Shown here: in pieces, positions 1 through 64,000 of the stretch
How the letters are laid out: each line of letters starts with the position of its first letter
Numbering within the stretch: position 1 is the stretch's first letter
Assembly (NCBI GenBank): GCA_002269645.1
Contig: NIVC01001740.1
Span: 124,001 to 188,000 of the forward strand
Direction of reading: 5' to 3'
Source: Macrostomum lignano
Taxonomy: Eukaryota
Length of the DNA stretch: 64,000 nucleotides
Translations under genes and position numbers: made by a program
The notes under the pieces: generated by a model
What the model saw: the letters and a program-made list of their open reading frames with translations, nothing else
What the model was told of the DNA's origin: nothing
Database searches by the model: none

Positions 1-35
1 TGTAAATCGACAAACTTTACATTTCTAAAAGAAAA

Positions 36-59
36 ACAGACAGGCAGACACAAAGAGGC

Positions 60-110
<51 letters not shown>

Positions 111-424
111 AAGATAGACAGACAGACACTAAGACAGACAGACACAGAGAGGCAGGCAGACAGACAGACAGACGGACAGACAGACAGACAGACAGACGGA
201 CAGACAGACAGACAGTCAGACAGACAGTCAGACAGACAGACAAGACAGACAGACAGGCAGACAGAAAGACAGACGGACGGACAGACAGACAGACAGTCAG
301 ACAGACAGACAGACAGGCAGACACAGAGAGGCAGACAGACAGGCAGACAGACAAACAGGCAGGCAGGCAGACAGACAGACAGGCAGACAGACAAACAGGC
401 AGGCAGGCAGACAGACAGACAGGC

Positions 425-467
<43 letters not shown>

Positions 468-468
468 A

Positions 469-505
<37 letters not shown>

Positions 506-528
506 GTCAGACAGACAGACAGACAGAA

Positions 529-573
<45 letters not shown>

Positions 574-596
574 GTCAGACAGACAGACAGACAGAA

Positions 597-629
<33 letters not shown>

Positions 630-683
630 CAGAGAGGCAGACAGACAGACAGACAGACAGACACAGAGAGGCAGACAGACAGG

Positions 684-714
<31 letters not shown>

Positions 715-936
715 GCAGACAGACAGGCAGACAGACACTAAGACAGACAGACACAGAGAGGCAGGCAGACAGACAGACAGACGGACAGACAGACAGACAG
801 ACGGACAGACAGACAGACAGTCAGACAGACAGACAGACAGACAGACAGGCAGACACAGAGAGGCAGACAGACAGGCAGACAGACAAACAGGCAGGCAGGC
901 AGACAGACAGACAGGCAGACAGACAAACAGGCAGGC

Positions 937-1016
<80 letters not shown>

Positions 1017-1040
1017 GGACGGACAGACAGACAGACAAAC
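36..1040. repeat. (ACAG)n microsatellite with GCAG/ACGG variants
   Basis: About 1 kb of near-continuous acagacag; explains the SVCL-type ORFs at 17-1085. Confidence 0.97.
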
Positions 1041-1561
1041 ACTGACATTGCTTTTGATGCAGAATGTACTAAAACAGAAAACCAAACAAATTAGTTAGGA
1101 TTTAATAGACGACAATCTGAAGCGCAATCAAGTCATAAATCCTAATAACATAATAGAAAGGAATATATTGTAGTTTAGCAGTCTAACACTCAATCAGCAG
1201 GCGATGGCTTTGACAAAAGAAAAATCTTAGAAGGTACAGTGTATAAAAAGCAAAAATCGGATTAAACAGATTCCAGTCGCAAGGACGGCGCGAGCCGGGG
1301 ACACGGGTGAACTGCTGGTAATTGAACATTAGCTGATTGTTAGCAGGATTAGTCAAAATACCTGTTCAAATTGCACTAAATAGTAAAGCAGGAATTACTG
1401 CAAGAGTAGCGAGTGCACACTGGGTATGTATTGTTTAGGCAAGTTAAATATACTGCTTCAGATAAGTCAGTTAAACTTCCTAAAAGTGCATTACATCTAA
1501 AGCATAAAAACGTGAAATAAATCAGTGGGAGGCGGAGGTTCCAATGGGTGAGCGAGAGGGG

Positions 1562-4245
1562 GTCAAATGGAGTGGCGAGGGGATAGAATGGAGTAGAGAG
1601 GGGATAGAATGGAGTAGAGAGGGGATAGAATGGAGTAGAGAGGGGATAGAATGGAGTAGAGAGGAGATAGATTGGAGTAGAGAGGGGATAGATTGGAGTA
1701 GAGAGGGGATAGAATGGAGTAGAGAGGGGATAGAATGGAGTGGAGAGGGGATAGAATGAAGAGGAGAATGGATAGAATGAAGAGGAGAGGGGACAGAATG
1801 GAGTGGAGAGGGGATAGAATGGAGTGGAGAGGGGATAGAATGGAGTGGAGAGGGGATAGAATGAAGAGGAGAATGGATAGAATGAAGAGGAGAGGGGACA
1901 GAATGGAGTGGAGAGGGGATAGAATGGAGTGGAGAGGGGATAGAATGGAGTGGAGAGGGGATAGAATGGAGTGGAGAGGGGATAGAATGGAGAGGAGAAG
2001 ATATAGAATGGAGAGGAGAAGGGATAGAATGGAGTGGAAGTGGAGAGGGGATAGAATGGAGTGGAGAGGGGATAGAATGGAGTGGAGAGGGGATAGAATG
2101 GAGTGGAGAGGGGATAAATGGAGTGGAGAAGGGATAGAATGGAGTGGAGAGGGGATAGAATGGAGTGGAGAGGTGATAGAATGAAGTGGAGAGGAGGATA
2201 GAATGGAGTGGAGAGGGGATAGAATGGAGAGGAGAGGGGATAGAATGGAGTAGAGAGGGGATAAAATGGAGTGGAGGGGATAGAATGGAGTGGAGAGGGG
2301 ATAGAATGGAGTGGAGAGGGGATAGAATGGAGTGGAGAGGGGATAGAATGGAGTGGAGAGGGGATAGAATGGAGTGGAGAGAGGATAGAATGGAGAGGAG
2401 AGGGGATAGAATGGAGTGGAGAGGGGATAGAATGGAGTGGAGAGAGGATAGAATGGAGAGGAGAGGGGATAGAATGGAGAGGAGAGGGGATAGAATGGAG
2501 TGGAGAGGGGATAGAATGGAGTGGAGAGGGGATAGAATGGAGTGGAGAGGGGATAGAATGGAGTGGAGAGGAGATAGAATGGAGTGGAGAGGGGATAGAA
2601 TGGAGTGGAGAGGAGATAGAATGGAGTGGAGAGGGGATAGAATGGAGTGGAGAGGGGATAGAATGGAGTGGAGAGGGGATAGAATGGAGTGGAGAGGGGA
2701 TAGAATGGAGTAGAGAGGGTATAGAATGGAGTGGAGGGGATAGAATGGAGTGGAGAGGGGATAGAATGGAGTGAAGAGGGGACAGAATGGAGTGGAGAGG
2801 AGGATAGAATGGAGTAGAGAGGGTATAGAATGGAGTAGAGAGGGGATAGAATGGAGTGGAGGGGATAGAATGGAGTGGAGAGGTGATAGAATGAAGTGGA
2901 GAGGGGATAGAATGGAGAGGAGAGGGGATAGAATGGAGTGGAGAGGGGATAGAATGGAGTGGAGAGAGGATAGAATGGAGAGGAGAGGGGATAGAATGGA
3001 GAGGAGAGGGGATAGAATGGAGTGGAGAGGGGATAGAATGGAGTGGAGAGGGGATAGAATGGAGTGGAGAGGGGATAGAATGGAGTGGAGAGGAGATAGA
3101 ATGGAGTGGAGAGGGGATAGAATGGAGTGGAGGGGATAGAATGGAGTGGAGAGGGGATAGAATGGAGTGGAGAGGAGATAGAATGGAGTGGAGAGGGGAT
3201 AGAATGGAGTGGAGAGGGGATAGAATGGAGTGGAGAGGGGATAGAATGGAGTGAAGAGGGGATAGAATGGAGTAGAGAGGGTATAGAATGGAGTGGAGGG
3301 GATAGAATGGAGTGGAGAGGGGATAGAATGGAGTGAAGAGGGGACAGAATGGAGTGGAGAGGAGGATAGAATGGAGTAGAGAGGGTATAGAATGGAGTAG
3401 AGAGGGGATAGAATGGAGTGGAGGGGATAGAATGGAGTGGAGAGGGGATAGAATGGAGTGGAGAGGGATAGAATGGAGGAGAGGGGACAGAATGGAGAGG
3501 AGAAGGGATAGAATGGAGTGGAAGTGGAAAGGGGATAGAATGGAGTGGAGAGGGGATAGAATGGAGTGGAGAGGAGGATAGAATGGAGTGGAGAGGAGGA
3601 TAGAATGGAGTGGAGAGGGGATAGAATGGAGTGGAGAGGGGATAGAATGGAGTGGAGAGGGGATAGAATGGAGTGGAGAGGGGATAGAATGGAGTAGAGA
3701 GGGTATAGAATGGAGTGGAGGGGATAGAATGGAGTGGAGAGGGGATAGAATGGAGTGGAGAGGGTATAGAATGGAGTGGAGAGGAGGATAGAATGGAGTA
3801 GAGAGGGTATAGAATGGAGTAGAGAGGGGATAGAATGGAGTGGAGGGGATAGAATGGAGTGGAGAGGGGATAGAATGGAGTGGAGAGGGGATAGAATGGA
3901 GGAGAGGGGACAGAATGGAGAGGAGAAGGGATAGAATGGAGTGGAAGTGGAGAGGGGATAGAATGGAGAGGAGAAGGGATAGAATGGAGTGGAGAGGGGA
4001 TAGAATGAAGTGGAGAGGGGATAGAACGGAGTGGAAGTGGAGAGGGGATAGAATGGAGTGGAGAGGGGATAGAATGAAGTGGAGAGGGGGTAGAATGGAG
4101 TGGAGAGGGGATAGAATGGAGTGGAGGGGATAGAATGGAGTGGGAGTGGAGAGGGGATAGAATGGAGTGGAGAGGGGATAGAATGGAGTGGAGAGGGGAT
4201 AGAATGAAGAGGAGAGGGGATAGAATGAAGTGGAGAGGGGATAAA
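1562..4245. repeat. 21-bp purine-rich minisatellite (ggggatagaatggagtggaga)n
   Basis: About 2.7 kb tandem array; the 7-aa period (WRGDRME) of the ORFs corresponds to 21 nt; it starts about 80 bp beyond the ITPK1 stop. Confidence 0.96.
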
Positions 4246-4321
4246 TCAGGGAATAAAAAGATTTCCTATTCAAATCGACTCAGTCCGACAGTCCTTCACC
4301 CGACGGGGCCCAATGTCCTGA

Positions 4322-7300
4322 CTAATAATTAACCTTCAGCTTGATCAACTCAACCAGAGCGTCAACATAGTTGGGCATGGACTCGAATCCGGGAAACTGG
4401 TTAATGTCTACCAGGCCTAATCTACCAGATCGGGTGTCGGGCACCAGGTCCAAATTGAGCAGGTCGAGGCCGAGCACAGAGCGGCAGGCACGGCACAGCG
4501 GCTCCAGCAGGCCGGAGTAGCGGGACAGCAGCATCTCGCCGTCATCGCCGTTTTGAGCGGAGGCAGCGGCGTCGGACAGCTCGGACTGGCAGCCGGCCTT
4601 GGAGACGGCGTGGCTGGAGAACTGGATGGCCGGGCCGGCGTGGTCGGCCTGGAAATCGCGAACTGACGGACGAATGCAGGCGTGAATTCGGCTGCCAAGG
4701 ACGTACACCTGCGGTTGAAGGGGGCGGTGATGGCGCGGATTATCTGCCAGTGAAGGGGCGGATTATCTGGCAGTGAAGGGGCGGATTATCTGGCAGTGAA
4801 GGGGCGGATTATCTGGCAGTGAAGGGGCGGATTATCTGGCAGTGAAGGGGCGGATTATCTGCCAGTGAAGGGGCGGATTATCTGGCAGTGAAGGGGCGGA
4901 TTATCTGGCAGTGAAGGGGCGGATTATCGGATAGTGAAGGGGCGGATTATCGGATAGTGAAGGGGCGGATTATCGGATAGTGAAGGGGCGGATTATCGGA
5001 TAGTGAAGGGACGGATTATCTGGCAGTGAAGGGGCAGATTATCTGGTAGTGAAGGGGCGGATTATCTGGTAGTGAAGGGGCAGATTATCTGGTAGTGAAG
5101 GGGCGGATTATCTGGTAGTGAAGGTGTGGATTATCTGGCAGTGAAGGGGCAGATTATCTGGTAGTGAAGGGGCAGATTATCTGGTAGTGAAGGGGCAGAT
5201 TATCTGGTAGTGAAGGGGCAGATTATCTGGTAGTGAAGGGGCAGATTATCTGGTAGTGAAGGGGCGGATTATCTGGTAGTGAAAGGGGAGATTATCGGAT
5301 AGTGAAGGGGCAGATTATCTGGCAGTGAAGGGGCGGATTATCTGGCAGTGAAGGGACGGATTATCTGGCAGTGAAGGGGCGGATTATCTGGTAGTGAATG
5401 AGCGGATTATCGGATAGTGAAGGGGCGGATTATCGGATAGTGAAGGGGCGGATTATCGGATAGTGAAGGGGCGGATTATCGGATAGTGAAGGGGCGGATT
5501 ATCGGATAGTGAAGGGGCGGATTATCGGATAGTGAAGGGGCAGATTATCTGGCAGTGAAGGGGCGGATTATCTGGCAGTGAAGGGACGGATTATCTGGCA
5601 GTGAAGGGGCGGATTATCTGGTAGTGAATGAGCGGATTATCGGATAGTGAAGGGGCGGATTATCGGATAGTGAAGGGGCGGATTATCGGATAGTGAAGGG
5701 GCGGATTATCGGATAGTGAAGGGGCGGATTATCGGATAGTGAAGGGGCGGATTATCGGATAGTGAAGGGGCAGATTATCTGGTAGTGAAGGTGTGGATCA
5801 TCTGGTAGTGAAGGGGCGGATTATCTGGTAGTGAAGGGGCAGATTATCTGGTAGTGAAGGGGCAGATTATCTGGTAGTGAAGGGGCAGATTATCTGGTAG
5901 TGAAGGTGAAGATTATCTGGTAGTGAAGGTGTGGATTATCTGGTAGTGAAGGTGTGGATTATCTGGTAGTGAAGGGGCAGATTATCTGGTAGTGAAGGGG
6001 CAGATTATCTGGTAGTGAAGGGGCAGATTATCTGGTAGTGAAGGTGTGGATTATCTGGCAGTGAAGGGGCAGATTATCTGGTAGTGAAGGGGCAGATTAT
6101 CTGGTAGTGAAGGGGCAGATTATCTGGTAGTGAAGGGGCAGATTATCTGGTAGTGAAGGGGCAGATTATCTGGTAGTGAAGGGGCGGATTATCTGGTAGT
6201 GAATGAGCGGATTATCGGATAGTGAATGAGCGGATTATCGGATAGTGAAGGGGCGGATTATCGGATAGTGAAGGGGCGGATTATCGGATAGTGAAGGGGC
6301 GGATTATCGGATAGTGAAGGGGCAGATTATCTGGTAGTGAAGGTGTGGATCATCTGGTAGTGAAGGGGCGGATTATCTGGTAGTGAAGGGGCGGATTATT
6401 TGGCAGTAAAGGGGCGGATTATCTGGTAGTGAAGATGAAGATTATCTGGTAGTGAAGGTGTGGATTATCTGGTAGTGAAGGTGTGGATTATCTGGCAGTG
6501 AAGGGGCAGATTATCTGGTAGTGAAGGGGCAGATTATCTGGTAGTGAAGGGGCAGATTATCTGGTAGTGAAGGGGCAGATTATCTGGTAGTGAAGGGGCA
6601 GATTATCTGGTAGTGAAGGGGCGGATTATCTGGTAGTGAAGGGGCAGATTATCTGGTAGTGAAGGGGCAGATTATCTGGTAGTGAAGGGGCAGATTATCT
6701 GGTAGTGAAGGTGTGGATTATCTGGCAGTGAAGGGGCAGATTATCTGGTAGTGAAGGGGCAGATTATCTGGTAGTGAAGGGGCAGATTATCTGGTAGTGA
6801 AGGGGCAGATTATCTGGTAGTGAAGGTGTGGATTATCTGGTAGTGAAGGGGTGGATTATCTGGTAGTGAAGGGGTGGATTATCTGGTAGTGAAGGGGTGG
6901 ATTATTTGGTAGTGAAGGGGCGGATTATCTGGTAGTGAAGATGAGGATTATCTGGTAGTAAAGAATCAGGAAATGAGTCTGGATTATCGGACCGAAATAA
7001 AGGAAATTATCAATGCTTACCTTGATAATCCTAGCACCATGATTGACAAACTCCTGAGCCACCAAGGGCGGCCGCAGGTCGGCCAGCTGTCCGGCATTGA
7101 ACACCAGCGACATACTGTGCGCCTCCGCTCCGGAGGCCAGATGCGGCTTGCACAGCAGCGGGAAGCGGAGCGCGCCGTTGGAGTCGGCGACGGGGTCGCC
7201 AGGGTTCTGGACGAGGGCGTAGCGGGGCACGAACACCCGCTGGCGCAGCGGCTCGGGGCATGCGGCGACGCATCTGTAAATTTCACGGCGTGGAAGGATT

Positions 7301-8125
7301 TGTGTACGTGCGTGGGCGGGCAGGTGTACCGGTACAAGTGCCTGTGTGTGTCTGTGTACATGTACCTGGGCGGGCAGGTGTACCGGTACAAAGGCCTGGG
7401 TGGGTGTGTGTACATGTGCGTGGGCGGGCAGGTGTACATGTGCGTGGGCAGGTGTGTGTAGATGTTCGTGGGCGGGTATGTGTACATGTGCGTGGGCGGG
7501 TGTGTACATTTGCGCGTACGTATGCTTGGGCGGATATGCGTAAAATGTACATCACATATGCGTGGCAGTTTACTGTTACATTTGCATGGGCAAAGATGTA
7601 CATATGACTGGGAGGATATCCGAATGTACATCTGCTTGGGCGGGAATGCATTTAAGTACGTGGACAGATGTGTATGCATGTGATTTTGCTACTGAACATA
7701 TTCTAACCAAATGCGGATAAATAAATCGAACACAATAGGCAAATTTATTTTGCCCCAGCACACCTGGACATGGCCTGGCACTGGGCAAAGCGGTACAGCA
7801 GCATGGACTCGAGGCCGCGCAGAGGGTCCAACAGAACCAACTCGGAGCCTCTTGCCTCTATCCAAGCTTTAAACCGCCGGACACGATCGATCGATTCGGG
7901 TTTATTCGAGGTCAATTCCGAGTGAATCTTGTGCAGCACAACTCTATAGCGACTGCCCGACTGCAGCAGTTCGTCTAAATCTAGTCGGTGGAATCGAACC
8001 CCAGACGGCGGATTCTGACGGCACCGTTCGAAGAGGCGCAGCTTGCGCTCCTTCTCGTCGGACAGAAGGACGGCCACCTCAATTGGAGGCCGGTCCGCTG
8101 CGGCGGACGAAGCAACTTCGGCAGA
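4322..8125 (-). CDS. ITPK1: Inositol-tetrakisphosphate 1-kinase (ATP-grasp); exons 8125-7764, 7273-7021, 4708-4322
   Basis: Family motifs: [57 protein letters not shown]|[35 protein letters not shown] junctions are phase-compatible (2 and 0); 1002 nt = 334 codons including the stop. No ATG in exon 1 before residue ~90. Confidence 0.93.
4738..6960. repeat. 23-bp minisatellite (gtgaaggggcggattatctggca)n filling ITPK1 intron 2
   Basis: Roughly 95 tandem units with ctggta/ctggca/cggata variants. Confidence 0.96.
7295..7680. repeat. Degenerate gtgtacatgtgcgtgggcggg repeat in ITPK1 intron 1
   Basis: Repeated gtgtacatgtgcgtgggcggg-like units between the donor at 7763 and the acceptor at 7274. Confidence 0.8.
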
Positions 8126-9282
8126 CTGAAAGAGCGAATAAGTGACGTTTTAATTGCATAACCAATCAGTCGCCTATTTTGCTACTTATTCAGAAAGTAG
8201 TAGAGTACGAATAGAGCCACTATTGCTATAAAAAGACTGGTGCTGGAGTAATGCTGAGCTCTGGGCACTAACTATAACTTATACTATAGTACGTGTACCG
8301 TACATGCACGCTATCCTCTCTTCTCCCTTCGCTCTGACTGACCAAGCTTCCATGCACGTAGTTAATTGACATCACGTGACTCTGTTTCGGAATTGAGTCA
8401 TGTCATTATTAAATAGGCTACTTACTTCCCAATTACTCCGCACCCAGCCCAACTCTGCGTTGCGTGGCGCAACTTGTGTCACTGAAAAGTCAAAACTGAG
8501 CTGGAATTTACTGCGCACTCTCAAAGCCAAAGGTGGCGACTTTTTAATGTTGTTGAGTATATATCCTTTTCTAGTAAGAATTAAAATCATAAGAATATAA
8601 CAGACACAGATAATTGGTGAAAGGACAGTTGACCTTTCACCTCAAACTTGCCCCATTTCTATGAATTTCGCGTTTGAAGATGCATTTGCGCTACTCAAAC
8701 ACACGGATGTGGAGACCGAAAAGCAAAAAAATTGAAACCGAAATATAGCATTTCTTTATTCTTTTAACGATCTTTCGGAAACGGACTTCCTCAATTGACT
8801 GTTCAGTTGTGTGGGTAGTAGCTGGATAATTTTAAAAATAAATGCCTTAAAACAGCTCTTTCTCCGTTCTCTGTTAATGTTCGAAGAAACCTTCCAGTTT
8901 CTCAACAGCACTCTTCTGCAAGTGGCATCTCTTTGCTTCATTGTGCTTGAAGCGTTATGCTTGACAAGTTATATGCTTTCTCTGTTTCCCCACGCGTTGA
9001 GATAAAAATTGTCGATGATAGAAGGCAAATGTTGATGGGCTAAAGCTAATGTGTCCAATATCAGTATGGGCCATATACAATGTTCTGATCTGAACGTTGA
9101 TTTTGTACCATAAACGATTATAAACGTGATTTCTCAAAAAGGTCTCAAATGCATGGTGATGGCCTTAGGAGTCTAGGACTAAACTCGTAGTGGGGAACTG
9201 GGAAGCGAAGTTGATTTACAATCACCGAAGCGAACTTAAGTACATAGCTTAGCTTATTAGACAAGCTGAAACAAGACCAGCG

Positions 9283-10044
9283 ATGAGTCAGCGGCAAGTT
9301 GCCAGTTCCGGCGATATGTCGCAGAAAATATCAAACGCTAGCGTCACTCCAGCAACTGTTAGCATCTATTACTGCGACAGAAATCGTGTGGGCCGTCAAC
9401 CTCTTGGCACTGGCAGGTTGCTAACGGTACAGATTGACACTGATGTCGAGTCCAATGAGCATTTATTAGCTCTCGTACAGCCTGACCAGACAGTGCGGTC
9501 TCGTTTATTAGCCTGGCCGGAGAGCGTCAAACGGAATTGCATTTTGTTAGGCTTTTATACGGCTAATACTAATAAGGCGGCAAGTTCAAAGGTGGCGGCG
9601 ACTTCAAAGACGTCGGAGACAATAAAAGAGTCGGCGGCAACTTCAAGCACGCCGGAGTTAATGAAATGGTTCGAAACTTCAAATATTACGGAGACAATAA
9701 AAGATTCCGGTACTTCAAAGACGCCGGAGACAATAAAAGAGTTGGCGGCAACTTCAAAGACGTCGGAGACAATAAAACAGCCCGCGGCAACTTCAAAGAC
9801 GCCAGAGACAGTAAAACAGCCGGCGGCAACTTCAAAGACGCCAGAGACAATAAAACAGCCGGCGGCAACTTCAAAGACGCCAGAGACAATAAAAGAGTCG
9901 TCAAATTCAGTTGCTGGAATGCTGGGTCGCATAGGCTACGGATACCTATTAAATTGTTGCAACAGGGACTGCAGTTTGCTCAAATTTACAGTGGTCAAAT
10001 CTTCGTCAGCAAGCATGTCAAAAAATAGGCTGAAGTCGTCTTGA
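9283..10044 (+). CDS. Hypothetical 253-aa protein with 13-aa (39-bp) repeats TSKTPETIKQPAA
   Basis: ATG-initiated ORF with a non-repetitive N-terminal ~95 aa followed by about 7 in-frame repeats; no family recognised. Confidence 0.4.
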   Translation: MSQRQVASSGDMSQKISNASVTPATVSIYYCDRNRVGRQPLGTGRLLTVQIDTDVESNEHLLALVQPDQTVRSRLLAWPESVKRNCILLGFYTANTNKAASSKVAATSKTSETIKESAATSSTPELMKWFETSNITETIKDSGTSKTPETIKELAATSKTSETIKQPAATSKTPETVKQPAATSKTPETIKQPAATSKTPETIKESSNSVAGMLGRIGYGYLLNCCNRDCSLLKFTVVKSSSASMSKNRLKSS

Positions 10045-10522
10045 ACACCCACTATCTTACTAGACAACTAGCATAATACCTTTTATTTTTTTAGGATAAA
10101 ACACTTACCTACAGCATAATTATTAGGGAAAAAGTAATTACAACAGGAAAAATTAAAGTAACACCCAATCGTTCATTTTTTGTATTTATTTTTATGTTGT
10201 TCATTCTTGAGCGCCGTACATTAAAAGCTAACAGATTGCGCCTTGTATTAAACTAATAACACCGGAAAAGCGATGACGCAATATACAGATACTGAATACA
10301 CGATGCCGCACTCCTCAATTATTGCCCACTAATTAATATCGACGTGGTAATGCATCAGCTGCTGTGCTGACTGGCGGTAGCACATCATTTTGTCGCTATT
10401 CTTGATAACGACAAAACACAACGTGTAAGCGAATTTATATAACTGGAACACGTGCTATATATTGTGTGCTGTGCACCAGTTGCTACACGCCAACTGCGAA
10501 CACAAAATCTTTTGCCAAATGT

Positions 10523-10580
10523 ACTGTCTGTTTGTTTGATTGTCTGTCTGTCTGTCTGTCTTTGTGTCTGTCTGTCTTTG

Positions 10581-10631
<51 letters not shown>
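10523..10631. repeat. (TGTC)n microsatellite just past the COX15 stop
   Basis: Direct reading of tgtctgtc runs. Confidence 0.9.
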
Positions 10632-10632
<1 letters not shown>

Positions 10633-10657
10633 AGTTCAGCAGCTACAGCCTAACAGT

Positions 10658-11610
10658 TCACTTGGGCACGCGCCTCAGCTCGTGCATGAGCCAAGTCGTG
10701 GTGCCCAGCAGAGCCAGACTGCCAGTCTGGTGACAGGCGGCCAAAGCGATGGGCACGTAGGTGAGCAGAGTGGCGATGCCCAGCCCGGCCTGGGTGCACA
10801 CTACTGCCAGTAGGCTGTTCAGCGCCAGCCTAGTTCGAGGCGGCAGAGCGGCTCTGCGAGTTTTGGCCGCCACAGCCCACAGCCAAACGGCGGCAACCGC
10901 ACAGGCGGTGCTGTGCCCCAGCAGTCGGTGATTGAACTGAGTAGCGCTGGCATTCTCAAACAGATTCCTCCAAGCCGGCTGCAGAGCCCAATAGTCGGTT
11001 GGCACCCAGCGGTCGGCCATCTTCGGCCAGCTGTTGTACACCAAGCCGGCGTCGATACCGGCAACGAACGCGCCGGAAATGGCCGTGGCGAAGGCGGCCG
11101 ACGTCAGCAGGTGGGCAGCGGCGGCCAGGCGGCCGCGCAGAGCCACGGCGGCGCCGAATTGAGTGAACGGCAGCAGGTGGGTGAGGGCCGACCAGGTGAA
11201 CAGGGAGAATAGCAGCAGGGCCGAGCCCAGGTGAGCGGCCAGTCTGTACTGGCTGACCCGGGGCACGTCCTGAGTCAGGGTGTCCTTGCTCAGCCCGCTG
11301 CGGACCATGTACCAGCCTAGCAGTCCTTGGCCAAGGATTAGACTGCCGTAGATTAGCACTCGCTTGCGCATGGCGGGCTGAGGTGGGGGCGGGGGTGGTA
11401 GGGACGGCATGTGGCACTGCGGTTTGACATGTTGTTGCTTAGGGATCAGTGGTAGAATTGACAAAACTACTTGACTCAATGCTGGCTGCGATTTGAGTGT
11501 CGAAATATTATCCAATTCACTAACTGACTAACCCACTAACTGACTAACTGACTGACTAAATAACCAACTAACTGACTGACTTACTAGCTGACTAACTGAC
11601 TAACTAACTG

Positions 11611-11641
<31 letters not shown>

Positions 11642-11682
11642 CACTGACTAACTAACTAACTGACTAACTAATTAACTAATTG

Positions 11683-11717
<35 letters not shown>

Positions 11718-11718
11718 G

Positions 11719-11753
<35 letters not shown>

Positions 11754-11777
11754 GACTAAGTAAGTAACTAACTAACC

Positions 11778-11821
<44 letters not shown>

Positions 11822-11918
11822 GACTGACTAACTAACTAACTAACTAACTGACTAAGTAAGTAACTAACTAACCAACTAACTAACTAACTAACTAACTGAC
11901 TAACTAATTAACTAATTG

Positions 11919-11953
<35 letters not shown>

Positions 11954-11954
11954 G

Positions 11955-11993
<39 letters not shown>

Positions 11994-12034
11994 CACTGAC
12001 TAACTAACTAACTGACTAACTAATTAACTAATTG

Positions 12035-12073
<39 letters not shown>

Positions 12074-12125
12074 GACTAACTAACTAACTAACTAACTAAC
12101 TGACTAAGTAAGTAACTAACTAACC

Positions 12126-12161
<36 letters not shown>

Positions 12162-12410
12162 GACTGACTAACTAACTAACTAACTAACTGACTAAGTAAG
12201 TAACTAACTAACCAACTAACTAACTAACTAACTAACTGACTAACTAATTAACTAATTGACTAACTAACTAACTAACTAACTAACTAATTGACTAACTAAC
12301 TAACTGACTAACTAACTGACTAACTAACTAACTGACTAACTAACTAACTAACTGACTAAATAACCAACTAACTGACTGACTTACTAGCTGACTAACTGAC
12401 TAACTAACTG

Positions 12411-12453
<43 letters not shown>

Positions 12454-12674
12454 CACTGACTAACTAACTAACTGACTAACTAACTAATTGACTAACTAAC
12501 TAACTAACTAACTAACTGACTGACTAAGTAAGTAACTAACTGACTAACTAACTGACTAAATAACTAACTGACTGACTAAGTAAGTAACTAACTAACCAAC
12601 TAACTAACTAACTAACTAATTGACTAACTAACTAACTGACTAACTAACTAACTCACTGACTAACTAACTAACTG

Positions 12675-12731
<57 letters not shown>

Positions 12732-14060
12732 TTGACTAACTAACTAACTGACTAACTAAATAACTGACTAAGTAAGTAAATAACTAACTAACTGAATAAA
12801 TAACTAACTAATTAACTATCCATCTAATTAACGAACTAATTACTGATTAATTAACTACGAGCGTAACTATCTATCTAAGTACCTACTAAGTGATTTAACT
12901 AACTAACGAACTAACTAACCTAATTTGGGCTGTACAGTTACATCCAATGGTCAGATCACGTGACCCGAGCCCCTATCTTGGCTGGCACAGCCCACCTGAA
13001 AGCGGCCCCGAGCCCAGAAGTAAGCGGCCGGCAGGAGGAAGGCAGCTCCGATCGCCCGACCCCAGGTTCTGTGCAGAAACTCCAGCCAGAAGATGGCTTT
13101 GAAATCGTTCAGCGACATGCTGCCTCGCTCGCGCACGATGTACTCGTACTCCGGGTAGGCCTGGTAGCGCTGGAACTCCCGCTCCCAGTCTGACTGAGTC
13201 ACTGGCGGCAGCTCCTGGATTCCATTGATTATGGATTGGACGCGTGAGAGAGAATATGAGCATGATAAGATTAGAGCCAATAGTAATGATGACTTTTGAG
13301 CTAAAGATGAGATTGGACACACTGTGAGATTAGAAACGCGTTGAATTTGAGGACAAAAGGGACAATTAGCGACAACGATGAGTTTTAGAGCTAAGGGTAA
13401 GATTAGAGTCAGAGTGAGGTAAGAGAAAGGTTAGATTAGATTATTGTTGAGATTAGACTAGGGGTGGGGGAGATAAACCAGAGTGAGATTCAAGTCAGTG
13501 TGAAACTAAAGCTGGGTTAAGATTAGAGTAAATGTGAGATTCGAGTCTAGATTGAGACTAGATTCATGTAAGATAAAGTCATGGTGAGACAACAGTAAGG
13601 ATGAGATAAGCCTGGGTGAGATTAGAGTCTGGGTGAGATCAGAGACTGAGTGAGATTAGAGACACACACAGAAACCCTTAAACACCTTAAACAGCGACCA
13701 GTTGGTCATGCTCAGGCCGGACCTCGTGAGCCGGGTCAGGCCGCCCAGCACAACGGCTCCAGCGGTCATCCCGGCGCAGGTGGCCAGCCAGATGCCGACG
13801 GCGCGTCTCTGGCCAGCGGTGAGATGCGCCACCATCGGGTGCCAGACCGGTGAAGCCGACGGAGGCGCCGACGAGTGGCACCGGCGGATGGCGTTGCCGC
13901 CTAGCGGAGATCGACTCTGATTACGCAATCGATTGCGCAACAGCGAGCCAAACTGGGATTGGCGAGCGTTGGCGGCCAGCAGGCTGCCGGAGTTCAACGA
14001 GCAGCAGCGAACCGTGCTCAGCCCGAGATGGGCCGGCGCTGACAGGTGGCGAATGGCGAA
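10658..14060 (-). CDS. COX15: Heme A synthase COX15; exons 14060-13686, 13214-12996, 11377-10658
   Basis: Motifs [92 protein letters not shown]. All junctions are phase 0 GT-AG; 1314 nt = 438 codons including the stop. Confidence 0.96.
11521..12920. repeat. (CTAA)n microsatellite with CTGA variants in COX15 intron 2
   Basis: About 1.4 kb of taactaac. Confidence 0.96.
13330..13660. repeat. Degenerate gagattagagt repeat in COX15 intron 1
   Basis: Recurrent gattagagt/gtgagatt units; highly diverged. Confidence 0.6.
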
Positions 14061-14171
14061 CTGAGTTGAGGAGAGGGTTAATAAATACAGGCTGTGAAAA
14101 TTAGCGTTCCGTTCCGAACTGGAGGGCACAATTACGATCCCTAAGGTTGAAGAATTTCTCGCCTTAAGTTC

Positions 14172-15240
14172 TTGGGATTCTGATCCCTAAATTCCTGGGA
14201 TTCTGATCCCTAAACAGATGGGATTCTGATCTTTAAACAGTTGGGATTCTGATCCCTAAATTCCTAGGATACAGATCCCTAAATTCCTGGGATTCTGATC
14301 CCTAAATTCCTGGGATTCTGATCCCTAAATTCCTGGGATTCTGATCCTTAAACAGATGGGATTCTGATCCTTAAACAGTTGGGATTCTGATCCCTAAATT
14401 CCTAGGATACAGATCCCTAAATTCCTGGGATTCTGATCCCTAAATTCCTGGGATTCTGATCCTTAAACAGATGGGATTCTGATCCTTAAACAGTTGGGAT
14501 TCTGATCCCTAAATTCCTAGGATACAGATCCCTACATTGCTGGGATTCTGATCCCTAAATTCCTGGGATTCTGATCCCTAAATTCCTGGGATTCTGATCC
14601 TTAAACAGATGGGATTCTGATCCTTAAACAGTTGGGATTCTGATCCCTAAATTCCTAGGATACAGATCCCTAAATTCCTGGGATTCTGATCCCTAAATTC
14701 CTGGGATTCTGATCCCTAAATTCCTGGGATTCTGATCCTTAAACAGATGGGATTCTGATCCTTAAACAGTTGGGATTCTGATCCCTAAATTCCTAGGATA
14801 CAGATCCCTACATTGCTGTGATTCTGATCCCTAAATTCTTGGAATTCTGATCCTTAAATTTCTGGGTTTCTGATCCCTAAATTGCTGGGATTCTGATCCC
14901 TAAATTGCTGGGATTCTGATCCCTACATTGCTGTGATTCTGATCCCTACATTGCTGTGATTCTGATCCCTACATTGCTGTGATTCTGATCCCTAAATTGC
15001 TGGGATTCTGATCCCTAAATTGCTGGGATTCTGATCCCTACATTGCTGTGATTCTGATCCCTACATTGCTGGGATTCTGATCCCTACATTGCTGTGATTC
15101 TGATCCCTAAATTGCTGGGATTCTATCCCTACATTGCTGGGATTCTGATCCCTAAATTGCTGGGATTCTATCCCTACATTGCTGTGATTCTGATCCCTAC
15201 ATTGCTGGGATTCTGTTCCCTAAATAGTTGGGATTCTTGG
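14172..15240. repeat. 23-bp minisatellite (gggattctgatccctaaattcct)n with higher-order structure, immediately upstream of COX15
   Basis: Variant unit taggatacag recurs at 14265, 14403, 14518, 14656 and 14794 (spacings 138, 115, 138, 138 = 6, 5, 6, 6 units of 23). Confidence 0.95.
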
Positions 15241-15779
15241 AATTCCAGCAATCTTGTTTGAGAATTATAAACTATGGATGGAGTTAACACGTGTATTGAC
15301 TCAAATTTAAGTTAATTTCAAAGACATTTAAGCTTCGAGTTTAAAAGGAACTCAGCACCAATGGTTACAGAAATGCCTACTTGAAACTCATAGTTGTTGG
15401 GCCCAGTAAGTTGCAGCTAAATATAAACGAATAAAGTAATTTTTTTAAACGAACTAAAGTTTTAACACTGAAAACGTTCAATGGTTAAAAATTGTAAGCT
15501 TAGTCACAGCCGAAACTTATTGATTTCTGTATACTTGAAAATTTATGAAAAATGGAATGCGCAGAAGTTGGACCGGTGCAAACTTTTTTGTGTCGTGACT
15601 GAAGTCAGCGCCAGGCTAATAAATGTGTAAAGCAATAATGTTATTGTTTTATGTTAGTATTGAAAATGTCAAAGCAAGTCTGAAAGATTCAATATGTGTA
15701 TTTCATGCATAAATCGTCGATTTTATCAAATCTCCCATTAACGGCGGGATTGGATTTAGGCGAATGTGCTTTAGACCCA

Positions 15780-16245
15780 GGATTGGATAGTGAATGTACT
15801 TTGGGGCAGGGAGGGTTAGATTTTGAATGTACTTTAGGCAGGGGAGGATTGGATAGTGAATGTACTTTAGGGCAGGGGAGGATTGGATAGTGAATGTACT
15901 TTAGGCAGGGGAGGATTGGATAGTGAATGTACTTTGGGGCAGGGGAGGATTGGATAGTGAATGTACTTTAGGGCAGGGGAGGATTGGATAGTGAATGTAC
16001 TTTAGGGCAGGGGAGGATTGGATAGTGAATGTACTTTGGGGCAGGGGAGGATTGGATAGTGAATGTACTTTGGGGCAGGGGAGGATTGGATAGTGAATGT
16101 ACTTTGGGGCAGGGGAGGATTGGATAGTGAATGTACTTTAGGGCAGGGGGATTGGATATTGAATGTACTTTAGGGCAGGGGAGGATTGGATAGAATGTAC
16201 TTTAGGGCAGGGGAGGATTGGATAGTGAATGTACTTTAGGGCAGG
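15780..16245. repeat. 33-34-bp minisatellite (tagtgaatgtactttagggcaggggaggattgga)n
   Basis: About 13 tandem units. Confidence 0.93.
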
Positions 16246-17144
16246 TATAAAATAATGGTAAATGTACTTTAGAGAATCTTAGGATTATATATTAAATTAC
16301 ATAGTACAAAGAAAGTAGGGCGCATTGTATTAGCGAACCAAAAAAGCCAGGATCAAAGGCAGCTGCAGTTCCAGCAAGCAGACAGAGACTTTTTCACTTA
16401 TCCGCGAATGCAATAAAATGATTTTTGTTAACAAGTAATAAAAATTAACATAATTATGTAAAATAATTTTTGTTAAAAATAAAATCGATAATTAAAGACT
16501 ACACTAAAAGTGGGCAACTCTAGAGATCATAAAAACATACCAGGTATAATGTTTGTCCAGCAATATTAATTATAACAAATTTATTGATAAATAAAAATTA
16601 TTGAGGTATAATAGTGGAATTTCAGAGGGTATTTTTTGCACTTTAAAATTATAAAAAAGCAAATAAGGAGATATGAAAAATAAGAATGAATGGGATTAAA
16701 GAGGGAACCATTAAACCCGGAATTTTTGCATTACGACAATTTTTGCGCGAATTAAAATTTTTAATAAAAGTAATATGCACAAGAGAATGACTTATTAAGA
16801 AGCACAGAGCACCTAATAATTTTTATTGATTGTTAAGAACCACAATACACAAATAAGACAATTTTTATATATTCATAAACAGCAAAGAGATCGACTTAGC
16901 CAAAATGGAACTGTTTTTTGAACTTTAAAATAAGAACATCATGTACTTTTTTATGCTTCACTTAATATATCTATGGTTAAGAAAGTGTTAGCAAATATCA
17001 ATAACATTATTGTAAACCTTAATTCAACTCCAGTTCCAGTCTATTCATGGGGCAATTCATGGGGTTTTGGTCATAGACAATTCGCAATTTGCAGCAACTA
17101 AGATATGTTGTGCGCTTTCTCAAATCTACGTTCCATATTTTTCT

Positions 17145-17842
17145 CAAGGACGACTTAAGTAGAAGGACGGGAAACCTCGTTTCTTAGAAAAGTTTTGAAG
17201 GCACTTTTTCCCGAAAAAATACACTACGGAGATAGGAAGTTTTCATTTTTTCAGCACAAAAATTGTTATTGCGTTTGATAGGAGGCAGATCCAGTGTTCA
17301 TCTTTTGATATGTTGTGCCTTTTTTATTGCTCTATCGATATTTATAAAGCTTTTCGTTCAGAAAATTAGGATTCTATGTTAATTTTTTATTCTACGTATA
17401 TTTCCTGGATCTAAAAATCACAAAAATGCATGACACAGCTCCAATATTTGGTTTTATGAACCTATTTTATCATCTCTGTTACAAATATTTGCTACACAGT
17501 CGGGTAAGAATGATAAAAAAGACTCATGAAGCTAAAGAGCCGAGCCGTGGCATTCTAATGTATTTCAAGCACAAGACACGCGAAAATATACGTAGAATAA
17601 AAAATTAACATAGAATCCTAATTTTCTGAACGAAAAGCTTTATAAATATCGATAGAGCAATAAAAAAGGCACAACATATCAAAAGATGAACACTGGATCT
17701 GCCTCCTATCAAACGCAATAACAATTTTTGTGCTGAAAAAATGAAAACTTCCTATCTCCGTAGTGTATTTTTTCGGGAAAAAGTGCCTTCAAAACTTTTC
17801 TAAGAAACGAGGTTTCCCGTCCTTCTACTTAAGTCGTCCTTG
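17145..17842. mobile_element. 698-bp non-autonomous DNA transposon (foldback/MITE) with 259-bp TIRs and an 8-bp TSD
   Basis: 17145-17403 is the reverse complement of 17584-17842; termini CAAGG...CCTTG; ATTTTTCT is duplicated at 17137-17144 and 17843-17850. Confidence 0.92.
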
Positions 17843-18265
17843 ATTTTTCTGTTATTAGTATAATAGAGATTCCTGGGATTTCAAGACTGTGTCAATCAAT
17901 TACCCGATGAAAACGGTGCATAGGCCAAGGTGCCTACCAGAGTCGTAGCGCAGATAACACAGGTAAAAATAGGAAAAAAGTGAACCTAGACGACTCTAAA
18001 AGGACGAGATGTCACGGCCCAAAAGTCGCCAAAAAGTTATCAAAGAGTCAATTCTCAAGACTCAACGAGTCAAGAGTCAATACTCAACGTGACGCCCTTT
18101 TGAGTCGCCTCCAGAGTCGCTAGAGTCACTAGTGAGTTCTTTGCAATGACTGTTTGCGACTCTTGTCAAGGTAACGTGGAAAGGCCCAGGGCAGAGAGAT
18201 GTTGGCTTCCCGATTTCCAATCTGACATCCTGGATGTTGAGCCAGGATGCCAGGTGGTACGAGAA

Positions 18266-21200
18266 TTAACTAGCCGCAGATTCGGCAACACCGAATACTA
18301 CGTAGCGAATTAGCGTCCTTGGCAACGGCAATCGGCGAGCCCTAGCAACCAGCGGATCTCCGCAAGCCAGACGCAGCCTCAGTGCGGAGGCCGCCTTCAA
18401 GCTCAGCGGGCCGGAGAGGTCGTCGCGCAGGCGCAGGAAAAACCGGCCCAAACGCGGCTCGCTGGCGGCCAGCTGGTGGCCGGCCAGGTAAGCCGCCGCC
18501 GAGGCCAGCCGGCGCCGCCGGGTGCTCAACCGGGACAGGGTGAGCAGCAGCCTGGCCAAAGCCAAGAACTCCTGCGAGCTGGCGCTGCACTCCATCAGGG
18601 CAAGCAGCTTTCTCACTAGGCGGTCCAGGGCGGTCTCTCTGTGATTGAATGTCACCTTGTTGGACAGGTCGGCTCCGTACACAAGCAGTAGGCGGACCAC
18701 TTCGCACCACGCTGTTACCGCTTGAGCCTGTGTTGGGGGCGAATAGAAAACAGAAATTAGGGCTGGTTGCTATGCGGTTGTCAAGCTACTAGATTAACCA
18801 CGGAGTTTAGATTAACAACAGCCAGTTGCTATGCAGTTGCAATCTACTACGCTCGTAGATTAACTTGGAGTTCCGATAGCCCGTTGCTATGCAGTTGTCA
18901 AGCTGGGGTGCTTTCACAAGGTCGAAATTTCACAACGTCGAAAAGTAAATTATTTCACAAGGTCGAAACTTCACAACATCGAAAACTTTAGCAAGAGACT
19001 TCATAAGGTCGAAATTTCATAAGGTCGAAATTTCACAACATCGAAAACTCAAATAGCAGCCACTTTCACAAGGTCGAAACTTCACAAGGTCGAAATTTCA
19101 CAACATCGAAAAATCTACGACGTTGATGCTTTCGACGTTGTGAAATTTCGAGTTTGTGAAACCCCCCGTCAAGCTACTAGATTAACCCCGGAGTTTAGGT
19201 TAACAATTAGCCATCAAACCGTTGCTATGCAGTTGTCAAGCTACTAGATTAACCCCGGAGCTTAGGTTAACAATTAGCCATCAAACCGTTGCTATTCAGT
19301 TGTCAAGCTACTAGATTAACCCCGGAGCTTAGGTTAACAATTAGCCATCAAACCGTTGCTATGCAGTTGTCAAGCTACTAGATTAACCCCAGAGCTTAGG
19401 TTAACAATTAGCCATCAAACCGTTGCTATGCAGTTGTCAAGCTACTAGATTAACCCCAGAGCTTAGGTTAACAATTAGCCATCAAACCGTTGCTATGCAG
19501 TTGTCAAGCTACTAGATTAACCCCAGAGCTTAGGTTAACAATTAGCCATCAAACCGTTGCTATGCAGTTGTCAAGCTACTAGATTAACCCCAGAGCTTAG
19601 GTTAACAATTAGCCATCAAACCGTTGCTATGCAGTTGTCAAGCTACTAGATTAACCCCAGAGCTTAGGTTAACAATTAGCCATCAAACCGTTGCTATGAA
19701 GTTGTCAAGCTACTAGATTAACCCCAGAGCTTAGGTTAACAATTAGCCATCAAACCGTTGCTATGCAGTTGTCAAGCTACTAGATTAACCCCAGAGCTTA
19801 GGTTAACAATTAGCCATCAAACCGTTGCTATGCAGTTGTCAAGCTACTAGATTAACCCCGGAGCTTAGGTTAACAATTAGCCATCAAACCGTTGCTATGC
19901 AGTTGTCAAGCTACTAGATTAACCCCAGAGCTTAGGTTAACAATTAGCTATCAAACCGTTGCTATGAAGTTGTCAAGCTACTAGATTAACCCCAGAGCTT
20001 AGGTTAACAATTAGCCATCAAACCGTTGCTATGCAGTTGTCAAGCTACTAGATTAACCCCGGAGCTTAGGTTAACAATTAGCCATCAAACCGTTGCTATG
20101 CAGTTGTCAAGCTACTAGATTAACCCCGGAGCTTAGGTTAACAATTAGCCATCAAACCGTTGCTATGCAGTTGTCCAGCTCACTTTGAACGGCGCTAACT
20201 CCAGCGTGGCGGGAGCGCAGGCGACCAGCCGATCTAGCGGAGTCTCTCCGCAACGATTCCTGGGATTCACCCGGCAAGCCCGGCTAAGCAGAAGTCGTCC
20301 TGTGGCGGCCCAGTGCAGCGGCGGATGATGCACCAGGTGAGACACGGGCGCGGCGGGTAGCCGACAGGTGAGGGCCAAAGAGTGGAGCGCCGTGTTGCCC
20401 CGGCTGTTGGCGAGGTCCACGCTGGCTCCGCCGGACTCCAGCAGCAGGCGGGCGACGTCAACTCGAAGGGCGTGGGTGGCGCGCATCAGGGCGCTGAGGC
20501 CGCCGCAGTCGGGCGCAAAACTCGAACCGTCTGATTGCTCTGGGAGGCAGGGTGTGGGATGGTGATTATCGGTATATGTCGGTATGGGAAGAGATTATTG
20601 AGTAGGATAATGACTATCAATGATTATATGAATAATCATTTATCATCGTAATGGGATGATGGTTACGAGTATCAGGTGAGATTATGATTATTAAGTAGGA
20701 TAATGATTATTAAGTAAGATGATGATTATTGAGTAGGATGATGATTTTCAGGTGAAATGATGATTTTTGAGTAGGATGATGATTATCAGGGGAGATGATT
20801 ATTGAGTAGGATAATAGTTATCAGGAAAGATGATTTTTATTGAGTAGGATGATGATTATCAGATGAGATGATGATTTTCATATGAGATGATGATTATTAA
20901 GTAGAACGATAATTTTCAAGTAGGATGATAATTTCTGAGTAGGATAATGATTATCAGGTGAGATGATGATTATTGAGTAAGATGATGATTATCAGATGAG
21001 ATGATAATTATCAGATGAGATGATAATTATCAGATGAGATGATAATTATCAGATGAGATGATAATTATCAGGTGAGATGATGATTATTGAGTAGGATGTT
21101 GATTATCAGGTGAGATGATGATTATTGAGTAAGATGATGATTATTAGGCGGAATGATTATTGAATGGAGTGATGAATTATGGGGTGGGCTGAAATGCTTA

Positions 21201-24089
21201 GTTGACTTTGGCGATGCATTTCATTTACTTTTCAATTCTACACATAAAATCCAACGTTAGGCTGGCATCCTCACCTTCCAGACAGCTGAAGCAGGGCTCA
21301 GTGCTAACCGCGTCTACAGAGGCACCGGCCGACTCCGCAGCCGTATCCAATAGCAACCGGACAACCTCCAGATGTCCCTGACTGACCGCTTTAATTAGAG
21401 GCGTCGAGCCGCGAGCGTCTTGACAAGCGGGCGAGGCGCCAGAGGCCAGCAGGAGCCGGACAGTGTCCAGATGGCCGCGCTCGCAGGCGTGGATCAGTGG
21501 CACCTCGTAGCCGAGGCCGTCCACCGCCGCGCCGAGCGCCAGGAGCTCCTCGGCCAGGCGGCTGTTGCCGTTGGCTGCAGCGTAGCACAGAGCGGTGCGC
21601 CTGCTGCCGCCCTGCAGTTCGACAGACGGGACCGAAGTCACGTGACCCAAGTGCAAAAGTACAAGCGCTTAATTCAAAAGAGAATTAGCATGAACCCGGT
21701 AAAAAAATAACACCTGATAAAAAGCAGATAGAAACAAAGGGAATGAGACAGACACATAAACAGGCGGACAAACAGGAAGGCAGAGACACTAGACAGAAAA
21801 AACAGACACTTGACAGGGGATGACAGGCAGACAATACGGACACATTTAGACACTACAGAGAATTGACAGACACTGCAGACAATTGACGGACAGACACTTG
21901 ACAGAAACTACAGACAATTGACAGAGATACTATAGACACTTGACAGAAACTACAGACAATTGACAGAGATACTATAGACACTTGACAGACACTACAGACA
22001 CTTGACAGAAACTACAGACACTTGACAGAAACTACAGACACTTGACATAGATACTACAGACACTTGACAGAAACTACAGACACTTGACAGAAACTACAGA
22101 CAATTAACAGACACTACAGACACTTGACAGATACTACAGACACTTGACAGATACTACAGACACTACAGACACTTGACAGACACTACAGACACTTGACAGA
22201 AACTACAGACACTTGACAGATACTACAGACAATTGACAGATACTAACAGACACTTGACAGATACTAACAGACACTTGACAGATACTAACAGACACTTGAC
22301 AGATACTACAGACACTTGAGAGACACTACAGACAATTAACAGACACTACAGACACTTGACAGATACTACAGACACTTGACAGATACTACAGACACTACAG
22401 ACACTTGACAGACACTACAGACACTTGACAGACACTACAGACACTTGACAGACACTACAGACACTTGACAGATACTACAGACACTTGACAGATACTAACA
22501 GACACTTGACAGATACTAACAGACACTTGACAGATACTACAGACACTTGACAGATACTAACAGACACTTGACAGATACTAACAGACACTTGACAGATACT
22601 ACAGACACTTGACAGATACTAACAGACACTTGACAGATACTACAGACACTTGAGAGACACTACAGACAATTAACAGACACTACAGACACTTGACAGATAC
22701 TACAGACACTTGACAGATACTACAGACACTTGACAGACACTACAGACACTACAGACACTTGACAGATACTACAGACACTTGACAGATACTAACAGACACT
22801 TGACAGATACTAACAGACACTTGACAGATACTAACAGACACTTGACAGATACTACAGACACTTGACAGATACTACAGACACTTGACAGACACTACAGACA
22901 CTACAGACACTTGACAGATACTACAGACACTTGACAGATACTAACAGACACTTGACAGATACTAACAGACACTTGACAGATACTACAGACACTTGACAGA
23001 TACTACAGACAATTGACAGATACTAACAGACACTTGACAGATACTAACAGACACTTGACAGATACTACAGACACTTGACAGATACTACAGACACTTGACA
23101 GATACTACAGACACTTGACAGACACTACAGACACTACAGACACTTGACAGATACTACAGACACTTGACAGATACTAACAGACACTTGACAGATACTAACA
23201 GACACTTGACAGATACTACAGACACTTGACAGATACTACAGACACTTGACAGACACTACAGACACTACAGACACTTGACAGATACTACAGACACTTGACA
23301 GATACTAACAGACACTTGACAGATACTAACAGACACTTGACAGATACTACAGACACTTGACAGATACTACAGACAATTGACAGATACTAACAGACACTTG
23401 ACAGATACTAACAGACACTTGACAGATACTACAGACACTTGACAGATACTACAGACAATTGACAGATACTAACAGACACTTGACAGATACTAACAGACAC
23501 TTGACAGATACTACAGACACTTGACAGATACTAACAGACACTTGACAGATACTACAGACACTTGACAGATACTACAGACACTTGACAGATACTACAGACA
23601 CTTGACAGATACTAACAGACAATTGACAGATACTAACAGACACTTGACAGAGAACCTACAAACAAGTCACAGACACGTCAGAAACTTGACAGACACTACA
23701 GACACTACACAGAGCGAAACTATTGCCCTGCCTACCTGCACCAGATCCACGGGCCCGCCGCCTCTGGACAGAAACCGCAGCACAGCCTGGGCATCGTCGC
23801 ACCTGGCCCGATAGAGAAACTCCACCCGCCTGGACGAGCCCAGAGAGGCGGGGGCAGCGGACAAATTGGCGGCAGCCTGGCACGGCGAGCCGCACGAAGT
23901 GTTGCCGCCGGCTAGCGAGGCGGGCAGCAGGAGGCTGCACAGCAGGCCGCAGTCGCCAGTGGCCGCGTCCATCGGTGGCTGCTGCTGATCAGGCTGAAGT
24001 CCGCCGCCACCGTCATTGAATAACTGCTGGCGATGCCGATGGTCCAGACTGGGCGCGCTCAGGCTGCGATGGCCAAGACTGCGGGACAT
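18266..24089 (-). CDS. Ankyrin repeat and SOCS box protein (ASB-like); exons 24089-23736, 21611-21275, 20539-20184, 18727-18266
   Basis: Ankyrin repeats (RTALCYAAANGNSRLAEELLALGA, PLIHACERGHLDTVRLLLASGA, STPLIKAVSQGHLEVVRLLL, GNTALH) and a C-terminal SOCS box (PLSLKAASALRLRL...LPLPRTLIRYV). Splice phases 0/1/0 are consistent; 1509 nt = 503 codons. Confidence 0.9.
18770..20175. repeat. 67-bp minisatellite filling ASB intron 3
   Basis: Unit gttgctatgcagttgtcaagctactagattaaccccggagcttaggttaacaattagccatcaaacc (starts at 19221, 19288, ...); about 15 near-identical copies plus diverged copies on the left. Confidence 0.95.
18905..19167. mobile_element. 263-bp MITE nested in the 67-bp array, with an 8-bp TSD
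   Basis: GTCAAGCT is duplicated at 18897-18904 and 19168-19175; imperfect TIRs ggggtgctttcacaaggtcgaaatttcacaacgtcgaaa / ggggggtttcacaaactcgaaatttcacaacgtcgaaa; internal ttcacaaggtcgaaa repeats. Confidence 0.85.
20590..21170. repeat. Degenerate gatgatgattatcaggtga repeat in ASB intron 2
   Basis: Low-complexity gatgatt/gagtaggat units. Confidence 0.8.
21855..23712. repeat. 20-21-bp minisatellite (acagacacttgacagatact[a])n in ASB intron 1
   Basis: About 1.85 kb tandem array built from two 10-11-bp half units. Confidence 0.95.
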
Positions 24090-24139
24090 TGGAGTGCGGG
24101 GATGGCTGTGTTAAATATGATGAAAAGAAATTATTAAAC

Positions 24140-24283
24140 ATAAACATAGACACATAGACACATAGACAGATAGACAGACTGACAGTCAGACAGAAATACA
24201 GACAGACAGACAGACAGACAGACAGACCCGCAGACAGACAGACAGACAGACAGACAGATAGACAGACAGACACTAAGACAGGC

Positions 24284-24315
<32 letters not shown>

Positions 24316-24328
24316 CCGCAGACAGACT

Positions 24329-24359
<31 letters not shown>

Positions 24360-24363
24360 TCGC

Positions 24364-24395
<32 letters not shown>

Positions 24396-24630
24396 TGACA
24401 GACAGACCCGCAGACAGACAGACAGACAGACCCATAGACAGACAGACACACAGACAGACCCGCAGACAGACAGACACACACTCACACAGACAGACAGACG
24501 ACAGACAGACAGATCCGCAGAAAGACAGACAGACACACAGACAGACAGATCCGCGGACAGACAGACAGACACACAGACAGACCCGCAGACAGACAGACAG
24601 ACATACATACAGACAGACACTAAGACACAG
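24140..24630. repeat. (ACAG)n microsatellite upstream of the ASB start
   Basis: Direct reading. Confidence 0.93.
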
Positions 24631-27600
24631 AAACATTACAGCCACAAGGTCTAAGACACAACGAGAAATACAGAAAAGCAAGGCAAAGCCAGAAATGAAG
24701 GACAAGCAGACAACACTAAACACCTAAACACTAAGGCAGACAGTGACAGAGTCAAGACAGAAACAAAGAGGGAGACAGAGATTGATAGTCAGACAAGCTA
24801 CCAAAAAAACAACACATAACTAGTTGGATGCATAGCTAGCAAAAGCAACTTACCTTCGCACTTGGCCAATAAATTCATTACTATCGCCAGCTACTGGTTG
24901 ATTTGAATCCTGACGAAACAGCTGGCGAAACAGTTTGCGTAGAGGCATGAGCCAGCTAGCATGAGAACAATTGCAATGGTAGCATTACTAATTAGACTTA
25001 AGTTTTGTCTTAAGTTTTTAAACAGATCTGATTACTACATGTTTAACATCAATAGATAATTTGGAAAGTTTTAGTATAGGTTAGTTCATCTCTTAAGGCA
25101 TATCTAGATTTTGTTATAATTTAGGATATTTTAAGGCATATCTAGATTTTGTTATAATTTAGGATATTATTAAGGCATATCTAGATTTTGTTATAATTTA
25201 GGATATTATTAAGGCATATCTAGATTTTGTTATAATTTAGGATATTATTGTAGTGCCAAAAAGCACAATTCTTATTTTTTAATCGAAATCTTCAGACAGT
25301 TAAAGAACCATGGTACAATTCCTTTGACAATACAAAATGCATTAACCTAAAACCTTAATGATGCATACAGTCATAGACCACAAAGTCAAAGATAATACAT
25401 AGATGGCTAACACTTCTTGATTAAAGTTAGGAAGGTGGCAAAGGATGCATTGGAATAAATTGATAAGGTAGAATCTATGTGCTAGGGGGCCTATCTATGT
25501 AATATATATATGCTATTTCTAATAGTAAATCAATATAAAAATGTTTAATTTAACATTTGAAAATGGAAGTTAGATTAACAAATAACAATTTGTTTTTCAC
25601 AACAAGATTAATACCAAGTCTTAGAATTCATGCTGATTTATGCTAGAAAATCTGGTTTCCATGTACACTAGGGACTTTACAAAGCATATGGATATAGATA
25701 TGGTTATAAAAACATATATTTCCAATACTTTGTTCTAATATTACAGTATTACCAAGACTTAAAAAACCATTTGAGCTGTTGATTTAATAGGGATAAGGGT
25801 AAATAAATTTTGCTAGTTTCAAAGTGAGGGGAACTCATAAGTCCCTAGAATTTAGGACTTAAATAATAGCAATTTTTGTTATACTTAGGTGGTTAAGGTT
25901 AAATATAAGATGAATAGGGGCCTACTTCACTTTTAAAAGGAAGCTCTAAGTCCCTAGCATCTGGGACTAGTATGGGGTTGGGATGATATTGATAAGGGGC
26001 TAATTCTCAAATGCTTTGAGATTGCAATCAAGCAAATTACAGGATTCTTGCTGTCTGGGGGATACTTGCTATCTAGTTCTAGGGTTGCTTACTATTAGGA
26101 TATCTAGGGCTGTGTGCTATAGGGAGATGCTTGCTATAGGCCTAGGGGTTTCTAATTCATTTGTCTACCAACAATTTGTCTGCTAAGTAGATAAAATGCC
26201 CTTTCCTTCTTAAAACTGTTCATCTACTAGGAAATGGGATATGGATAAAGAGTAAAGTAGGGACTAGTAGGGAGCTGCCTAACAACCTCTCTGTCCATTA
26301 ACATTGATATACTTATAATGTTATAAAGCGCTGCATTTATAGGGGTCTTTGATTATCATTTTAACAAACTATTTCACAATACACACCTAAAATAAGAAAG
26401 CTTAACTAAAAATAATGGAATGGAAACTGTTAAAAATTTGATGAAGATAAAAATATTGGCAAATAATTATTCTCATTAAAAAAATTATTAGATGCAAGAC
26501 ATCTGTGCCATTTGTAGAAAGTGTGTGAGCACTCGACAACAAGCTTTGCAATGTGATGATTGCAGTCAATGGCAGCACCAAATATGTGGTTCAGGCATAA
26601 GCCAAAAGGAGTAGGCCAATGAAGAGGTTAATGAAGAGGTTGTGGCCCTTGTGGGTTGGGCAGCTCCCCACCCCCATTTCCCGGCAGATGAACAGTTTTT
26701 GAAAGAGAAAACTTTTTGTCTGCTTAGCAGACGAACTGTCAGCAGACGAAACGACTGGTATCCGCTAGGTTTATAGGCCCTAAATTGAATGCTTGCTTGC
26801 TGTCTGGGGGATGCTTGCTATCTAGGGGATGATTGCTATCTGGCGAGATGCTTGACATCTGGGGAATGCTTTCGACTTAGGGGAATGCCTATTATCTTTG
26901 TGAAGGCTTTATTTTGTGGTGTTTTTTTGTTTATTTTAGAAAAAAGAGATTCATAGCAAACATCTTTGTCCATGACAAATTTACTCAAATAAGGTGAATC
27001 TATAAAACAGAAGAAATCTTTTCTTAAGAAAATGTGCTTTTTTCAATGGAATTCCATGAAAACTTTTGCTCCTTGCTTATTGGGCGCTCCGAAAGGGGGC
27101 ACTAGATTGCTAGTCTATATTATAACTAAACCTAAAAAGTTAATTTCCAAACTAAACTGTCAATAATCGTTCGAAGAAATCTATATTTTAACCACGTGGG
27201 AAGCAAGGAAATGCTTTGAAATCTAGCCGTATCAATGAATAAAAGCAAAGGCAGCCAAAACTTATTAATTTAAAAACATAAGTAGCGCAGCTGGTTAAGT
27301 TGTTTTTTGGCTAGTAAATTTTGTTTAAAAACAGTACTTCTTATAAAACAAAATTCAATTCAATTCAAGGTCTGTTTCTTGATTTTTTCTATTTAATTGC
27401 CATTAAGTTGTATAGACGTTAAAAGCAAGGACCACTAGAAGAAGAAGGGGCCTTTTCATATTGCTTGTTCTGGTTCCAGAACCAGAACCAATTTGTGAAG
27501 TATAACTTTTTGTCTCCATAACTAGAGGGAGATACGTGCTATAAAGTTTCTATTATTGTATGAAAAACGCCAAGAAGAAAGTGAAAAATTGTGCTAAGTG

Positions 27601-27792
27601 AGGTTGTTAAGGCAGCCAAACATTCAACAGAATTAAATAGTTATACTGCTGTTTTTCTTGGAAGATCCGAACCGGTAACCGGTCGTTTCGCCCATAAACC
27701 GTTTCGGCCATGGACATTTCGCCCCCAGACCATTTCGCCCACAGACCGTTTCGGCCGTGGACCCGGACCGTTTCGCCTCCAATTCGGACCAG

Positions 27793-29190
27793 GGGCCCGT
27801 GCTATAGATTTAAGAGCAAAGAGTAAGGAGTTAGGAGTCAGGAGTGCTCCTTAGCAAGGAGCGAATCAATTTTGTGTGCTATAGAGTTCAAGAATCAAGA
27901 GTTAGGAGCTAGGAGTTGTTCCAAGGATAGAGTGAGGACTTCTAAGGAGTGTAAGGTGATTGGCTAAGGAGTCTGCCTATCTGTGTGCTATATAAAACTC
28001 CTAAATGTATGCACTGTAAGGAGTAATTCTAGCAATTAAGTAACAAGTTCAAACAAGTTTTATTAGGCCCTACCCTGTGAAAAGCGGCTATGAGTACGTA
28101 AAGCAATAAAACCATTTAGGCTACAAGCCTGCCATTTAAATTGATGGAGGGAGTGCATTTAATTATTTGATAGACTGAAGTAAATAAAAAATGGTTTAAC
28201 TGCTATTGTAGTTAATTGCTCTCATTTGATAAACAACTAACACTCGTATAAGAAATATCGTATAAGAAGGGTGCTATTAGAGACCATAAAATTGGTCATT
28301 ATTGTTATTCAGCCAAACATGCTTGTTTTCACTTTTTAGCACTGACAGTACAAAATCAAAGATTTGTGATGTTTTAAGATGCAACATATCTTTGTTGAAA
28401 TTGGTGTTGATTCTCATTGAGCAAAAATCATGACACAGTATGAATCAATGATGACCCACTTTTTGATTTTTAAAAAAGCTTGTCCTTTGCTTAAAATGCC
28501 TAGGTTGCCGATCGTTGGTCCCTCATCGTCCAAGCCTAGGTCGCTATCCGAAAGCATGACAAAAAAGACACTCCTTACTAACCTAAGAGTAAAATTTGAC
28601 CCTTGAAATCTTATCTAGGAGTTAGGAGCTAGAAATGAAATTCGCTCCTTCTATAGGACACGCACTCCTAAACTCACTCCTAAACGGCAATTCCTAGCTC
28701 CTAGCTCATACATGCGCAACTGCTGGCTGACCTGGCCAATCTGGCAATCTGGCTACTGTAAATTGTGGTGGACCAGGGGTAAGTCGCAAAAATGCCCAGC
28801 CTAAAGAATACAGACAATACTAATTAGATGATGAGGCATTTAGCCCTTATAAGACAGTTATAGTTACTCCTGCTGTTTACCCAAAATTGTGTTAGGGTTT
28901 CTTTCACAGGTAAGTCGCATTTTTGGTCAAAAAGTAAGTCGCATGGCCAGTGTAAATCAGGGGGTTGCGCATGTATGTCCTAGCTCCTACTCCCAGATCC
29001 TTATTCTATAGTACGCGACAAACCTTAATGAGGTCTCCTAAATTCACCAAGGAGTCTCCTAACATCCTTAAAGAGCCTCCTAGCTCCTAAAATTTACTTT
29101 TGATTCTATAGCATGGAAAAGCCATCTAGGAGTTAGGAGTTAGGACACTTAAGGATTTTAAGAGTTAAGAGTATTCTATAGTATGGGCCC
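27793..29190. mobile_element. 1398-bp non-autonomous PIF/Harbinger-like (PHIS) element with a CAG TSD
   Basis: TIRs GGGCCCGTGCTATAG / GGGCCCATACTATAG (13/15); CAG duplicated at 27790-27792 and 29191-29193; subterminal taggagttaggag repeats in both orientations; no ORF. Confidence 0.8.
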
Positions 29191-31399
29191 CAGGCCCAGG
29201 GTTGAAATGAACATGCGCGCAACGATACGATTTATTATAAGCAAGGTTCAATAGTAGCCACCCCCAATCCAGGGCTAAAACACCAACAATCTATATACTA
29301 ATATATACTCGTTTTAATCTTATCCTTTTATTTCTGGTAATTTACCTTCGTTAATCGTTCTCCTTGCATAACTGAAGCCAAAGATTGAAATGACTTACAT
29401 ATGTACAGCAGTTAATTTTTACTTTACTTGATCAGGGTTTTACACTTTGTGCTTTGATTGAAATGACTAATTTTATATAGCTTTTTTATTTTTATACTTT
29501 ATCACTGTTTTACTTTTACTAGATAGTTTCTCTCCTAAACTCGGGGTTCAGAAAGTAGAATATATAGCCTTAGATTAGTCACACAGTTATTGAGTTACAA
29601 AATTGTGCATAGGCCTTTTCAGTGATGTGGAAATAATAAACAGCTAGACCTACATAATTACATAAAATATGTCAAATGTTTCGACACTTGTAACTTTAGA
29701 AGTCATCCTAATTATCTAGCATTACTATACTAGAAAATAGTAGTAAAATCGCTACTTTGCATAGTATTTGATATTATATAAAAATGAGCAGAAACGGTTG
29801 TTCAAATTTGTGCCATTTTGGGCCCTAAGTGTGCATACAAAAGGCAATCAATAGTATGCTACCGTATCATATAGCATGACATGGACCACTTTATAGGTGG
29901 TTTTTGCCATGTTCTATACTGCCTAATGTGTATATACAGCTGATTGATATGAAGTGCATCAAACTAGTTTGGAACTGGTTCCATTTTTCAAACTAGCGAT
30001 ATGAAGAGGCTTAAGGATGGGACACTTTGTTTCTTGGAAAATTTAATAATGGCTGATTTTCACGGAAAAATGCACTAGCGAGATAGGAACTTTTCACTTT
30101 TTTTCCTTTTAAAATGGTGATAGCTTTTTATTGGAAGTAGATACAAAGCTCTTCTTTTGATATAACTTACAAAATATGTTGCTTCAACGGATTTTATGAA
30201 GATTTTTTACAATTAATTGATCTTCATATTATTTTAGTTACCAGGCCTAGCTATATCATGCAGCAATTATAGTTTTTTAAGCTAACTAGTGACTAACTTG
30301 AATTTTAGAATATCTTTTTAATTGAATGCATCTATTTATTAGCAATATATCATTAAAAAACAGTTGGCTATAATTATATGCCCAATTCACTACTTATTCA
30401 TTTTAGTTTTTTATTTATCATATAAAATAGGTATTTAATTATGTAGCTATACCTTAACTATACTAGCTATGTATATAATTAGAGAAAATTTAGAGAATAA
30501 GGCCCTTAGTGATTACTTGAATATATTTTGTATTAACTTGTACTTATACATAATTATTTTGTTGGTTACAAAAATTTTGCTTTGATTTTGTTATGTTTTA
30601 CTTTTTGATCTTGACATTTGCTCAATTTTGTTTAACTCTATATGGACTTATGAACTATAATATACAGGCCTAATCCAAATTCCCAAATCCTAATCCCAAT
30701 CCTGATCCTAAGAAAAAAAATATTCCTAATCCCACCAATAGCATACAAAAACCATTTGTGGATATATATCACCAAAAATAAAATATATCAGTTTAAAGTT
30801 TCTATCAAAATATATGTAAATATGCTATTGAAAGGTGAAAATATGATTTATGTTTATAGTCTATTTGGCAAAAATATATATTAATGATTCTAGAGCAACT
30901 TTTTTTGGCAAAAATGATAAGCATTATAGCAACAACAAATTGTGCACCAACTTTTGTTGGCTCTAATAATAGGTTTTTATGTATTTATATATATTTTAGT
31001 AGCAATAAACATAATTACTATCCTAGCATAGCATTCAATATTGAATTGCATTGCAATCAAACTACTAGGGCCTATGGTATCACTATTTATATATCTTCAT
31101 TGTTTTGAAAGTATTCTCTATTATGTAGGTCTCTACCAATACTGTTGCAATATAGATCATATTTGAACTGCTAGCCTAGGAAGTCATCAAATACAATTAG
31201 AAAGCAACAAAAGCTATCAGAAATGGCAAACTTTTGGTTTCCCACATTAAATTATTTTAATGTGATATTATATTATTAAACAAGTTTGAATAATGCAATA
31301 GATATGAGCATAATAAGAATGAAAAATCATAGGATCAGTGCTAATAGTGTCCCAGGGCTCTTATTTTTTCTTTTGTTTAGCCTTACTTGCTGCCACCAA

Positions 31400-33250
31400 G
31401 CTGTTGCAGGGGTTATTCCTTCTTGTTAATATTGCTGGTTATTACTTGCCTTTTACTCGTAGCGCATGTACTTCTATTGGTAGCATATGTACTTCTATTG
31501 GTAGCGTATGTACTTCTATTGTACTTTCTGGCCTGAGTGGTCTTTTTAGGCACTGTCTATCCTATTCTTATACTCCTCTAAGGGTATTATTCTCAGTCCT
31601 GGGCGTTCCTGGGATCAGAGGGTCACAGCTTATTTGCTGGGTATTCTGCCCTGAGGCGGGTTTCTCAGACTCTGAGTCTGGGCTTCTCTACCCTGTGGTA
31701 GGATCTCTGCCTCCTAAAGGTGATTTCTCAGATCCTAGATCTGGTTGTCTCGTTCTCTGAGAATGGGTTGAACTCTCCCAATCTTGGGGCTTCTATTGCT
31801 TTCTAAAATAACTAAGTCAGTAAGTATCGAGCAATATACTAGAACAGTTTTAAGCTTGAAGCCAGCGAAGCACAAGTTGCCCAAGTTGCTCTCCTTCTTA
31901 TTTGGCTTGTGTATTTATACTCTTCTCGATTTGGTCTTTTAAACAAATAAAATTTCATAATATTTAAAATATTTACAATATTACTAATATTATACGTATT
32001 AAAACAAAATAACCTAGTTTCAAATATACTACTTTCTAGGAAATGAACAACACTAAAATAAGGCCTACCTCAATAGCTATTATCATAGTTAGGTCTTATG
32101 CATCACCGCAGGCTCATGTCAGTATGGCAAGCTTTGTACTCAAGTGTGTTGCCTACAAAATGGTATTTTGCAAGTCAGCACATTATAGTAAAACTGTCAA
32201 GCAAAGCCTAAACCAATTCCCAATGGTTGAGTAAGAATAAGATGTTGCAAAGTTCAATGCTGCCAGACATTTTTTCCATTAGAGGAATTGTAATTAGTGC
32301 TAGTGGTCTTCTAGCTATAGTAGTAATGCACATTAAATTAATTGTTACAGGGGTTTCACTTCTGTCCCTACAAATGATTCCACAGCTGTCACCAAGTTGT
32401 ACCAGTGGTGACTCCTATATACTGAGAATCTCACCGCTGAGACACTAAGTTGTAACAGGCCTTTTGACTCCCTATGAGAATCCCACCGTTATGTTACCAA
32501 AGTTGTCGTAGGGGTGTTCCCGTACGATACAAAATCCTACTGCTGTAACCAAAGTTGTTACGAAGCTATTTCTCCTTAATAATTCTACTGGTTGTTAATT
32601 GTATTTCTACTGGTAGCGCATGTACTTCTATTGGTAGCATATGTACTTCTATTGGTAGCGTATGTACTTCTATTGTACCTTCTGGCCTGAGCGGTCTAAT
32701 AGCACTGTCTATTCCATTCCTATATTCCTCTAAAGATATTATTCTCTCAGTCCTGGCGTTCCTGGGATCAGAGGGTCACAGCTCTAAAGCGAAATCTCTG
32801 CCCTGAGGCGTTTATTCCTGCTCTGAAGCGATTCTTCTGCCCTGAGGCGAATATAGCACTTTCCTACCCTGAGGCAATTCTCGCTTTTAGCGGATTTCTG
32901 ACTCTCAATGTGAGGATTTCAATCTTAGCAAATAACTAAGTCTTTTAAAATACTGCGAGTAACGATTTCTAGGTTTGCTTATCTGAAGCCAAGAGGCAGC
33001 AAACAAACACAAAACGAGTTGAAGCTAAGCGAAGCAATTCGAGTTTATTTTTCCTGGCCCAATCTGGGCTCCTATTTATACACTTTTCGGCGTAAATTTT
33101 AACAAAATAATAATTTCCGAAAATATTTTTGCAGATCACAACGTTTAAACAAAATATTTAGTTTTTCGTGCAAATTTGAATAAAAGCTTTCTAAGAAATA
33201 CCGTATTTGTGCATAAAATAGTTGTTACTTCTTAGGCACTATATCATAAT
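31400..33250. repeat. Two diverged direct copies of a ~600-bp decayed element (about 31400-32050 and 32590-33250)
   Basis: Both contain the 21-bp triplet gtagc[ag][ct]atgtacttctattg followed by cctgggatcagagggtcacagct and gccctgaggc. Confidence 0.7.
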
Positions 33251-35519
33251 TTAATGCTAGAAACCAAAATATCATCCCAGAAGCTATCAGAAAGAGAGGA
33301 TATGGCAAAAAAGTATCCAAGCTATATAAACTTCAATATAATTATTTAAAGATTTCATATCTATATTAAAAAATGCTACAATAAACTTCTATAGACTATT
33401 ATTCAAACAAATTTTACTTGCAAGTATTAATAACATTTTTAACCTACACATAAAAAAAATTAGTATGGAAGCATATAGTAAAAGAATATTAAAACTATAA
33501 AATTTAAAAAATGGTCCTATAATTGTTTTTCTATGCATTAGAATCTTATGAGTTTTGAGGTATGAATTTTACTAAAAACTGACAAAACTTGCTAATATTA
33601 ATGTTAGATTGATTCTAATTTCATTACATATTTATAACAAACTTTAAAACCAATACATTTGTACTAAAAGTCATTGAGTTATATGCCTTTGAATATAAAT
33701 TTTATATTTTTACAAAAGCACCAATTGCAGCACTAGCTTAGCATAGTGTATACTAGCATGGTGTAGGCCAATCTGTGCGCAAGTAGTCCATGCAAACCAA
33801 ATGACCCTTTTAGGATCTTCACTAGTTGCTTAATTTGCTCATGCTAGCCTCTTAGTAACTTATCCAAGATAGCTGCGAAGTTGGCACTTGGCACCTAGGC
33901 CAAGTGATGTGTGTCAAGATTAAGGTGACAAGCGGTGCAAAGTTATTTTTTGTATTTGACAGTAGAATCAGGAATCTTGAGCGCATAGCTCTAGGTGGAG
34001 TCTTGAGAGGAAGAAGGGCTAAAACCCAGAGGGGAGCTCTGCAAAAGAAAGAGTATACTGCCATAGACTAACTAAACAATAACAGAACGAAAGTTGAGCA
34101 AAGCTAAGTCACATAATATACAATATAGACAGAAAAACAATAATGCACTAAAGCTATAGGCTGAGCTCTAATGCACAACACCAAGATCTACCTCATTTGT
34201 TCTTGGTTGGATCTACCTTGGTTTGTTCTTGTTGGTTAGGATGACATAATCCTCACTTTGCTTGGCATGTAATATCTTTTCCTTTGATTCATTCGCTCGC
34301 ATGTAACCTCTTCTTCACTTTCTCTCTCTCCTTTGTGCTCAAGCTTTGATTCCTCTCCCCTTTCACTTTCCTCAATCTTTTCATCCAAGCTTTCACACTG
34401 AGTACTCTCTCATTTGCTTCCTTCTCTCTAATTCCTACTTTTGCACCTACCTAGATACCTACCTACCTAGGAAATAGATTCCTAACTAAAAAGAAAATTT
34501 GTTTCAATTCTGTTTTATGTATTAAAATTGACATTTTCAATAATACTACTTTTCTAAAATAATACAATAAGTATTTTAGTAGTATTATAGTTCAATAATA
34601 CTACTAAAATTATTTTTTTTCTAGAGTATCTCTTTCTATGTTGCTTAATTTATTTTTTTAGTTATCTACTATGTTATTTTTTATATTATAAAATACATTT
34701 TCAAGTGTTTTCATTTTGGTCAAATTTCTATATCTTACCAGTCCCTACTAATAGTGAGAGACAAGTATAATTAAAAAAAAACAAGCAAACATTGAAGTAT
34801 TACAAGTAAGGCCTAGCTTTTGCTAACTTTAACAGGTGCTAACCATTTTGGCAATAGAGATTCACCATGGACAAATTCTGTGACAATGAAGGAGGCAAAT
34901 TCAGACTCCAGTTTAATAAAATCATAGCAACTGCTCTTATGAACTAGAAAAATCTACAAGTGGAGATGCTGAATGGTGTTAATAATGGCCATTTTGATTT
35001 CTCATTGTGTTTGAGTAAAAGTTCTTATTGAGATTGAAGATTGAGAACCGAAATGCAAAATGAAATTTAGAAGAGAATGGAGCATTTTAATAAAGGCATT
35101 CATTATTTACAAGGTACCATGCAAATAATGACAAATGATTTCAAATCTATTGAATGAGAGTACCTTTAAGAAAACCTTACCAAATTCACTTTCCATCACC
35201 TTTTTTGCTTTTTTGCAAGTTTGTAGAAAATCAGTTGAGCTGCTAACACCCTTGAGCTAACTGAATTCTAAATAAGACATTTTATTTAGTTAAGACAGAG
35301 TGCCTATTTTTAACCTGAAAAGGTATTTCATTTTTAAAATAAGAAAAATGCATTCGTGGTGTTGCTGCTATACAAAAGACTATACAATGTACAAGGCCTA
35401 GGCTTAGTAAATTAATAGATGCTCCCATCTTATAACTCTCATACTACTGTCTGATACTACTCTCACCAACCACACTCTAAAAGCATTTTATAGCTGAGTA
35501 CAATGCAAATTTCTGCTTT

Positions 35520-38500
35520 ATGTTGGCATCATTGCTGCTCCTTCCTCTAAGCCGTCGCTGTTGTAACAGCTTTAGGCTTCAAAAATGCAGCATCCGCTGC
35601 CGCCATTCTGCATCAGCAGATTATCAAAATGGCAGCCGGCAGCGTCTTGTAATTCTGGGCACGGGCTGGGGCAGCTACTCGGCTCTGCGCAATGTTGACA
35701 AATCAAAATTTGATGTCATTGTCGTGTCGCCTAGGAATCACTTTCTATTCACCCCGCTGCTGTGCTCAACAACTGTTGGTACGCTTGAGTTTCGTTCCAT
35801 TATTGAGCCGGTGCGCGAGTATGGCTTCAGACAGTCGGACCATTTCCATCTGGCCGAGGCCACTGAGGTGGACTTTAATCTGCGTGAGGTCACCTGCCGT
35901 TCCTGTTTGGGAAGTCGAGCATCCTATCAGATTGGCTATGATCGATTGATTATTGGGGTGGGTGCGCTCACTAATACCTTTGGCGTGCCCGGTGTTAATG
36001 AGCACGCCTTCTTTCTCAAGGTGAGATTTGAGTAAGGCCCTAATAAAATATTTAAAGTCTGGATTTATCCCCGTGTAATTTATCCTTAAAGGTGTCTGTT
36101 AATCCCTTGATTTCGGATTCTTAATAATGTCTTCTATTCTCTTAATTTGGTATTATTAAAGGTTTCTGCTAATTCCTTAATTTGAAGTTTTTAGGGTGTC
36201 CGGCAATCCCTAGTTTAGGATTCTTGAAAATGTCCAGTAATTCCTAGTTTGGGATTGTTAAAGGTGTCCAGTCATTCCTAGTTTGGGATTGTTAAAGGTG
36301 TCCAGTAATTCCTAGTTTGGGATTGTTAAAGGTGTCCGGTAGTCCCTAGTTTGAGATTCTTAAAGATGTCCGGTAGTCCCTAGTCTGGGATCCTTAAAGA
36401 TGTCCGGCAATCCCTAGTTTGGGATTGTTAAAGATGTCCGGTAGTCCCTAGTTTTGGATTCTTAAAGATGTCCGGTAGTCCCTAGTTTGGGATTGTTAAA
36501 GATGTCCGGTAGTCCCTACTTTTGGATTCTTAAAGATGTCCGGTAGTCCCTAGATTTGGATTCTTAAAGATGTCCGGTAGTCCCTAGTTTGGGGTTCTTA
36601 AAGATGTCCGGTAGTCCCTAGTTTGGGGTTCTTAAAGATGTCCGGTAGTCCCTAGTTTTGGATTCTTAAAGATGTCCGGTAGTCCCTAGTTTGGGATTCT
36701 TAAAGATGTCCGGTAGTCCCTAGTCTGGGATCCTTAAAGATGTCCGGCAATCCCTAGTTTGGGATTGTTAAAGATGTCCGGTAGTCCCTAGTTTTGGATT
36801 CTTAAAGATATCCAGTAGTCCCTAGTTTGGGATTGTTAAAGATGTCCGGTAGTCCTTACTTTTGGATTCTTAAAGATGTCCGGTAGTCCCTAGTTTTGGA
36901 TTCTTAAAGATATCCGGTAGTCCCTAGTTTGGGATTGTTAAAGACGTCCGGTAGTCCCTAGTTTGGGATTCTTAAAGATATCCGGTAGTCCCTAGTTTGG
37001 GATTGTTAAAGATGTCCGGCAATTCCTAGTTTGGGATTGTAGGATTCTATTGCTAACTATAAATCGCATAGATTGCCCATAGCTAATATGAAATATGAAA
37101 AAACCTCTGGCAGGAGGTGAGCGACGCCAGGCAAATCCGTGAGCGCCTGATTGAGAACACTGAGCTGGCCCAGCAGGCCTGGATCAGTCCAGACGAGCGG
37201 GCACGCCTGCTGCACACTGTCATTGTGGGCGGCGGACCGACCGGTGTGGAATTCGGCGCTGAATTGTACGACTTTGCTCGGACAGATTTGGCCAGGCTGT
37301 ACCGGCACAAAGCCGCCGATGTGCGCGTCACCCTGGTCGAATCGGCCCAGATTCTTGCCTCGTTCGACGCCTCGTTGCGTAATTATGCGGAGAAAAAGAT
37401 TCGAGCTAGAAAAAATTTCGACTTGCGACAGGGAACTGTTGCGTCGGTTGACGCCCAGGGAGCGGCGCTCAGGTTTGTGTAGCTCCGCAGACTGAATTTT
37501 TACAGTCACGTGACCATTTGTCTTAGATCATAAAAGTCACGGGACCATTCGTCTTAGATCATAAAAGTCACGTGACCATTCGTCTTAGACCTTAAAATTT
37601 ACGTGATCATTTGTCTTAAACCATCTAAAGTCACGTGACCATTCGTCTTAGATCATAAAAGTCACGGGACCATTCGTCTTAGATCATAAAAGTCACGTGA
37701 CCATTCGTCTTAATCCATAAAAGTCACGTGACCATTCGTCTTAAACCTTAAAAGTCACGTGACCATTCGTCTTGGATCATAAAAGTCACGTGACCATTCG
37801 TCTTAATTCATATAAGTCACGTGACCATTCGTCTTAGACCTTAAAAGTCACGTGACCATTCGTCTTAGAACTTGAAAGACACATAGTCAGACTTTAGATA
37901 TCGCCAGATTTTTAGGGAGTTGACCAGCTTGTTTGAGGTGACGTAATTTTATTGTCACGTGACCTTTTTTTCTTAAAAGTCACAAGATTTCTATAGCGTG
38001 AGCAACCTGTAAGTAAGATTTTTTCCGGACTATAGAAATCATTTGGATTTCTTACGGTAATGTAATCAGCTTTCTTAGAATGTCTTAGAAGAGTCACGTG
38101 TTTTTCACAGTTATGCGACTAGCCCTTGTTTCAAAGTCAAATGATTCTTAGTCACGTGACCATCGCTAATAATAATGACATTTTTGTATAGTCATTTGAT
38201 CAATCTCCTTCAAAGTAACGTGAGCAGAATCTTATAAAAATCACTTGATTTCCTACAGGCACGTGACCAGAGCGTTCGGGGAAGTCACGTGATTCGTAGC
38301 AATTCATACGCTAGAGGTCTATAACTACAGCCCCATAAATTACACTCGGATAACTCCCACCCGCGCAGAGACGGCAGTCGCTTGCCTGCAGGCCTGGTTG
38401 TGTGGAGCACTGGCTTGGCGCCGCGGCCTTTCATACGCGATCTAGACGCGCCTAAGAGTCCCAGCGGTCAGCTTTTAACAGATCCGCAGCTGAGAGTTCT

Positions 38501-38891
38501 GGCTGATAAAAGTGGCCGATCATTTGCTATTGGAGATTGCGCTTCGATAGTTGACGGTCCGCTGCCGTGCACGGCTCAGGTGGCTGAGAGGCAGGGGCGC
38601 TACCTGGCTAATCGGCTCAATCAGGATCGAACTGGGCCTCTGTCAGAATCTAGCAGCGGCGCTCAACTCCAAGATGAACCGTTTCGTTTTGCTGGCCGCG
38701 GCATGCTGGCTTATATTGGCGAGTTTAAAGCTCTGACTGACACGCCCGGCGTGAAACTGCACGGATTCACATCTTGGCTGCTGTGGCGGTCGGCCTATCT
38801 GACTAGGCTGGGCAGCTGGCGGCTCCGGCTGCAGGTGCCCGTGGACTGGACTAAAGCGCTGCTCTTTGGCAGGGACACCTCCATGTTCTAG
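35520..38891 (+). CDS. Type II (alternative, rotenone-insensitive) NADH:ubiquinone oxidoreductase NDH-2, Ndi1/NDA-like; exons 35520-36020, 37114-37472, 38369-38891
   Basis: First Rossmann motif LVILGTGWGS, SPRNHFLFTPLL, GTLEFRSIIEP, YDRLIIGVGA, FLK|EVSDA, second Rossmann motif IVGGGPTGVEF, VWSTG, AIGD, AQVAERQG, GMLAYIG, LLWRSAYL. Phases 0 and 2 are compatible; 1383 nt = 460 aa; Arg/Ser/Leu-rich presequence. Confidence 0.95.
36195..37040. repeat. 34-bp minisatellite (gatgtccggtagtccctagtttgggattcttaaa)n in NDH-2 intron 1
   Basis: About 24 tandem units. Confidence 0.95.
37504..37870. repeat. 31-bp minisatellite (aaaagtcacgtgaccattcgtcttagatcat)n in NDH-2 intron 2
   Basis: About 12 units, most carrying the palindrome GTCACGTGAC. 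Confidence 0.92.
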
Positions 38892-38892
38892 G

Positions 38893-39730
38893 GGGTTGAG
38901 GGAGATTAGAGAGGGTTGAGGGAGATTAGAGAGGGTTGACGGAGATAGGAGAGAGTTGAGGGAGATTAGAGAGTGTTGAGGGAGATAGGAGAGAGTTGTG
39001 GGAGATAGGAGAGAGTTGAGGGAGATTAGAGGCGATTCAAGAAGATTAGAGAGAGTTGAGGGAAATAAGAGAGAGTTGAGGGAGATTAGAGGTGATTCAA
39101 GAAGATTAGAGAGAGTTGAGCTGGAAATAAGAGAGAGTTGAGGGAGATTAGAGGCGATTCAAGAAGATTAGAGAGAGTTGAGGGAAATAAGAGAGAGTTG
39201 AGGGAGATTAGAGGCGATTCAAGAAGATTAGAGAGAGTTGAGGGAAATAAGAGAGAGTTGAGGGAGATTAGAGGCGATTCAAGAAGATTAGAGTTGAGCT
39301 GGAAATAAGAGAGAGTTGAGGGAGATTAGAGGCGATTCAAGAAGATTAGAGAGAGTTGAGGGAAATAAGAGAGAGTTGAGGGAGATTAGAGGCGATTCAA
39401 GAAGATTAGAGAGAGTTGAGGGAAATACGAGAGAGTTAAGGGAGATTAGAGGCGATTCAAGAAGATTAGAGAGAGTTGAGGGAAATAAGAGAGAGTTAAG
39501 GGAGATTAGAGAGAGTTGAGAGAGTTGAGAGAGATTATAGGATTGAGGAAGATTAGAGGATTGAGGGAGATTAAAGGATTGAGGGAGATTAGAAGATTGA
39601 GAGAGAATAGAAGATTGAGAGAGATTAGAGGATTGAGGGAGATTAGATAGAGCTGAGAGGTTTAGAGATGGTTGATGGAGATTAAAGAGAGTTAAGAGAG
39701 ATTACAGAGACGAGGGAGATTAGAGAGGGT
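38893..39730. repeat. Purine-rich gagagttgagggagatta repeat starting at the NDH-2 stop
   Basis: Tandem units with an internal ~60-bp higher-order repeat. Confidence 0.9.
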
Positions 39731-40703
39731 TGAAAGCTTGAATTATGGAACAGCTGCTCAAATGGTTTTAGCTACGAGTACTCGTATTTTTACAGGTTAG
39801 TCTAACTATTGTGTAGCTGTAGAGAAGTTTAAAAATAGCTGTTTGTAGTGTTGAAAGTGTTTTATCATTAGCTTGCACAGAACTAAAGATTAGATTAATT
39901 GCTCTTGATGAACTTACATTGTATTTTATTACTGTTTTATAACAATTATACTCCTATATACTTCATATGATATTATTTATGCTATTCCATGGTTCCTATT
40001 TGGCACCCTGTTTTTATGATTAGTGGGATATTGGGATAATTATTAGGATTTCGTTCAAAACTGTCAATCAATTTTCAAATTTGAGGGTAATCTGCAACAT
40101 GGAGTCTGCAGACTTCTGCAATTTGTGTGAAAAGTAAAGTCATTCTAAAACACTATTGATATGTACACCCTGAAGTCTGTCTGACCCTTGGTCTGGGGGG
40201 GGGGGGCTGAGTGGGTGAGCGGCACAAACAAACCAGAAAAAGCAGACAAACTCCATATGCTTACAGTTTCCGTTCTGATTGAGTTACAAAGTTGAGACTT
40301 TATATTTGGACAGAGAATGAGTCCATAAAGAATTGTGTCAAGTTTAAAGTCAATCGCATCATGTGGCAGGATTTTGGGGTGGTTATCTGGCTGAAAACAA
40401 GTGACGAGGGCGACGCAAGTGGCTCTGGGACCCTTCTTGGCCCAGGTACCGTTTTCAGGGCTATAATTGACGTTATACAAATGTATAGCAAAATCTGACT
40501 GTAATTTGCGCTCAGTATGCCTAATAGTAATAAGTAGGCTAAAGAATGGAATAGAACCTCTTCTGCATTGTACAGATAGCAAGTGTGCTAAAAGCACAGC
40601 AGAATGTTCTACTCTGAATATGTTAAGTACATAGTACATAATGCCACTGCAAATAAATTTCAGTACTGGATTAAAACAAAACCAAACTGTAGCAACAAAA
40701 ATC

Positions 40704-41144
40704 ATGGTGAGCCGTCTGCGCGACCTGGACATCTACGGCAACGAACTGGCCGACCGCGCCTACGTCCTTGAGCCGGCGCCGGCCTCGCCGCTGGAGCCGC
40801 TGGTGTCGCCGGCCAGGCAGGCTGTGGAATCAGCCGTGGACACGACCGCCATCTCGGCCGCTTGGCAGCGGGGCCAGGCGGTTGCCGCCACCGGCTCCGC
40901 GCACAGCTGGGAGACCTGGGAGCGAGTCCGGGCGGATCCCGGCCTGGTTGCCAGGGCCGCTCTGGTCGGTCTGTGCGGCCTCGGCGGCGTCGTGGCCGGC
41001 TATCGAGGCGGCGGCCTGCGGCGACTCGCCTACGGAGCGCTGGGCCTGACGGCCGGGGCCGGGCTGTGCTACCCCGCCGAGCTGGCCGACGCCTCTGTCC
41101 GAGGGTTCGATTTTGTTCGCGAGAGAAGCACCGGCGGGAAATAA
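40704..41144 (+). CDS. MICOS complex subunit MIC26/MIC27 (apolipoprotein O family), single exon
   Basis: ATG in aaaatcATGG context; 146 aa; N-terminal LDIY; two hydrophobic helices linked by a basic loop (AALVGLCGLGGVVAGYRGGGLRRLAYGALGLTAGAGLCYP), matching the APOO/APOOL G-x-x-K-K...x-CYP pattern. Confidence 0.8.
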   Translation: MVSRLRDLDIYGNELADRAYVLEPAPASPLEPLVSPARQAVESAVDTTAISAAWQRGQAVAATGSAHSWETWERVRADPGLVARAALVGLCGLGGVVAGYRGGGLRRLAYGALGLTAGAGLCYPAELADASVRGFDFVRERSTGGK

Positions 41145-42328
41145 ACCAGTTAGTTTTTGTGTAATTCGCCGATATGTATCGAAAATTGTTTTTTTAATAG
41201 GCTTTTTGGTTTAGTAAGTTTTTAGCGATCGAAAAATATGTCGAATTTTGACGATATGTATCGAAACCTGTGTTATCTAGTAGGCTTTTTGATTTAGTAA
41301 TCTATTAACAATCGAAAAGTCTAATTCAAATTTTGACGATATGTATCGAAACAATTTTTTAAAGATGAATTTTAGGCTTTAGTATGTAGATTTCTTGATA
41401 CACCCTTAAGTCATACAACATTTAATATTTTATTAGGCTGACGGCAGTGATTTGGGGGGAATCTTTTGACCTAAGGTTTTTTAGCTTCAAAATCTATACC
41501 GATATGTATCGAAAAATTACTTTGTAAATTCTGGTTTGTGGGCTATGATTATATTTTGGATAATATTGTAGGCTTCCTATCAGTAAAAATTCAAGTAGTT
41601 CGAATTTGCTTTCGGGCTCATGTAATGCCGGTCATTCTGTTAACGGTAATTTAATTATTATCGGGCGATATGTATCGAAAATGAGTAATTATTAGAAATT
41701 TCCACTTAGCTGGTGTAGTGCCTGAATACATTTTGTTTTAAATTGAAGAAACTTCTTTCACAATTAACAAATAGAATCGTATAATAAATATGTGTGAACG
41801 TGTTGTTATAGTGTATTAATAAACAATAGTAGACATTGTTTTAAATTTCATTCATTCTTTCGATACTCTGTGAATTAGAGATTGTTTATTTAAAATTTCA
41901 AAAATTAAAAAAAATCTTTAGCATAAAGATTGGCGTCCTGAAAAGGGTCGTTTTAACGACTGATAACTTATTATATAGATTAATATTGGATTATGGATAA
42001 TGTGCTTCAAATATAAAAGAAGATATTTCTAAGTGGTTTTTAAAGAAATATTATTGGCCTCGGAGTATAGAAAGTTAACATACTTACTTGTACTACTTAT
42101 ATTGACTAATTGTCAGTAGCAGATGCGGAAAAAAACAAAATAAAACTGATTCTAAATTGAGAACATTTTTGATTTTTCAGGTGCATAGACAATACGAGAG
42201 AACTTGTGCATGCAAATCAGTACTTCAGCTGAATATAAAAACTAAAAATTCTCCAATTAGATTTCTATGAATTATGTACATGTAGCATCGGTATGGGGTT
42301 TTGTTTTTAATAAAATTCTGTAATTTTT

Positions 42329-43832
42329 TTATAGTTTTCGATCAGCGATTTGAGTCTTCACGATTGTCATTAGTCGTTTGAGTGCTGGAATTTATTGTAT
42401 ATTAAAGAAATGTGGTAGAGTTGCTCGCCTCATTAATAGTAAATAAATAAAGCTTAAAAATCAATATTGACTGCGAAAACCAACGCGTTTCAACCCACTA
42501 GCGCCGTCGTCAGGGTTTATTTTTGATCGATTAACCAAAAACTCAATATAAAGAGTATATTGAAGAAGTGTTTTTCATTATAATGTACGTGTAAATGCGT
42601 GTCAAATACAAGTTTATTTTATTTCTTTCTAACTATATGTACACATACTGTACATTACGGTCCTACTCATTACATGGGTGCACGCTCGTACACTACTGAA
42701 TATCGATCACCTTGAAGATCGATTCGACTGTCATTGTTGATATCGGCCTGTGTGATCATGCAGTCCATGTCTTGGTCGCAGACCGGCTCGCCAAGGAACT
42801 TCATGGTCCTCTTCGTCGGCGTCAATGTAGTTGTCTCCATTGCGGTCAAACACCTGTAGTTTTTACAGGTTTGGGTAAAAGGCTCACAATAAAGTACATA
42901 ATTTGTGACTGTGTACGTATCCGCGCGCTTGTGTGCCTGCTCAGGGGAGTCGGCGGAATGGGCATGTTAAAATGCATCTGGCCGGTTTCCGTGACAATAT
43001 GTCGCTTAAACCCTGCTTCTAATAAAATATCATGGGGCATAGCAAATGCTTTTTGTATGAAATTACCGGAGAATACATTGTACTAGTATAGGCATTCTGA
43101 AAATAAGGCCCTGCTGTCACACTGTGATACATGTATGCACGCAACTATCAGTGTCTAAACAGACTGTCAAGCTCACCTGAAACGCCTCCAAAGTCTCAGC
43201 AGCCTCATCAGCACGCATGGCAGCGGAAATCATTCGCCTATGATAGGCCAAGCATCATTTTGATGAAATTCTTCCAATTTCGCGGCTCCTGAGCCTGCGT
43301 GTGAGCATTTAAATACTCGAATATTTGGATTAAAAAACTTCTGTTTTTTACTCTTGGTAGCATAATTAAAAATGTTTCTTGTGTTTCATCATAAGAACAA
43401 TATTTTTGCCAACAAATCATCAGCTTGGGTCCCAGTATAACAGATGGGACGGTTATTTATTGTTTGTCTACTGAAGTACTGTGTGGTTATAATTGATCTG
43501 CACCTCACGTTCTTTGAATGTACGAGTATTGTGCATGTTTATGCAGACTTAATTAGTACATAGTACATGTACACGTAAATTAGTTCCCTTACCGAAAGTC
43601 ATTAAATACATGTAATTGCAAGTACATTTCTAGAGCTCCTGCAGCAGTAAAATGAGATTTTTACACCAGAGCGGCACCAGTACCAAGGGGTGCCAGCATC
43701 AGAATTCCAAACGGCTCACGATTTTCATCGAATATTCCTCCAACATCAGCCGCGCCTGCTCTCTGCTGACTCCATCGCCGGGGAACGTCAGCACCTGCCG
43801 AAGCTCGTCACTGCCGATTCGAACACCAGCAC
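42329..43832 (-). pseudogene. Calmodulin-like EF-hand gene with frameshifts (pseudogene or consensus errors); exons about 43832-43690, 43237-43177, 42853-42711, 42384-42329
   Basis: Reads RIGSDELRQVLTF..EQARLMLEE / RMISAAMRADEAAETLEAFQ|VFDRNGDNYIDADE-fs-RTMKFLGEPVCDQDMDCMITQADINNDSRIDLQ|ALKRLM; the 143-nt exon violates the required phase; further indels near 43720. Confidence 0.75.
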
Positions 43833-46215
43833 CTGACACTAATAAACCAGCACCTGACACTAATAAACCAGCACCTGACACACTAATAAACCAGCACCTG
43901 ACACTAATAAACCAGCACCTGACACTAATAAACCAGCACCTGACACACTCATAAACCAGCATCTGACACACTAATAAACCAGCACCTGACACTAATAAAC
44001 CAGCACCTGACACACTAATAAACCAGCACCTGACACACTCATAAACCAGCATCTGACACACTAATAAACCAGCACCTGACACTAATAAACCAGCACCTGA
44101 CACACTCATAAACCAGCATCTGACACACTAATATACCAGCACCTGACACTAATAAACCAGGACCTGACACACTAGTAAACCAGCAACTGACACACTCATA
44201 AACCAGCATCTGACACACTAATAAACCAGCACCTGACACACTACTAAACCAGCAACTGACACACTCATAAACCAGCATCTGACACACTAATAAACCAGCA
44301 CCTGACACTAATAAACCAGCACCTGACACACTCATAAACCAGCATCTGACACACTAATAAACCAGCATTTGACACACTAATAAACCAGCATCTGACACAC
44401 TGATAAACCTGCACCTGACACACTAATAAACCAGCATCTAACACACTAATAAACCAGCACCTGACACACTAATAAACCAGCATTTGACACACTAATAAAC
44501 CAGCATCTGACACACTAATAAACCAGCACCTGACACACTAATAAACCAGCATCTGACACACTAATAAACCTGCACCTGACACACTAATAAACCAGCACCT
44601 GACACACTAATAAACCAGCATTTGACACACTAATAAACCAGCATCTGACACACTAATAAACCAGCACCTGACACACTAATAAACCAGCACCTGACACACT
44701 AATAAACCAGCACCTGACACACTAATAAACCAGCACCTGACACACTAATAAACCAGCATTTGACACACTAATAAACCAGCATCTGACACACTAATAAACT
44801 AGCACCTGACACACTAATAAACTAGCATCTGACACACTAATAAACTAGCACCTGACACACTAATAAACCAGCAACTGACACACTCATAAACCAGCATCTA
44901 ACACACTAATAAACCAGCACCTGACACTAATAAACCAGCACCTGACACACTCATAAACCAGCATCTGACACACTAATAAACCAGCATTTGACACACTAAT
45001 AAACCAGCATCTGACACACTGATAAACCTGCACCTGACACACTAATAAACCAGCATCTAACACACTAATAAACCAGCACCTGACACACTAATAAACCAGC
45101 ATTTGACACACTAATAAACCAGCATCTGACACACTAATAAACCAGCACCTGACACACTAATAAACCAGCATCTGACACACTAATAAACCTGCACCTGACA
45201 CACTAATAAACCAGCACCTGACACACTAATAAACCAGCATTTGACACACTAATAAACCAGCATCTGACACACTAATAAACCAGCACCTGACACACTAATA
45301 AACCAGCACCTGACACACTAATAAACCAGCACCTGACACACTAATAAACCAGCACCTGACACACTAATAAACCAGCATTTGACACACTAATAAACCAGCA
45401 TCTGACACACTAATAAACCTGCACCTGACACACTAATAAACCAGCACCTGACACACTAATAAACCAGCACCTGACACACTAATAAACCAGCATTTGACAC
45501 ACTAATAAACCAGTATCTGACACACTAATAAACCAGTATCTGACACACTAATAAACCAGCGTCTGACACACTAATAAACCAGCACCTGACACACTAATAA
45601 ACCAGCATCTGACACACTAATAAACCAGCATCTGACACACTAATAAACCAGCTCCTAATACACTAATAAACCAGCATCTGACACACTAATAAACCAGCAT
45701 CTGACACACTAATAAACCAGCACCTGACACACTAATAAACCAGCACCTGACACACTAATAAACTAGCACCTGACACACGAATAAACCAGCACCTGACACA
45801 CGAATAAACCAGCACCTGACACACTAATAAACCAGCATCCGACACACTAATAAACCAGCACCTGACACACTAATAAACCAGCATCCGACACACTAATAAA
45901 CCAGCGTCTGACACACTAATAAACCAGCATTTGACACACGAATAAACCAGCACCTGACACACTAATAAACCAGTATCTGACACACTAATAAACCAGCATC
46001 CGACACACTAATAAACCAGCGTCTGACACACTAATAAACCAGCATTTGACACACTAATAAACCAGCGTCTGACACACTAATAAACCAGTATCTGACACAC
46101 TAATAAACCAGTATCTGACACACTAATAAACCAGCGTCTGACACACTAATAAACCAGTATCTGACACACTAATAAACCAGTATCTGACACACTAATAAAC
46201 CAGCGTCTGACACAC
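43825..46215. repeat. 23-bp minisatellite (ccagcacctgacacactaataaa)n
   Basis: About 100 tandem units with 21-bp variants. Confidence 0.97.
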
Positions 46216-46589
46216 AAACTAGATCCAAACAAACCAGCAAATGCTACAATGATTTCAACCATTACTAAACTTACTTTTCAACCGGTGTTCTGTGGAATCT
46301 CCGTGGCAAAAGCTGCGGTTTCCTTCAAAGTAGACGCTGATTTATATTCTGCAACAGCGGAAGCCCTCCAAAAAGCCTCTGACCGCTTTTTGCTACTGCG
46401 CCTGCGCTGTTTCGACTGCTGAAAACTCGTTTCAAGCGTGTAGTGATTCGCTCATTAGTGACGCCGCCAACTTCTTCTCCATCTCCAGTCAGTGTCGAAC
46501 ATAAAGGTGAAAAAATCTCCATGCCAGCTTCAATAAATGTTCTGGTGCAGTCTGACACTTTCAGATGAAGCCTTAAGGTCTTAGCATGG

Positions 46590-49500
46590 TAAGGATGGTG
46601 ATAGCTGAGGATGCTGGATGGTGATAGCTGAGGATGCTTGATGGTGATAGCTGAGGATGCTGGATGGTGATAGCTGAGGATGTTTGATGGTGATAGCTGA
46701 GGATGCTTGATGGTGATAGCTGAGGATGCTTGATGGTGATAGCTGAGGATGCTGGATGGTGATAGCTGAGGATGCTTGATGGTGATAGCTGAGGATGCTT
46801 GATGGTGATAGCTGAGGATGCTTGATGGTGATAGCTGAGGATGCTTGATGGTGATAGCTGAGGATGCTTGATGGTGATAGCTGAGGATGCTTGATGGTGA
46901 TAGCTGAGGATACTTGATGGTGATAGCTGAGGATGCTTGATGGTGATAGCTGAGGATGCTTGATGGTGATAGCTGAGGATGCTTGACGGTGATAGCTGAG
47001 GATGCTTGATGGTGATAGCTGAGGATGCTTGATGGTGATAGCTGAGGATGCTGGATGTTGATAGCTGAGGATGCTGGATGGTGATAGCTGAGGATACTTG
47101 ATGGTGATAGCTGAGGATGCTTGATGGTGATAGCTGAGGATGCTTGACGGTGATAGCTGAGGATGCTTGATGGTGATAGCTGAGGATGCTTGATGGTGAT
47201 AGCTGAGGATGCTTGATGGTGATAGCTGAGGATGCTTGATGGTGATAGCTGAGGATGCTGGATGGTGATAGCTGAGGATGCTTGATGGTGATAGCTGAGG
47301 ATGCTTGATGGTGATAGCTGAGGATGCTGGATGTTGATAGCTGAGGATGCTGGATGGTGATAGCTGAGGATGCTTGATGGTGATAGCTGAGGATGCTTGA
47401 TGGTGATAGCTGAGGATGCTTGACGGTGATAGCTGAGGATGCTGGATGTTGATAGCTGAGGATGCTGGATGGTGATAGCTGAGGATGCTTGATGGTGATA
47501 GCTGAGGATGCTGGATGGTGATAGCTGAGGATGCTTGATGTTGATAGCTGAGGATGCTTGATGGTGATAGCTGATGATGCTGGATGGTGATAGCTGAGGA
47601 TGCTTGATGGTGATAGCTGAGGATGCTTGATGGTGATAGCTGAGGATGCTTGATGGTGATAGCTGAGGATGCTTGATGGTGATAGCTGAGGATGCTTGAT
47701 GGTGATAGCTGAGGATGCTTGATGGTGATAGCTGAGGATGCTTGATGGTGATAGCTGAGGATGCTTGATGGTGATAGCTGAGGATGCTTGATGGTGATAG
47801 CTGAGGATGCTGGATGGTGATAGCTGAGGATGCTTGATGGTGATAGCTGAGGATGCTTGATGGTGATAGCTGAGGATGCTGGATGGTGATAGCTGAGGAT
47901 GCTTGATGGTGATAGCTGAGAATGCTGGATGGTGATAGCTGAGGATGCTTGATGGTGATAGCTGAGGATGCTTGATGGTGATAGCTGAGGATGCTGGATG
48001 GTGATAGCTGAGGATACTTGATGTTGATAGCTGAGGATGCTTGATGGTGATAGCTGAGGATGCTTGATGGTGATAGCTGAGGATGCTTGATGGTGATAGC
48101 TGAGGATGCTTGACGGTGATAGCTGAGGATGCTGGATGTTGATAGCTGAGGATGCTGGATGGTGATAGCTGAGGATGCTTGATGGTGATAGCTGAGGATG
48201 CTGGATGGTGATAGCTGAGGATGCTTGATGTTGATAGCTGAGGATGCTTGATGGTGATAGCTGAGGATGCTGGATGGTGATAGCTGAGGATGCTTGATGG
48301 TGATAGCTGAGGATGCTTGATGGTGATAGCTGAGGATGCTTGATGGTGATAGCTGAGGATGCTTGATGGTGATAGCTGAGGATGCTTGATGGTGATAGCT
48401 GAGGATGCTTGATGGTGATAGCTGAGGATGCTTGATGGTGATAGCTGAGGATGCTGGATGGTGATAGCTGAGGATGCTTGATGGTGATAGCTGAGGATGC
48501 TTGATGGTGATAGCTGAGGATGCTTGATGGTGATAGCTGAGGATGCTGGATGGTGATAGCTGAGGATGCTTGATGGTGATAGCTGAGGATGCTTGATGGT
48601 GATAGCTGAGGATGCTTGATGGTGATAGCTGAGGATGCTATCACCAGCTGGATGGTGATAGGATGGTGATAGGATGCTTGATGGTGATAGCCGAGGATGC
48701 TGGATGGTGATAGCCGAGAATGCTGGATGTTGATAGCTGAGGATGCTTGATGGTGATAGCTGAGGATGCTTGATGGTGATAGCTGAGGATGCTTGATGTT
48801 GATAGCTGAGGATGCTTGATGGTGATAGCTGAGGATGCTGGATGGTGTTTGAGGATGCTTGATGGTGATAGCTGAGGATGCTTGATGGTGATAGCTGAGG
48901 ATGCTTGATGGTGATAGCTGAGAATGCTGGATAGTGATAGCTGAGGATGCTGGATGGTGATAGCCGAGAATGCTGGATGGTGATAGCTGAGGATGCTTGA
49001 TGGTGATAGCTGAGGATGCTGGATGGTGATAGCCGAGAATGCTGGATGGTGATAGCTGAGGATGCTGGATGGTGATAGCTGAGGATGGTGGATGGTGATA
49101 GCTGAGGATGCTTGATGGTGATAGCTGAGGATGCTTGATGTTGATAGCTGAGGATGCTTGATGGTGATAGCTGAGGATGCTTGATGGTGATAGCTGAGGA
49201 TGCTTGATGTTGATAGCTGAGGATGCTTGATGGTGATAGCTGAGGATGCTGGATGGTGTTTGAGGATGCTTGATGGTGATAGCTGAGGATGCTTGATGGT
49301 GATAGCTGAGGATGCTTGATGGTGATAGCTGAGAATGCTGGATGGTGATAGCTGAGGATGCTGGATGGTGATAGCTGAGGATGCTTGATGGTGATAGCTG
49401 AGGATGTTTGATGGTGATAGCTGAGGATGCTTGATGGTGATAGCTGAGGATGCTTGATGGTGATAGCTGAGGATGCTGGATGGTGTTTGAGGATGCTTGA

Positions 49501-50960
49501 TGTTGATAGCTGAGGATGCTGGATGGTGTTTGAGGATGCTTGATGGTGATAGCTGAGGATGCTTGATGGTGTTTGAGGATGTTTGATGGTGATAGCTGAG
49601 GATGCTTGATGGTGATAGCTGAGGATGCTTGATGGTGATAGCTGAGGATGCTTGATGGTGATAGCTGAGGATGCTTGATGGTGATAGCTGAGGATGCTTG
49701 ATGGTGATAGCTGAGGATGCTTGATGGTGATAGCTGAGGATGCTATCACCAGCTGGATGGTGATAGGATGGTGATAGGATGCTTGATGGTGATAGCCGAG
49801 GATGCTGGATGGTGATAGCCGAGAATGCTGGATGTTGATAGCTGAGGATGCTTGATGGTGATAGCTGAGGATGCTTGATGGTGATAGCTGAGGATGCTTG
49901 ATGGTGATAGCTGAGGATGCTTGATGGTGATAGCTGAGGATGCTGGATGGTGTTTGAGGATGCTTGATGGTGATAGCTGAGGATGCTTGATGGTGATAGC
50001 TGAGGATGCTTGATGGTGATAGCTGAGAATGCTGGATGGTGATAGCTGAGGATGCTGGATGGTGATAGCCGAGAATGCTGGATGGTGATAGCTGAGGATG
50101 CTTGATGGTGATAGCTGAGGATGCTGGATGGTGATAGCCGAGAATGCTGGATGGTGATAGCTGAGGATGCTGGATGGTGATAGCTGAGGATGGTGGATGG
50201 TGATAGCTGAGGATGCTTGATGGTGATAGCTGAGGATGCTTGATGTTGATAGCTGAGGATGCTTGATGGTGATAGCTGAGGATGCTTGATGGTGATAGCT
50301 GAGGATGCTTGATGTTGATAGCTGAGGATGCTTGATGGTGATAGCTGAGGATGCTGGATGGTGTTTGAGGATGCTTGATGGTGATAGCTGAGGATGCTTG
50401 ATGGTGATAGCTGAGGATGCTTGATGGTGATAGCTGAGAATGCTGGATGGTGATAGCTGAGGATGCTGGATGGTGATAGCTGAGGATGCTTGATGGTGAT
50501 AGCTGAGGATGTTTGATGGTGATAGCTGAGGATGCTTGATGGTGATAGCTGAGGATGCTGGATGGTGATAGCTGAGGATGCTTGATGGTGATAGCTGAGG
50601 ATGCTTGATGGTGATAGCTGAGGATGCTGGATGGTGTTTGAGGATGCTTGATGTTGATAGCTGAGGATGCTGGATGGTGTTTGAGGATGCTTGATGGTGA
50701 TAGCTGAGGATGCTTGATGGTGTTTGAGGATGTTTGATGGTGATAGCTGAGGATGCTTGATGGTGATAGCTGAGGATGCTGGATGGTGATAGCTGAGGAT
50801 GCTTGATGGTGTTTGAGGATGTTTGATGGTGATAGCTGAGGAGGCTTGATGGTGATAGCTGAGGATGTTGGATGGTGATAGCTGAGGATGCTTGATGGTG
50901 TTTGAGGATGTTTGGTGATGATAGAGCTGTATGCTTTGATGGCGCCCAAGGATGCTTGAT
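46590..50960. repeat. 23-bp satellite (tgatagctgaggatgcttgatgg)n, array 1
   Basis: About 190 units; the 23-aa period (69 nt = 3 units) explains the 1458-aa and 687-aa ORFs. Confidence 0.97.
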
Positions 50961-53129
50961 CAGCTTTTTTTGCTAATTGCAGTGAAAATATGCGGATAAT
51001 TTTTCAGCTTTGTTAAATTTTTTTGCTCTTTCTATATAATGATACTTGGGATTTTTAGGACATCAATATTTTTGTTTGGCTACAGGATGGGCTTCCATTC
51101 CAGATATACAGAGATCCACACAGTCCATGCAGGTCTAACACGGGGCCGAAGCCAAGTAAGGATGCCAACAAAAAGCAACTGCATGGTCTGACGCGGCTTC
51201 ATGCCGCTGCATGAGGGTAGGGTAGAATTAGGAAAAAGACGAGAGATGGCCTCGGCAAGACCTGACAGTTGACTCTCTGACTCTGGCCAAAAACAATTTT
51301 TTTACTTAATTGATTATCCGTGCTATCGGTTGACAGGCATTTATGAGCTGGATGCCCCATAAAGCTGTTGCTGGCAACGCAGGCACCCAATGCATATTAG
51401 CTATCAGCCTGATAGTATATATAGTGTTTAGCATATAGAATTTTGGCGTGGATTGGGAATTAGTCATCTTCAAGGGATCGAGGACTGAGGCACGAGAGAC
51501 CCCCCACACCCTGGCGGGGTTTGCAAAAATTGATATAATTAATATATATTATTGTTTCATTAATTATAATTAAAAATGAACCGCCTCCGCACATGCGTAT
51601 CATAACTGCAAGCTATATAGCTATGTTGATTGTAGGCATGCAGGAAGTTAATAAATAATTCATCATCAAGCAAGACTATAATTAAATAGAACCGCGATAG
51701 AAAAATTAAGATCTTGCTAAACGTCAAAGCTATAGCGTGTATATTATAAAATAATAACAAAATTCAGGATGCATTTGCAGCACTTACATGTACGTGTACT
51801 GTATAGCTAATGTTTGGTTCAGGTGATCGAAGCAGCAAATCTAAAAAACACAGGTTCATTTAACAAGCGTAGCCCTTGAACAATCCAACTTTAACTCAGC
51901 TTTCTAAAGTATGCTTTTAATTTTTTAAAGAATACCTATATAGCTATATAACAAACATGAAGAGTTCGAAAACAAAAAAAAAACAATCGTAAACCGTAAA
52001 TCGACGCGCATGTATCAAAACAACTTTTTACGACTAGCTGGCTGTTTCATTACAAAAGAAGAAAAAACATTACACACATCTATAAAATTTTAGGAAAAGT
52101 TTGTGTAAAAAAGTTGCTTTTCATAGCCATAAAAGCTTGATTAATGAATATAAAGTTTAATTGATCAGGACTTCAGTTTCTATTCGAACGTAATGTGAAA
52201 TCGGTCTCGTTTTCGGTAGTTCCGGATAAAATAGTCTTTAAGAAATGACTGCATTTGAATGAAGAAATGACTGCGTTTTCGGGTGCTATTATATACTTCG
52301 AAAGTAGATGATTGAACGGAAAAATCGTAGATATAACAAAACTATTCTCTTATACAACTGGTACTAGATCGAGCTATATTGATATATTGTAGGAAGTTTT
52401 CAAGATCGTACTGGTAACTGAATTGGACTCAAAATATGTTTTACAGCCATATATATCTAATTTATCTTGTTACGATTTAGTGACTTTAAAATAGTCGCAT
52501 CTGTGACATTGGATCTTCAAAATATCAAAAAACCATGCAAGGAAACTTATATAAAGGAATATGATATGAACCTTGAAATACAAAAGAAGAAGTCTGAAAA
52601 TCTTCATTTGTAGCAATTTAAATGTTTATGAAAGTAAATAAAACTCGCGCGAATATTCAGATCGCCATGCAAATCAATTTCATTTCTGAGACCAATCGCG
52701 ATCACCAATTCCATTTTAGAGCCATATTTTTTTGCATATATCGCACAATCAACATTTTTCGCATTCATCTCATAAGTTTAGCATAGGGAAGTCCCTAAAA
52801 TATAAAATAGTCAAACTATAAATGCTAAACTTTCATTAGCGCTTTGGTTTCTATCTTATTTGCACTGCATGGCCGCTTACAAAAAGTGCTTAGAAGTTCA
52901 TATCGTCCTTCATTGCGCTCGTAAAAGCAAACAAACCCATGCACATTGAGGCGTGAATCGATTCTGGCATGCAGATTTCATTCCTCAAAAGCTCTACAGC
53001 TAGACTAGATACAGCTGCATTAGCCGTTAAGCCCTTTAAACATGCCGTTTAGCCCCTATTCGAAATTACGAGCTGTATCGGCCTCATTTTCATGCAAGTT
53101 ACAGCTGCATAACTAGCTCGTATTGAGCC

Positions 53130-53245
53130 CCGAAAAACGTTGTCAACCAATATTTCAAAGTTGTTCAGTCGCTCTGGAGACATGTCAATCCTGTTGTAGA
53201 TGATGGCGTAGACGATAACGGCTGTGTTGGGCGAGATTGGCTTCG
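53130..53245 (-). pseudogene. Short third fragment of the F-type lectin exon
   Basis: Near-identical to 53785-53900 (aaaacgttgtcaaccaat...gggcgagattggcttc) with a few substitutions and an indel. Confidence 0.8.
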
Positions 53246-53250
53246 GGTGG

Positions 53251-53395
53251 AATGGATCAAATGGACAATAGAGAGGCTAAGAACGCGCCGTAGCTAAGGA
53301 CAGGCAGTGGTGACGGAAACTGGTGTATGGATGGGGGTGCCCACGGCCATGACGGCTACAGTAAAGAAGATCGAAGAAGAAGAAAAAGAAGAAAT
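53251..53395 (+). mobile_element. Probable 3' end of a non-LTR retrotransposon (RTE-like) with a (GAA)n tail; longer copy at about 61560-61785
   Basis: Decayed ...KDRQW-RKLVYG reading followed by gaagaagaagaaaaagaagaa; the family assignment is inference. Confidence 0.4.
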
Positions 53396-53642
53396 GCATT
53401 CGATAATCCATTGACATTTAAATGTAAGGAATCGCTATATGCATGAATATACTCGTATGGAGCCTTGAAATTCCTCACTAATTCCGTTAAGTCCTATTCG
53501 ACATTACGATCGAGCTGTATTGGCCTCATTTCATATAAGTTACTTAAACATAAGGAGACCCTGTCACATTCCAGTTCAGCTATTATATAGACTATATTGA
53601 GCTCGAGTGAAACTCAAATACTTCATCAGCAGCAATCCTTCC

Positions 53643-56600
53643 TCACTCAATGTAGAACCCGTAAGGCTCGAACTCGCACATGGTCAGGTGTTTGGTGAGT
53701 TGGCTCACCAGTCGAACTTTACTTCCGGTCAAGCCGCAGGTCACGTTGGTCACAACAAAGTGTTGCGTCACGTTCACTCGACCGCAGAAAACGTTGTCAA
53801 CCAATATTTCAAAGTTGTTCAGTCGCTCTGGGAACATGTCAATCCTGTTGTAGATGGTGGCGTAGACGATAACGGCTGTTTGGGCGAGATTGGCTTCCCA
53901 CCACGGTTTGATCTCGCTGTTGGTGTGAATGCAAGAACCTCCAGCAAAAAAATTTGTATTCGTGTTGTTGTCCATGGCTCGTGTGCAAAAGGCACTATAG
54001 GCCGCTGAAATCTGGCTGCAGTTGAAGAAATGCAGTCTCTGAGGAGCTGAAATGAGATGCGTGAAATGAGTTTCCCAGTGAAAAAAATGATATGGATTCC
54101 ATGTGGATTTTTCATATGAAATCCATATGTGCATTTGTCTCCGTCCATCCATGTGGAATCAAGATATGGATTCCACATGGAAGATCCATATGGAAGTAAT
54201 TATGTATTTCACATAGAATCCACATTGTCATTGAATAAGCAGCCATTATACTGGTTGCCATAATAAATTGTTGCATCCTAAATCTCAAAATAATACCAGA
54301 TCTCAAAATTTCATACGAACCCCAGATCTCAATACCATATAAAAGAAACTGAAACACAGATAAAACACTAGCTATAGCCAAAAATATTTCTGCACAAAAA
54401 TTCAAAATTCAAAATTCAATATTCAAAAACGATGTAAGGTGTATTTATGTACAGTAGTGAGTCACTGGCACACAAAGAATAAACACACTGATGTAAATAT
54501 TGATATCTTTAGAGTTGCACTGCGCATATGATATAATATATAATTTGAAATTGACATTGTCAATAGCATTAATTAACAATAATATAATGCATCAGAATTA
54601 GAACAGTCAGAAACATGCTGCTGCCAATTGCCAGAATGCTGCTTCTTCAGGTCAGGTGAGCAACCTTAGAAAAGAAAGGGGTTAAATTACAGAATTTTAT
54701 AACAGATTGATGACAGATTTTGTAATAGATTTTGATAGATTTTGATGACAGAAAAAAATAAGTTTATAACTAAAACTTACCATTGCTTCACAAAAGGTAG
54801 CATTTGAGATATTAAATTCAAATTCCAAGTAGCTTTGCAAGCTTCTTCAAATGCAAGACCAAGGTGACATCCAAGTTTGAGGATGGGTCATGTAATGTTA
54901 GGCTGAAATGAAATAGAAAAATAATTGTTGCCAATTAAGATTGATAAATAATATTGATATAATTCATAAAACTAATTTAATGATGAATACTTATAAAATA
55001 AAATAAAGTTTATTTTAAAATTAACTAGGCCTAAGTCCTAGGTTTATTTTTTAAGCGCAAAGTGTGCATATGCACCCTAAATTTAAAAATTGCACCTTGA
55101 AAATTGAAATTAAAAAGTTGATGATACAGTTTAGGTGTGATCTCATTACCTATTTTTCTGTTGAAGCCTTTTTTGCACTGCCTTTATATAAGAAAAAAAA
55201 GAAACTGCATTTTAAGCCTTAAAATCATAAAACCCTAAAAGTGAGCATAGGGTATGATTTTGCACCTTGTCTCTAGCAAAAAAGAAAACCCTACCCAAGT
55301 CAATCAATAAAATTAAATTAATAAAATTAAAATAATAAGTACAAAAAATTAATATATGTTTCTAAAAATTTAATTTTTTATTTTAAAATTGATTTTAGAC
55401 TATAAAGTATTTAGGCAAAGCAATGCATGTTTTTTTTATATTTGCGGGCCTATTATGATTAAAAGGGGGCTGTAGCCAAGCGGTAGCATAGCTGCTCTGG
55501 TGTGCCAGCGACCTAGGCTCGATTCTAAGTGCAGTCACATTAATTTGGGGCTGAATTGGAATCTTGGCTTGGCTCTCTGCTTGTGCAATTAATGGCCTTG
55601 AGAGCCAACCCCCAAGGCACAGTGAAGTATACATGCCTAACAATAAATAAAGTTAGGGCCACTGTACACTCCTATGTAAATGTGCCTATATACGTATCCG
55701 CACGCTTGTGTGCCTGCTCAAGGGAGTTAATGGAATGGGCAGCAATGCCTCTCGCCAGTTGTATGCCTATGTCGCTTAACGTGTGCCAGGGTGCACACAA
55801 CCCCCTGCCTCTAATAAAAAAAATAGTATGATTAAACATTAGGCCTAATCTTAAAAGCTATGCCCTATAGCTATTAAATTCTAGACTTGGCCTAAATCAG
55901 ATCAAATTTACAATAATCATTATTTATTTATAATAGCAACCTTAGGGATCTGCTAGGCTAGCTATGCCAAAAACAGGTTGCAAGTGTAATTGCAAAGAAT
56001 TATTTATAATGATTAATAATATTGTTTTTAAAAATGCAACAAGTCTAAAAGACGCTAACAGGCTTTTTTGAAGAAAATCATAAATGAATAGATTTTTAAC
56101 AGATTAACTAGATTGACTAGTCACAATTCACAAAGTCAAGCTAGTCTTAACCTTAATTAAAATAGAAGGACCTAAATTGATAGTTATAGGCCTAGGCCTA
56201 GCTTAAAATAGGCCTAATAAGCATACATAAATAGATAAGACTAATAGGTAGGACTAAGAGGAAATTATGAACTTCTAAAGGACTATTTAAGTTTAAAAAA
56301 TGAGTAGCCAATCTATGGACATGGCCATGGGATTCCTAGAAATTGGATAAGCCTAAATAAATTTATCATGGATGGATTTTACCAAAAGTATTAGGCCTAT
56401 CTATGATGAAATACTGATTTATCTAATTTCTAATCCCATGGAGGCCATGGCCTTATAAGTTATTGCCTATAGGCTACGTCTACTAAAATTTTTAAGGTGC
56501 TTAAATAGCCATAAACAAGGCAATTTATCTTTCAAGGCCTTGAACCAAGACATTGACGAATATAAAATAAAATAAATTTAATTTTAAAAAGCACGAAACG

Positions 56601-57673
56601 TTTTTTATTGTTCACTTCTATTTTGTCTATTTTAACAAACAGTATCTTATTTTCTGATTATAATTTAGCTTTAAGATATTAATTTTTACTTAAAAGCATA
56701 TAAATATAATAATTAATTATAGTAATTTCATAAAAACGTCTTAATGTGGTGTGTCACAGTTTTTTTATCGAAGTGGGTTCCATGTTGAATCAATATACGC
56801 TTATTTCTCATGAATTCCTTGTAAAATCCACATCAACATTAGGACAGTAAAAATTAAAAAATAGTGCATAAAAAATACTTTGCATACCATTATGTCATCT
56901 TTAAGTCATTAATTTGCAAAAATTAAAGAAACATTTAAATTCCACATGGCCACGTGGAACCCACGTGGAATCCATGAATCATTTTTCACTGGGTTACTGC
57001 AAATTTAATTTAAGTGACATCGAATTTTCTTAAAAACGAGTCCTAGAAATAATTGCTGAGGAAGAAACGGCATCCCCCGTCACATGAATCAGGCGTTTCA
57101 ACCGGAGACGGCTTCTAATTACCACAGACACAAGTGACTTCAAGACGCCGCGGAAGATTCTGTAATACAGTTGTAGCCTTAAACAGAGAATATCTTGTTA
57201 AAAATGAACTTCATGTTCTGTGAGTCATTTTGTTGATGGTCAAAGCCGAACTCCCGAAACTGGAAGCGAAATCGTCCTCACTTCTCAGCTCCCACAGGTA
57301 CAGCTAGTCCGCACCCGCTATCTATGAACAAGAAATACTCACTGGCGTTGTACATGTAGAACTCGGTCTGCTGGTCCGCAATGGCACTCCACGACGGTTT
57401 CCAGTAGTAGACCGAAGCGTTAAACAGCTGGCACAGCATCGAGCTCACCGTCCAGTAGAAACCGAGGCAACTCGGCGTCTGGCAGCACCGGATCGAGCAA
57501 CGAATGCTGCTGCCTTCGAGCACTTTGAATGCTGGGGGGAAACTGTTGCCACCAGCGGTGCCCACCTGAGTGTAGTAGCGGTCCTCCGAAGCGGTGGCTT
57601 GGTAGAACAGCAGCGTCACTACCACCAGGGTGCTCGCCAAGAAGACGAACAGCAAGCGTGCGACAGGAAGCAT
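53643..57673 (-). CDS. Secreted or type II PAN/Apple + F-type lectin (fucolectin, FTP) protein; exons 57673-57343, 54004-53643
   Basis: Hydrophobic N-terminus; PAN pattern RCSIRCCQTPSCLGFY...CQLF; FTP pattern RAMDNN..GSCIHT..PWWEANL..IYNRID..ERLNNFEI..C..C..LTMCEFE with an exact H-x26-R-x-D-x4-R. The phase-1 donor matches a phase-1 acceptor; 231 codons. Confidence 0.78.
54074..56993. mobile_element. 2920-bp CACTA/CMC-like DNA transposon remnant in the lectin intron
   Basis: TIRs CCCAGTGAAAAA(AA)TGAT at both ends; TT duplication inferred from the empty site at 62461-62470 in the paralogous copy; subterminal atggattccatgtgg repeats; no intact ORF. Confidence 0.85.
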
Positions 57674-58574
57674 GTCTGGGCTGGAAAATTGTCAACTTCA
57701 GTTGCGACTTTTTGGATAACGAGTTTTTTTATTTTGGTCGTTGATTATTCTGTTATATTGTTGCAGTCTGTTTTTATCAATTTTATGTTGCCATGCCAAT
57801 TTGGTTGGGGATGTCAAACCGCGGGTACAGGATAAGCAAAAATTTCCATCCCAACAGGTGCTGCAGAGTGTACGGTAGCATTCCCTGTTGCTTGGTCAGC
57901 TTAATCTGTGAGCTCTTAGGTTCTCATCGGAGGGAGGGGTAAAAGTCATTACTGACCCTCTTGCAGAAGACTCACTCCGGCTCATGACTATAGCCTCACT
58001 CTTGTCATCCCAGTAGCCTAGCTCCGTCTTTCCAGTGGGTAGCCTGCCGATTCTGGCTCTTTAAGCTGGCTATCACGGACATTACATGTATAATGGATGC
58101 TCAGCTTTTAAACTGTTGAATCCCAATTCTTGAAAAAAAATTTTAATCATATTAATGTGCTTTTGGCAGAAGAGACTGCTTGCAATAAAACTCCTGACGT
58201 GGTTGGGGGGGGGGGGGGCAAGTGGCTACAAAGAGGCGCTGATTAAACCCCAATCAAATTCAATATCCAATTAATATCCAACCAATTTATTGTGCTATAA
58301 CACTATATATGGCTTTCCTAAATCCCTTGATGCCGCGCAAGGCAAGTTACGAGTATATGCTGGCACCCATCACACACACTCGCGTATATGCGCGTTTAGA
58401 AAATTGACTGCATTGGTCTGTTAAAAATGCGGCCCCTGCCTTCCCTTTCCTAGATATACTGGCTACAGACCACAGACCAAGGACTTCTGGACTAGAAATT
58501 CATTTACGCATGCATCTGCATATACGCGATGTTTATTACGAGATTCCGTTTGTCTTGTCCATTTCTCTCGTGAT

Positions 58575-60298
58575 AGAGAATGCTTGATGGCGCCAGAGAA
58601 CACTTGATGGTGATAGAGAATGCTTGATGGCGCCAGAGAACACTTGATGGTGATAGAGAATGCTTGGTGGCGCCAGAGAACGCTTGATGGTGATAGAGAA
58701 TGCTTGATGGCGCCAGAGAACACTTGATGGTGATAGAGAATGCTTGATGGCGCCAGAGAACGCTTGATGGTGATAGAGAATGCTTGATGGCGCCAGAGAA
58801 CGCTTGATTTTGATAGAGTGTTTGATGGCGCCAGAGAACGCTTGATGGTGATAGAGAATGCTTGATGGCGCCAAAGAACGCTTGATGGTGATAAGGAATG
58901 CTTGATGGCGCCAGAGAACGCTTGATGGTGATAAAGAATGCTTGATGGCGCCAGAGAACGCTTGATGGTGATAGAGAATGCTTGATGGCGCCAGAGAACG
59001 CTTGATTTTGATAGAGAATGTTTGATGGCGCCAGAGAACGCTTGATGGTGATAGAGAATGCTTGATGGCGCCATCAGAGAACGCTTGATTTTGATAGAGA
59101 GTGTTTGATGGCGCCAGAGAACGCTTGATGGTGATAGAGAATGCTTGATGGCGCCAGAGAACGCTTGATGGCGCCAGAGAAAGCATGATGGCACCACAGG
59201 TTGCGCCAGAGAATGCTTGATAGTGATAGAGGATGCTTGTGATAGCTGAGGATGCTTGACGGTGATAGCTGAGGATGCTTGACGGTGATAGCTGAGGATG
59301 CTTGACGGTGATAGCTGAGGATGCTTGACGGTGATAGCTGAGGATGTTTGATGGTGATAGCTGAGGATGCTTGACGGTGATAGCTGAGGATGCTTGACGG
59401 TGATAGCTGAGGATGCTTGATGGTGATAGCTGAGGATGGTGGATGGTGATAGCCGAGAATGCTGGATGGTGATAGCTGAGGATGCTTGATGGTGATAGCT
59501 GAGGATGCTTGATGGTGATAGCTGAGGATGCTGGATGGTGATAGCTGAGGATGGTGGATGGTGATAGCCGAGAATGCTGGATGGTGATAGCTGAGGATGC
59601 TTGATGGTGATAGCTGAGGATGCTGGATGGTGATAGCCGAGAATGCTGGATGGTGATAGCTGAGGATGCTTGATGGTGATAGCTGAGGATGCTGGATGGT
59701 GATAGCTGAGGATGGTGGATGGTGATAGCCGAGAATGCTGGATGGTGATAGCTGAGGATGCTTGATGGTGATAGCTGAGGATGCTTGATGGTGATAGCTG
59801 AGGATGCTGGATGGTGATAGCTGAGGATGCTGGATGGTGATACATGTAGCTGAGGATGCTTGATGGTGATAGCTGAGGATGCTTGATGGTGATAGCTGAG
59901 GATGCTTGATGGTGATAGCTGAGGATGCTTGATGGTGATAGCTGAGGATGCTGGATGGTGATAGCTGAGGATGGTGGATGGTGATAGCCGAGAATGCTGG
60001 ATGGTGATAGCTGAGGATGCTTGATGGTGATAGCTGAGGATGCTTGATGGTGATAGCTGAGGATGCTGGATGGTGATAGCTGAGGATGCTGGATGGTGAT
60101 ACATGTAGCTGAGGATGCTTGATGGTGATAGCTGAGGATGCTTGATGGTGATAGCTGAGGATGCTTGATGGTGATAGCTGAGGATGCTATCACCAGCTGG
60201 ATGGTGATAGGATGGTGATAGGATGCTTGATGGTGATAGCCGAGGATGCTGGATGGTGATAGCCGAGAATGCTGGATGGTGATAGCTGAGGATGCTGG
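58575..60298. repeat. 23-bp satellite, array 2 (same family as 46.6-51 kb), with a gatggcgccagagaa variant block at 58575-59200
   Basis: Same unit and same diagnostic variants as array 1. Confidence 0.95.
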
Positions 60299-60489
60299 AA
60301 GGGATCGAGGACTGATCCCCGGTTGCAACAAATTATAATAAACGGCCCCCTAACTCCACACACTGATGCTCGCGCGTCATACACTGTACTGCAGGCGTAG
60401 CTCAGGATAAAAAGTATAAAATCATCAAACAAAAAAACTATGATTGAATAGAACCGATAGACCGACAAGACTTTGTTAAACGTCAAAGC

Positions 60490-60760
60490 ATAACGACTAC
60501 TCAAGTAGGACGGGAAAGTACGTTTCTTGGAAAATTTTAGAAGGCGGCTATAAGGTTTCATTAGAGATTGTCGTTAAAAAAAGTAGGATTCTATGGTAAT
60601 TTAACACCCTACGTAATTTAAAATAACTCAGAGCCCGACTCATTGGCTCTGAGAATCTATTTTATTATTCTTATAGCTGACTGTGTAACAAAAGGTGTAA
60701 CAGAATGTTAAAATGGATTCATAAAGAACCTTCTACTTGAGTAGTCCCATAGTCCTTGCG
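60490..60760. mobile_element. Short diverged relative of the 17.1-kb TIR element
   Basis: Left gactactcaagtaggacgggaaag and right ccttctacttgagtagtcccatagtccttg resemble caaggacgacttaagtagaaggacgggaaa. Confidence 0.5.
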
Positions 60761-61640
60761 TCAAAGCATGTACGATCGTATATTAAAATAATTCTGGGTA
60801 CATCTGTAGTATTACAGCTTATTTTTGGCCTAGGTGAAACAGCAAATCTAAAAAAATACATACGAGTATATAACAAGCGTAGCCTTTGAAAAACGCCAAC
60901 AGGTTTCCAACAGTTAATTTATTTTTGACAAATCACGTACTATAACAAATAATTAAAACATTGAAAAGTGCTAGCTAACCATTGGTCTTCTTCTTCTGCT
61001 TGGCCAATTATTAATAGTGCTAAGTAATAAGTTCACATCGTCCTTTGCGCTTGTGAAAGCGACACATATTGAGAGGTATGCATCGAGCCTGGCGTGCAGA
61101 TTTTCAGAGTTCTAGCTACATGTATACTGTATGTTTTACAAGCACACTCGTAAGAGCCCTCGGAGCTCTCCCCTAACATCTAAAATCTATAGCTATAAGC
61201 TTACGTTTCGCACGATCGGGCTCGTGTAATCTATTTAATTTTTTGTACCCCCGTCCATATGGAGCCTCAATTGCATGTACTCCGCTTTTACGTTTAGAGC
61301 CCCTTATTAATCTAAAGTATAGTTACCTTCCAAATGTATTCGATTGGGTGAAGCAGTAGGCAGATGATCTGGTGGCGCCGATAATTCCTCTCCAGATTTG
61401 GATGGCCGTTGGCTTGAAAGCTCATTCGCCCTTTGACAGGTTTAAATGTTTTTATTCCTGCTGGTCCATACACCCGATCCTCACCCAGGTTTCCCTAGAC
61501 GGGTGAGTCGGTTTAGTCGCCGACTATAATAACCAGACCATGAAACAGGTTTTATATGTTTGTACATGTTACCTGACCTGCAAACTATAATGACGGAAAC
61601 GGTAGAGGGACTAAATGAGGTCGGAATCAGCTGCGAAGAG

Positions 61641-62587
61641 AATGGATCGGATGGACAATAGAGAGGCTAAGAACGCGCCGTAGCTAAGGACAGGCAGTGG
61701 TGACGGAAACTGGTGTATGGATGGGGGTGCCCACGGCCATGACGGCTACAGTAAAGAAGATCGAAGAAGAAGAAAAAGAAGAAATGCATTCGATAATCCA
61801 TTGACATTTAAATGTAAGGAATCGCTATATGCATGAATATACTCGTATGGAGCCTTGAAATTCCTCACTAATTCCGTTAAGTCCTATTCGACATTACGAT
61901 CGAGCTGTATTGGCCTCATTTCATATAAGTTACTTAAACATAAGGAGACCCTGTCACATTCCAGTTCAGCTATTATATAGACTATATTGAGCTCGAGTGA
62001 AACTCAAATACTTCATCAGCAGCAATCCTTCCTCACTCAATGTAGAACCCGTAAGGCTCGAACTCGCACATGGTCAGGTGTTTGGTGAGTTGGCTCACCA
62101 GTCGAACTTTACTTCCGGTCAAGCCGCAGGTCACGTTGGTCACAACAAAGTGTTGCGTCACGTTCACTCCACCGCAGAAAACGTTGTCAACCAATATTTC
62201 AAAGTTGTTCAGTCGCTCTGGGAACATGTCAATCCTGTTGTAGATAGTGGCGTAGACGATAACGGCTGTTTGGGCGAGATTGGCTTCCCACCACGGTTTG
62301 ATCTCGCTGTTGGTGTGAATGCAAGAACCTCCAGCAAAAAAATTTGTATTCGTGTTGTTGTCCATGGCTCGTGTGCAAAAGGCACTATAGGCCGCTGAAA
62401 TCTGGCTGCAGTTGAAGAAATGCAGTCTCTGAGGAGCTGAAATGAGATGCGTGAAATGAGGTTTACTGCAAATTTAATTTAAGTGACATCGAATTTTCTT
62501 AAAAACGAGTCCTAGAAATAATTGCTGAGGAAGAAACGGCATCCCCCGTCACATGAATCAGGCGTTTCAACCGGAGACGGCTTCTAA
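61641..62587 (-). other. Duplicate of 53251-54070 plus 56994-57118, including a second F-type lectin exon (62033-62394)
   Basis: Near-identical at an offset of 8390 bp; CGRV versus CGGV in the exon; the upstream PAN exon is absent because Gypsy sequence begins at 62588. Confidence 0.9.
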
Positions 62588-64000
62588 GCCCAACCACCTC
62601 GCTCTTGCCTGCCGTCAGCCTCGGCAGTCAAACAGCAGCCGGACCCCACAGCAGCAAATCAGCACCAATGCTGTATTCACAGCTGCCGACGGCTCCGTCA
62701 ACGTGGATGTGTTCGCGCTGTACAACCACGACAAATACCCATCCGACGTCTCACTGACCGTGCAGGTGGCAAACCGGCAACTTCCTATGATGATTGACAG
62801 CGGAGCCAGCTGGAGCATCATGAGTCTCCACACCTTCAGAGCGCTCAGCCTGCCAAGCCCACGCCCAACAAGAGCCGAAGTTCGTGCCTACGGGGTCCGA
62901 CACCTCTCAGGATTGTGGGTACCACCAATCTTGACATCCAAGTGGGATCTGCCAGAACAACCGCGACCTTCCACATCATGGACGGCGACGGGCTGACGAT
63001 GCTGGGTCGCCAGCCTGCATTCAAGCTAGGAGTGCTGAAGATCCAGCGACCTGAAGCTACCAAGCCGCAAAACATAAACGCCATCGCCGACACCACACCC
63101 TCCGAGCAGTATAGCGACCCCCAGCTCAAGGCCATCCTGCAGAGGCACAAAAAAGTCTTCAACGGCATCGGCTGCATCAAGGGAGTAGAGGTCCAGGTCC
63201 AGCTGTACGATGACGTTGTTCCAGTCTACCAGGCGCCCTCACGTGTGGCGGCGCACCTGAAAGAGGCCGTAGTGGACGAGCTCAAGGCTTTGGAGGAGCA
63301 GGGCACCATTGAGGCAGTCAAAGGTCCCAGCGCCTGGGTGTCATGCATGGTGGTGGTGCCCAAGGGCGACGGTGGCGTCAGAATCTGCCAGGACCTCCGT
63401 GATCTCAACGCTTTCGTCATCCCAGAGAAGCAGCAAATCCCCACGCCGGACGAAATCACCGAGGAAATGGCAGACGCCAAGCTGTTCAGCAAACTCGATA
63501 TCCGGAAGGCTTTTTATCAGATCCCAGTCCACGAGAGCAGCCGTCACCTCTTCACCTTCAGCACGCCCCTCGGACTGATGCGGCTCAAGAGGCTCAGCAT
63601 GGGGTTCACAAATGCCTCGGAAATCCTTCAACGAGTCATGCTTGGCATCCTCAGTGGCATCAACGGCGTCTGGTAGCCGCACGACGACGTGGTGGTGTAC
63701 GCCCCCGACCTGAAGCAGCACCACGAGAGGCTGGACGCCTGCCTTCAGCACCTCCGAGAGTTCGGCATCAATCTCAATCAGGAAAAGTGCAGGTTCGCCC
63801 GGCCGACTGTCGAGTTTCTCGGCCGGATGCGCCTGACCGCCCGGGGCATGCAACCGGCCACCGAAAAAATTGACGCTATGCAGAACTTCCGAGAGCCCTC
63901 CAACGTGGCCGACGTCCGCTCTTTCCTGGGAACCGCTAACTTCCTGGCAAAGTTCATCCCGAACTTCGCTGACCTCGCTGCCCCACTCCGGCAGCTGACG
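62588..64000 (+). mobile_element. Ty3/Gypsy LTR retrotransposon gag-end/protease/RT fragment, defective, running off the window
   Basis: Aspartic protease MMIDSGAS; RT motifs WVSCMVVVPK, RICQDLRDLN, FSKLDIRKAFYQI, FSTPLG, MGFTNAS, HDD, EKCRF, VRSFLGTANF. Frameshift near 62915 and an in-frame TAG at 63674-63676; no LTR at the left junction. Confidence 0.93.

What the first reader, a model, noticed from the sequence alone, without database searches (positions are those of the whole stretch)
8070..8145. ITPK1 shows the same phase-0 acceptor with no ATG
Seen: acceptor tattcgctctttcAG (8127-8126) is followed by TCT GCC GAA GTT..., exactly 16 codons upstream of and in frame with the conserved [12 protein letters not shown] start of the kinase. 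No ATG occurs before residue ~90, and the ORF track starts on GTG. AUG + exon gives MSAEVASS. A second case 6 kb from COX15 makes chance less likely. Inference: the SL supplies the start codon.
Basis: partly seen in the sequence, partly recalled or inferred. Interest (0 to 1): 0.72.

Follow-up and report, generated by a model that had tools for sequence, protein, structure and literature searches.

The report
Flatworm spliced leader supplies start codon
The inositol-phosphate kinase gene (ITPK1) of the flatworm Macrostomum lignano has no start codon of its own and almost certainly borrows the AUG at the end of the trans-spliced leader, a mechanism known in flatworms since 2006, so this is an ordinary new example.

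Summary
The window is Macrostomum lignano (assembly Mlig_3_7, contig NIVC01001740.1, reverse strand). On the minus strand, the acceptor tattcgctctttcAG (8127-8126) is followed in frame by 16 codons and then the conserved ITPK1 N-terminus. An in-frame TAA (8152-8150) lies just upstream. The first genomic in-frame ATG is codon 108 (7804-7802), beyond residues that are invariant in homologues.

The published M. lignano spliced leader is 35 nt and ends in ...TTGCATG. The acceptor fits the published trans-splice motif [T/C]TNCAG. Two independent public annotations start the protein without a Met at or next to this acceptor: UniProt entries begin 'SAEVASS', and GenBank PAA64557.1 is marked 'partial'. 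COX15, 5.9 kb upstream on the same strand, behaves the same way (acceptor 14062-14061; MFAIRHL... looks like a mitochondrial presequence).

I could not reach SL-containing reads, ribosome profiling or protein data.

The mechanism is already established for flatworms (Cheng et al. 2006; the same logic was used for Echinococcus). This is a new member of a known kind and of low interest. One of the three genomic copies has the acceptor mutated AG>TG, a natural test case.

The parts
8126..8140 (-). Trans-splice acceptor of ITPK1: pyrimidine-rich tract tattcgctctttc followed by AG (8127-8126). The last six bases, TTTCAG, fit the M. lignano SL acceptor motif [T/C]TNCAG.
   Evidence: motif from PMC8629364. 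Conserved in copy L001; mutated to TG in copy L003.
8150..8152 (-). In-frame TAA stop in the outron, 8 codons upstream of the acceptor. It excludes any contiguous upstream genomic start.
8078..8125 (-). First 16 codons of exon 1 ([16 protein letters not shown]). With the SL AUG they give the N-terminus MSAEVASS...
   Evidence: GC rises from 0.37 in the 100 nt upstream to 0.65 here. UniProt models start with exactly this S.
8075..8077 (-). GTG (Val 18 of the SL-initiated protein). It is the start of the mechanical ORF and the first residue of the conserved beta-strand [12 protein letters not shown].
7764..8125 (-). ITPK1 exon 1 (donor CAG|gtgtgc).
   Evidence: The spliced translation is 100% identical to PAA64557.1.
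7802..7804 (-). First genomic in-frame ATG (codon 108). Starting here would delete the N-terminal domain, including invariant K26, H66, K67 and D101.
7021..7273 (-). ITPK1 exon 2 (acceptor tttacag|ATGCGTC, donor AAG|gtaagc).
4322..4708 (-). ITPK1 exon 3, including the TAG stop (4324-4322).
   Evidence: Pfam PF05770, E=4.7e-41.
8128..9282 (-). Outron / intergenic region between the ITPK1 acceptor and the divergently oriented 253-aa gene (ATG at 9283 on the + strand). It contains a 91-bp insertion (8426-8336) found only in this copy.
14061..14062 (-). AG acceptor of COX15 (ctcaactcAG|TTC GCC ATT), phase 0. This is the second case.
   Evidence: Conserved in all three copies.
13686..14060 (-). COX15 exon 1. 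With the SL AUG it reads [21 protein letters not shown]..., with no acidic residue in the first 126 aa and 11 R/K in the first 89. The only genomic Met sits just before the first conserved segment.
   Evidence: GenBank PAA64559.1 is 'partial' and starts AIRHLS; UniProt A0A1I8I9D7 starts FAIRHLS.
10658..13214 (-). COX15 exons 2 (13214-12996) and 3 (11377-10658, including the stop).
   Evidence: the spliced product is 437 aa, against 436 aa annotated.

Best explanation

**Shown.** The ITPK1 gene (BOX15_Mlig017294g2) has three exons on the minus strand. It has no genomic start codon upstream of its conserved N-terminal domain.

**Inferred, step 1.** Its pre-mRNA is SL trans-spliced at the acceptor AG 8127-8126. 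The region upstream (the outron, which contains an in-frame TAA) is discarded. The 35-nt spliced leader CGGTCTCTTACTGCGAAGACTCAATTTATTGCATG is joined directly to TCT GCC GAA...

**Inferred, step 2.** Because the acceptor is in phase 0, the 3'-terminal AUG of the leader becomes codon 1. It is also the first AUG met by a scanning ribosome. The product is a 334-aa kinase beginning [29 protein letters not shown]....

**Second case.** The same reasoning applies to COX15 at AG 14062-14061. There the SL AUG opens a roughly 88-residue presequence-like extension (MFAIRHL...).

**Known from the literature.** The flatworm SL AUG can serve as an initiator.
For: **Identity.**
- The spliced protein is 100% identical to M. 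lignano PAA64557.1, and L002 is identical to the window.
- Pfam PF05770 scores E=4.7e-41. Human ITPK1 structures align from query residue 19.

**Geometry.**
- Acceptor, phase, upstream stop and absence of ATG are read directly from the sequence.

**Leader and motif.**
- The SL ends in ATG and the acceptor motif is [T/C]TNCAG (PMC8629364).

**Annotation.**
- UniProt models from the other assembly start at the first exon codon with no Met, for both ITPK1 (SAEVASS) and COX15 (FAIRHLS).
- GenBank models are 'partial'.
- In that pipeline, 5' ends of trans-spliced genes are set from SL-read peaks after trimming the SL (PMC5730564).
- COX15 and ITPK1 carry the same transcriptional-unit prefix, Mlig017294 g1/g2.

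**Need for an upstream start.**
- All homologues start 8-38 residues before the conserved strand.
- M108 would remove invariant residues.
- The COX15 extension is presequence-like.

**Composition.**
- There is a sharp GC step exactly at the acceptor.

**Precedent.**
- PMC9851317, PMC12582326, PMC3510090 and PMC10468722 all describe the flatworm or Macrostomum SL ATG as a start codon.
Against: - No SL-junction read, 5' RACE product, ribosome footprint or N-terminal peptide for this gene could be examined. Trans-splicing at 8126|8125 is inferred from annotation boundaries and a motif.
- The GenBank CDS starts 3 nt after the acceptor, not at it. The same +3 offset is seen behind a genuine genomic ATG in the neighbouring ankyrin gene. 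That annotation therefore carries an unexplained systematic shift and is imperfect evidence.
- The sequence context of the SL AUG is poor for initiation (U at -3, U at +4).
- The 16 extra codons are not conserved outside Macrostomum. The three genomic copies are too similar (about 98%) to test them for coding constraint.
- The COX15 acceptor (ACTCAG) matches only the CAG part of the motif.
- One copy (L003) lacks the AG yet keeps an intact ORF.
Confidence: 0.85

Rival explanations
1. An undetected upstream exon, spliced in cis to the same acceptor, carries the real ATG.
For: Parasitic flatworms often share 3' acceptors between cis- and trans-splicing (PMC12582326). Scanning 8128-10657 on the minus strand finds 64 ATG...|GT phase-0 possibilities. 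One has a strong donor: ATG 8590 to 8426, GAA|GTAAGT, 55 aa.
Against: The GTAAGT donor of the only strong candidate lies inside a 91-bp insertion (8426-8336) that the other two genomic copies lack. Its peptide has no resemblance to anything. Two RNA-based annotations found no such exon and left the ORF 5'-open. The region also hosts a divergently oriented gene.
Confidence: 0.05
2. Translation starts at a near-cognate codon in the genome-encoded part of the mRNA (GTG 8077, or ATT 8083). The SL AUG is skipped or the mRNA is not trans-spliced.
For: The GTG is the first residue of the conserved strand, and the ORF finder starts there. The SL AUG has a weak context. The 16 upstream codons are not conserved in homologues. 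The L003 copy lacks the acceptor.
Against: On a trans-spliced mRNA the in-frame SL AUG comes first, and it is known to be used in flatworms. Every homologue has at least 8 residues before this strand. The same explanation would be needed independently for COX15, where about 88 presequence-like residues precede the only Met.
Confidence: 0.05
3. The gene starts at the first genomic ATG (codon 108), making an N-terminally truncated protein, or this copy is a pseudogene.
For: ATG 7804-7802 is the first AUG of any frame in the genome-encoded mRNA. M. lignano is a hidden polyploid with redundant copies.
Against: The truncation would delete residues invariant across homologues (K26, H66, K67, D101) and the part that aligns to residues 12-103 of solved human ITPK1. 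The upstream 107 codons are open and identical or nearly so in three copies. The ORF is intact throughout.
Confidence: 0.03
4. Assembly or annotation artefact: a start codon is missing because of a sequence error near 8126.
For: The assembly is based on long reads. The GenBank CDS coordinates show a systematic +3 oddity.
Against: Three independently assembled copies, plus protein models from a second assembly, agree on the sequence around the junction. COX15 shows the same architecture in all three copies.
Confidence: 0.02

Closest known systems
Flatworm SL 3'-terminal AUG used as initiator methionine (Cheng, Cohen, Ndegwa & Davis, J Biol Chem 2006; Schistosoma mansoni)
   Same: The SL ends in ...UUGCAUG. 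The acceptor is in phase 0. The recipient mRNA has no other AUG upstream of the conserved N-terminus, so the SL AUG is required. As summarised in PMC9851317, 28% of trans-spliced S. mansoni transcripts are in frame and more than 40 cDNAs need the SL AUG.
   Different: The species is a free-living macrostomid rather than a parasitic trematode, and the genes differ (ITPK1, COX15). Nothing was tested experimentally here, whereas Cheng et al. showed use of the AUG in vivo.
Echinococcus granulosus SL-bearing cDNAs that need the SL AUG (PMC3510090)
   Same: [quoted passage not shown]
   Different: That study had the SL physically present on the cDNAs. Here the SL junction is inferred from the genome and from annotation.
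slORFs: ORFs created by SL addition (slORFfinder, PMC9851317)
   Same: The ORF exists only after the SL is attached.
   Different: slORFfinder targets mostly near-cognate NUG codons in nematode, tunicate and kinetoplastid SLs and needs Ribo-seq. Here the codon is a true AUG at the very 3' end of the SL.
Macrostomum SL trans-splicing as annotated (PMC5730564, PMC8629364, PMC10468722)
   Same: Same SL, same acceptor motif, same assembly. [quoted passage not shown]
   Different: In the text I could read, none of these papers counts or names genes that depend on the SL ATG. The public protein records for these genes are simply left 'partial'.

Membership tests
SL-AUG-initiated flatworm mRNAs (Cheng et al. 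2006 class) | The organism's spliced leader ends in AUG immediately before the SL donor site. | tested here: met
   Organism identified as M. lignano. Published SL is CGGTCTCTTACTGCGAAGACTCAATTTATTGCATG, followed by GTAAG (PMC8629364). No SL RNA gene lies in the window itself.
SL-AUG-initiated flatworm mRNAs (Cheng et al. 2006 class) | The mRNA is SL trans-spliced at the proposed acceptor. | tested here: inconclusive
   Indirect only. TTTCAG fits the motif. UniProt models start exactly at 8125 and GenBank models are 5'-partial. The pipeline defines such ends from SL reads. There is a GC step at the acceptor.
SL-AUG-initiated flatworm mRNAs (Cheng et al. 2006 class) | The acceptor is in phase 0 with the main ORF. 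| tested here: met
   8125 is 48 nt upstream of GTG 8077 in the same frame. COX15 14060 is likewise in frame.
SL-AUG-initiated flatworm mRNAs (Cheng et al. 2006 class) | There is no alternative in-frame AUG that would preserve the conserved N-terminus. | tested here: met
   The first in-frame ATG is codon 108, with an in-frame TAA upstream of the acceptor. Homologues and solved human ITPK1 align from residue 19.
SL-AUG-initiated flatworm mRNAs (Cheng et al. 2006 class) | Ribosomes actually initiate at the SL AUG. | not testable with these tools
   This needs Ribo-seq, N-terminal proteomics or a reporter assay.
Inositol-tetrakisphosphate 1-kinase / inositol 1,3,4-trisphosphate 5/6-kinase (ITPK1) | ATP-grasp kinase domain PF05770, plus the N-terminal domain homologous to solved ITPK1. 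| tested here: met
   PF05770 E=4.7e-41, residues 132-327. Human ITPK1 2odt/2q7d E about 1e-35 over query 19-325. Pfam's separate N-terminal model PF17927 was not hit, but the N-terminal region aligns with it in homologues.
COX15 / CtaA haem A synthase | PF02628 across the protein. | tested here: met
   The three exons hit PF02628 model positions 2-36, 39-106 and 107-321.

The most novel reading that the evidence does not exclude
In M. lignano a sizeable class of conserved housekeeping genes (here 2 of the 6 genes whose starts I could read in this window) has lost its own start codon. These genes would depend entirely on trans-splicing for translation. A point mutation in the acceptor AG, as in the third ITPK1 copy (L003, AG>TG), would then act as a start-codon loss and silence a homeologue. 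Such genes would also be systematically mis-annotated as 'partial' in public databases.
Probability: 0.3. Interest if true: 0.4.

Novelty: new member of a known kind. Interest (0 to 1): 0.2.

Why it matters
- **Annotation.** The public records for these genes (PAA64557.1, PAA64559.1 and their paralogues; UniProt A0A1I8I9R3 and others) are labelled partial or lack a Met. In fact the full protein can be written down by adding the SL-encoded Met. Pipelines that trim the SL including its ATG will under-call complete ORFs in flatworms.
- **Biology.** It illustrates that in Macrostomum, as in parasitic flatworms, some conserved genes cannot be translated correctly unless they are trans-spliced.
- **Practical use.** It matters for designing transgenes from such promoters. 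The published constructs had to add an artificial ATG (PMC5730564).
- **Limit.** It does not reveal a new mechanism.

Tried and rejected
- **Rfam scan.** A scan of the whole window at gathering thresholds gave 0 hits. A search for the SL 3' end plus donor with up to 3 mismatches gave 0 matches. There is no SL RNA gene in the window.
- **Homologue search with exon 1 alone.** It found nothing, apparently because of the word prefilter. The full-length query then found the M. lignano proteins.
- **Gene identifiers in the literature.** I searched papers and supplements for Mlig017294, Mlig024962 and Mlig005377, hoping for per-gene trans-splicing calls. Nothing was found.
- **Primary papers.** Cheng 2006 and Wasik 2015 are not held in the library. 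I relied on how later papers summarise them.
- **NDH-2 as an anchor.** I used the last homologue search on NDH-2, hoping to reach the annotation of the far side of the window. No M. lignano entry came back, so I read those gene starts directly from ORFs instead.
- **Coding constraint on the first 16 codons.** Comparing the three genomic copies gave no power. Upstream divergence is only about 1.5-2%, and there are 0 differences in 48 nt.
- **ATG depletion of exon 1.** It is not significant once the protein sequence is fixed (P=0.42).
- **Upstream exon candidate 8590-8426.** Rejected: its donor lies in a copy-specific insertion.
- **Alternative phase-0 acceptor ttgAG|GTG (8079-8078).** Considered and set aside. 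It has no pyrimidine tract, does not fit the motif, and is not the annotated 5' end.

Full report
**1. What is in the sequence.**

The feature lies on the minus strand. Reading 8200 to 7700 in the frame of the kinase gives ...TAA(8152-8150) N V T Y S L F Q | [28 protein letters not shown]....

- The AG at 8127-8126 is preceded by the pyrimidine-rich tattcgctctttc.
- The next base (8125) is exactly 16 codons upstream of the GTG at 8077, and in frame with it. The mechanical ORF list starts the ORF at that GTG.
- The first in-frame genomic ATG is codon 108 counted from the acceptor (7804-7802). No ATG occurs in any frame in the first 321 nt of the exon.

I built the gene model from splice sites:
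- exon 1: 8125-7764 (CAG|gtgtgc)
- exon 2: 7273-7021 (tttacag|ATGCGTC ... AAG|gtaagc)
- exon 3: 4708-4322 (ccgcag|GTGTAC ... TAG)

The product has a PF05770 ATP-grasp kinase domain (E=4.7e-41). It aligns to solved human ITPK1 (2odt, 2q7d; E about 1e-35) from residue 19 onward.

**2. Where the window comes from.**

- The spliced protein is 100% identical to GenBank PAA64557.1, 'hypothetical protein BOX15_Mlig017294g2, partial [Macrostomum lignano]'.
- The contig that encodes it (GCA_002269645.1, NIVC01001740.1; locus L002) is base-for-base identical to the reverse complement of the window.
- Two further genomic copies exist: L001 (Mlig024962g2) and L003 (Mlig024962g1). This fits the known partial genome duplication of this species.

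**3. The spliced leader.**

- The published M. lignano SL is the 35-mer CGGTCTCTTACTGCGAAGACTCAATTTATTGCATG. It therefore ends in AUG.
- The top motif at SL acceptors is [T/C]TNCAG, and about 30% of genes are trans-spliced (PMC8629364).
- The ITPK1 acceptor TTTCAG fits this motif.
- No SL RNA gene lies in the window. None is expected, because the SL RNA is supplied in trans from other loci.

**4. Evidence that the mRNA starts at this acceptor.**

I could not retrieve reads or transcripts, so the evidence is indirect. It has four independent strands.

- (a) UniProt entries from the other M. lignano assembly, A0A1I8I9R3 and A0A1I8I7L6, begin 'SAEVASS'. That is exactly the first exon codon, with no Met.
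- (b) The three GenBank models are all flagged 'partial' and begin 'AEVASS'. In the Mlig_3_7 pipeline, SL-containing reads were trimmed of the SL and mapped. Their peaks were used to cut transcriptional units into genes before ORF calling (PMC5730564). An SL-AUG-dependent gene would necessarily come out of that pipeline as a 5'-open ORF.
- (c) In this contig COX15 and ITPK1 are named Mlig017294g1 and g2. They share one transcriptional-unit prefix, as expected if a longer precursor was cut at experimentally supported sites.
- (d) GC content steps from 0.37 in the 100 nt upstream to 0.65 in the first 48 nt after the AG. This places an exon boundary at 8125 and not at the GTG.

One caveat applies to (b). 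The GenBank CDSs begin 3 nt after the acceptor. The same +3 shift appears in the neighbouring ankyrin-repeat gene, where the skipped codon is a genuine genomic ATG. Non-'partial' neighbours keep their ATG. This looks like a systematic coordinate quirk of that submission. I cannot explain it, so I rate that annotation as imperfect evidence.

**5. Why the SL AUG is needed.**

- All homologues recovered start with a Met 8-38 residues before the strand that aligns with [12 protein letters not shown].
- Human ITPK1 has 11 residues before that strand.
- Starting at Met 108 would delete columns that are invariant across the alignment (K26, H66, K67, D101). It would also delete the part matching residues 12 to about 103 of the solved structure.
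- The in-frame TAA at 8152 rules out a contiguous upstream start.
- On a trans-spliced mRNA, the SL AUG at nucleotides 33-35 is the first AUG and is in frame. The product is [17 protein letters not shown] followed by the conserved core, 334 aa in all.

**6. The second case.**

COX15 is on the same strand (Pfam PF02628 across three exons). I reconstructed it as 14060-13686, 13214-12996 and 11377-10658.

- Its exon 1 follows ctcaactcAG (14062-14061) in phase 0.
- GenBank PAA64559.1 is 'partial' and starts AIRHLS. UniProt A0A1I8I9D7 starts FAIRHLS, exactly at the acceptor.
- The only genomic Met (WHPMVAHL) sits just before the first conserved membrane segment.
- With the SL AUG the protein opens [21 protein letters not shown].... 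There are 11 Arg/Lys and no acidic residue in the first 89 residues, and the first Asp/Glu is at residue 127. This is the composition expected of a mitochondrial presequence, which COX15 needs. That expectation is my own knowledge of mitochondrial import.
- This case argues more strongly than ITPK1 that the codons between the acceptor and the first Met are translated.
- The acceptor is conserved in all three copies. It matches only the CAG part of the motif.

**7. Chance.**

- Between the TAA and the GTG there are four AGs, and two are in phase 0.
- Only 8127-8126 has a pyrimidine tract. The other phase-0 AG (ttgAG|GTG, 8079-8078) is a poor site.
- Being in frame has a prior of 1/3, or 1/9 for two genes. 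In S. mansoni about 28% of SL junctions are in frame, which is roughly random. Phase alone is therefore weak evidence.
- What makes the case is the combination: phase 0, no alternative AUG, and a required N-terminus.
- Of the six genes in the window whose 5' ends I could read, four have their own ATG: ankyrin gene 24948-24946, 253-aa gene 9283, NDH-2 35520, and the ApoO-like gene near 40641. Two do not: COX15 and ITPK1.

**8. Rivals.**

- **Upstream cis exon.** A scan of 8128-10657 found 64 ATG...|GT phase-0 combinations. Only one has a GT[AG]AG donor (8590-8426, 55 aa). That donor lies inside a 91-bp insertion (8426-8336) absent from the other two copies. No annotation uses it. Rejected, about 0.05.
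- **Near-cognate initiation at GTG 8077.** This cannot be excluded without ribosome profiling. It is disfavoured because the in-frame SL AUG precedes the GTG, and because COX15 would need a separate explanation. About 0.05.
- **Start at Met 108, or a pseudogene.** About 0.03.
- **Sequence error.** About 0.02. Three copies and a second assembly agree on the sequence.

**9. Comparison with what is known.**

- That all flatworm SLs end in AUG, and that this AUG can serve as initiator, was shown by Cheng et al. (J Biol Chem 2006). It is repeated in PMC9851317 (28% in frame; more than 40 S. mansoni cDNAs require it), PMC12582326 and PMC5832876.
- The E. granulosus EST study used exactly the present argument.
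- I found no paper that lists ITPK1 or COX15, or that counts SL-AUG-dependent genes in M. lignano.

The finding is thus a new member of a well-known kind, not a new mechanism.

**10. A small extra.**

In copy L003 the acceptor reads ctctttcTGtctgcc, an AG>TG change.

- The ORF stays intact, with two amino-acid changes.
- The COX15 model of that copy is truncated at 287 aa.
- If the SL supplies the start codon, this substitution is equivalent to a start-codon loss. That makes L003 a natural test case.
- I could not tell whether that copy is expressed.

**11. Verdict.**

- The remaining uncertainty comes entirely from the lack of direct RNA and protein evidence.
- The mechanism is already known, so interest is low (0.2).
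- The practical value is mainly in correcting 'partial' protein records and in transgene design.

Noticed in passing
L003:10096-10097 (equivalent to window 8127-8126): The third genomic copy of ITPK1 (Mlig024962g1) has the trans-splice acceptor AG changed to TG. Its ORF is intact, with two amino-acid changes. The COX15 model of the same contig is truncated to 287 aa. This may be a decaying homeologue and a natural test of dependence on the SL AUG.
   Followed up: partly
window 24946-24948 (minus strand); L004:5998-6000: The ankyrin-repeat gene upstream of COX15 (Mlig007804, 'partial', protein starts PLRKLF) has a genomic ATG immediately before its annotated first codon. All three 'partial' GenBank CDSs in this cluster therefore start 3 nt after their true first codon, while non-partial neighbours keep their ATG. 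This looks like a systematic coordinate shift in the submission and is unexplained.
   Followed up: partly
L004:5981-5987 versus window about 24960: In copy L004 a good acceptor, ttctcCAG|CTAGCTGGCTCATGCCT, lies 11 nt before the ankyrin gene's ATG. If it is used, the SL AUG would be out of frame and open a uORF of roughly two dozen codons (counted by eye) that overlaps the real start. In the window copy the CAG is replaced by ATG (ttctcATGctagc), so the acceptor is absent.
   Followed up: no
window 8336-8426: A 91-bp insertion in the ITPK1 outron is present only in the window's copy. It carries a consensus-looking GTAAGT donor and a CACGTG palindrome.
   Followed up: partly
window 9283-10044 (+): A divergently oriented gene lies between COX15 and ITPK1. 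It has no Pfam hit and encodes a tandem 'ATSKTPETIKQPA'-type repeat. The copy number varies between genomic copies (253, 335 and 470 aa).
   Followed up: partly
window 1-4300, 4760-6900, 7290-7680, 58466-60349, 46580-47730 / 49800-50924: There are very large blocks of short tandem repeats, including most of ITPK1 intron 2 (a roughly 23-bp unit, whose array length accounts for the different gene sizes of 1.8, 3.8 and 4.7 kb in the three copies). One satellite family is shared between 46.6-47.7 kb, 49.8-50.9 kb and 59.4-60.3 kb at about 90-93% identity.
   Followed up: partly
window 35520-38891 (+): A type-II (alternative) NADH dehydrogenase NDH-2 gene (Pyr_redox_2 plus NDH2_C) has its own genomic ATG and a presequence-like N-terminus (MLASLLLLPLSRRCC...). 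The nearest named hits are from nematodes and a mussel. No M. lignano entry was returned by the protein search.
   Followed up: partly
window 62500-64000 (+); 53601-54158 and 61991-62473; 17199-17366 (+) / 17621-17788 (-): A retroelement-like ORF (by eye protease/reverse-transcriptase-like; not checked against Pfam) runs off the right end of the window. Two near-identical copies of an unidentified ORF-bearing element lie at 53.6 and 62.0 kb. An inverted duplicate encoding the same 56-aa ORF lies at 17.2 and 17.6 kb.
   Followed up: no

Follow-up and report, generated by a model that had tools for sequence, protein, structure and literature searches.

In flatworms, the AUG that forms the 3′ end of the spliced leader (SL) can act as the initiator Met codon, a result that is attributed to Cheng, Cohen, Ndegwa and Davis (2006, J Biol Chem 281:733) by the papers citing it (PMC9851317, PMC12582326, PMC5832876, PMC7653826). 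An initial annotation of the locus described here had relied on flatworm leaders ending in an AUG able to initiate, as shown in Schistosoma, and for this group such initiation is textbook knowledge. In Echinococcus granulosus, 187 clusters carry the leader, and 143 of them need its ATG to be full-length. Among the in-frame examples are two mitochondrial proteins, COX6B and a subunit of NADH-ubiquinone oxidoreductase, and orthologues share this usage (PMC3510090). Two further systems are related. The slORFs, which come into being by leader addition and were collected with slORFfinder in nematodes, Oikopleura and trypanosomes, mostly start at NUG near-cognates and in many cases represent alternative ORFs (PMC9851317), and in the dual targeting of IleRS in Trypanosoma brucei the site of leader addition decides whether the presequence is included, with two alternative acceptors giving two isoforms from genomic AUGs (PMC3273800).

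In Macrostomum lignano there is one spliced leader, 35 nt in length, CGGTCTCTTACTGCGAAGACTCAATTTATTGCATG (PMC8629364). Its 3′ end reads ...TTATTGCATG (also ...AATTTATTGCATG), and the last three bases are AUG (PMC8629364, PMC10468722), the ending on which the initial annotation had made its proposal depend. The leader is conserved in M. lignano, M. cliftonense and M. hystrix, and its final ATG has been described as the translation start codon (PMC10468722). Trans-splicing is reported for about 30-39% of the M. lignano genes, with enrichment for conserved genes (PMC8629364, PMC5730564), and from these fractions we took the prior for trans-splicing of a conserved gene such as COX15 to be about 45%. 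The COX15 gene analyzed below appears to lack a genomic start codon, and its AUG is most likely supplied by the trans-spliced leader; we put the probability of this reading at roughly 0.8.

The COX15 gene and its extension without ATG

The window, that is, the whole stretch of DNA analyzed (64,000 nucleotides of M. lignano contig NIVC01001740.1), contains on its minus strand a gene that was identified as COX15 (heme A synthase). Pfam COX15-CtaA (PF02628) matches residues 91-426 of the 438-aa model (E = 1.2e-94) over the full length of the domain and with the conserved histidines present, of which H174, H248, H349 and H415 are invariant in an alignment of 14 COX15/CtaA sequences. The identity of the translation with animal COX15 is 47-52%. 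The model comprises 437 genomic codons in three exons (Table 1), to which the leader-derived Met would be added as one further residue. Compared with the COX15/CtaA family the mature enzyme is ordinary, and the supply of the start codon alone departs from that of most organisms. In the second intron of the gene, the unit CTAA is repeated about 230 times as a microsatellite.

Table 1. Positions of the COX15 gene, its surroundings and the ITPK1-like exon in the window
Feature	Position	Strand	Basis or remark
ITPK1-like first coding exon, acceptor ctctTTCAG (AG 8127-8126), phase 0	7764..8127	-	aligns to human ITPK1 residues 12-105
COX15 exon 3, 239 codons and TGA stop (10660-10658), acceptor ccacctcag/CCC	10658..11377	-	reading frame and tblastn
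COX15 exon 2, 73 codons, acceptor atccag/GAG, donor CAG/gtgggc	12996..13214	-	reading frame and tblastn
COX15 exon 1, 125 codons, ends AAG/gt	13686..14060	-	100% tblastn identity to A0A1I8I827 over 13982-13686
First genomic in-frame ATG (WHPM), Met76 of exon 1	13833..13835	-	frame translation
75 sense codons without ATG (FAIRHLSAP...SPVWHP), N-terminal extension, presumed presequence region	13836..14060	-	coding score, composition, homologues
3′ splice acceptor, pyrimidine-rich tttattaaccctctcctcaactcAG, proposed SL trans-splice site	14061..14085	-	sequence, G+C step, same acceptor in A0A1I8JR71
In-frame TAG closing the COX15 frame upstream	14187..14189	-	frame translation
23-bp minisatellite, 46 copies, in presumed outron/intergenic region	14173..15237	.	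repeat scan
34-bp repeat array	15779-16245		repeat scan
Perfect 260-nt inverted repeat	17144-17403 / 17584-17843		repeat scan
Last exon of upstream ankyrin-repeat gene, SOCS-box-like LPLP motif at end, stop 18268-18266	18266..18700	-	same strand as COX15

No ATG is found in the 42 codons of the COX15 frame between the upstream TAG and position 14060. When an ATG was placed in front of TTC GCC ATT..., 126 codons of exon 1 were read into the COX15 frame free of stops. An open frame over the 75 codons preceding Met76 is by itself weak evidence, as 23% of shuffles are also open in this G+C-rich stretch. A stronger signal is the codon usage, trained on 1348 confident codons from the window. The log-odds score of the 75 codons was +3.5 bits in frame 0, while the two other frames gave -36.5 and -20.6, and the frame-0 score was reached by none of 3000 shuffles. 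The G+C content at third positions (GC3) was 0.76, similar to that of the other exons. The extension scores as coding in frame 0 only.

The 75 residues include nine Arg, 13 Ser, 10 Leu and nine Ala, and no Asp, Glu or Lys. Absence of Asp and Glu from a stretch of 75 codons occurred in 5.8% of shuffles, and acidic residues are missing from the first 91 residues of the COX15 model. An acid-free N-terminal stretch is typical of mitochondrial presequences. The maximum hydrophobic moment of the N-terminus was modest (muH 0.41, a crude measure), and only simple R-2/R-3 patterns were seen. The composition fits a presequence, whereas these crude metrics agree with one and do not decide the matter. In the alignment, the conserved VGxWL motif is preceded in all the animal COX15 proteins by an N-terminal extension of roughly comparable length, and for M. 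lignano COX15 no genomic AUG yields the full conserved N-terminus.

The acceptor and the public gene models

Immediately before the extension, the minus strand reads ...ctgtatttattaaccctctcctcaactcAG followed by TTC GCC ATT CGC CAC CTG TCA, with the AG at 14062-14061 and the coding sequence in phase 0. The stretch from the upstream stop to codon 30 contains 10 AG dinucleotides, two of which, including that at 14061, are in frame, and the pyrimidine fraction before AG 14061 (0.76) is by far the best among them. In bins of 30 nt, the G+C content is 0.40-0.50 ahead of the acceptor and 0.70 once 14060 is reached, the step lying exactly at the AG. The first coding exon is bordered on its 5′ side by an acceptor. 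Its match to the SL-acceptor motif of M. lignano, [T/C]TNCAG, is partial, with just CAG shared by the COX15 acceptor ACTCAG; the full motif is present in 9551 of 21754 (44%) real SL-acceptor sites (PMC8629364), and cis acceptors and trans acceptors cannot be told apart by sequence (PMC12582326).

These data agree with what the initial annotation had described from the letters: a pyrimidine-rich acceptor with AG at 14062-14061 leading in phase 0 into TTC GCC ATT, an N-terminus that is rich in Arg, Ser and Leu and acid-free, a first in-frame ATG (WHPM) about 75 codons downstream, here placed at 13835-13833, and upstream a minisatellite of about 1 kb, which proved to be a 23-bp unit in 46 copies. 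Taken together, the codon usage, the G+C step, the choice of AG, and the composition along with the extensions of the homologues suggest that coding reaches, or nearly reaches, an acceptor behind which there is no ATG.

Two public M. lignano models bear on this region. A0A1I8I827 (UniRef, 'Cytochrome c oxidase assembly protein COX15') is the best relative of exon 3. By tblastn against the window it is 100% identical in exon 1 from 13982 and 97% in exon 2, and it is just 81% identical in exon 3 because the model is frameshifted there. This model is 5′-partial, its first residues being LLAANARQ with no Met. When the representative sequences were searched exhaustively with the 91-residue N-terminus, one real match was obtained, A0A1I8JR71 (UniRef, M. 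lignano), which is annotated as an ankyrin-repeat protein. It is a chimera in which the last exon of the ankyrin gene, ...LPLPRTLIHYV, is followed in frame by FAIRHLSAP... of COX15; the intron that it implies runs from 18298 (the exon being left at 18299, at the poor donor GTATTC) to 14061, and COX15 is entered exactly at 14060. Both models treat the extension as coding, and the start codon of COX15 is found by neither. Models without Met are what gene finders produce from a gene that lacks an ATG. The matches of both models identify the window as M. lignano, a flatworm as the initial annotation had assumed.

In the protein collection, there was no exact entry for the spliced COX15 protein, whether with or without the added Met or started from later Mets, and metagenome scans gave no match to the leader-COX15 junction or to the exon start. 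The term 'COX15' did not occur in supplementary files of three papers on M. lignano (PMC5173321, PMC5730564 and PMC10468722). An Rfam scan of the whole window gave no match to an SL RNA gene or to any further known RNA, and the 35-nt leader was absent from the window at up to three mismatches.

The upstream DNA and other sources of a start codon

If the leader is not involved, the start codon could come from an ordinary 5′ exon that lies upstream of the minisatellite, brings a promoter and an ATG, and is cis-spliced to 14060. The COX15 acceptor is of the normal cis type, more than half of the M. lignano genes are not trans-spliced, and an unusual 5′ exon with a non-consensus donor is possible as far as the sequence goes. 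To enumerate such exons between 18265 and 14061, an ATG, an open frame and a phase-0 donor were required. With the consensus donor GT[AG]AG, which follows the M. lignano consensus GT[G/A]AG (PMC8629364), no exon was found against 1.1 expected. With the donor relaxed to GT[AG], six candidates were obtained in the same interval, but this is below the 21 ± 5 expected by chance, and the candidates are short (6-14 codons) and have a G+C content of 26-50%. The whole interval between the ankyrin-gene stop and the COX15 acceptor is moreover 4.2 kb of AT-rich, largely repetitive DNA, with the 23-bp and 34-bp arrays and the 260-nt inverted repeat, and an exon of this kind is not found in two independent public models. 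From the sequence of the interval, no plausible ATG-bearing upstream exon appears to be present, and we consider the cis-spliced exon unlikely.

Another source of the transcript would be an operon in which COX15, as downstream cistron, follows the ankyrin gene. The published criterion is a repeat-adjusted distance of less than about 1 kb to the upstream gene on the same strand (PMC8629364). The distance from the stop at 18266 to the acceptor at 14061 is 4.2 kb, and it is reduced to about 2 kb when the identified repeats (1065 + 467 + about 700 nt) are subtracted, a value that further unrecognized repeats may lower. Because about 2 kb exceeds 1 kb, the operon was not adopted, while the ankyrin gene and COX15 may be co-transcribed.

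A second explanation dispenses with the extension altogether: the 75 codons would be untranslated, translation of the mRNA, whether trans-spliced or not, would start at Met76 or at a near-cognate codon, and a COX15 without presequence would be imported through internal signals. Such a protein would retain about 15 residues ahead of the Pfam domain, as in bacterial CtaA, and the shuffles that remain open over 75 codons (see above) are in line with it. In the alignment, a start at Met76 leaves about 13-15 residues before the COX15-CtaA domain, which is fewer than in the aligned bacterial CtaA. Against this explanation, the frame-specific codon usage and the GC3 mark the stretch as coding, the lack of acidic residues over 91 residues is typical of presequences, and a long N-terminal extension is present in all the aligned animal homologues. 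In addition, if the leader is spliced at 14060, scanning ribosomes would meet its in-frame AUG first. A start at or near Met76 is therefore very unlikely.

The least probable explanation, to which we give hardly any weight, is that the ankyrin-COX15 fusion is real and a read-through transcript is cis-spliced from 18298 to 14060: A0A1I8JR71 does join the two sequences in frame, and the genes lie on one strand at a distance of 4.2 kb, but the donor GTATTC bears little resemblance to the consensus of M. lignano, the model is full of frameshifts and retained intron sequence, the presequence-like region would become internal while the upstream gene would lose its last 8 codons, and fusing a gene without ATG to its neighbor is typical of gene finders.

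A probable leader-donated AUG and its relation to known systems

In the proposed mechanism, the 35-nt leader ending in ...UUGCAUG would be added by trans-splicing to the primary transcript of COX15 at its CAG acceptor (AG 14062-14061), and the joined mRNA would read ...UUGCAUG UUC GCC AUU..., with the leader AUG in phase 0 as initiator. The predicted product, MFAIRHLS..., has 438 aa, and its first ~90 residues form a basic, acid-free extension, which presumably consists of the mitochondrial presequence and a matrix-side segment before the first transmembrane helix of COX15-CtaA. We infer each of the three steps, namely that the leader is joined at 14060, that translation proceeds from the leader AUG, and that the extension serves as import signal.

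The initial annotation had proposed both that SL trans-splicing completes this ORF and that it controls the mitochondrial targeting of the product. The former part holds up in so far as a flatworm leader ending in ATG, a phase-0 acceptor, a coding extension, the lack of a credible upstream ATG exon, and the public models without Met all point indirectly to it, with the leader junction at 14060 as the probable link between them. The latter part is not supported, because COX15 shows one evident acceptor and nothing that points to alternative or regulated use. This differs from T. brucei IleRS, to which COX15 is similar in that the site of leader addition would decide the inclusion of a presequence; in IleRS the alternative is provided by two acceptors and the AUGs are genomic, whereas the AUG of COX15 would come from the leader. 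If the leader model is right, trans-splicing is simply required for a translatable full-length COX15 mRNA. Phytochelatin synthase of S. mansoni was also considered as a precedent for leader-dependent targeting and was rejected, as its isoforms come from alternative splicing in cis and no trans-splicing was detected in that study.

The closest resemblance is to the leader-AUG mRNAs of Schistosoma and Echinococcus, with which COX15 shares a leader ending in AUG, an acceptor directly before an ORF without ATG, an AUG that would be in frame, and an N-terminus that is recovered only in this way. Unlike these, the COX15 case is read from the genome alone and comes from a free-living macrostomid. As with the slORFs, the full ORF of COX15 would exist only on the trans-spliced mRNA and is missed or truncated when only the genome is annotated. 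However, it is the main conserved ORF of its gene and would begin with a canonical AUG. Since initiation from the leader AUG is established in flatworms, mitochondrial proteins included, the mechanism proposed for COX15 is of a known kind. It would be one more example and not a new mechanism, this time from a free-living macrostomid. In the literature, we found no report of leader-AUG dependence of COX15.

The main value of the case is for annotation, because gene finders using only the genome have no start codon to offer for genes of this kind; accordingly, COX15 is represented among the public models by a 5′-truncated fragment and an ankyrin chimera. If ORFs relying on the AUG of the leader were recognized, the N-termini of many flatworm genes, and with them the predicted targeting, would be corrected. 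COX15 would add to these genes an essential assembly enzyme of the respiratory chain from an early-branching free-living flatworm, and it opens no new question.

A similar structure was observed at the next gene downstream of COX15 on the same strand, an ITPK1-like gene whose last exon is matched by Pfam Ins134_P3_kin. Its acceptor fits [T/C]TNCAG perfectly, and the G+C content rises across it from 0.33 to 0.67. The frame is closed by a TAA 8 codons before the first codon of the exon, and the first in-frame ATG is codon 108. With a leader AUG, the protein would begin MSAEVASS... and would exceed its human counterpart by about six residues. The case is less clean than COX15, as there is one in-phase candidate exon from ATG to GTAAGT (8590-8426), although this exon is rich in A+T and the 55 residues that it would contribute are not conserved.

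The ATG-less structure is thus seen in two of the roughly six genes with a recognizable 5′ end in the window. That genomic start codons are commonly lost among conserved M. lignano genes, that leader trans-splicing is then obligatory, and that for mitochondrial proteins the efficiency or choice of the trans-splice site could switch the import-competent output, is a speculation that we regard as unlikely. Other genes of the window have their own ATG, namely NDH2 at 35520, an ApoO-like gene at 40705 and the ankyrin gene at 24089.

Starts of the other genes in the window

Inspection of the ITPK1-like gene showed that, as in COX15, the minus-strand heme A synthase gene proposed to receive its initiator Met from the spliced leader (SL), the first coding exon has no genomic ATG. 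The exon is preceded by a consensus TTTCAG acceptor and its frame starts in phase 0, with the earliest in-frame ATG located only at codon 108. Judged from the sequence, this is likely to be a second ORF in the window that uses the AUG of the SL. A candidate cis exon, AT-rich and in phase, may alternatively supply the start (ATG at 8590, donor at 8425).

The gene for type II NADH dehydrogenase (NDH2) carries an ATG of its own, and the encoded N-terminus is basic (MLASLLLLPLSRRCC...). Alternative NADH dehydrogenases are not common among animals. The ApoO/MIC26-like ORF also opens with its own ATG; a possible acceptor (ctgtag) lies a few bases upstream, and G+C, as judged by eye, seems higher from this ATG onward. 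At the ankyrin/SOCS-box-like gene upstream of COX15, joining of the leader at the possible aacacag acceptor would put the leader AUG in a different frame from the main ORF, and this AUG would start a short upstream ORF.

Features of the window (window positions)
Feature	Position	Strand	Remark
ITPK1-like gene, first coding exon	7764-8127	-	gene extends to about 4325
NDH2 gene	35520-38891	+	Pyr_redox_2 and NDH2 C-terminal domain
ApoO/MIC26-like ORF	40705-41141	+	weak Pfam match, under gathering score
Possible acceptor, aacacag/CC	24089-24110	-	19 nt upstream of the ankyrin gene's own ATG
CTAA microsatellite	12000-12919		about 230 copies; COX15 intron 2
Tandem array	15779-16245		34-bp unit
Perfect inverted repeat, 260 nt	17144-17403 and 17584-17843		spacer 180 nt; intergenic, upstream of COX15
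F5/8 type C-like galactose-binding domain exon, two copies	53607-54152 and 61997-62398		
Very long tandem-repeat arrays	17-4273, 24013-24723, 46573-50949, 58463-60331		
Retroelement pol gene fragment	62553-63853		reverse transcriptase domain; right end of window

Public protein models of COX15

Both public M. lignano protein models for the COX15 locus (UniRef A0A1I8JR71 and A0A1I8I827) are faulty. One combines the ankyrin/SOCS-box-like gene and COX15 in a frameshifted chimera, in which 18299 is joined to 14060 on the minus strand, and the other is COX15 truncated at the 5′ end with its middle part frameshifted.

Repeats and duplication

The repeat content of the window is heavy, in agreement with the M. 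lignano genome, which is reported to be heavily repetitive, and the very long tandem-repeat arrays give rise to spurious ORFs, the longest of 1458 codons. The inverted repeat upstream of COX15 resembles a foldback or MITE-like element. The two copies of the F5/8 type C-like exon are near-identical and spaced about 8.4 kb apart, their antisense ORFs differ by one residue, and the pair looks like a recent local duplication.

What the first reader, a model, noticed from the sequence alone, without database searches (positions are those of the whole stretch)
35520..38891. Intact intron-containing type II NADH dehydrogenase (NDH-2) in an animal genome
Seen: a complete 460-aa protein with both GxGxxG-type folds, an acidic residue ending the second beta strand (VTLVES, suggesting NADH preference), no EF-hand insert, a C-terminal membrane-anchor segment and a presequence. 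Known: NDH-2 (yeast Ndi1/Nde1, plant NDA/NDB) is absent from vertebrates and insects and patchy in Metazoa. Inference: a matrix-facing, non-proton-pumping bypass of complex I, possibly linked to hypoxia or sulfide tolerance; relevant as a source enzyme for complex I bypass work.
Basis: partly seen in the sequence, partly recalled or inferred. Interest (0 to 1): 0.75.

Follow-up and report, generated by a model that had tools for sequence, protein, structure and literature searches.

The report
Flatworm alternative NADH dehydrogenase (NDH-2) gene
This is an intact three-exon nuclear gene of the free-living flatworm Macrostomum lignano for a single-subunit "alternative" NADH dehydrogenase that can bypass respiratory complex I; the enzyme family is already well known from many invertebrates, so the gene is real but ordinary.

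Summary
Window 35520-38891 (+) holds three exons with canonical GT..AG introns that splice to 1383 nt, encoding 460 aa.

The window is 100% identical to Macrostomum lignano contig NIVC01001740.1, and the protein is already in UniProt (A0A1I8HLR4) without a functional name.

It is a true NDH-2:
- Pfam Pyr_redox_2 and NDH2_C both match.
- Yeast Ndi1 scores 4e-63 over the full length, against 1e-5 for FSP1/AIFM2 and 7e-5 for SQR.
- The top 28 structural matches are all NDH-2.

It belongs to the animal clade. It is 55-64% identical to orthologues in molluscs, annelids, echinoderms, cnidarians, tunicates and others. Metazoan monophyly has 89% bootstrap support, a choanoflagellate is the nearest outsider, and intron 1 is shared with Lottia. 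Contamination and horizontal transfer are therefore rejected.

Animal NDH-2 has been described since 2011, and Ciona NDX has already been used for complex I bypass. This is a new member of a known kind, not a surprise.

Matrix orientation, expression of the full-length mRNA and any link to hypoxia or sulfide remain inferences.

Side findings:
- A paralogue is disrupted by a transposon and lacks the ATG, which the spliced leader may supply.
- The deposited gene model uses an unproductive alternative splice site.

The parts
35520..36020 (+). Exon 1 (aa 1-167, phase 0 end). Holds the presequence-like N-terminus (aa 1 to about 40, nt 35520-35639) and the FAD-binding Rossmann motif GTGWGS (aa 47-52, nt 35658-35675).
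   Evidence: ORF and splice donor AAG|gtgagat. Aligns to Ndi1 from aa 34. The intron position after FFLK is shared, with the same phase, with the Lottia gigantea orthologue.
36021..37113 (+). Intron 1 (1093 nt, gt..ag). It is almost entirely a 34-bp tandem repeat (36197-37038, 24.8 copies).
   Evidence: It is 87% identical to intron 1 of the paralogue, against 99% for exon 1.
37114..37472 (+). Exon 2 (aa 168-286 plus 2 nt of R287). Holds the NADH-binding motif GGGPTGVE (aa 206-213, nt 37228-37251) and the beta-2 terminal glutamate E243 of VTLVES (nt 37339-37341).
   Evidence: Acceptor ctggcag|GAGGTG and donor CTCAG|gtttgtg. Pyr_redox hit at aa 201-275. E213 and E243 are invariant in 44/44 aligned sequences.
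37473..38368 (+). Intron 2 (896 nt, gt..ag, phase 2). Contains a 31-bp tandem repeat (37504-37869, 11.8 copies) carrying the palindrome GTCACGTGAC.
   Evidence: Eleven of the 12 window matches to GTCACGTGAC lie in this intron, where 0.01 are expected.
38259..38292 (+). Alternative 3' splice site used by the deposited model PAA64560.1. Its acceptor tttcctacag|G lies 110 nt upstream of the productive one. The frame then reads R-HVTRAFGEVT-stop, giving a truncated product without the C-terminal third.
   Evidence: Exon 1 (from 35559) + exon 2 + 38259-38292 translates exactly to P0122.
38369..38891 (+). Exon 3 (last nt of R287, aa 288-460, stop TAG at 38889-38891). Holds the quinone-site motif AQVAERQ (aa 356-362, nt 38574-38594) and the NDH2_C membrane-association domain (aa 397-456, nt 38697-38876).
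   Evidence: Acceptor cccgcgcag|AGACGG. Pfam NDH2_C 1.7e-15. The AF2 model shows a beta-sheet at residues 407-426 and two terminal helices at 428-441 and 445-461, in P0001 numbering, which is window numbering plus 8. No 19-residue stretch is hydrophobic enough for a transmembrane helix (maximum Kyte-Doolittle mean 1.05).
38895..39733 (+). A 20/60-bp tandem repeat array starting 4 nt after the stop codon, presumably 3' UTR or flank. The first AATAAA/ATTAAA-type signals are at 39570 and 39681.
35494..35522 (+). Start-codon context ...gctgagtacaATGcaaatttctgctttATG. The ATG at 35520 sits exactly where the paralogue has a CAG splice acceptor. An out-of-frame upstream ATG lies at 35503.

Best explanation
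[quoted passage not shown] It was inherited vertically within Metazoa.

Shown here: three exons splice to a 460-aa flavoprotein. It has an FAD Rossmann fold, an NADH Rossmann fold ending in the NADH-type glutamate, the AQxA quinone-site motif and the NDH2_C amphipathic membrane-association domain. It has no transmembrane helix, no Fe-S motif and no EF-hand.

Inferred from the family: the basic N-terminus imports it into mitochondria. There it sits monotopically on the inner membrane, most probably on the matrix side. It passes two electrons from NADH via FAD to ubiquinone without pumping protons and without rotenone sensitivity. That gives the worm a bypass or overflow route around complex I. 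When that route matters (hypoxia and re-oxygenation, sulfide, complex I inhibition) is conjecture.
For: Gene model:
- Canonical splice sites and 1383 nt in frame.

Family:
- Pfam Pyr_redox_2 1.3e-37 and NDH2_C 1.7e-15, both above cut-off.
- PDB sequence search: Ndi1 4e-63 over aa 34-456, PfNDH2 3e-55, bacterial NDH-2 1e-25 to 1e-38, but FSP1 1e-5 and SQR 7e-5.
- AF2 model (pLDDT 76.5, pTM 0.74): Foldseek ranks 1-28 are all NDH-2, with TM about 0.72 to Ndi1 and E 9e-38.
- Motif residues are conserved, with E213 and E243 in 44/44 sequences.

Animal origin:
- The window is 100% identical to M. lignano contig NIVC01001740.1 (243 kb).
- Neighbouring genes are a multi-exon COX15, ITPK1, an ankyrin-repeat gene, an ApoO-like gene and a retroelement.
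- The best hits are more than 100 metazoan orthologues at 55-64% identity.
- The nearest non-animal cluster is a choanoflagellate at 48%.
- An NJ tree puts it inside a metazoan clade with 89% bootstrap.
- The position and phase of intron 1 are shared with Lottia.

Selection:
- Against the paralogue there are 13 synonymous and 6 non-synonymous differences apart from the start codon (ATG in the window, CAG in the paralogue), dN/dS 0.15.
- Exons are 97-99% identical between copies, introns 87-90%.

Function by analogy:
- Ciona NDX is mitochondrial and restores respiration under rotenone in flies.
Against: - No activity, localisation or expression data for this protein were available.
- The only transcript-derived model at the locus (PAA64560.1) uses an alternative acceptor at 38259 and encodes a truncated 284-aa product.
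- No transcript-derived protein more than 64% identical turned up in the protein collection.
- Orientation (matrix or intermembrane space) cannot be read from the sequence.
- The quinone motif is AQVAERQ rather than the AQxAHQ of Ndi1 and E. coli. This is a clade-wide variant shared with other animals, a choanoflagellate and a streptophyte.
- An out-of-frame upstream ATG at 35503 could reduce translation if it lies in the mRNA.
Confidence: 0.85

Rival explanations
1. It is an NDH-2, but it faces the intermembrane space (an 'external' enzyme like yeast Nde1/2 or plant NDB). It would then oxidise cytosolic NADH rather than bypass complex I for matrix NADH.
For: Eukaryotic NDH-2s occur on both faces of the inner membrane. 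Orientation is not encoded in any motif tested here. The N-terminus begins with a short hydrophobic run, LASLLLLPL.
Against: - There is no EF-hand, which is typical of many external enzymes.
- The hydrophobic run is only about 9 residues, too short for a stop-transfer anchor, and is followed by a classic arginine-rich stretch.
- The orthologous Ciona NDX supports respiration under rotenone in flies, which implies access to matrix NADH.
- Database names by similarity are 'internal ... NDA1-like'.
Confidence: 0.2
2. The locus is transcribed but is functionally decaying or mostly unproductive. The paralogue is already broken, and this copy yields mainly a truncated isoform.
For: - The paralogue L005 has a 297-bp MITE in exon 2 directly before GGGPTG and no genomic ATG.
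- The deposited model of the window copy stops at 38292 through an alternative acceptor.
- No M. lignano transcript-derived full-length protein was found in the collection.
Against: - The window copy has an open 460-codon frame with canonical splice sites and no lesion.
- dN/dS is 0.15, and exons are much better conserved than introns between copies.
- All 44/44-invariant catalytic residues are retained.
- MAKER models in the older assembly predict the full-length product.
- One annotated isoform per gene does not exclude the productive one.
Confidence: 0.12
3. It is not NDH-2 but a related two-dinucleotide-fold flavoprotein: AIFM2/FSP1/AMID, AIF or sulfide:quinone reductase.
For: The families share the Pyr_redox_2 fold and give weak hits: FSP1 1e-5, SQR 7e-5; SQR at Foldseek rank 41 and beyond.
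Against: - Ndi1 scores 4e-63 over the full length, 57 or more orders of magnitude better.
- The NDH2_C domain is present.
- Foldseek ranks 1-28 are all NDH-2.
- In the tree it nests with NDH-2 of animals, protists, fungi and E. coli.
Confidence: 0.01
4. The gene is a contaminant or a recent horizontal transfer from a non-animal (protist, fungus or bacterium).
For: NDH-2 is patchy in animals. No other flatworm orthologue appeared among the best 120 hits.
Against: - It sits in a 243-kb M. lignano contig between animal genes, and a second syntenic paralogous locus lies on a 1.1-Mb contig.
- It has spliceosomal introns filled with host-type tandem repeats.
- One intron is shared with a mollusc.
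- The closest relatives are all animals, and the metazoan clade has 89% bootstrap.
Confidence: 0.01

Closest known systems
Metazoan alternative NADH dehydrogenase (NDH-2, 'NDX' of Ciona intestinalis; Matus-Ortega et al. 2011; Gospodaryov et al. 2014, 2019)
   Same: 55-64% identity over more than 90% of the length to orthologues in Mollusca, Annelida, Brachiopoda, Nemertea, Echinodermata, Hemichordata, Tunicata, Cnidaria, Placozoa, Tardigrada, some Nematoda and Chelicerata. Same length class (410-490 aa), same motifs including AQVAER and the ...FGRD.S.F C-terminus. Inside the metazoan clade.
   Different: It comes from a flatworm. I found no open paper that reports NDH-2 in that phylum. The key reviews were not readable here. 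It has only two introns, against 6-7 in Lottia and Capitella.
Saccharomyces cerevisiae Ndi1 (internal rotenone-insensitive NADH:ubiquinone oxidoreductase; PDB 4G9K, 4G6G, 5YJW)
   Same: Full-length homology (E 4e-63, about 33-35% identity) and the same fold (TM about 0.72). Both Rossmann motifs, the NADH-type glutamate, the TAQVA quinone-site core and the C-terminal membrane domain are shared.
   Different: It lacks the Ndi1 insertions (for example penhlglhqaepae). The quinone motif reads AQVAERQ rather than AQVAHQE. It lies outside the fungal branch in the tree.
Plant NDA1/NDA2 (internal alternative NAD(P)H dehydrogenases)
   Same: Several databases name the animal orthologues 'internal alternative NAD(P)H-ubiquinone oxidoreductase A1/A2-like'. 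A streptophyte homologue shares AQVAE and the C-terminal FGRDISRF.
   Different: Only about 45-47% identity to the nearest green or red algal clusters. No direct comparison with Arabidopsis NDA or NDB sequences was possible here.
AIFM2/FSP1 and sulfide:quinone reductase
   Same: Same superfamily (Pyr_redox_2 two-dinucleotide-binding fold).
   Different: Only marginal similarity (1e-5 and 7e-5). They lack NDH2_C.

Membership tests
[quoted passage not shown] | Two Rossmann dinucleotide-binding motifs (FAD first, NAD(P)H second) in one polypeptide of about 45-55 kDa | tested here: met
   GTGWGS at aa 47-52 and GGGPTG at aa 206-211. Pyr_redox_2 matches aa 42-363 at 1.3e-37.
[quoted passage not shown] | C-terminal membrane-association domain (NDH2_C) and no transmembrane helix (monotopic) | tested here: met
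   PF22366 scores 57.3 bits against a cut-off of 27.7 at aa 397-456. The model shows a beta-sheet plus two terminal helices. The maximum 19-residue Kyte-Doolittle mean is 1.05.
[quoted passage not shown] | Quinone-site motif AQxAxQ after the GD motif | tested here: inconclusive
   AIGDC...TAQVAERQ: the AQxA core is invariant. The His-Gln of Ndi1 and E. coli is Glu-Arg here and in 41/44 and 35/44 aligned sequences respectively. This is a clade-wide variant, not a defect of this gene.
[quoted passage not shown] | Closer in sequence and fold to characterised NDH-2 than to AIF/FSP1, SQR or CoA-disulfide reductases | tested here: met
   Ndi1 4e-63 against FSP1 1e-5 and SQR 7e-5. Foldseek ranks 1-28 are NDH-2.
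[quoted passage not shown] | Rotenone-insensitive, non-electrogenic NADH:quinone oxidoreductase activity with non-covalent FAD | not testable with these tools
   Needs an enzyme assay or yeast ndi1-delta complementation.
[quoted passage not shown] | NADH rather than NADPH preference: an acidic residue at the end of beta-2 of the second Rossmann fold | tested here: met
   E243 in VTLVES aligns with the Glu of Ndi1 IHLVEA and is invariant in 44/44 sequences. That this residue sets specificity comes from the literature (Hao and Rasmusson 2016, cited), not from a test here.
Metazoan NDH-2 (NDX) clade | Groups with animal orthologues to the exclusion of fungal, plant, protist and bacterial NDH-2 | tested here: met
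   NJ tree of 44 sequences and 429 columns gives metazoan monophyly including this protein at 89% of 200 bootstraps. The nearest non-animal cluster is Salpingoeca at 48%. Placement within Metazoa is unresolved.
Metazoan NDH-2 (NDX) clade | Nuclear gene with spliceosomal introns in animal genomic context, with intron positions shared with other animals | tested here: met
   Intron 1 (after FFLK, phase 0) is shared with Lottia. Intron 2 is not shared with Lottia, Capitella or Nematostella. The context is M. lignano.
Metazoan NDH-2 (NDX) clade | Mitochondrial targeting and matrix-side action | not testable with these tools
   Only compositional support: 7 basic and 1 acidic residue in the first 40 aa, modelled as disordered. 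No targeting predictor or experiment was available.
EF-hand (Ca2+-regulated, external NDB/NDE-type) NDH-2 | EF-hand insertion in the C-terminal half | tested here: not met
   No EF-hand Pfam hit at E up to 0.01. The protein is 460 aa with no insertion relative to Ndi1 in that region.
AIFM2/FSP1 (AMID) | Best similarity to FSP1/AIF and no NDH2_C domain | tested here: not met
   FSP1 scores only 1e-5 with no stretch passing on its own, and NDH2_C is present.

The most novel reading that the evidence does not exclude
Two strands.

(a) M. lignano is a flatworm with RNAi and transgenesis, and it natively carries an intact NDH-2. It could therefore be the first tractable animal in which the still unknown physiological role of a native animal NDH-2 can be tested by loss of function. 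NDH-2 may survive in this basal free-living lineage while being absent from the parasitic flatworms.

(b) The gene copies differ in how the initiator Met is supplied. In the paralogue and in the older-assembly models, codon 1 is a CAG that fits the trans-splice acceptor consensus. The AUG at the 3' end of the spliced leader would then create exactly the same MLASLL... protein. In the window copy a genomic ATG replaces that acceptor. That would be a natural swap between a spliced-leader-donated and a genome-encoded start codon.
Probability: 0.3. Interest if true: 0.5.

Novelty: new member of a known kind. Interest (0 to 1): 0.27.

Why it matters
Alternative NADH dehydrogenases are studied as single-polypeptide bypasses of complex I, for mitochondrial disease models and ageing work. 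An animal-derived enzyme is of some interest as a source protein. However, Ciona NDX and dozens of other animal orthologues are already available, so one more sequence adds little.

The modest added value is organismal. Macrostomum lignano is an intertidal, oxygen-tolerant flatworm with genetic tools. A native NDH-2 there would allow knock-down tests of what the enzyme does in an animal, for example under hypoxia and re-oxygenation, sulfide or complex I poisons.

The locus also corrects the public annotation. Both NCBI models are truncated, and the UniProt entries are unnamed and lack a start codon.

Tried and rejected
- Exact-protein look-up of P0001 found no contig on record.
- A second homologue search with aa 270-460, spanning the exon 2/3 junction, was meant to catch partial Macrostomum transcripts. 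It returned nothing above 61% identity, so it gave no expression evidence either way.
- Literature searches for NDH-2 in flatworms, Platyhelminthes or Macrostomum found nothing.
- The two key papers on the animal distribution (Matus-Ortega 2011; McDonald and Gospodaryov 2019) are not held. I therefore cannot say whether Platyhelminthes were already listed there.
- A Biopython BLOSUM62 bootstrap timed out and was replaced by a Kimura-distance NJ bootstrap. No ML phylogeny program was available, and no named plant NDA/NDB, fungal Nde or AIF sequences were on hand, so the internal/external subfamily question was not addressed phylogenetically.
- AOX, rquA and SQR in the rest of the genome could not be checked from one window.
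- I considered whether the GTCACGTGAC array in intron 2 is a regulatory E-box, CLEAR or HRE-like cluster. This cannot be separated from a plain tandem repeat with the data here.
Full report
**1. The observation**

The coordinates are exact. An ATG at 35520 opens a frame that runs to a donor AAG|gtgagat at 36020/36021. The frame resumes after ctggcag| at 37114 and leaves at CTCAG|gtttgtg (37472/37473). It resumes again after cccgcgcag| at 38369 and ends at TAG 38889-38891.

The three exons total 1383 nt, giving 460 codons plus stop. Exon G+C is 51-59%, against 39-40% in the introns.

- GTGWGS at aa 47-52. Strictly this is GxGxGS, the same variant as Ndi1 GSGWGA.
- GGGPTG at aa 206-211.
- VTLVES with E243.
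- No EF-hand.
- A C-terminal NDH2_C domain at aa 397-456.
- An arginine-rich N-terminus, with 7 basic and 1 acidic residue in the first 40 aa.

**2. Whose genome it is**

The best protein hit is 100% identical: UniRef A0A1I8HLR4, an unnamed 'Pyr_redox_2 domain-containing protein' of Macrostomum lignano.

Fetching the contigs behind two partial NCBI models showed that window 25559-48292 is 100% identical to NIVC01001740.1:149559-172292. This contig is 243 kb and belongs to assembly GCA_002269645.1. The gene therefore lies at record 159520-162891.

The rest of the window is typical animal nuclear DNA:
- a multi-exon COX15 (10658-14129, minus strand)
- an ITPK1-like gene
- an ankyrin-repeat gene
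- a weak ApoO/MIC26-like gene 1.8 kb downstream
- a reverse transcriptase
- very long tandem arrays

The 'non-animal contaminant' refutation therefore fails.

**3. What the protein is**

Sequence evidence:
- Pfam gives Pyr_redox_2 (1.3e-37) and NDH2_C (1.7e-15, 57 bits against a cut-off of 27.7).
- Against all PDB sequences, the best matches are yeast Ndi1 (4e-63, aa 34-456), Plasmodium NDH2 (3e-55) and bacterial NDH-2s.
- FSP1/AIFM2 reaches only 1e-5 and SQR only 7e-5.

Structural evidence:
- An AlphaFold2 model built from 37 animal orthologues has pLDDT 76.5 and pTM 0.74. The first ~45 residues are disordered.
- Searched against the PDB, NDH-2 structures take ranks 1-28. Ndi1 scores TM about 0.72 and E 9e-38. 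CoA-disulfide and persulfide reductases and SQR appear only after that.

Residue-level evidence:
- E213 (GGGPTGVE) and E243 are invariant in 44/44 aligned NDH-2.
- The TAQVA core of the quinone site is conserved.
- The following residues read E-R-Q, where Ndi1 and E. coli have H-Q. Nearly all animal sequences, a choanoflagellate and a streptophyte share this variant, so it marks the clade and is not a defect.
- No 19-residue stretch is hydrophobic enough for a transmembrane helix. This fits a monotopic membrane enzyme.

Grouping with AIFM2/AMID or SQR is therefore rejected.

**4. Where it belongs in evolution**

The next-best 119 hits are animal proteins at 54-64% identity. They come from gastropods, bivalves, a brachiopod, annelids, a nemertean, echinoderms, hemichordates, tunicates including Ciona, cnidarians, Trichoplax, tardigrades, some nematodes, spiders and a scorpion. 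No vertebrate or insect appears.

In a library clustered at 50% identity, the animal clade collapses to essentially one representative. The next clusters are a choanoflagellate (Salpingoeca urceolata, 48%), a ciliate, an amoebozoan, a streptophyte alga and a red alga.

I built a neighbour-joining tree from 44 sequences and 429 columns, using Kimura distances and 200 bootstraps. Ndi1 was taken from the alignment and E. coli Ndh. The tree recovers Metazoa, including the Macrostomum protein, at 89%. The order inside Metazoa is unresolved.

I mapped exons of three orthologues onto their genomic loci. Intron 1, after FFLK in phase 0, is shared in position and phase with Lottia gigantea. Intron 2 is not shared with Lottia, Capitella or Nematostella.

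Together this indicates vertical inheritance of an old holozoan gene, not horizontal transfer.

**5. A second copy, and what it says about selection**

A syntenic paralogous locus (L005, NIVC01000006.1) carries the same gene.

Evidence of purifying selection:
- Exons are 97-99% identical between the copies. Introns are 87-90% identical and the 5' flank is 94%.
- Besides the start codon there are 13 synonymous and 6 non-synonymous differences (dN/dS 0.15, dS 0.038).

The paralogue has two lesions:
- A 297-bp element lies in exon 2, immediately before GGGPTG. It has 14-bp perfect terminal inverted repeats (CATACATGCGCAAC) and an 8-bp target duplication (GTCATTGT). A related copy of the element lies at window 28781-28944.
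- Codon 1 is CAG instead of ATG.

The window copy is thus the intact one.

**6. Expression caveat**

The NCBI model for this locus is PAA64560.1, which is 5'-partial. It reproduces my exon 1/exon 2 junction. It then uses an acceptor at 38259 inside intron 2, which gives ...GAALR-HVTRAFGEVT-stop. As far as I know, the Mlig_3_7 annotation was built from mapped transcripts, so I treat this model as transcript-derived. I did not check that point here.

The model for the paralogue (PAA94571.1) reads into the transposon and stops.

Only the MAKER-type UniProt models of the older assembly predict the full-length product. I could not retrieve transcript contigs.

Full-length expression is therefore likely, given the purifying selection and the intact frame, but it is not shown.

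**7. Mechanism**

Shown: the gene is intact, and the fold, cofactor motifs, NADH-type glutamate and membrane domain are those of NDH-2.

Inferred from the family:
- import into mitochondria through the basic presequence
- monotopic binding to the inner membrane
- electron transfer from NADH via FAD to ubiquinone, with no proton pumping and no rotenone sensitivity

Matrix orientation is the more probable reading. There is no EF-hand, the presequence looks simple, and Ciona NDX restores respiration under rotenone. It is still an inference, and I give about 0.2 to an external orientation.

The hypoxia or sulfide link is conjecture. M. lignano is an intertidal interstitial worm whose oxygen physiology has been studied (reference). 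Nothing ties that work to this gene.

**8. Comparison with what is known, and novelty**

Animal NDH-2 was described by Matus-Ortega et al. 2011 and reviewed by McDonald and Gospodaryov 2019. Current papers state that many aquatic invertebrates have NDH2 and AOX.

Ciona NDX has already been expressed in Drosophila as a bypass enzyme.

The present protein is already deposited, although unnamed or truncated.

I found no open paper that mentions NDH-2 in a flatworm, but the two key surveys were not readable here.

The finding is therefore a new, poorly annotated member of a known kind. A specialist would not be surprised. The interest lies mainly in M. lignano being genetically tractable.

**9. 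Side observation on the start codon**

The M. lignano spliced leader ends in ...TTGCATG, and the trans-splice acceptor consensus is [T/C]TNCAG. Flatworm leaders are known to be able to donate their 3' AUG as initiator.

In the paralogue, and in both UniProt models, codon 1 reads Q, encoded by CAG within gcTTTCAG|TTGGCA. Trans-splicing there would produce AUG-UUG-GCA..., which is exactly the MLASLL... N-terminus that the window copy encodes with its own ATG.

This is a hypothesis. It needs spliced-leader read mapping to test it.

Noticed in passing
window 35511-35525 vs L005 9965-9979: The start codon differs between gene copies. The window has ctgctttATGttggca, while the paralogue and both UniProt models have ctgctttCAGttggca (codon 1 = Q). 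TTTCAG fits the M. lignano trans-splice acceptor consensus, and the spliced leader ends in ATG. The leader could therefore donate the initiator and give the same protein. The window copy has replaced the acceptor with a genomic ATG.
   Followed up: partly
L005 11677-11973 (equivalent to window 37226/37227); related copy at window 28781-28944: The paralogue's exon 2 is interrupted, directly before the NADH-binding GGGPTG, by a 297-bp MITE-like element. It has 14-bp perfect terminal inverted repeats (CATACATGCGCAAC) and an 8-bp target-site duplication (GTCATTGT). A 79%-identical partial copy of the element lies elsewhere in the window.
   Followed up: yes
window 38259-38292: The deposited NCBI model PAA64560.1 uses an alternative 3' splice site 110 nt upstream of the productive one. 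This gives a premature stop and a 284-aa product. It could be an unproductive (NMD-type) isoform or an annotation choice.
   Followed up: partly
window 37504-38160 (intron 2): Eleven exact copies of the 10-bp palindrome GTCACGTGAC (an E-box core, CLEAR-like, containing ACGTG) lie in intron 2, where 0.01 are expected by chance. Most sit within a 31-bp tandem repeat, and two more lie downstream of it. This could be a regulatory cluster or just a satellite.
   Followed up: partly
window 36197-37038 and 38895-39733: Intron 1 is almost wholly a 34-bp tandem repeat (24.8 copies). A 20/60-bp tandem array starts 4 nt after the stop codon, so the 3' UTR would consist of repeat sequence. Both arrays are present but diverged in the paralogue (79-87% identity).
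   Followed up: partly
window 35503-35550: An out-of-frame upstream ATG lies 17 nt before the start codon. It opens a 15-codon uORF that overlaps the main ATG, which matters only if this stretch is in the mature mRNA.
   Followed up: no
window 10658-14129 (-) and 40641-41144 (+): Two other genes for mitochondrial inner-membrane proteins lie in the same window as NDH-2. One is a multi-exon COX15/heme A synthase (Pfam 1.6e-54), about 21 kb upstream of NDH-2. The other is a weak ApoO/MIC26-like ORF (1.8e-5, below the Pfam cut-off), about 1.8 kb downstream. The ApoO-like neighbour is conserved at the paralogous locus. This is probably coincidence.
   Followed up: no
window 1-4273, 24013-24723, 46573-50949, 58463-60331: Very long tandem-repeat arrays produce spurious ORFs of up to 1458 aa. 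The arrays at 46.5-51 kb and 58.4-60.3 kb share the same unit.
   Followed up: no
window 53607-54152 and 61997-62398; 62553-63676: A duplicated segment encodes an F5/8-type-C (galactose-binding-like) domain in two near-identical copies about 8.4 kb apart. The second copy lies next to a retroelement pol fragment (RVT_1, 8.6e-12).
   Followed up: no
hit list (not in the window): NDH-2 orthologues are present in spiders, a scorpion, tardigrades and several nematodes. The common statement that alternative respiratory enzymes were lost in 'arthropods' therefore holds for insects but not for chelicerates.
   Followed up: no
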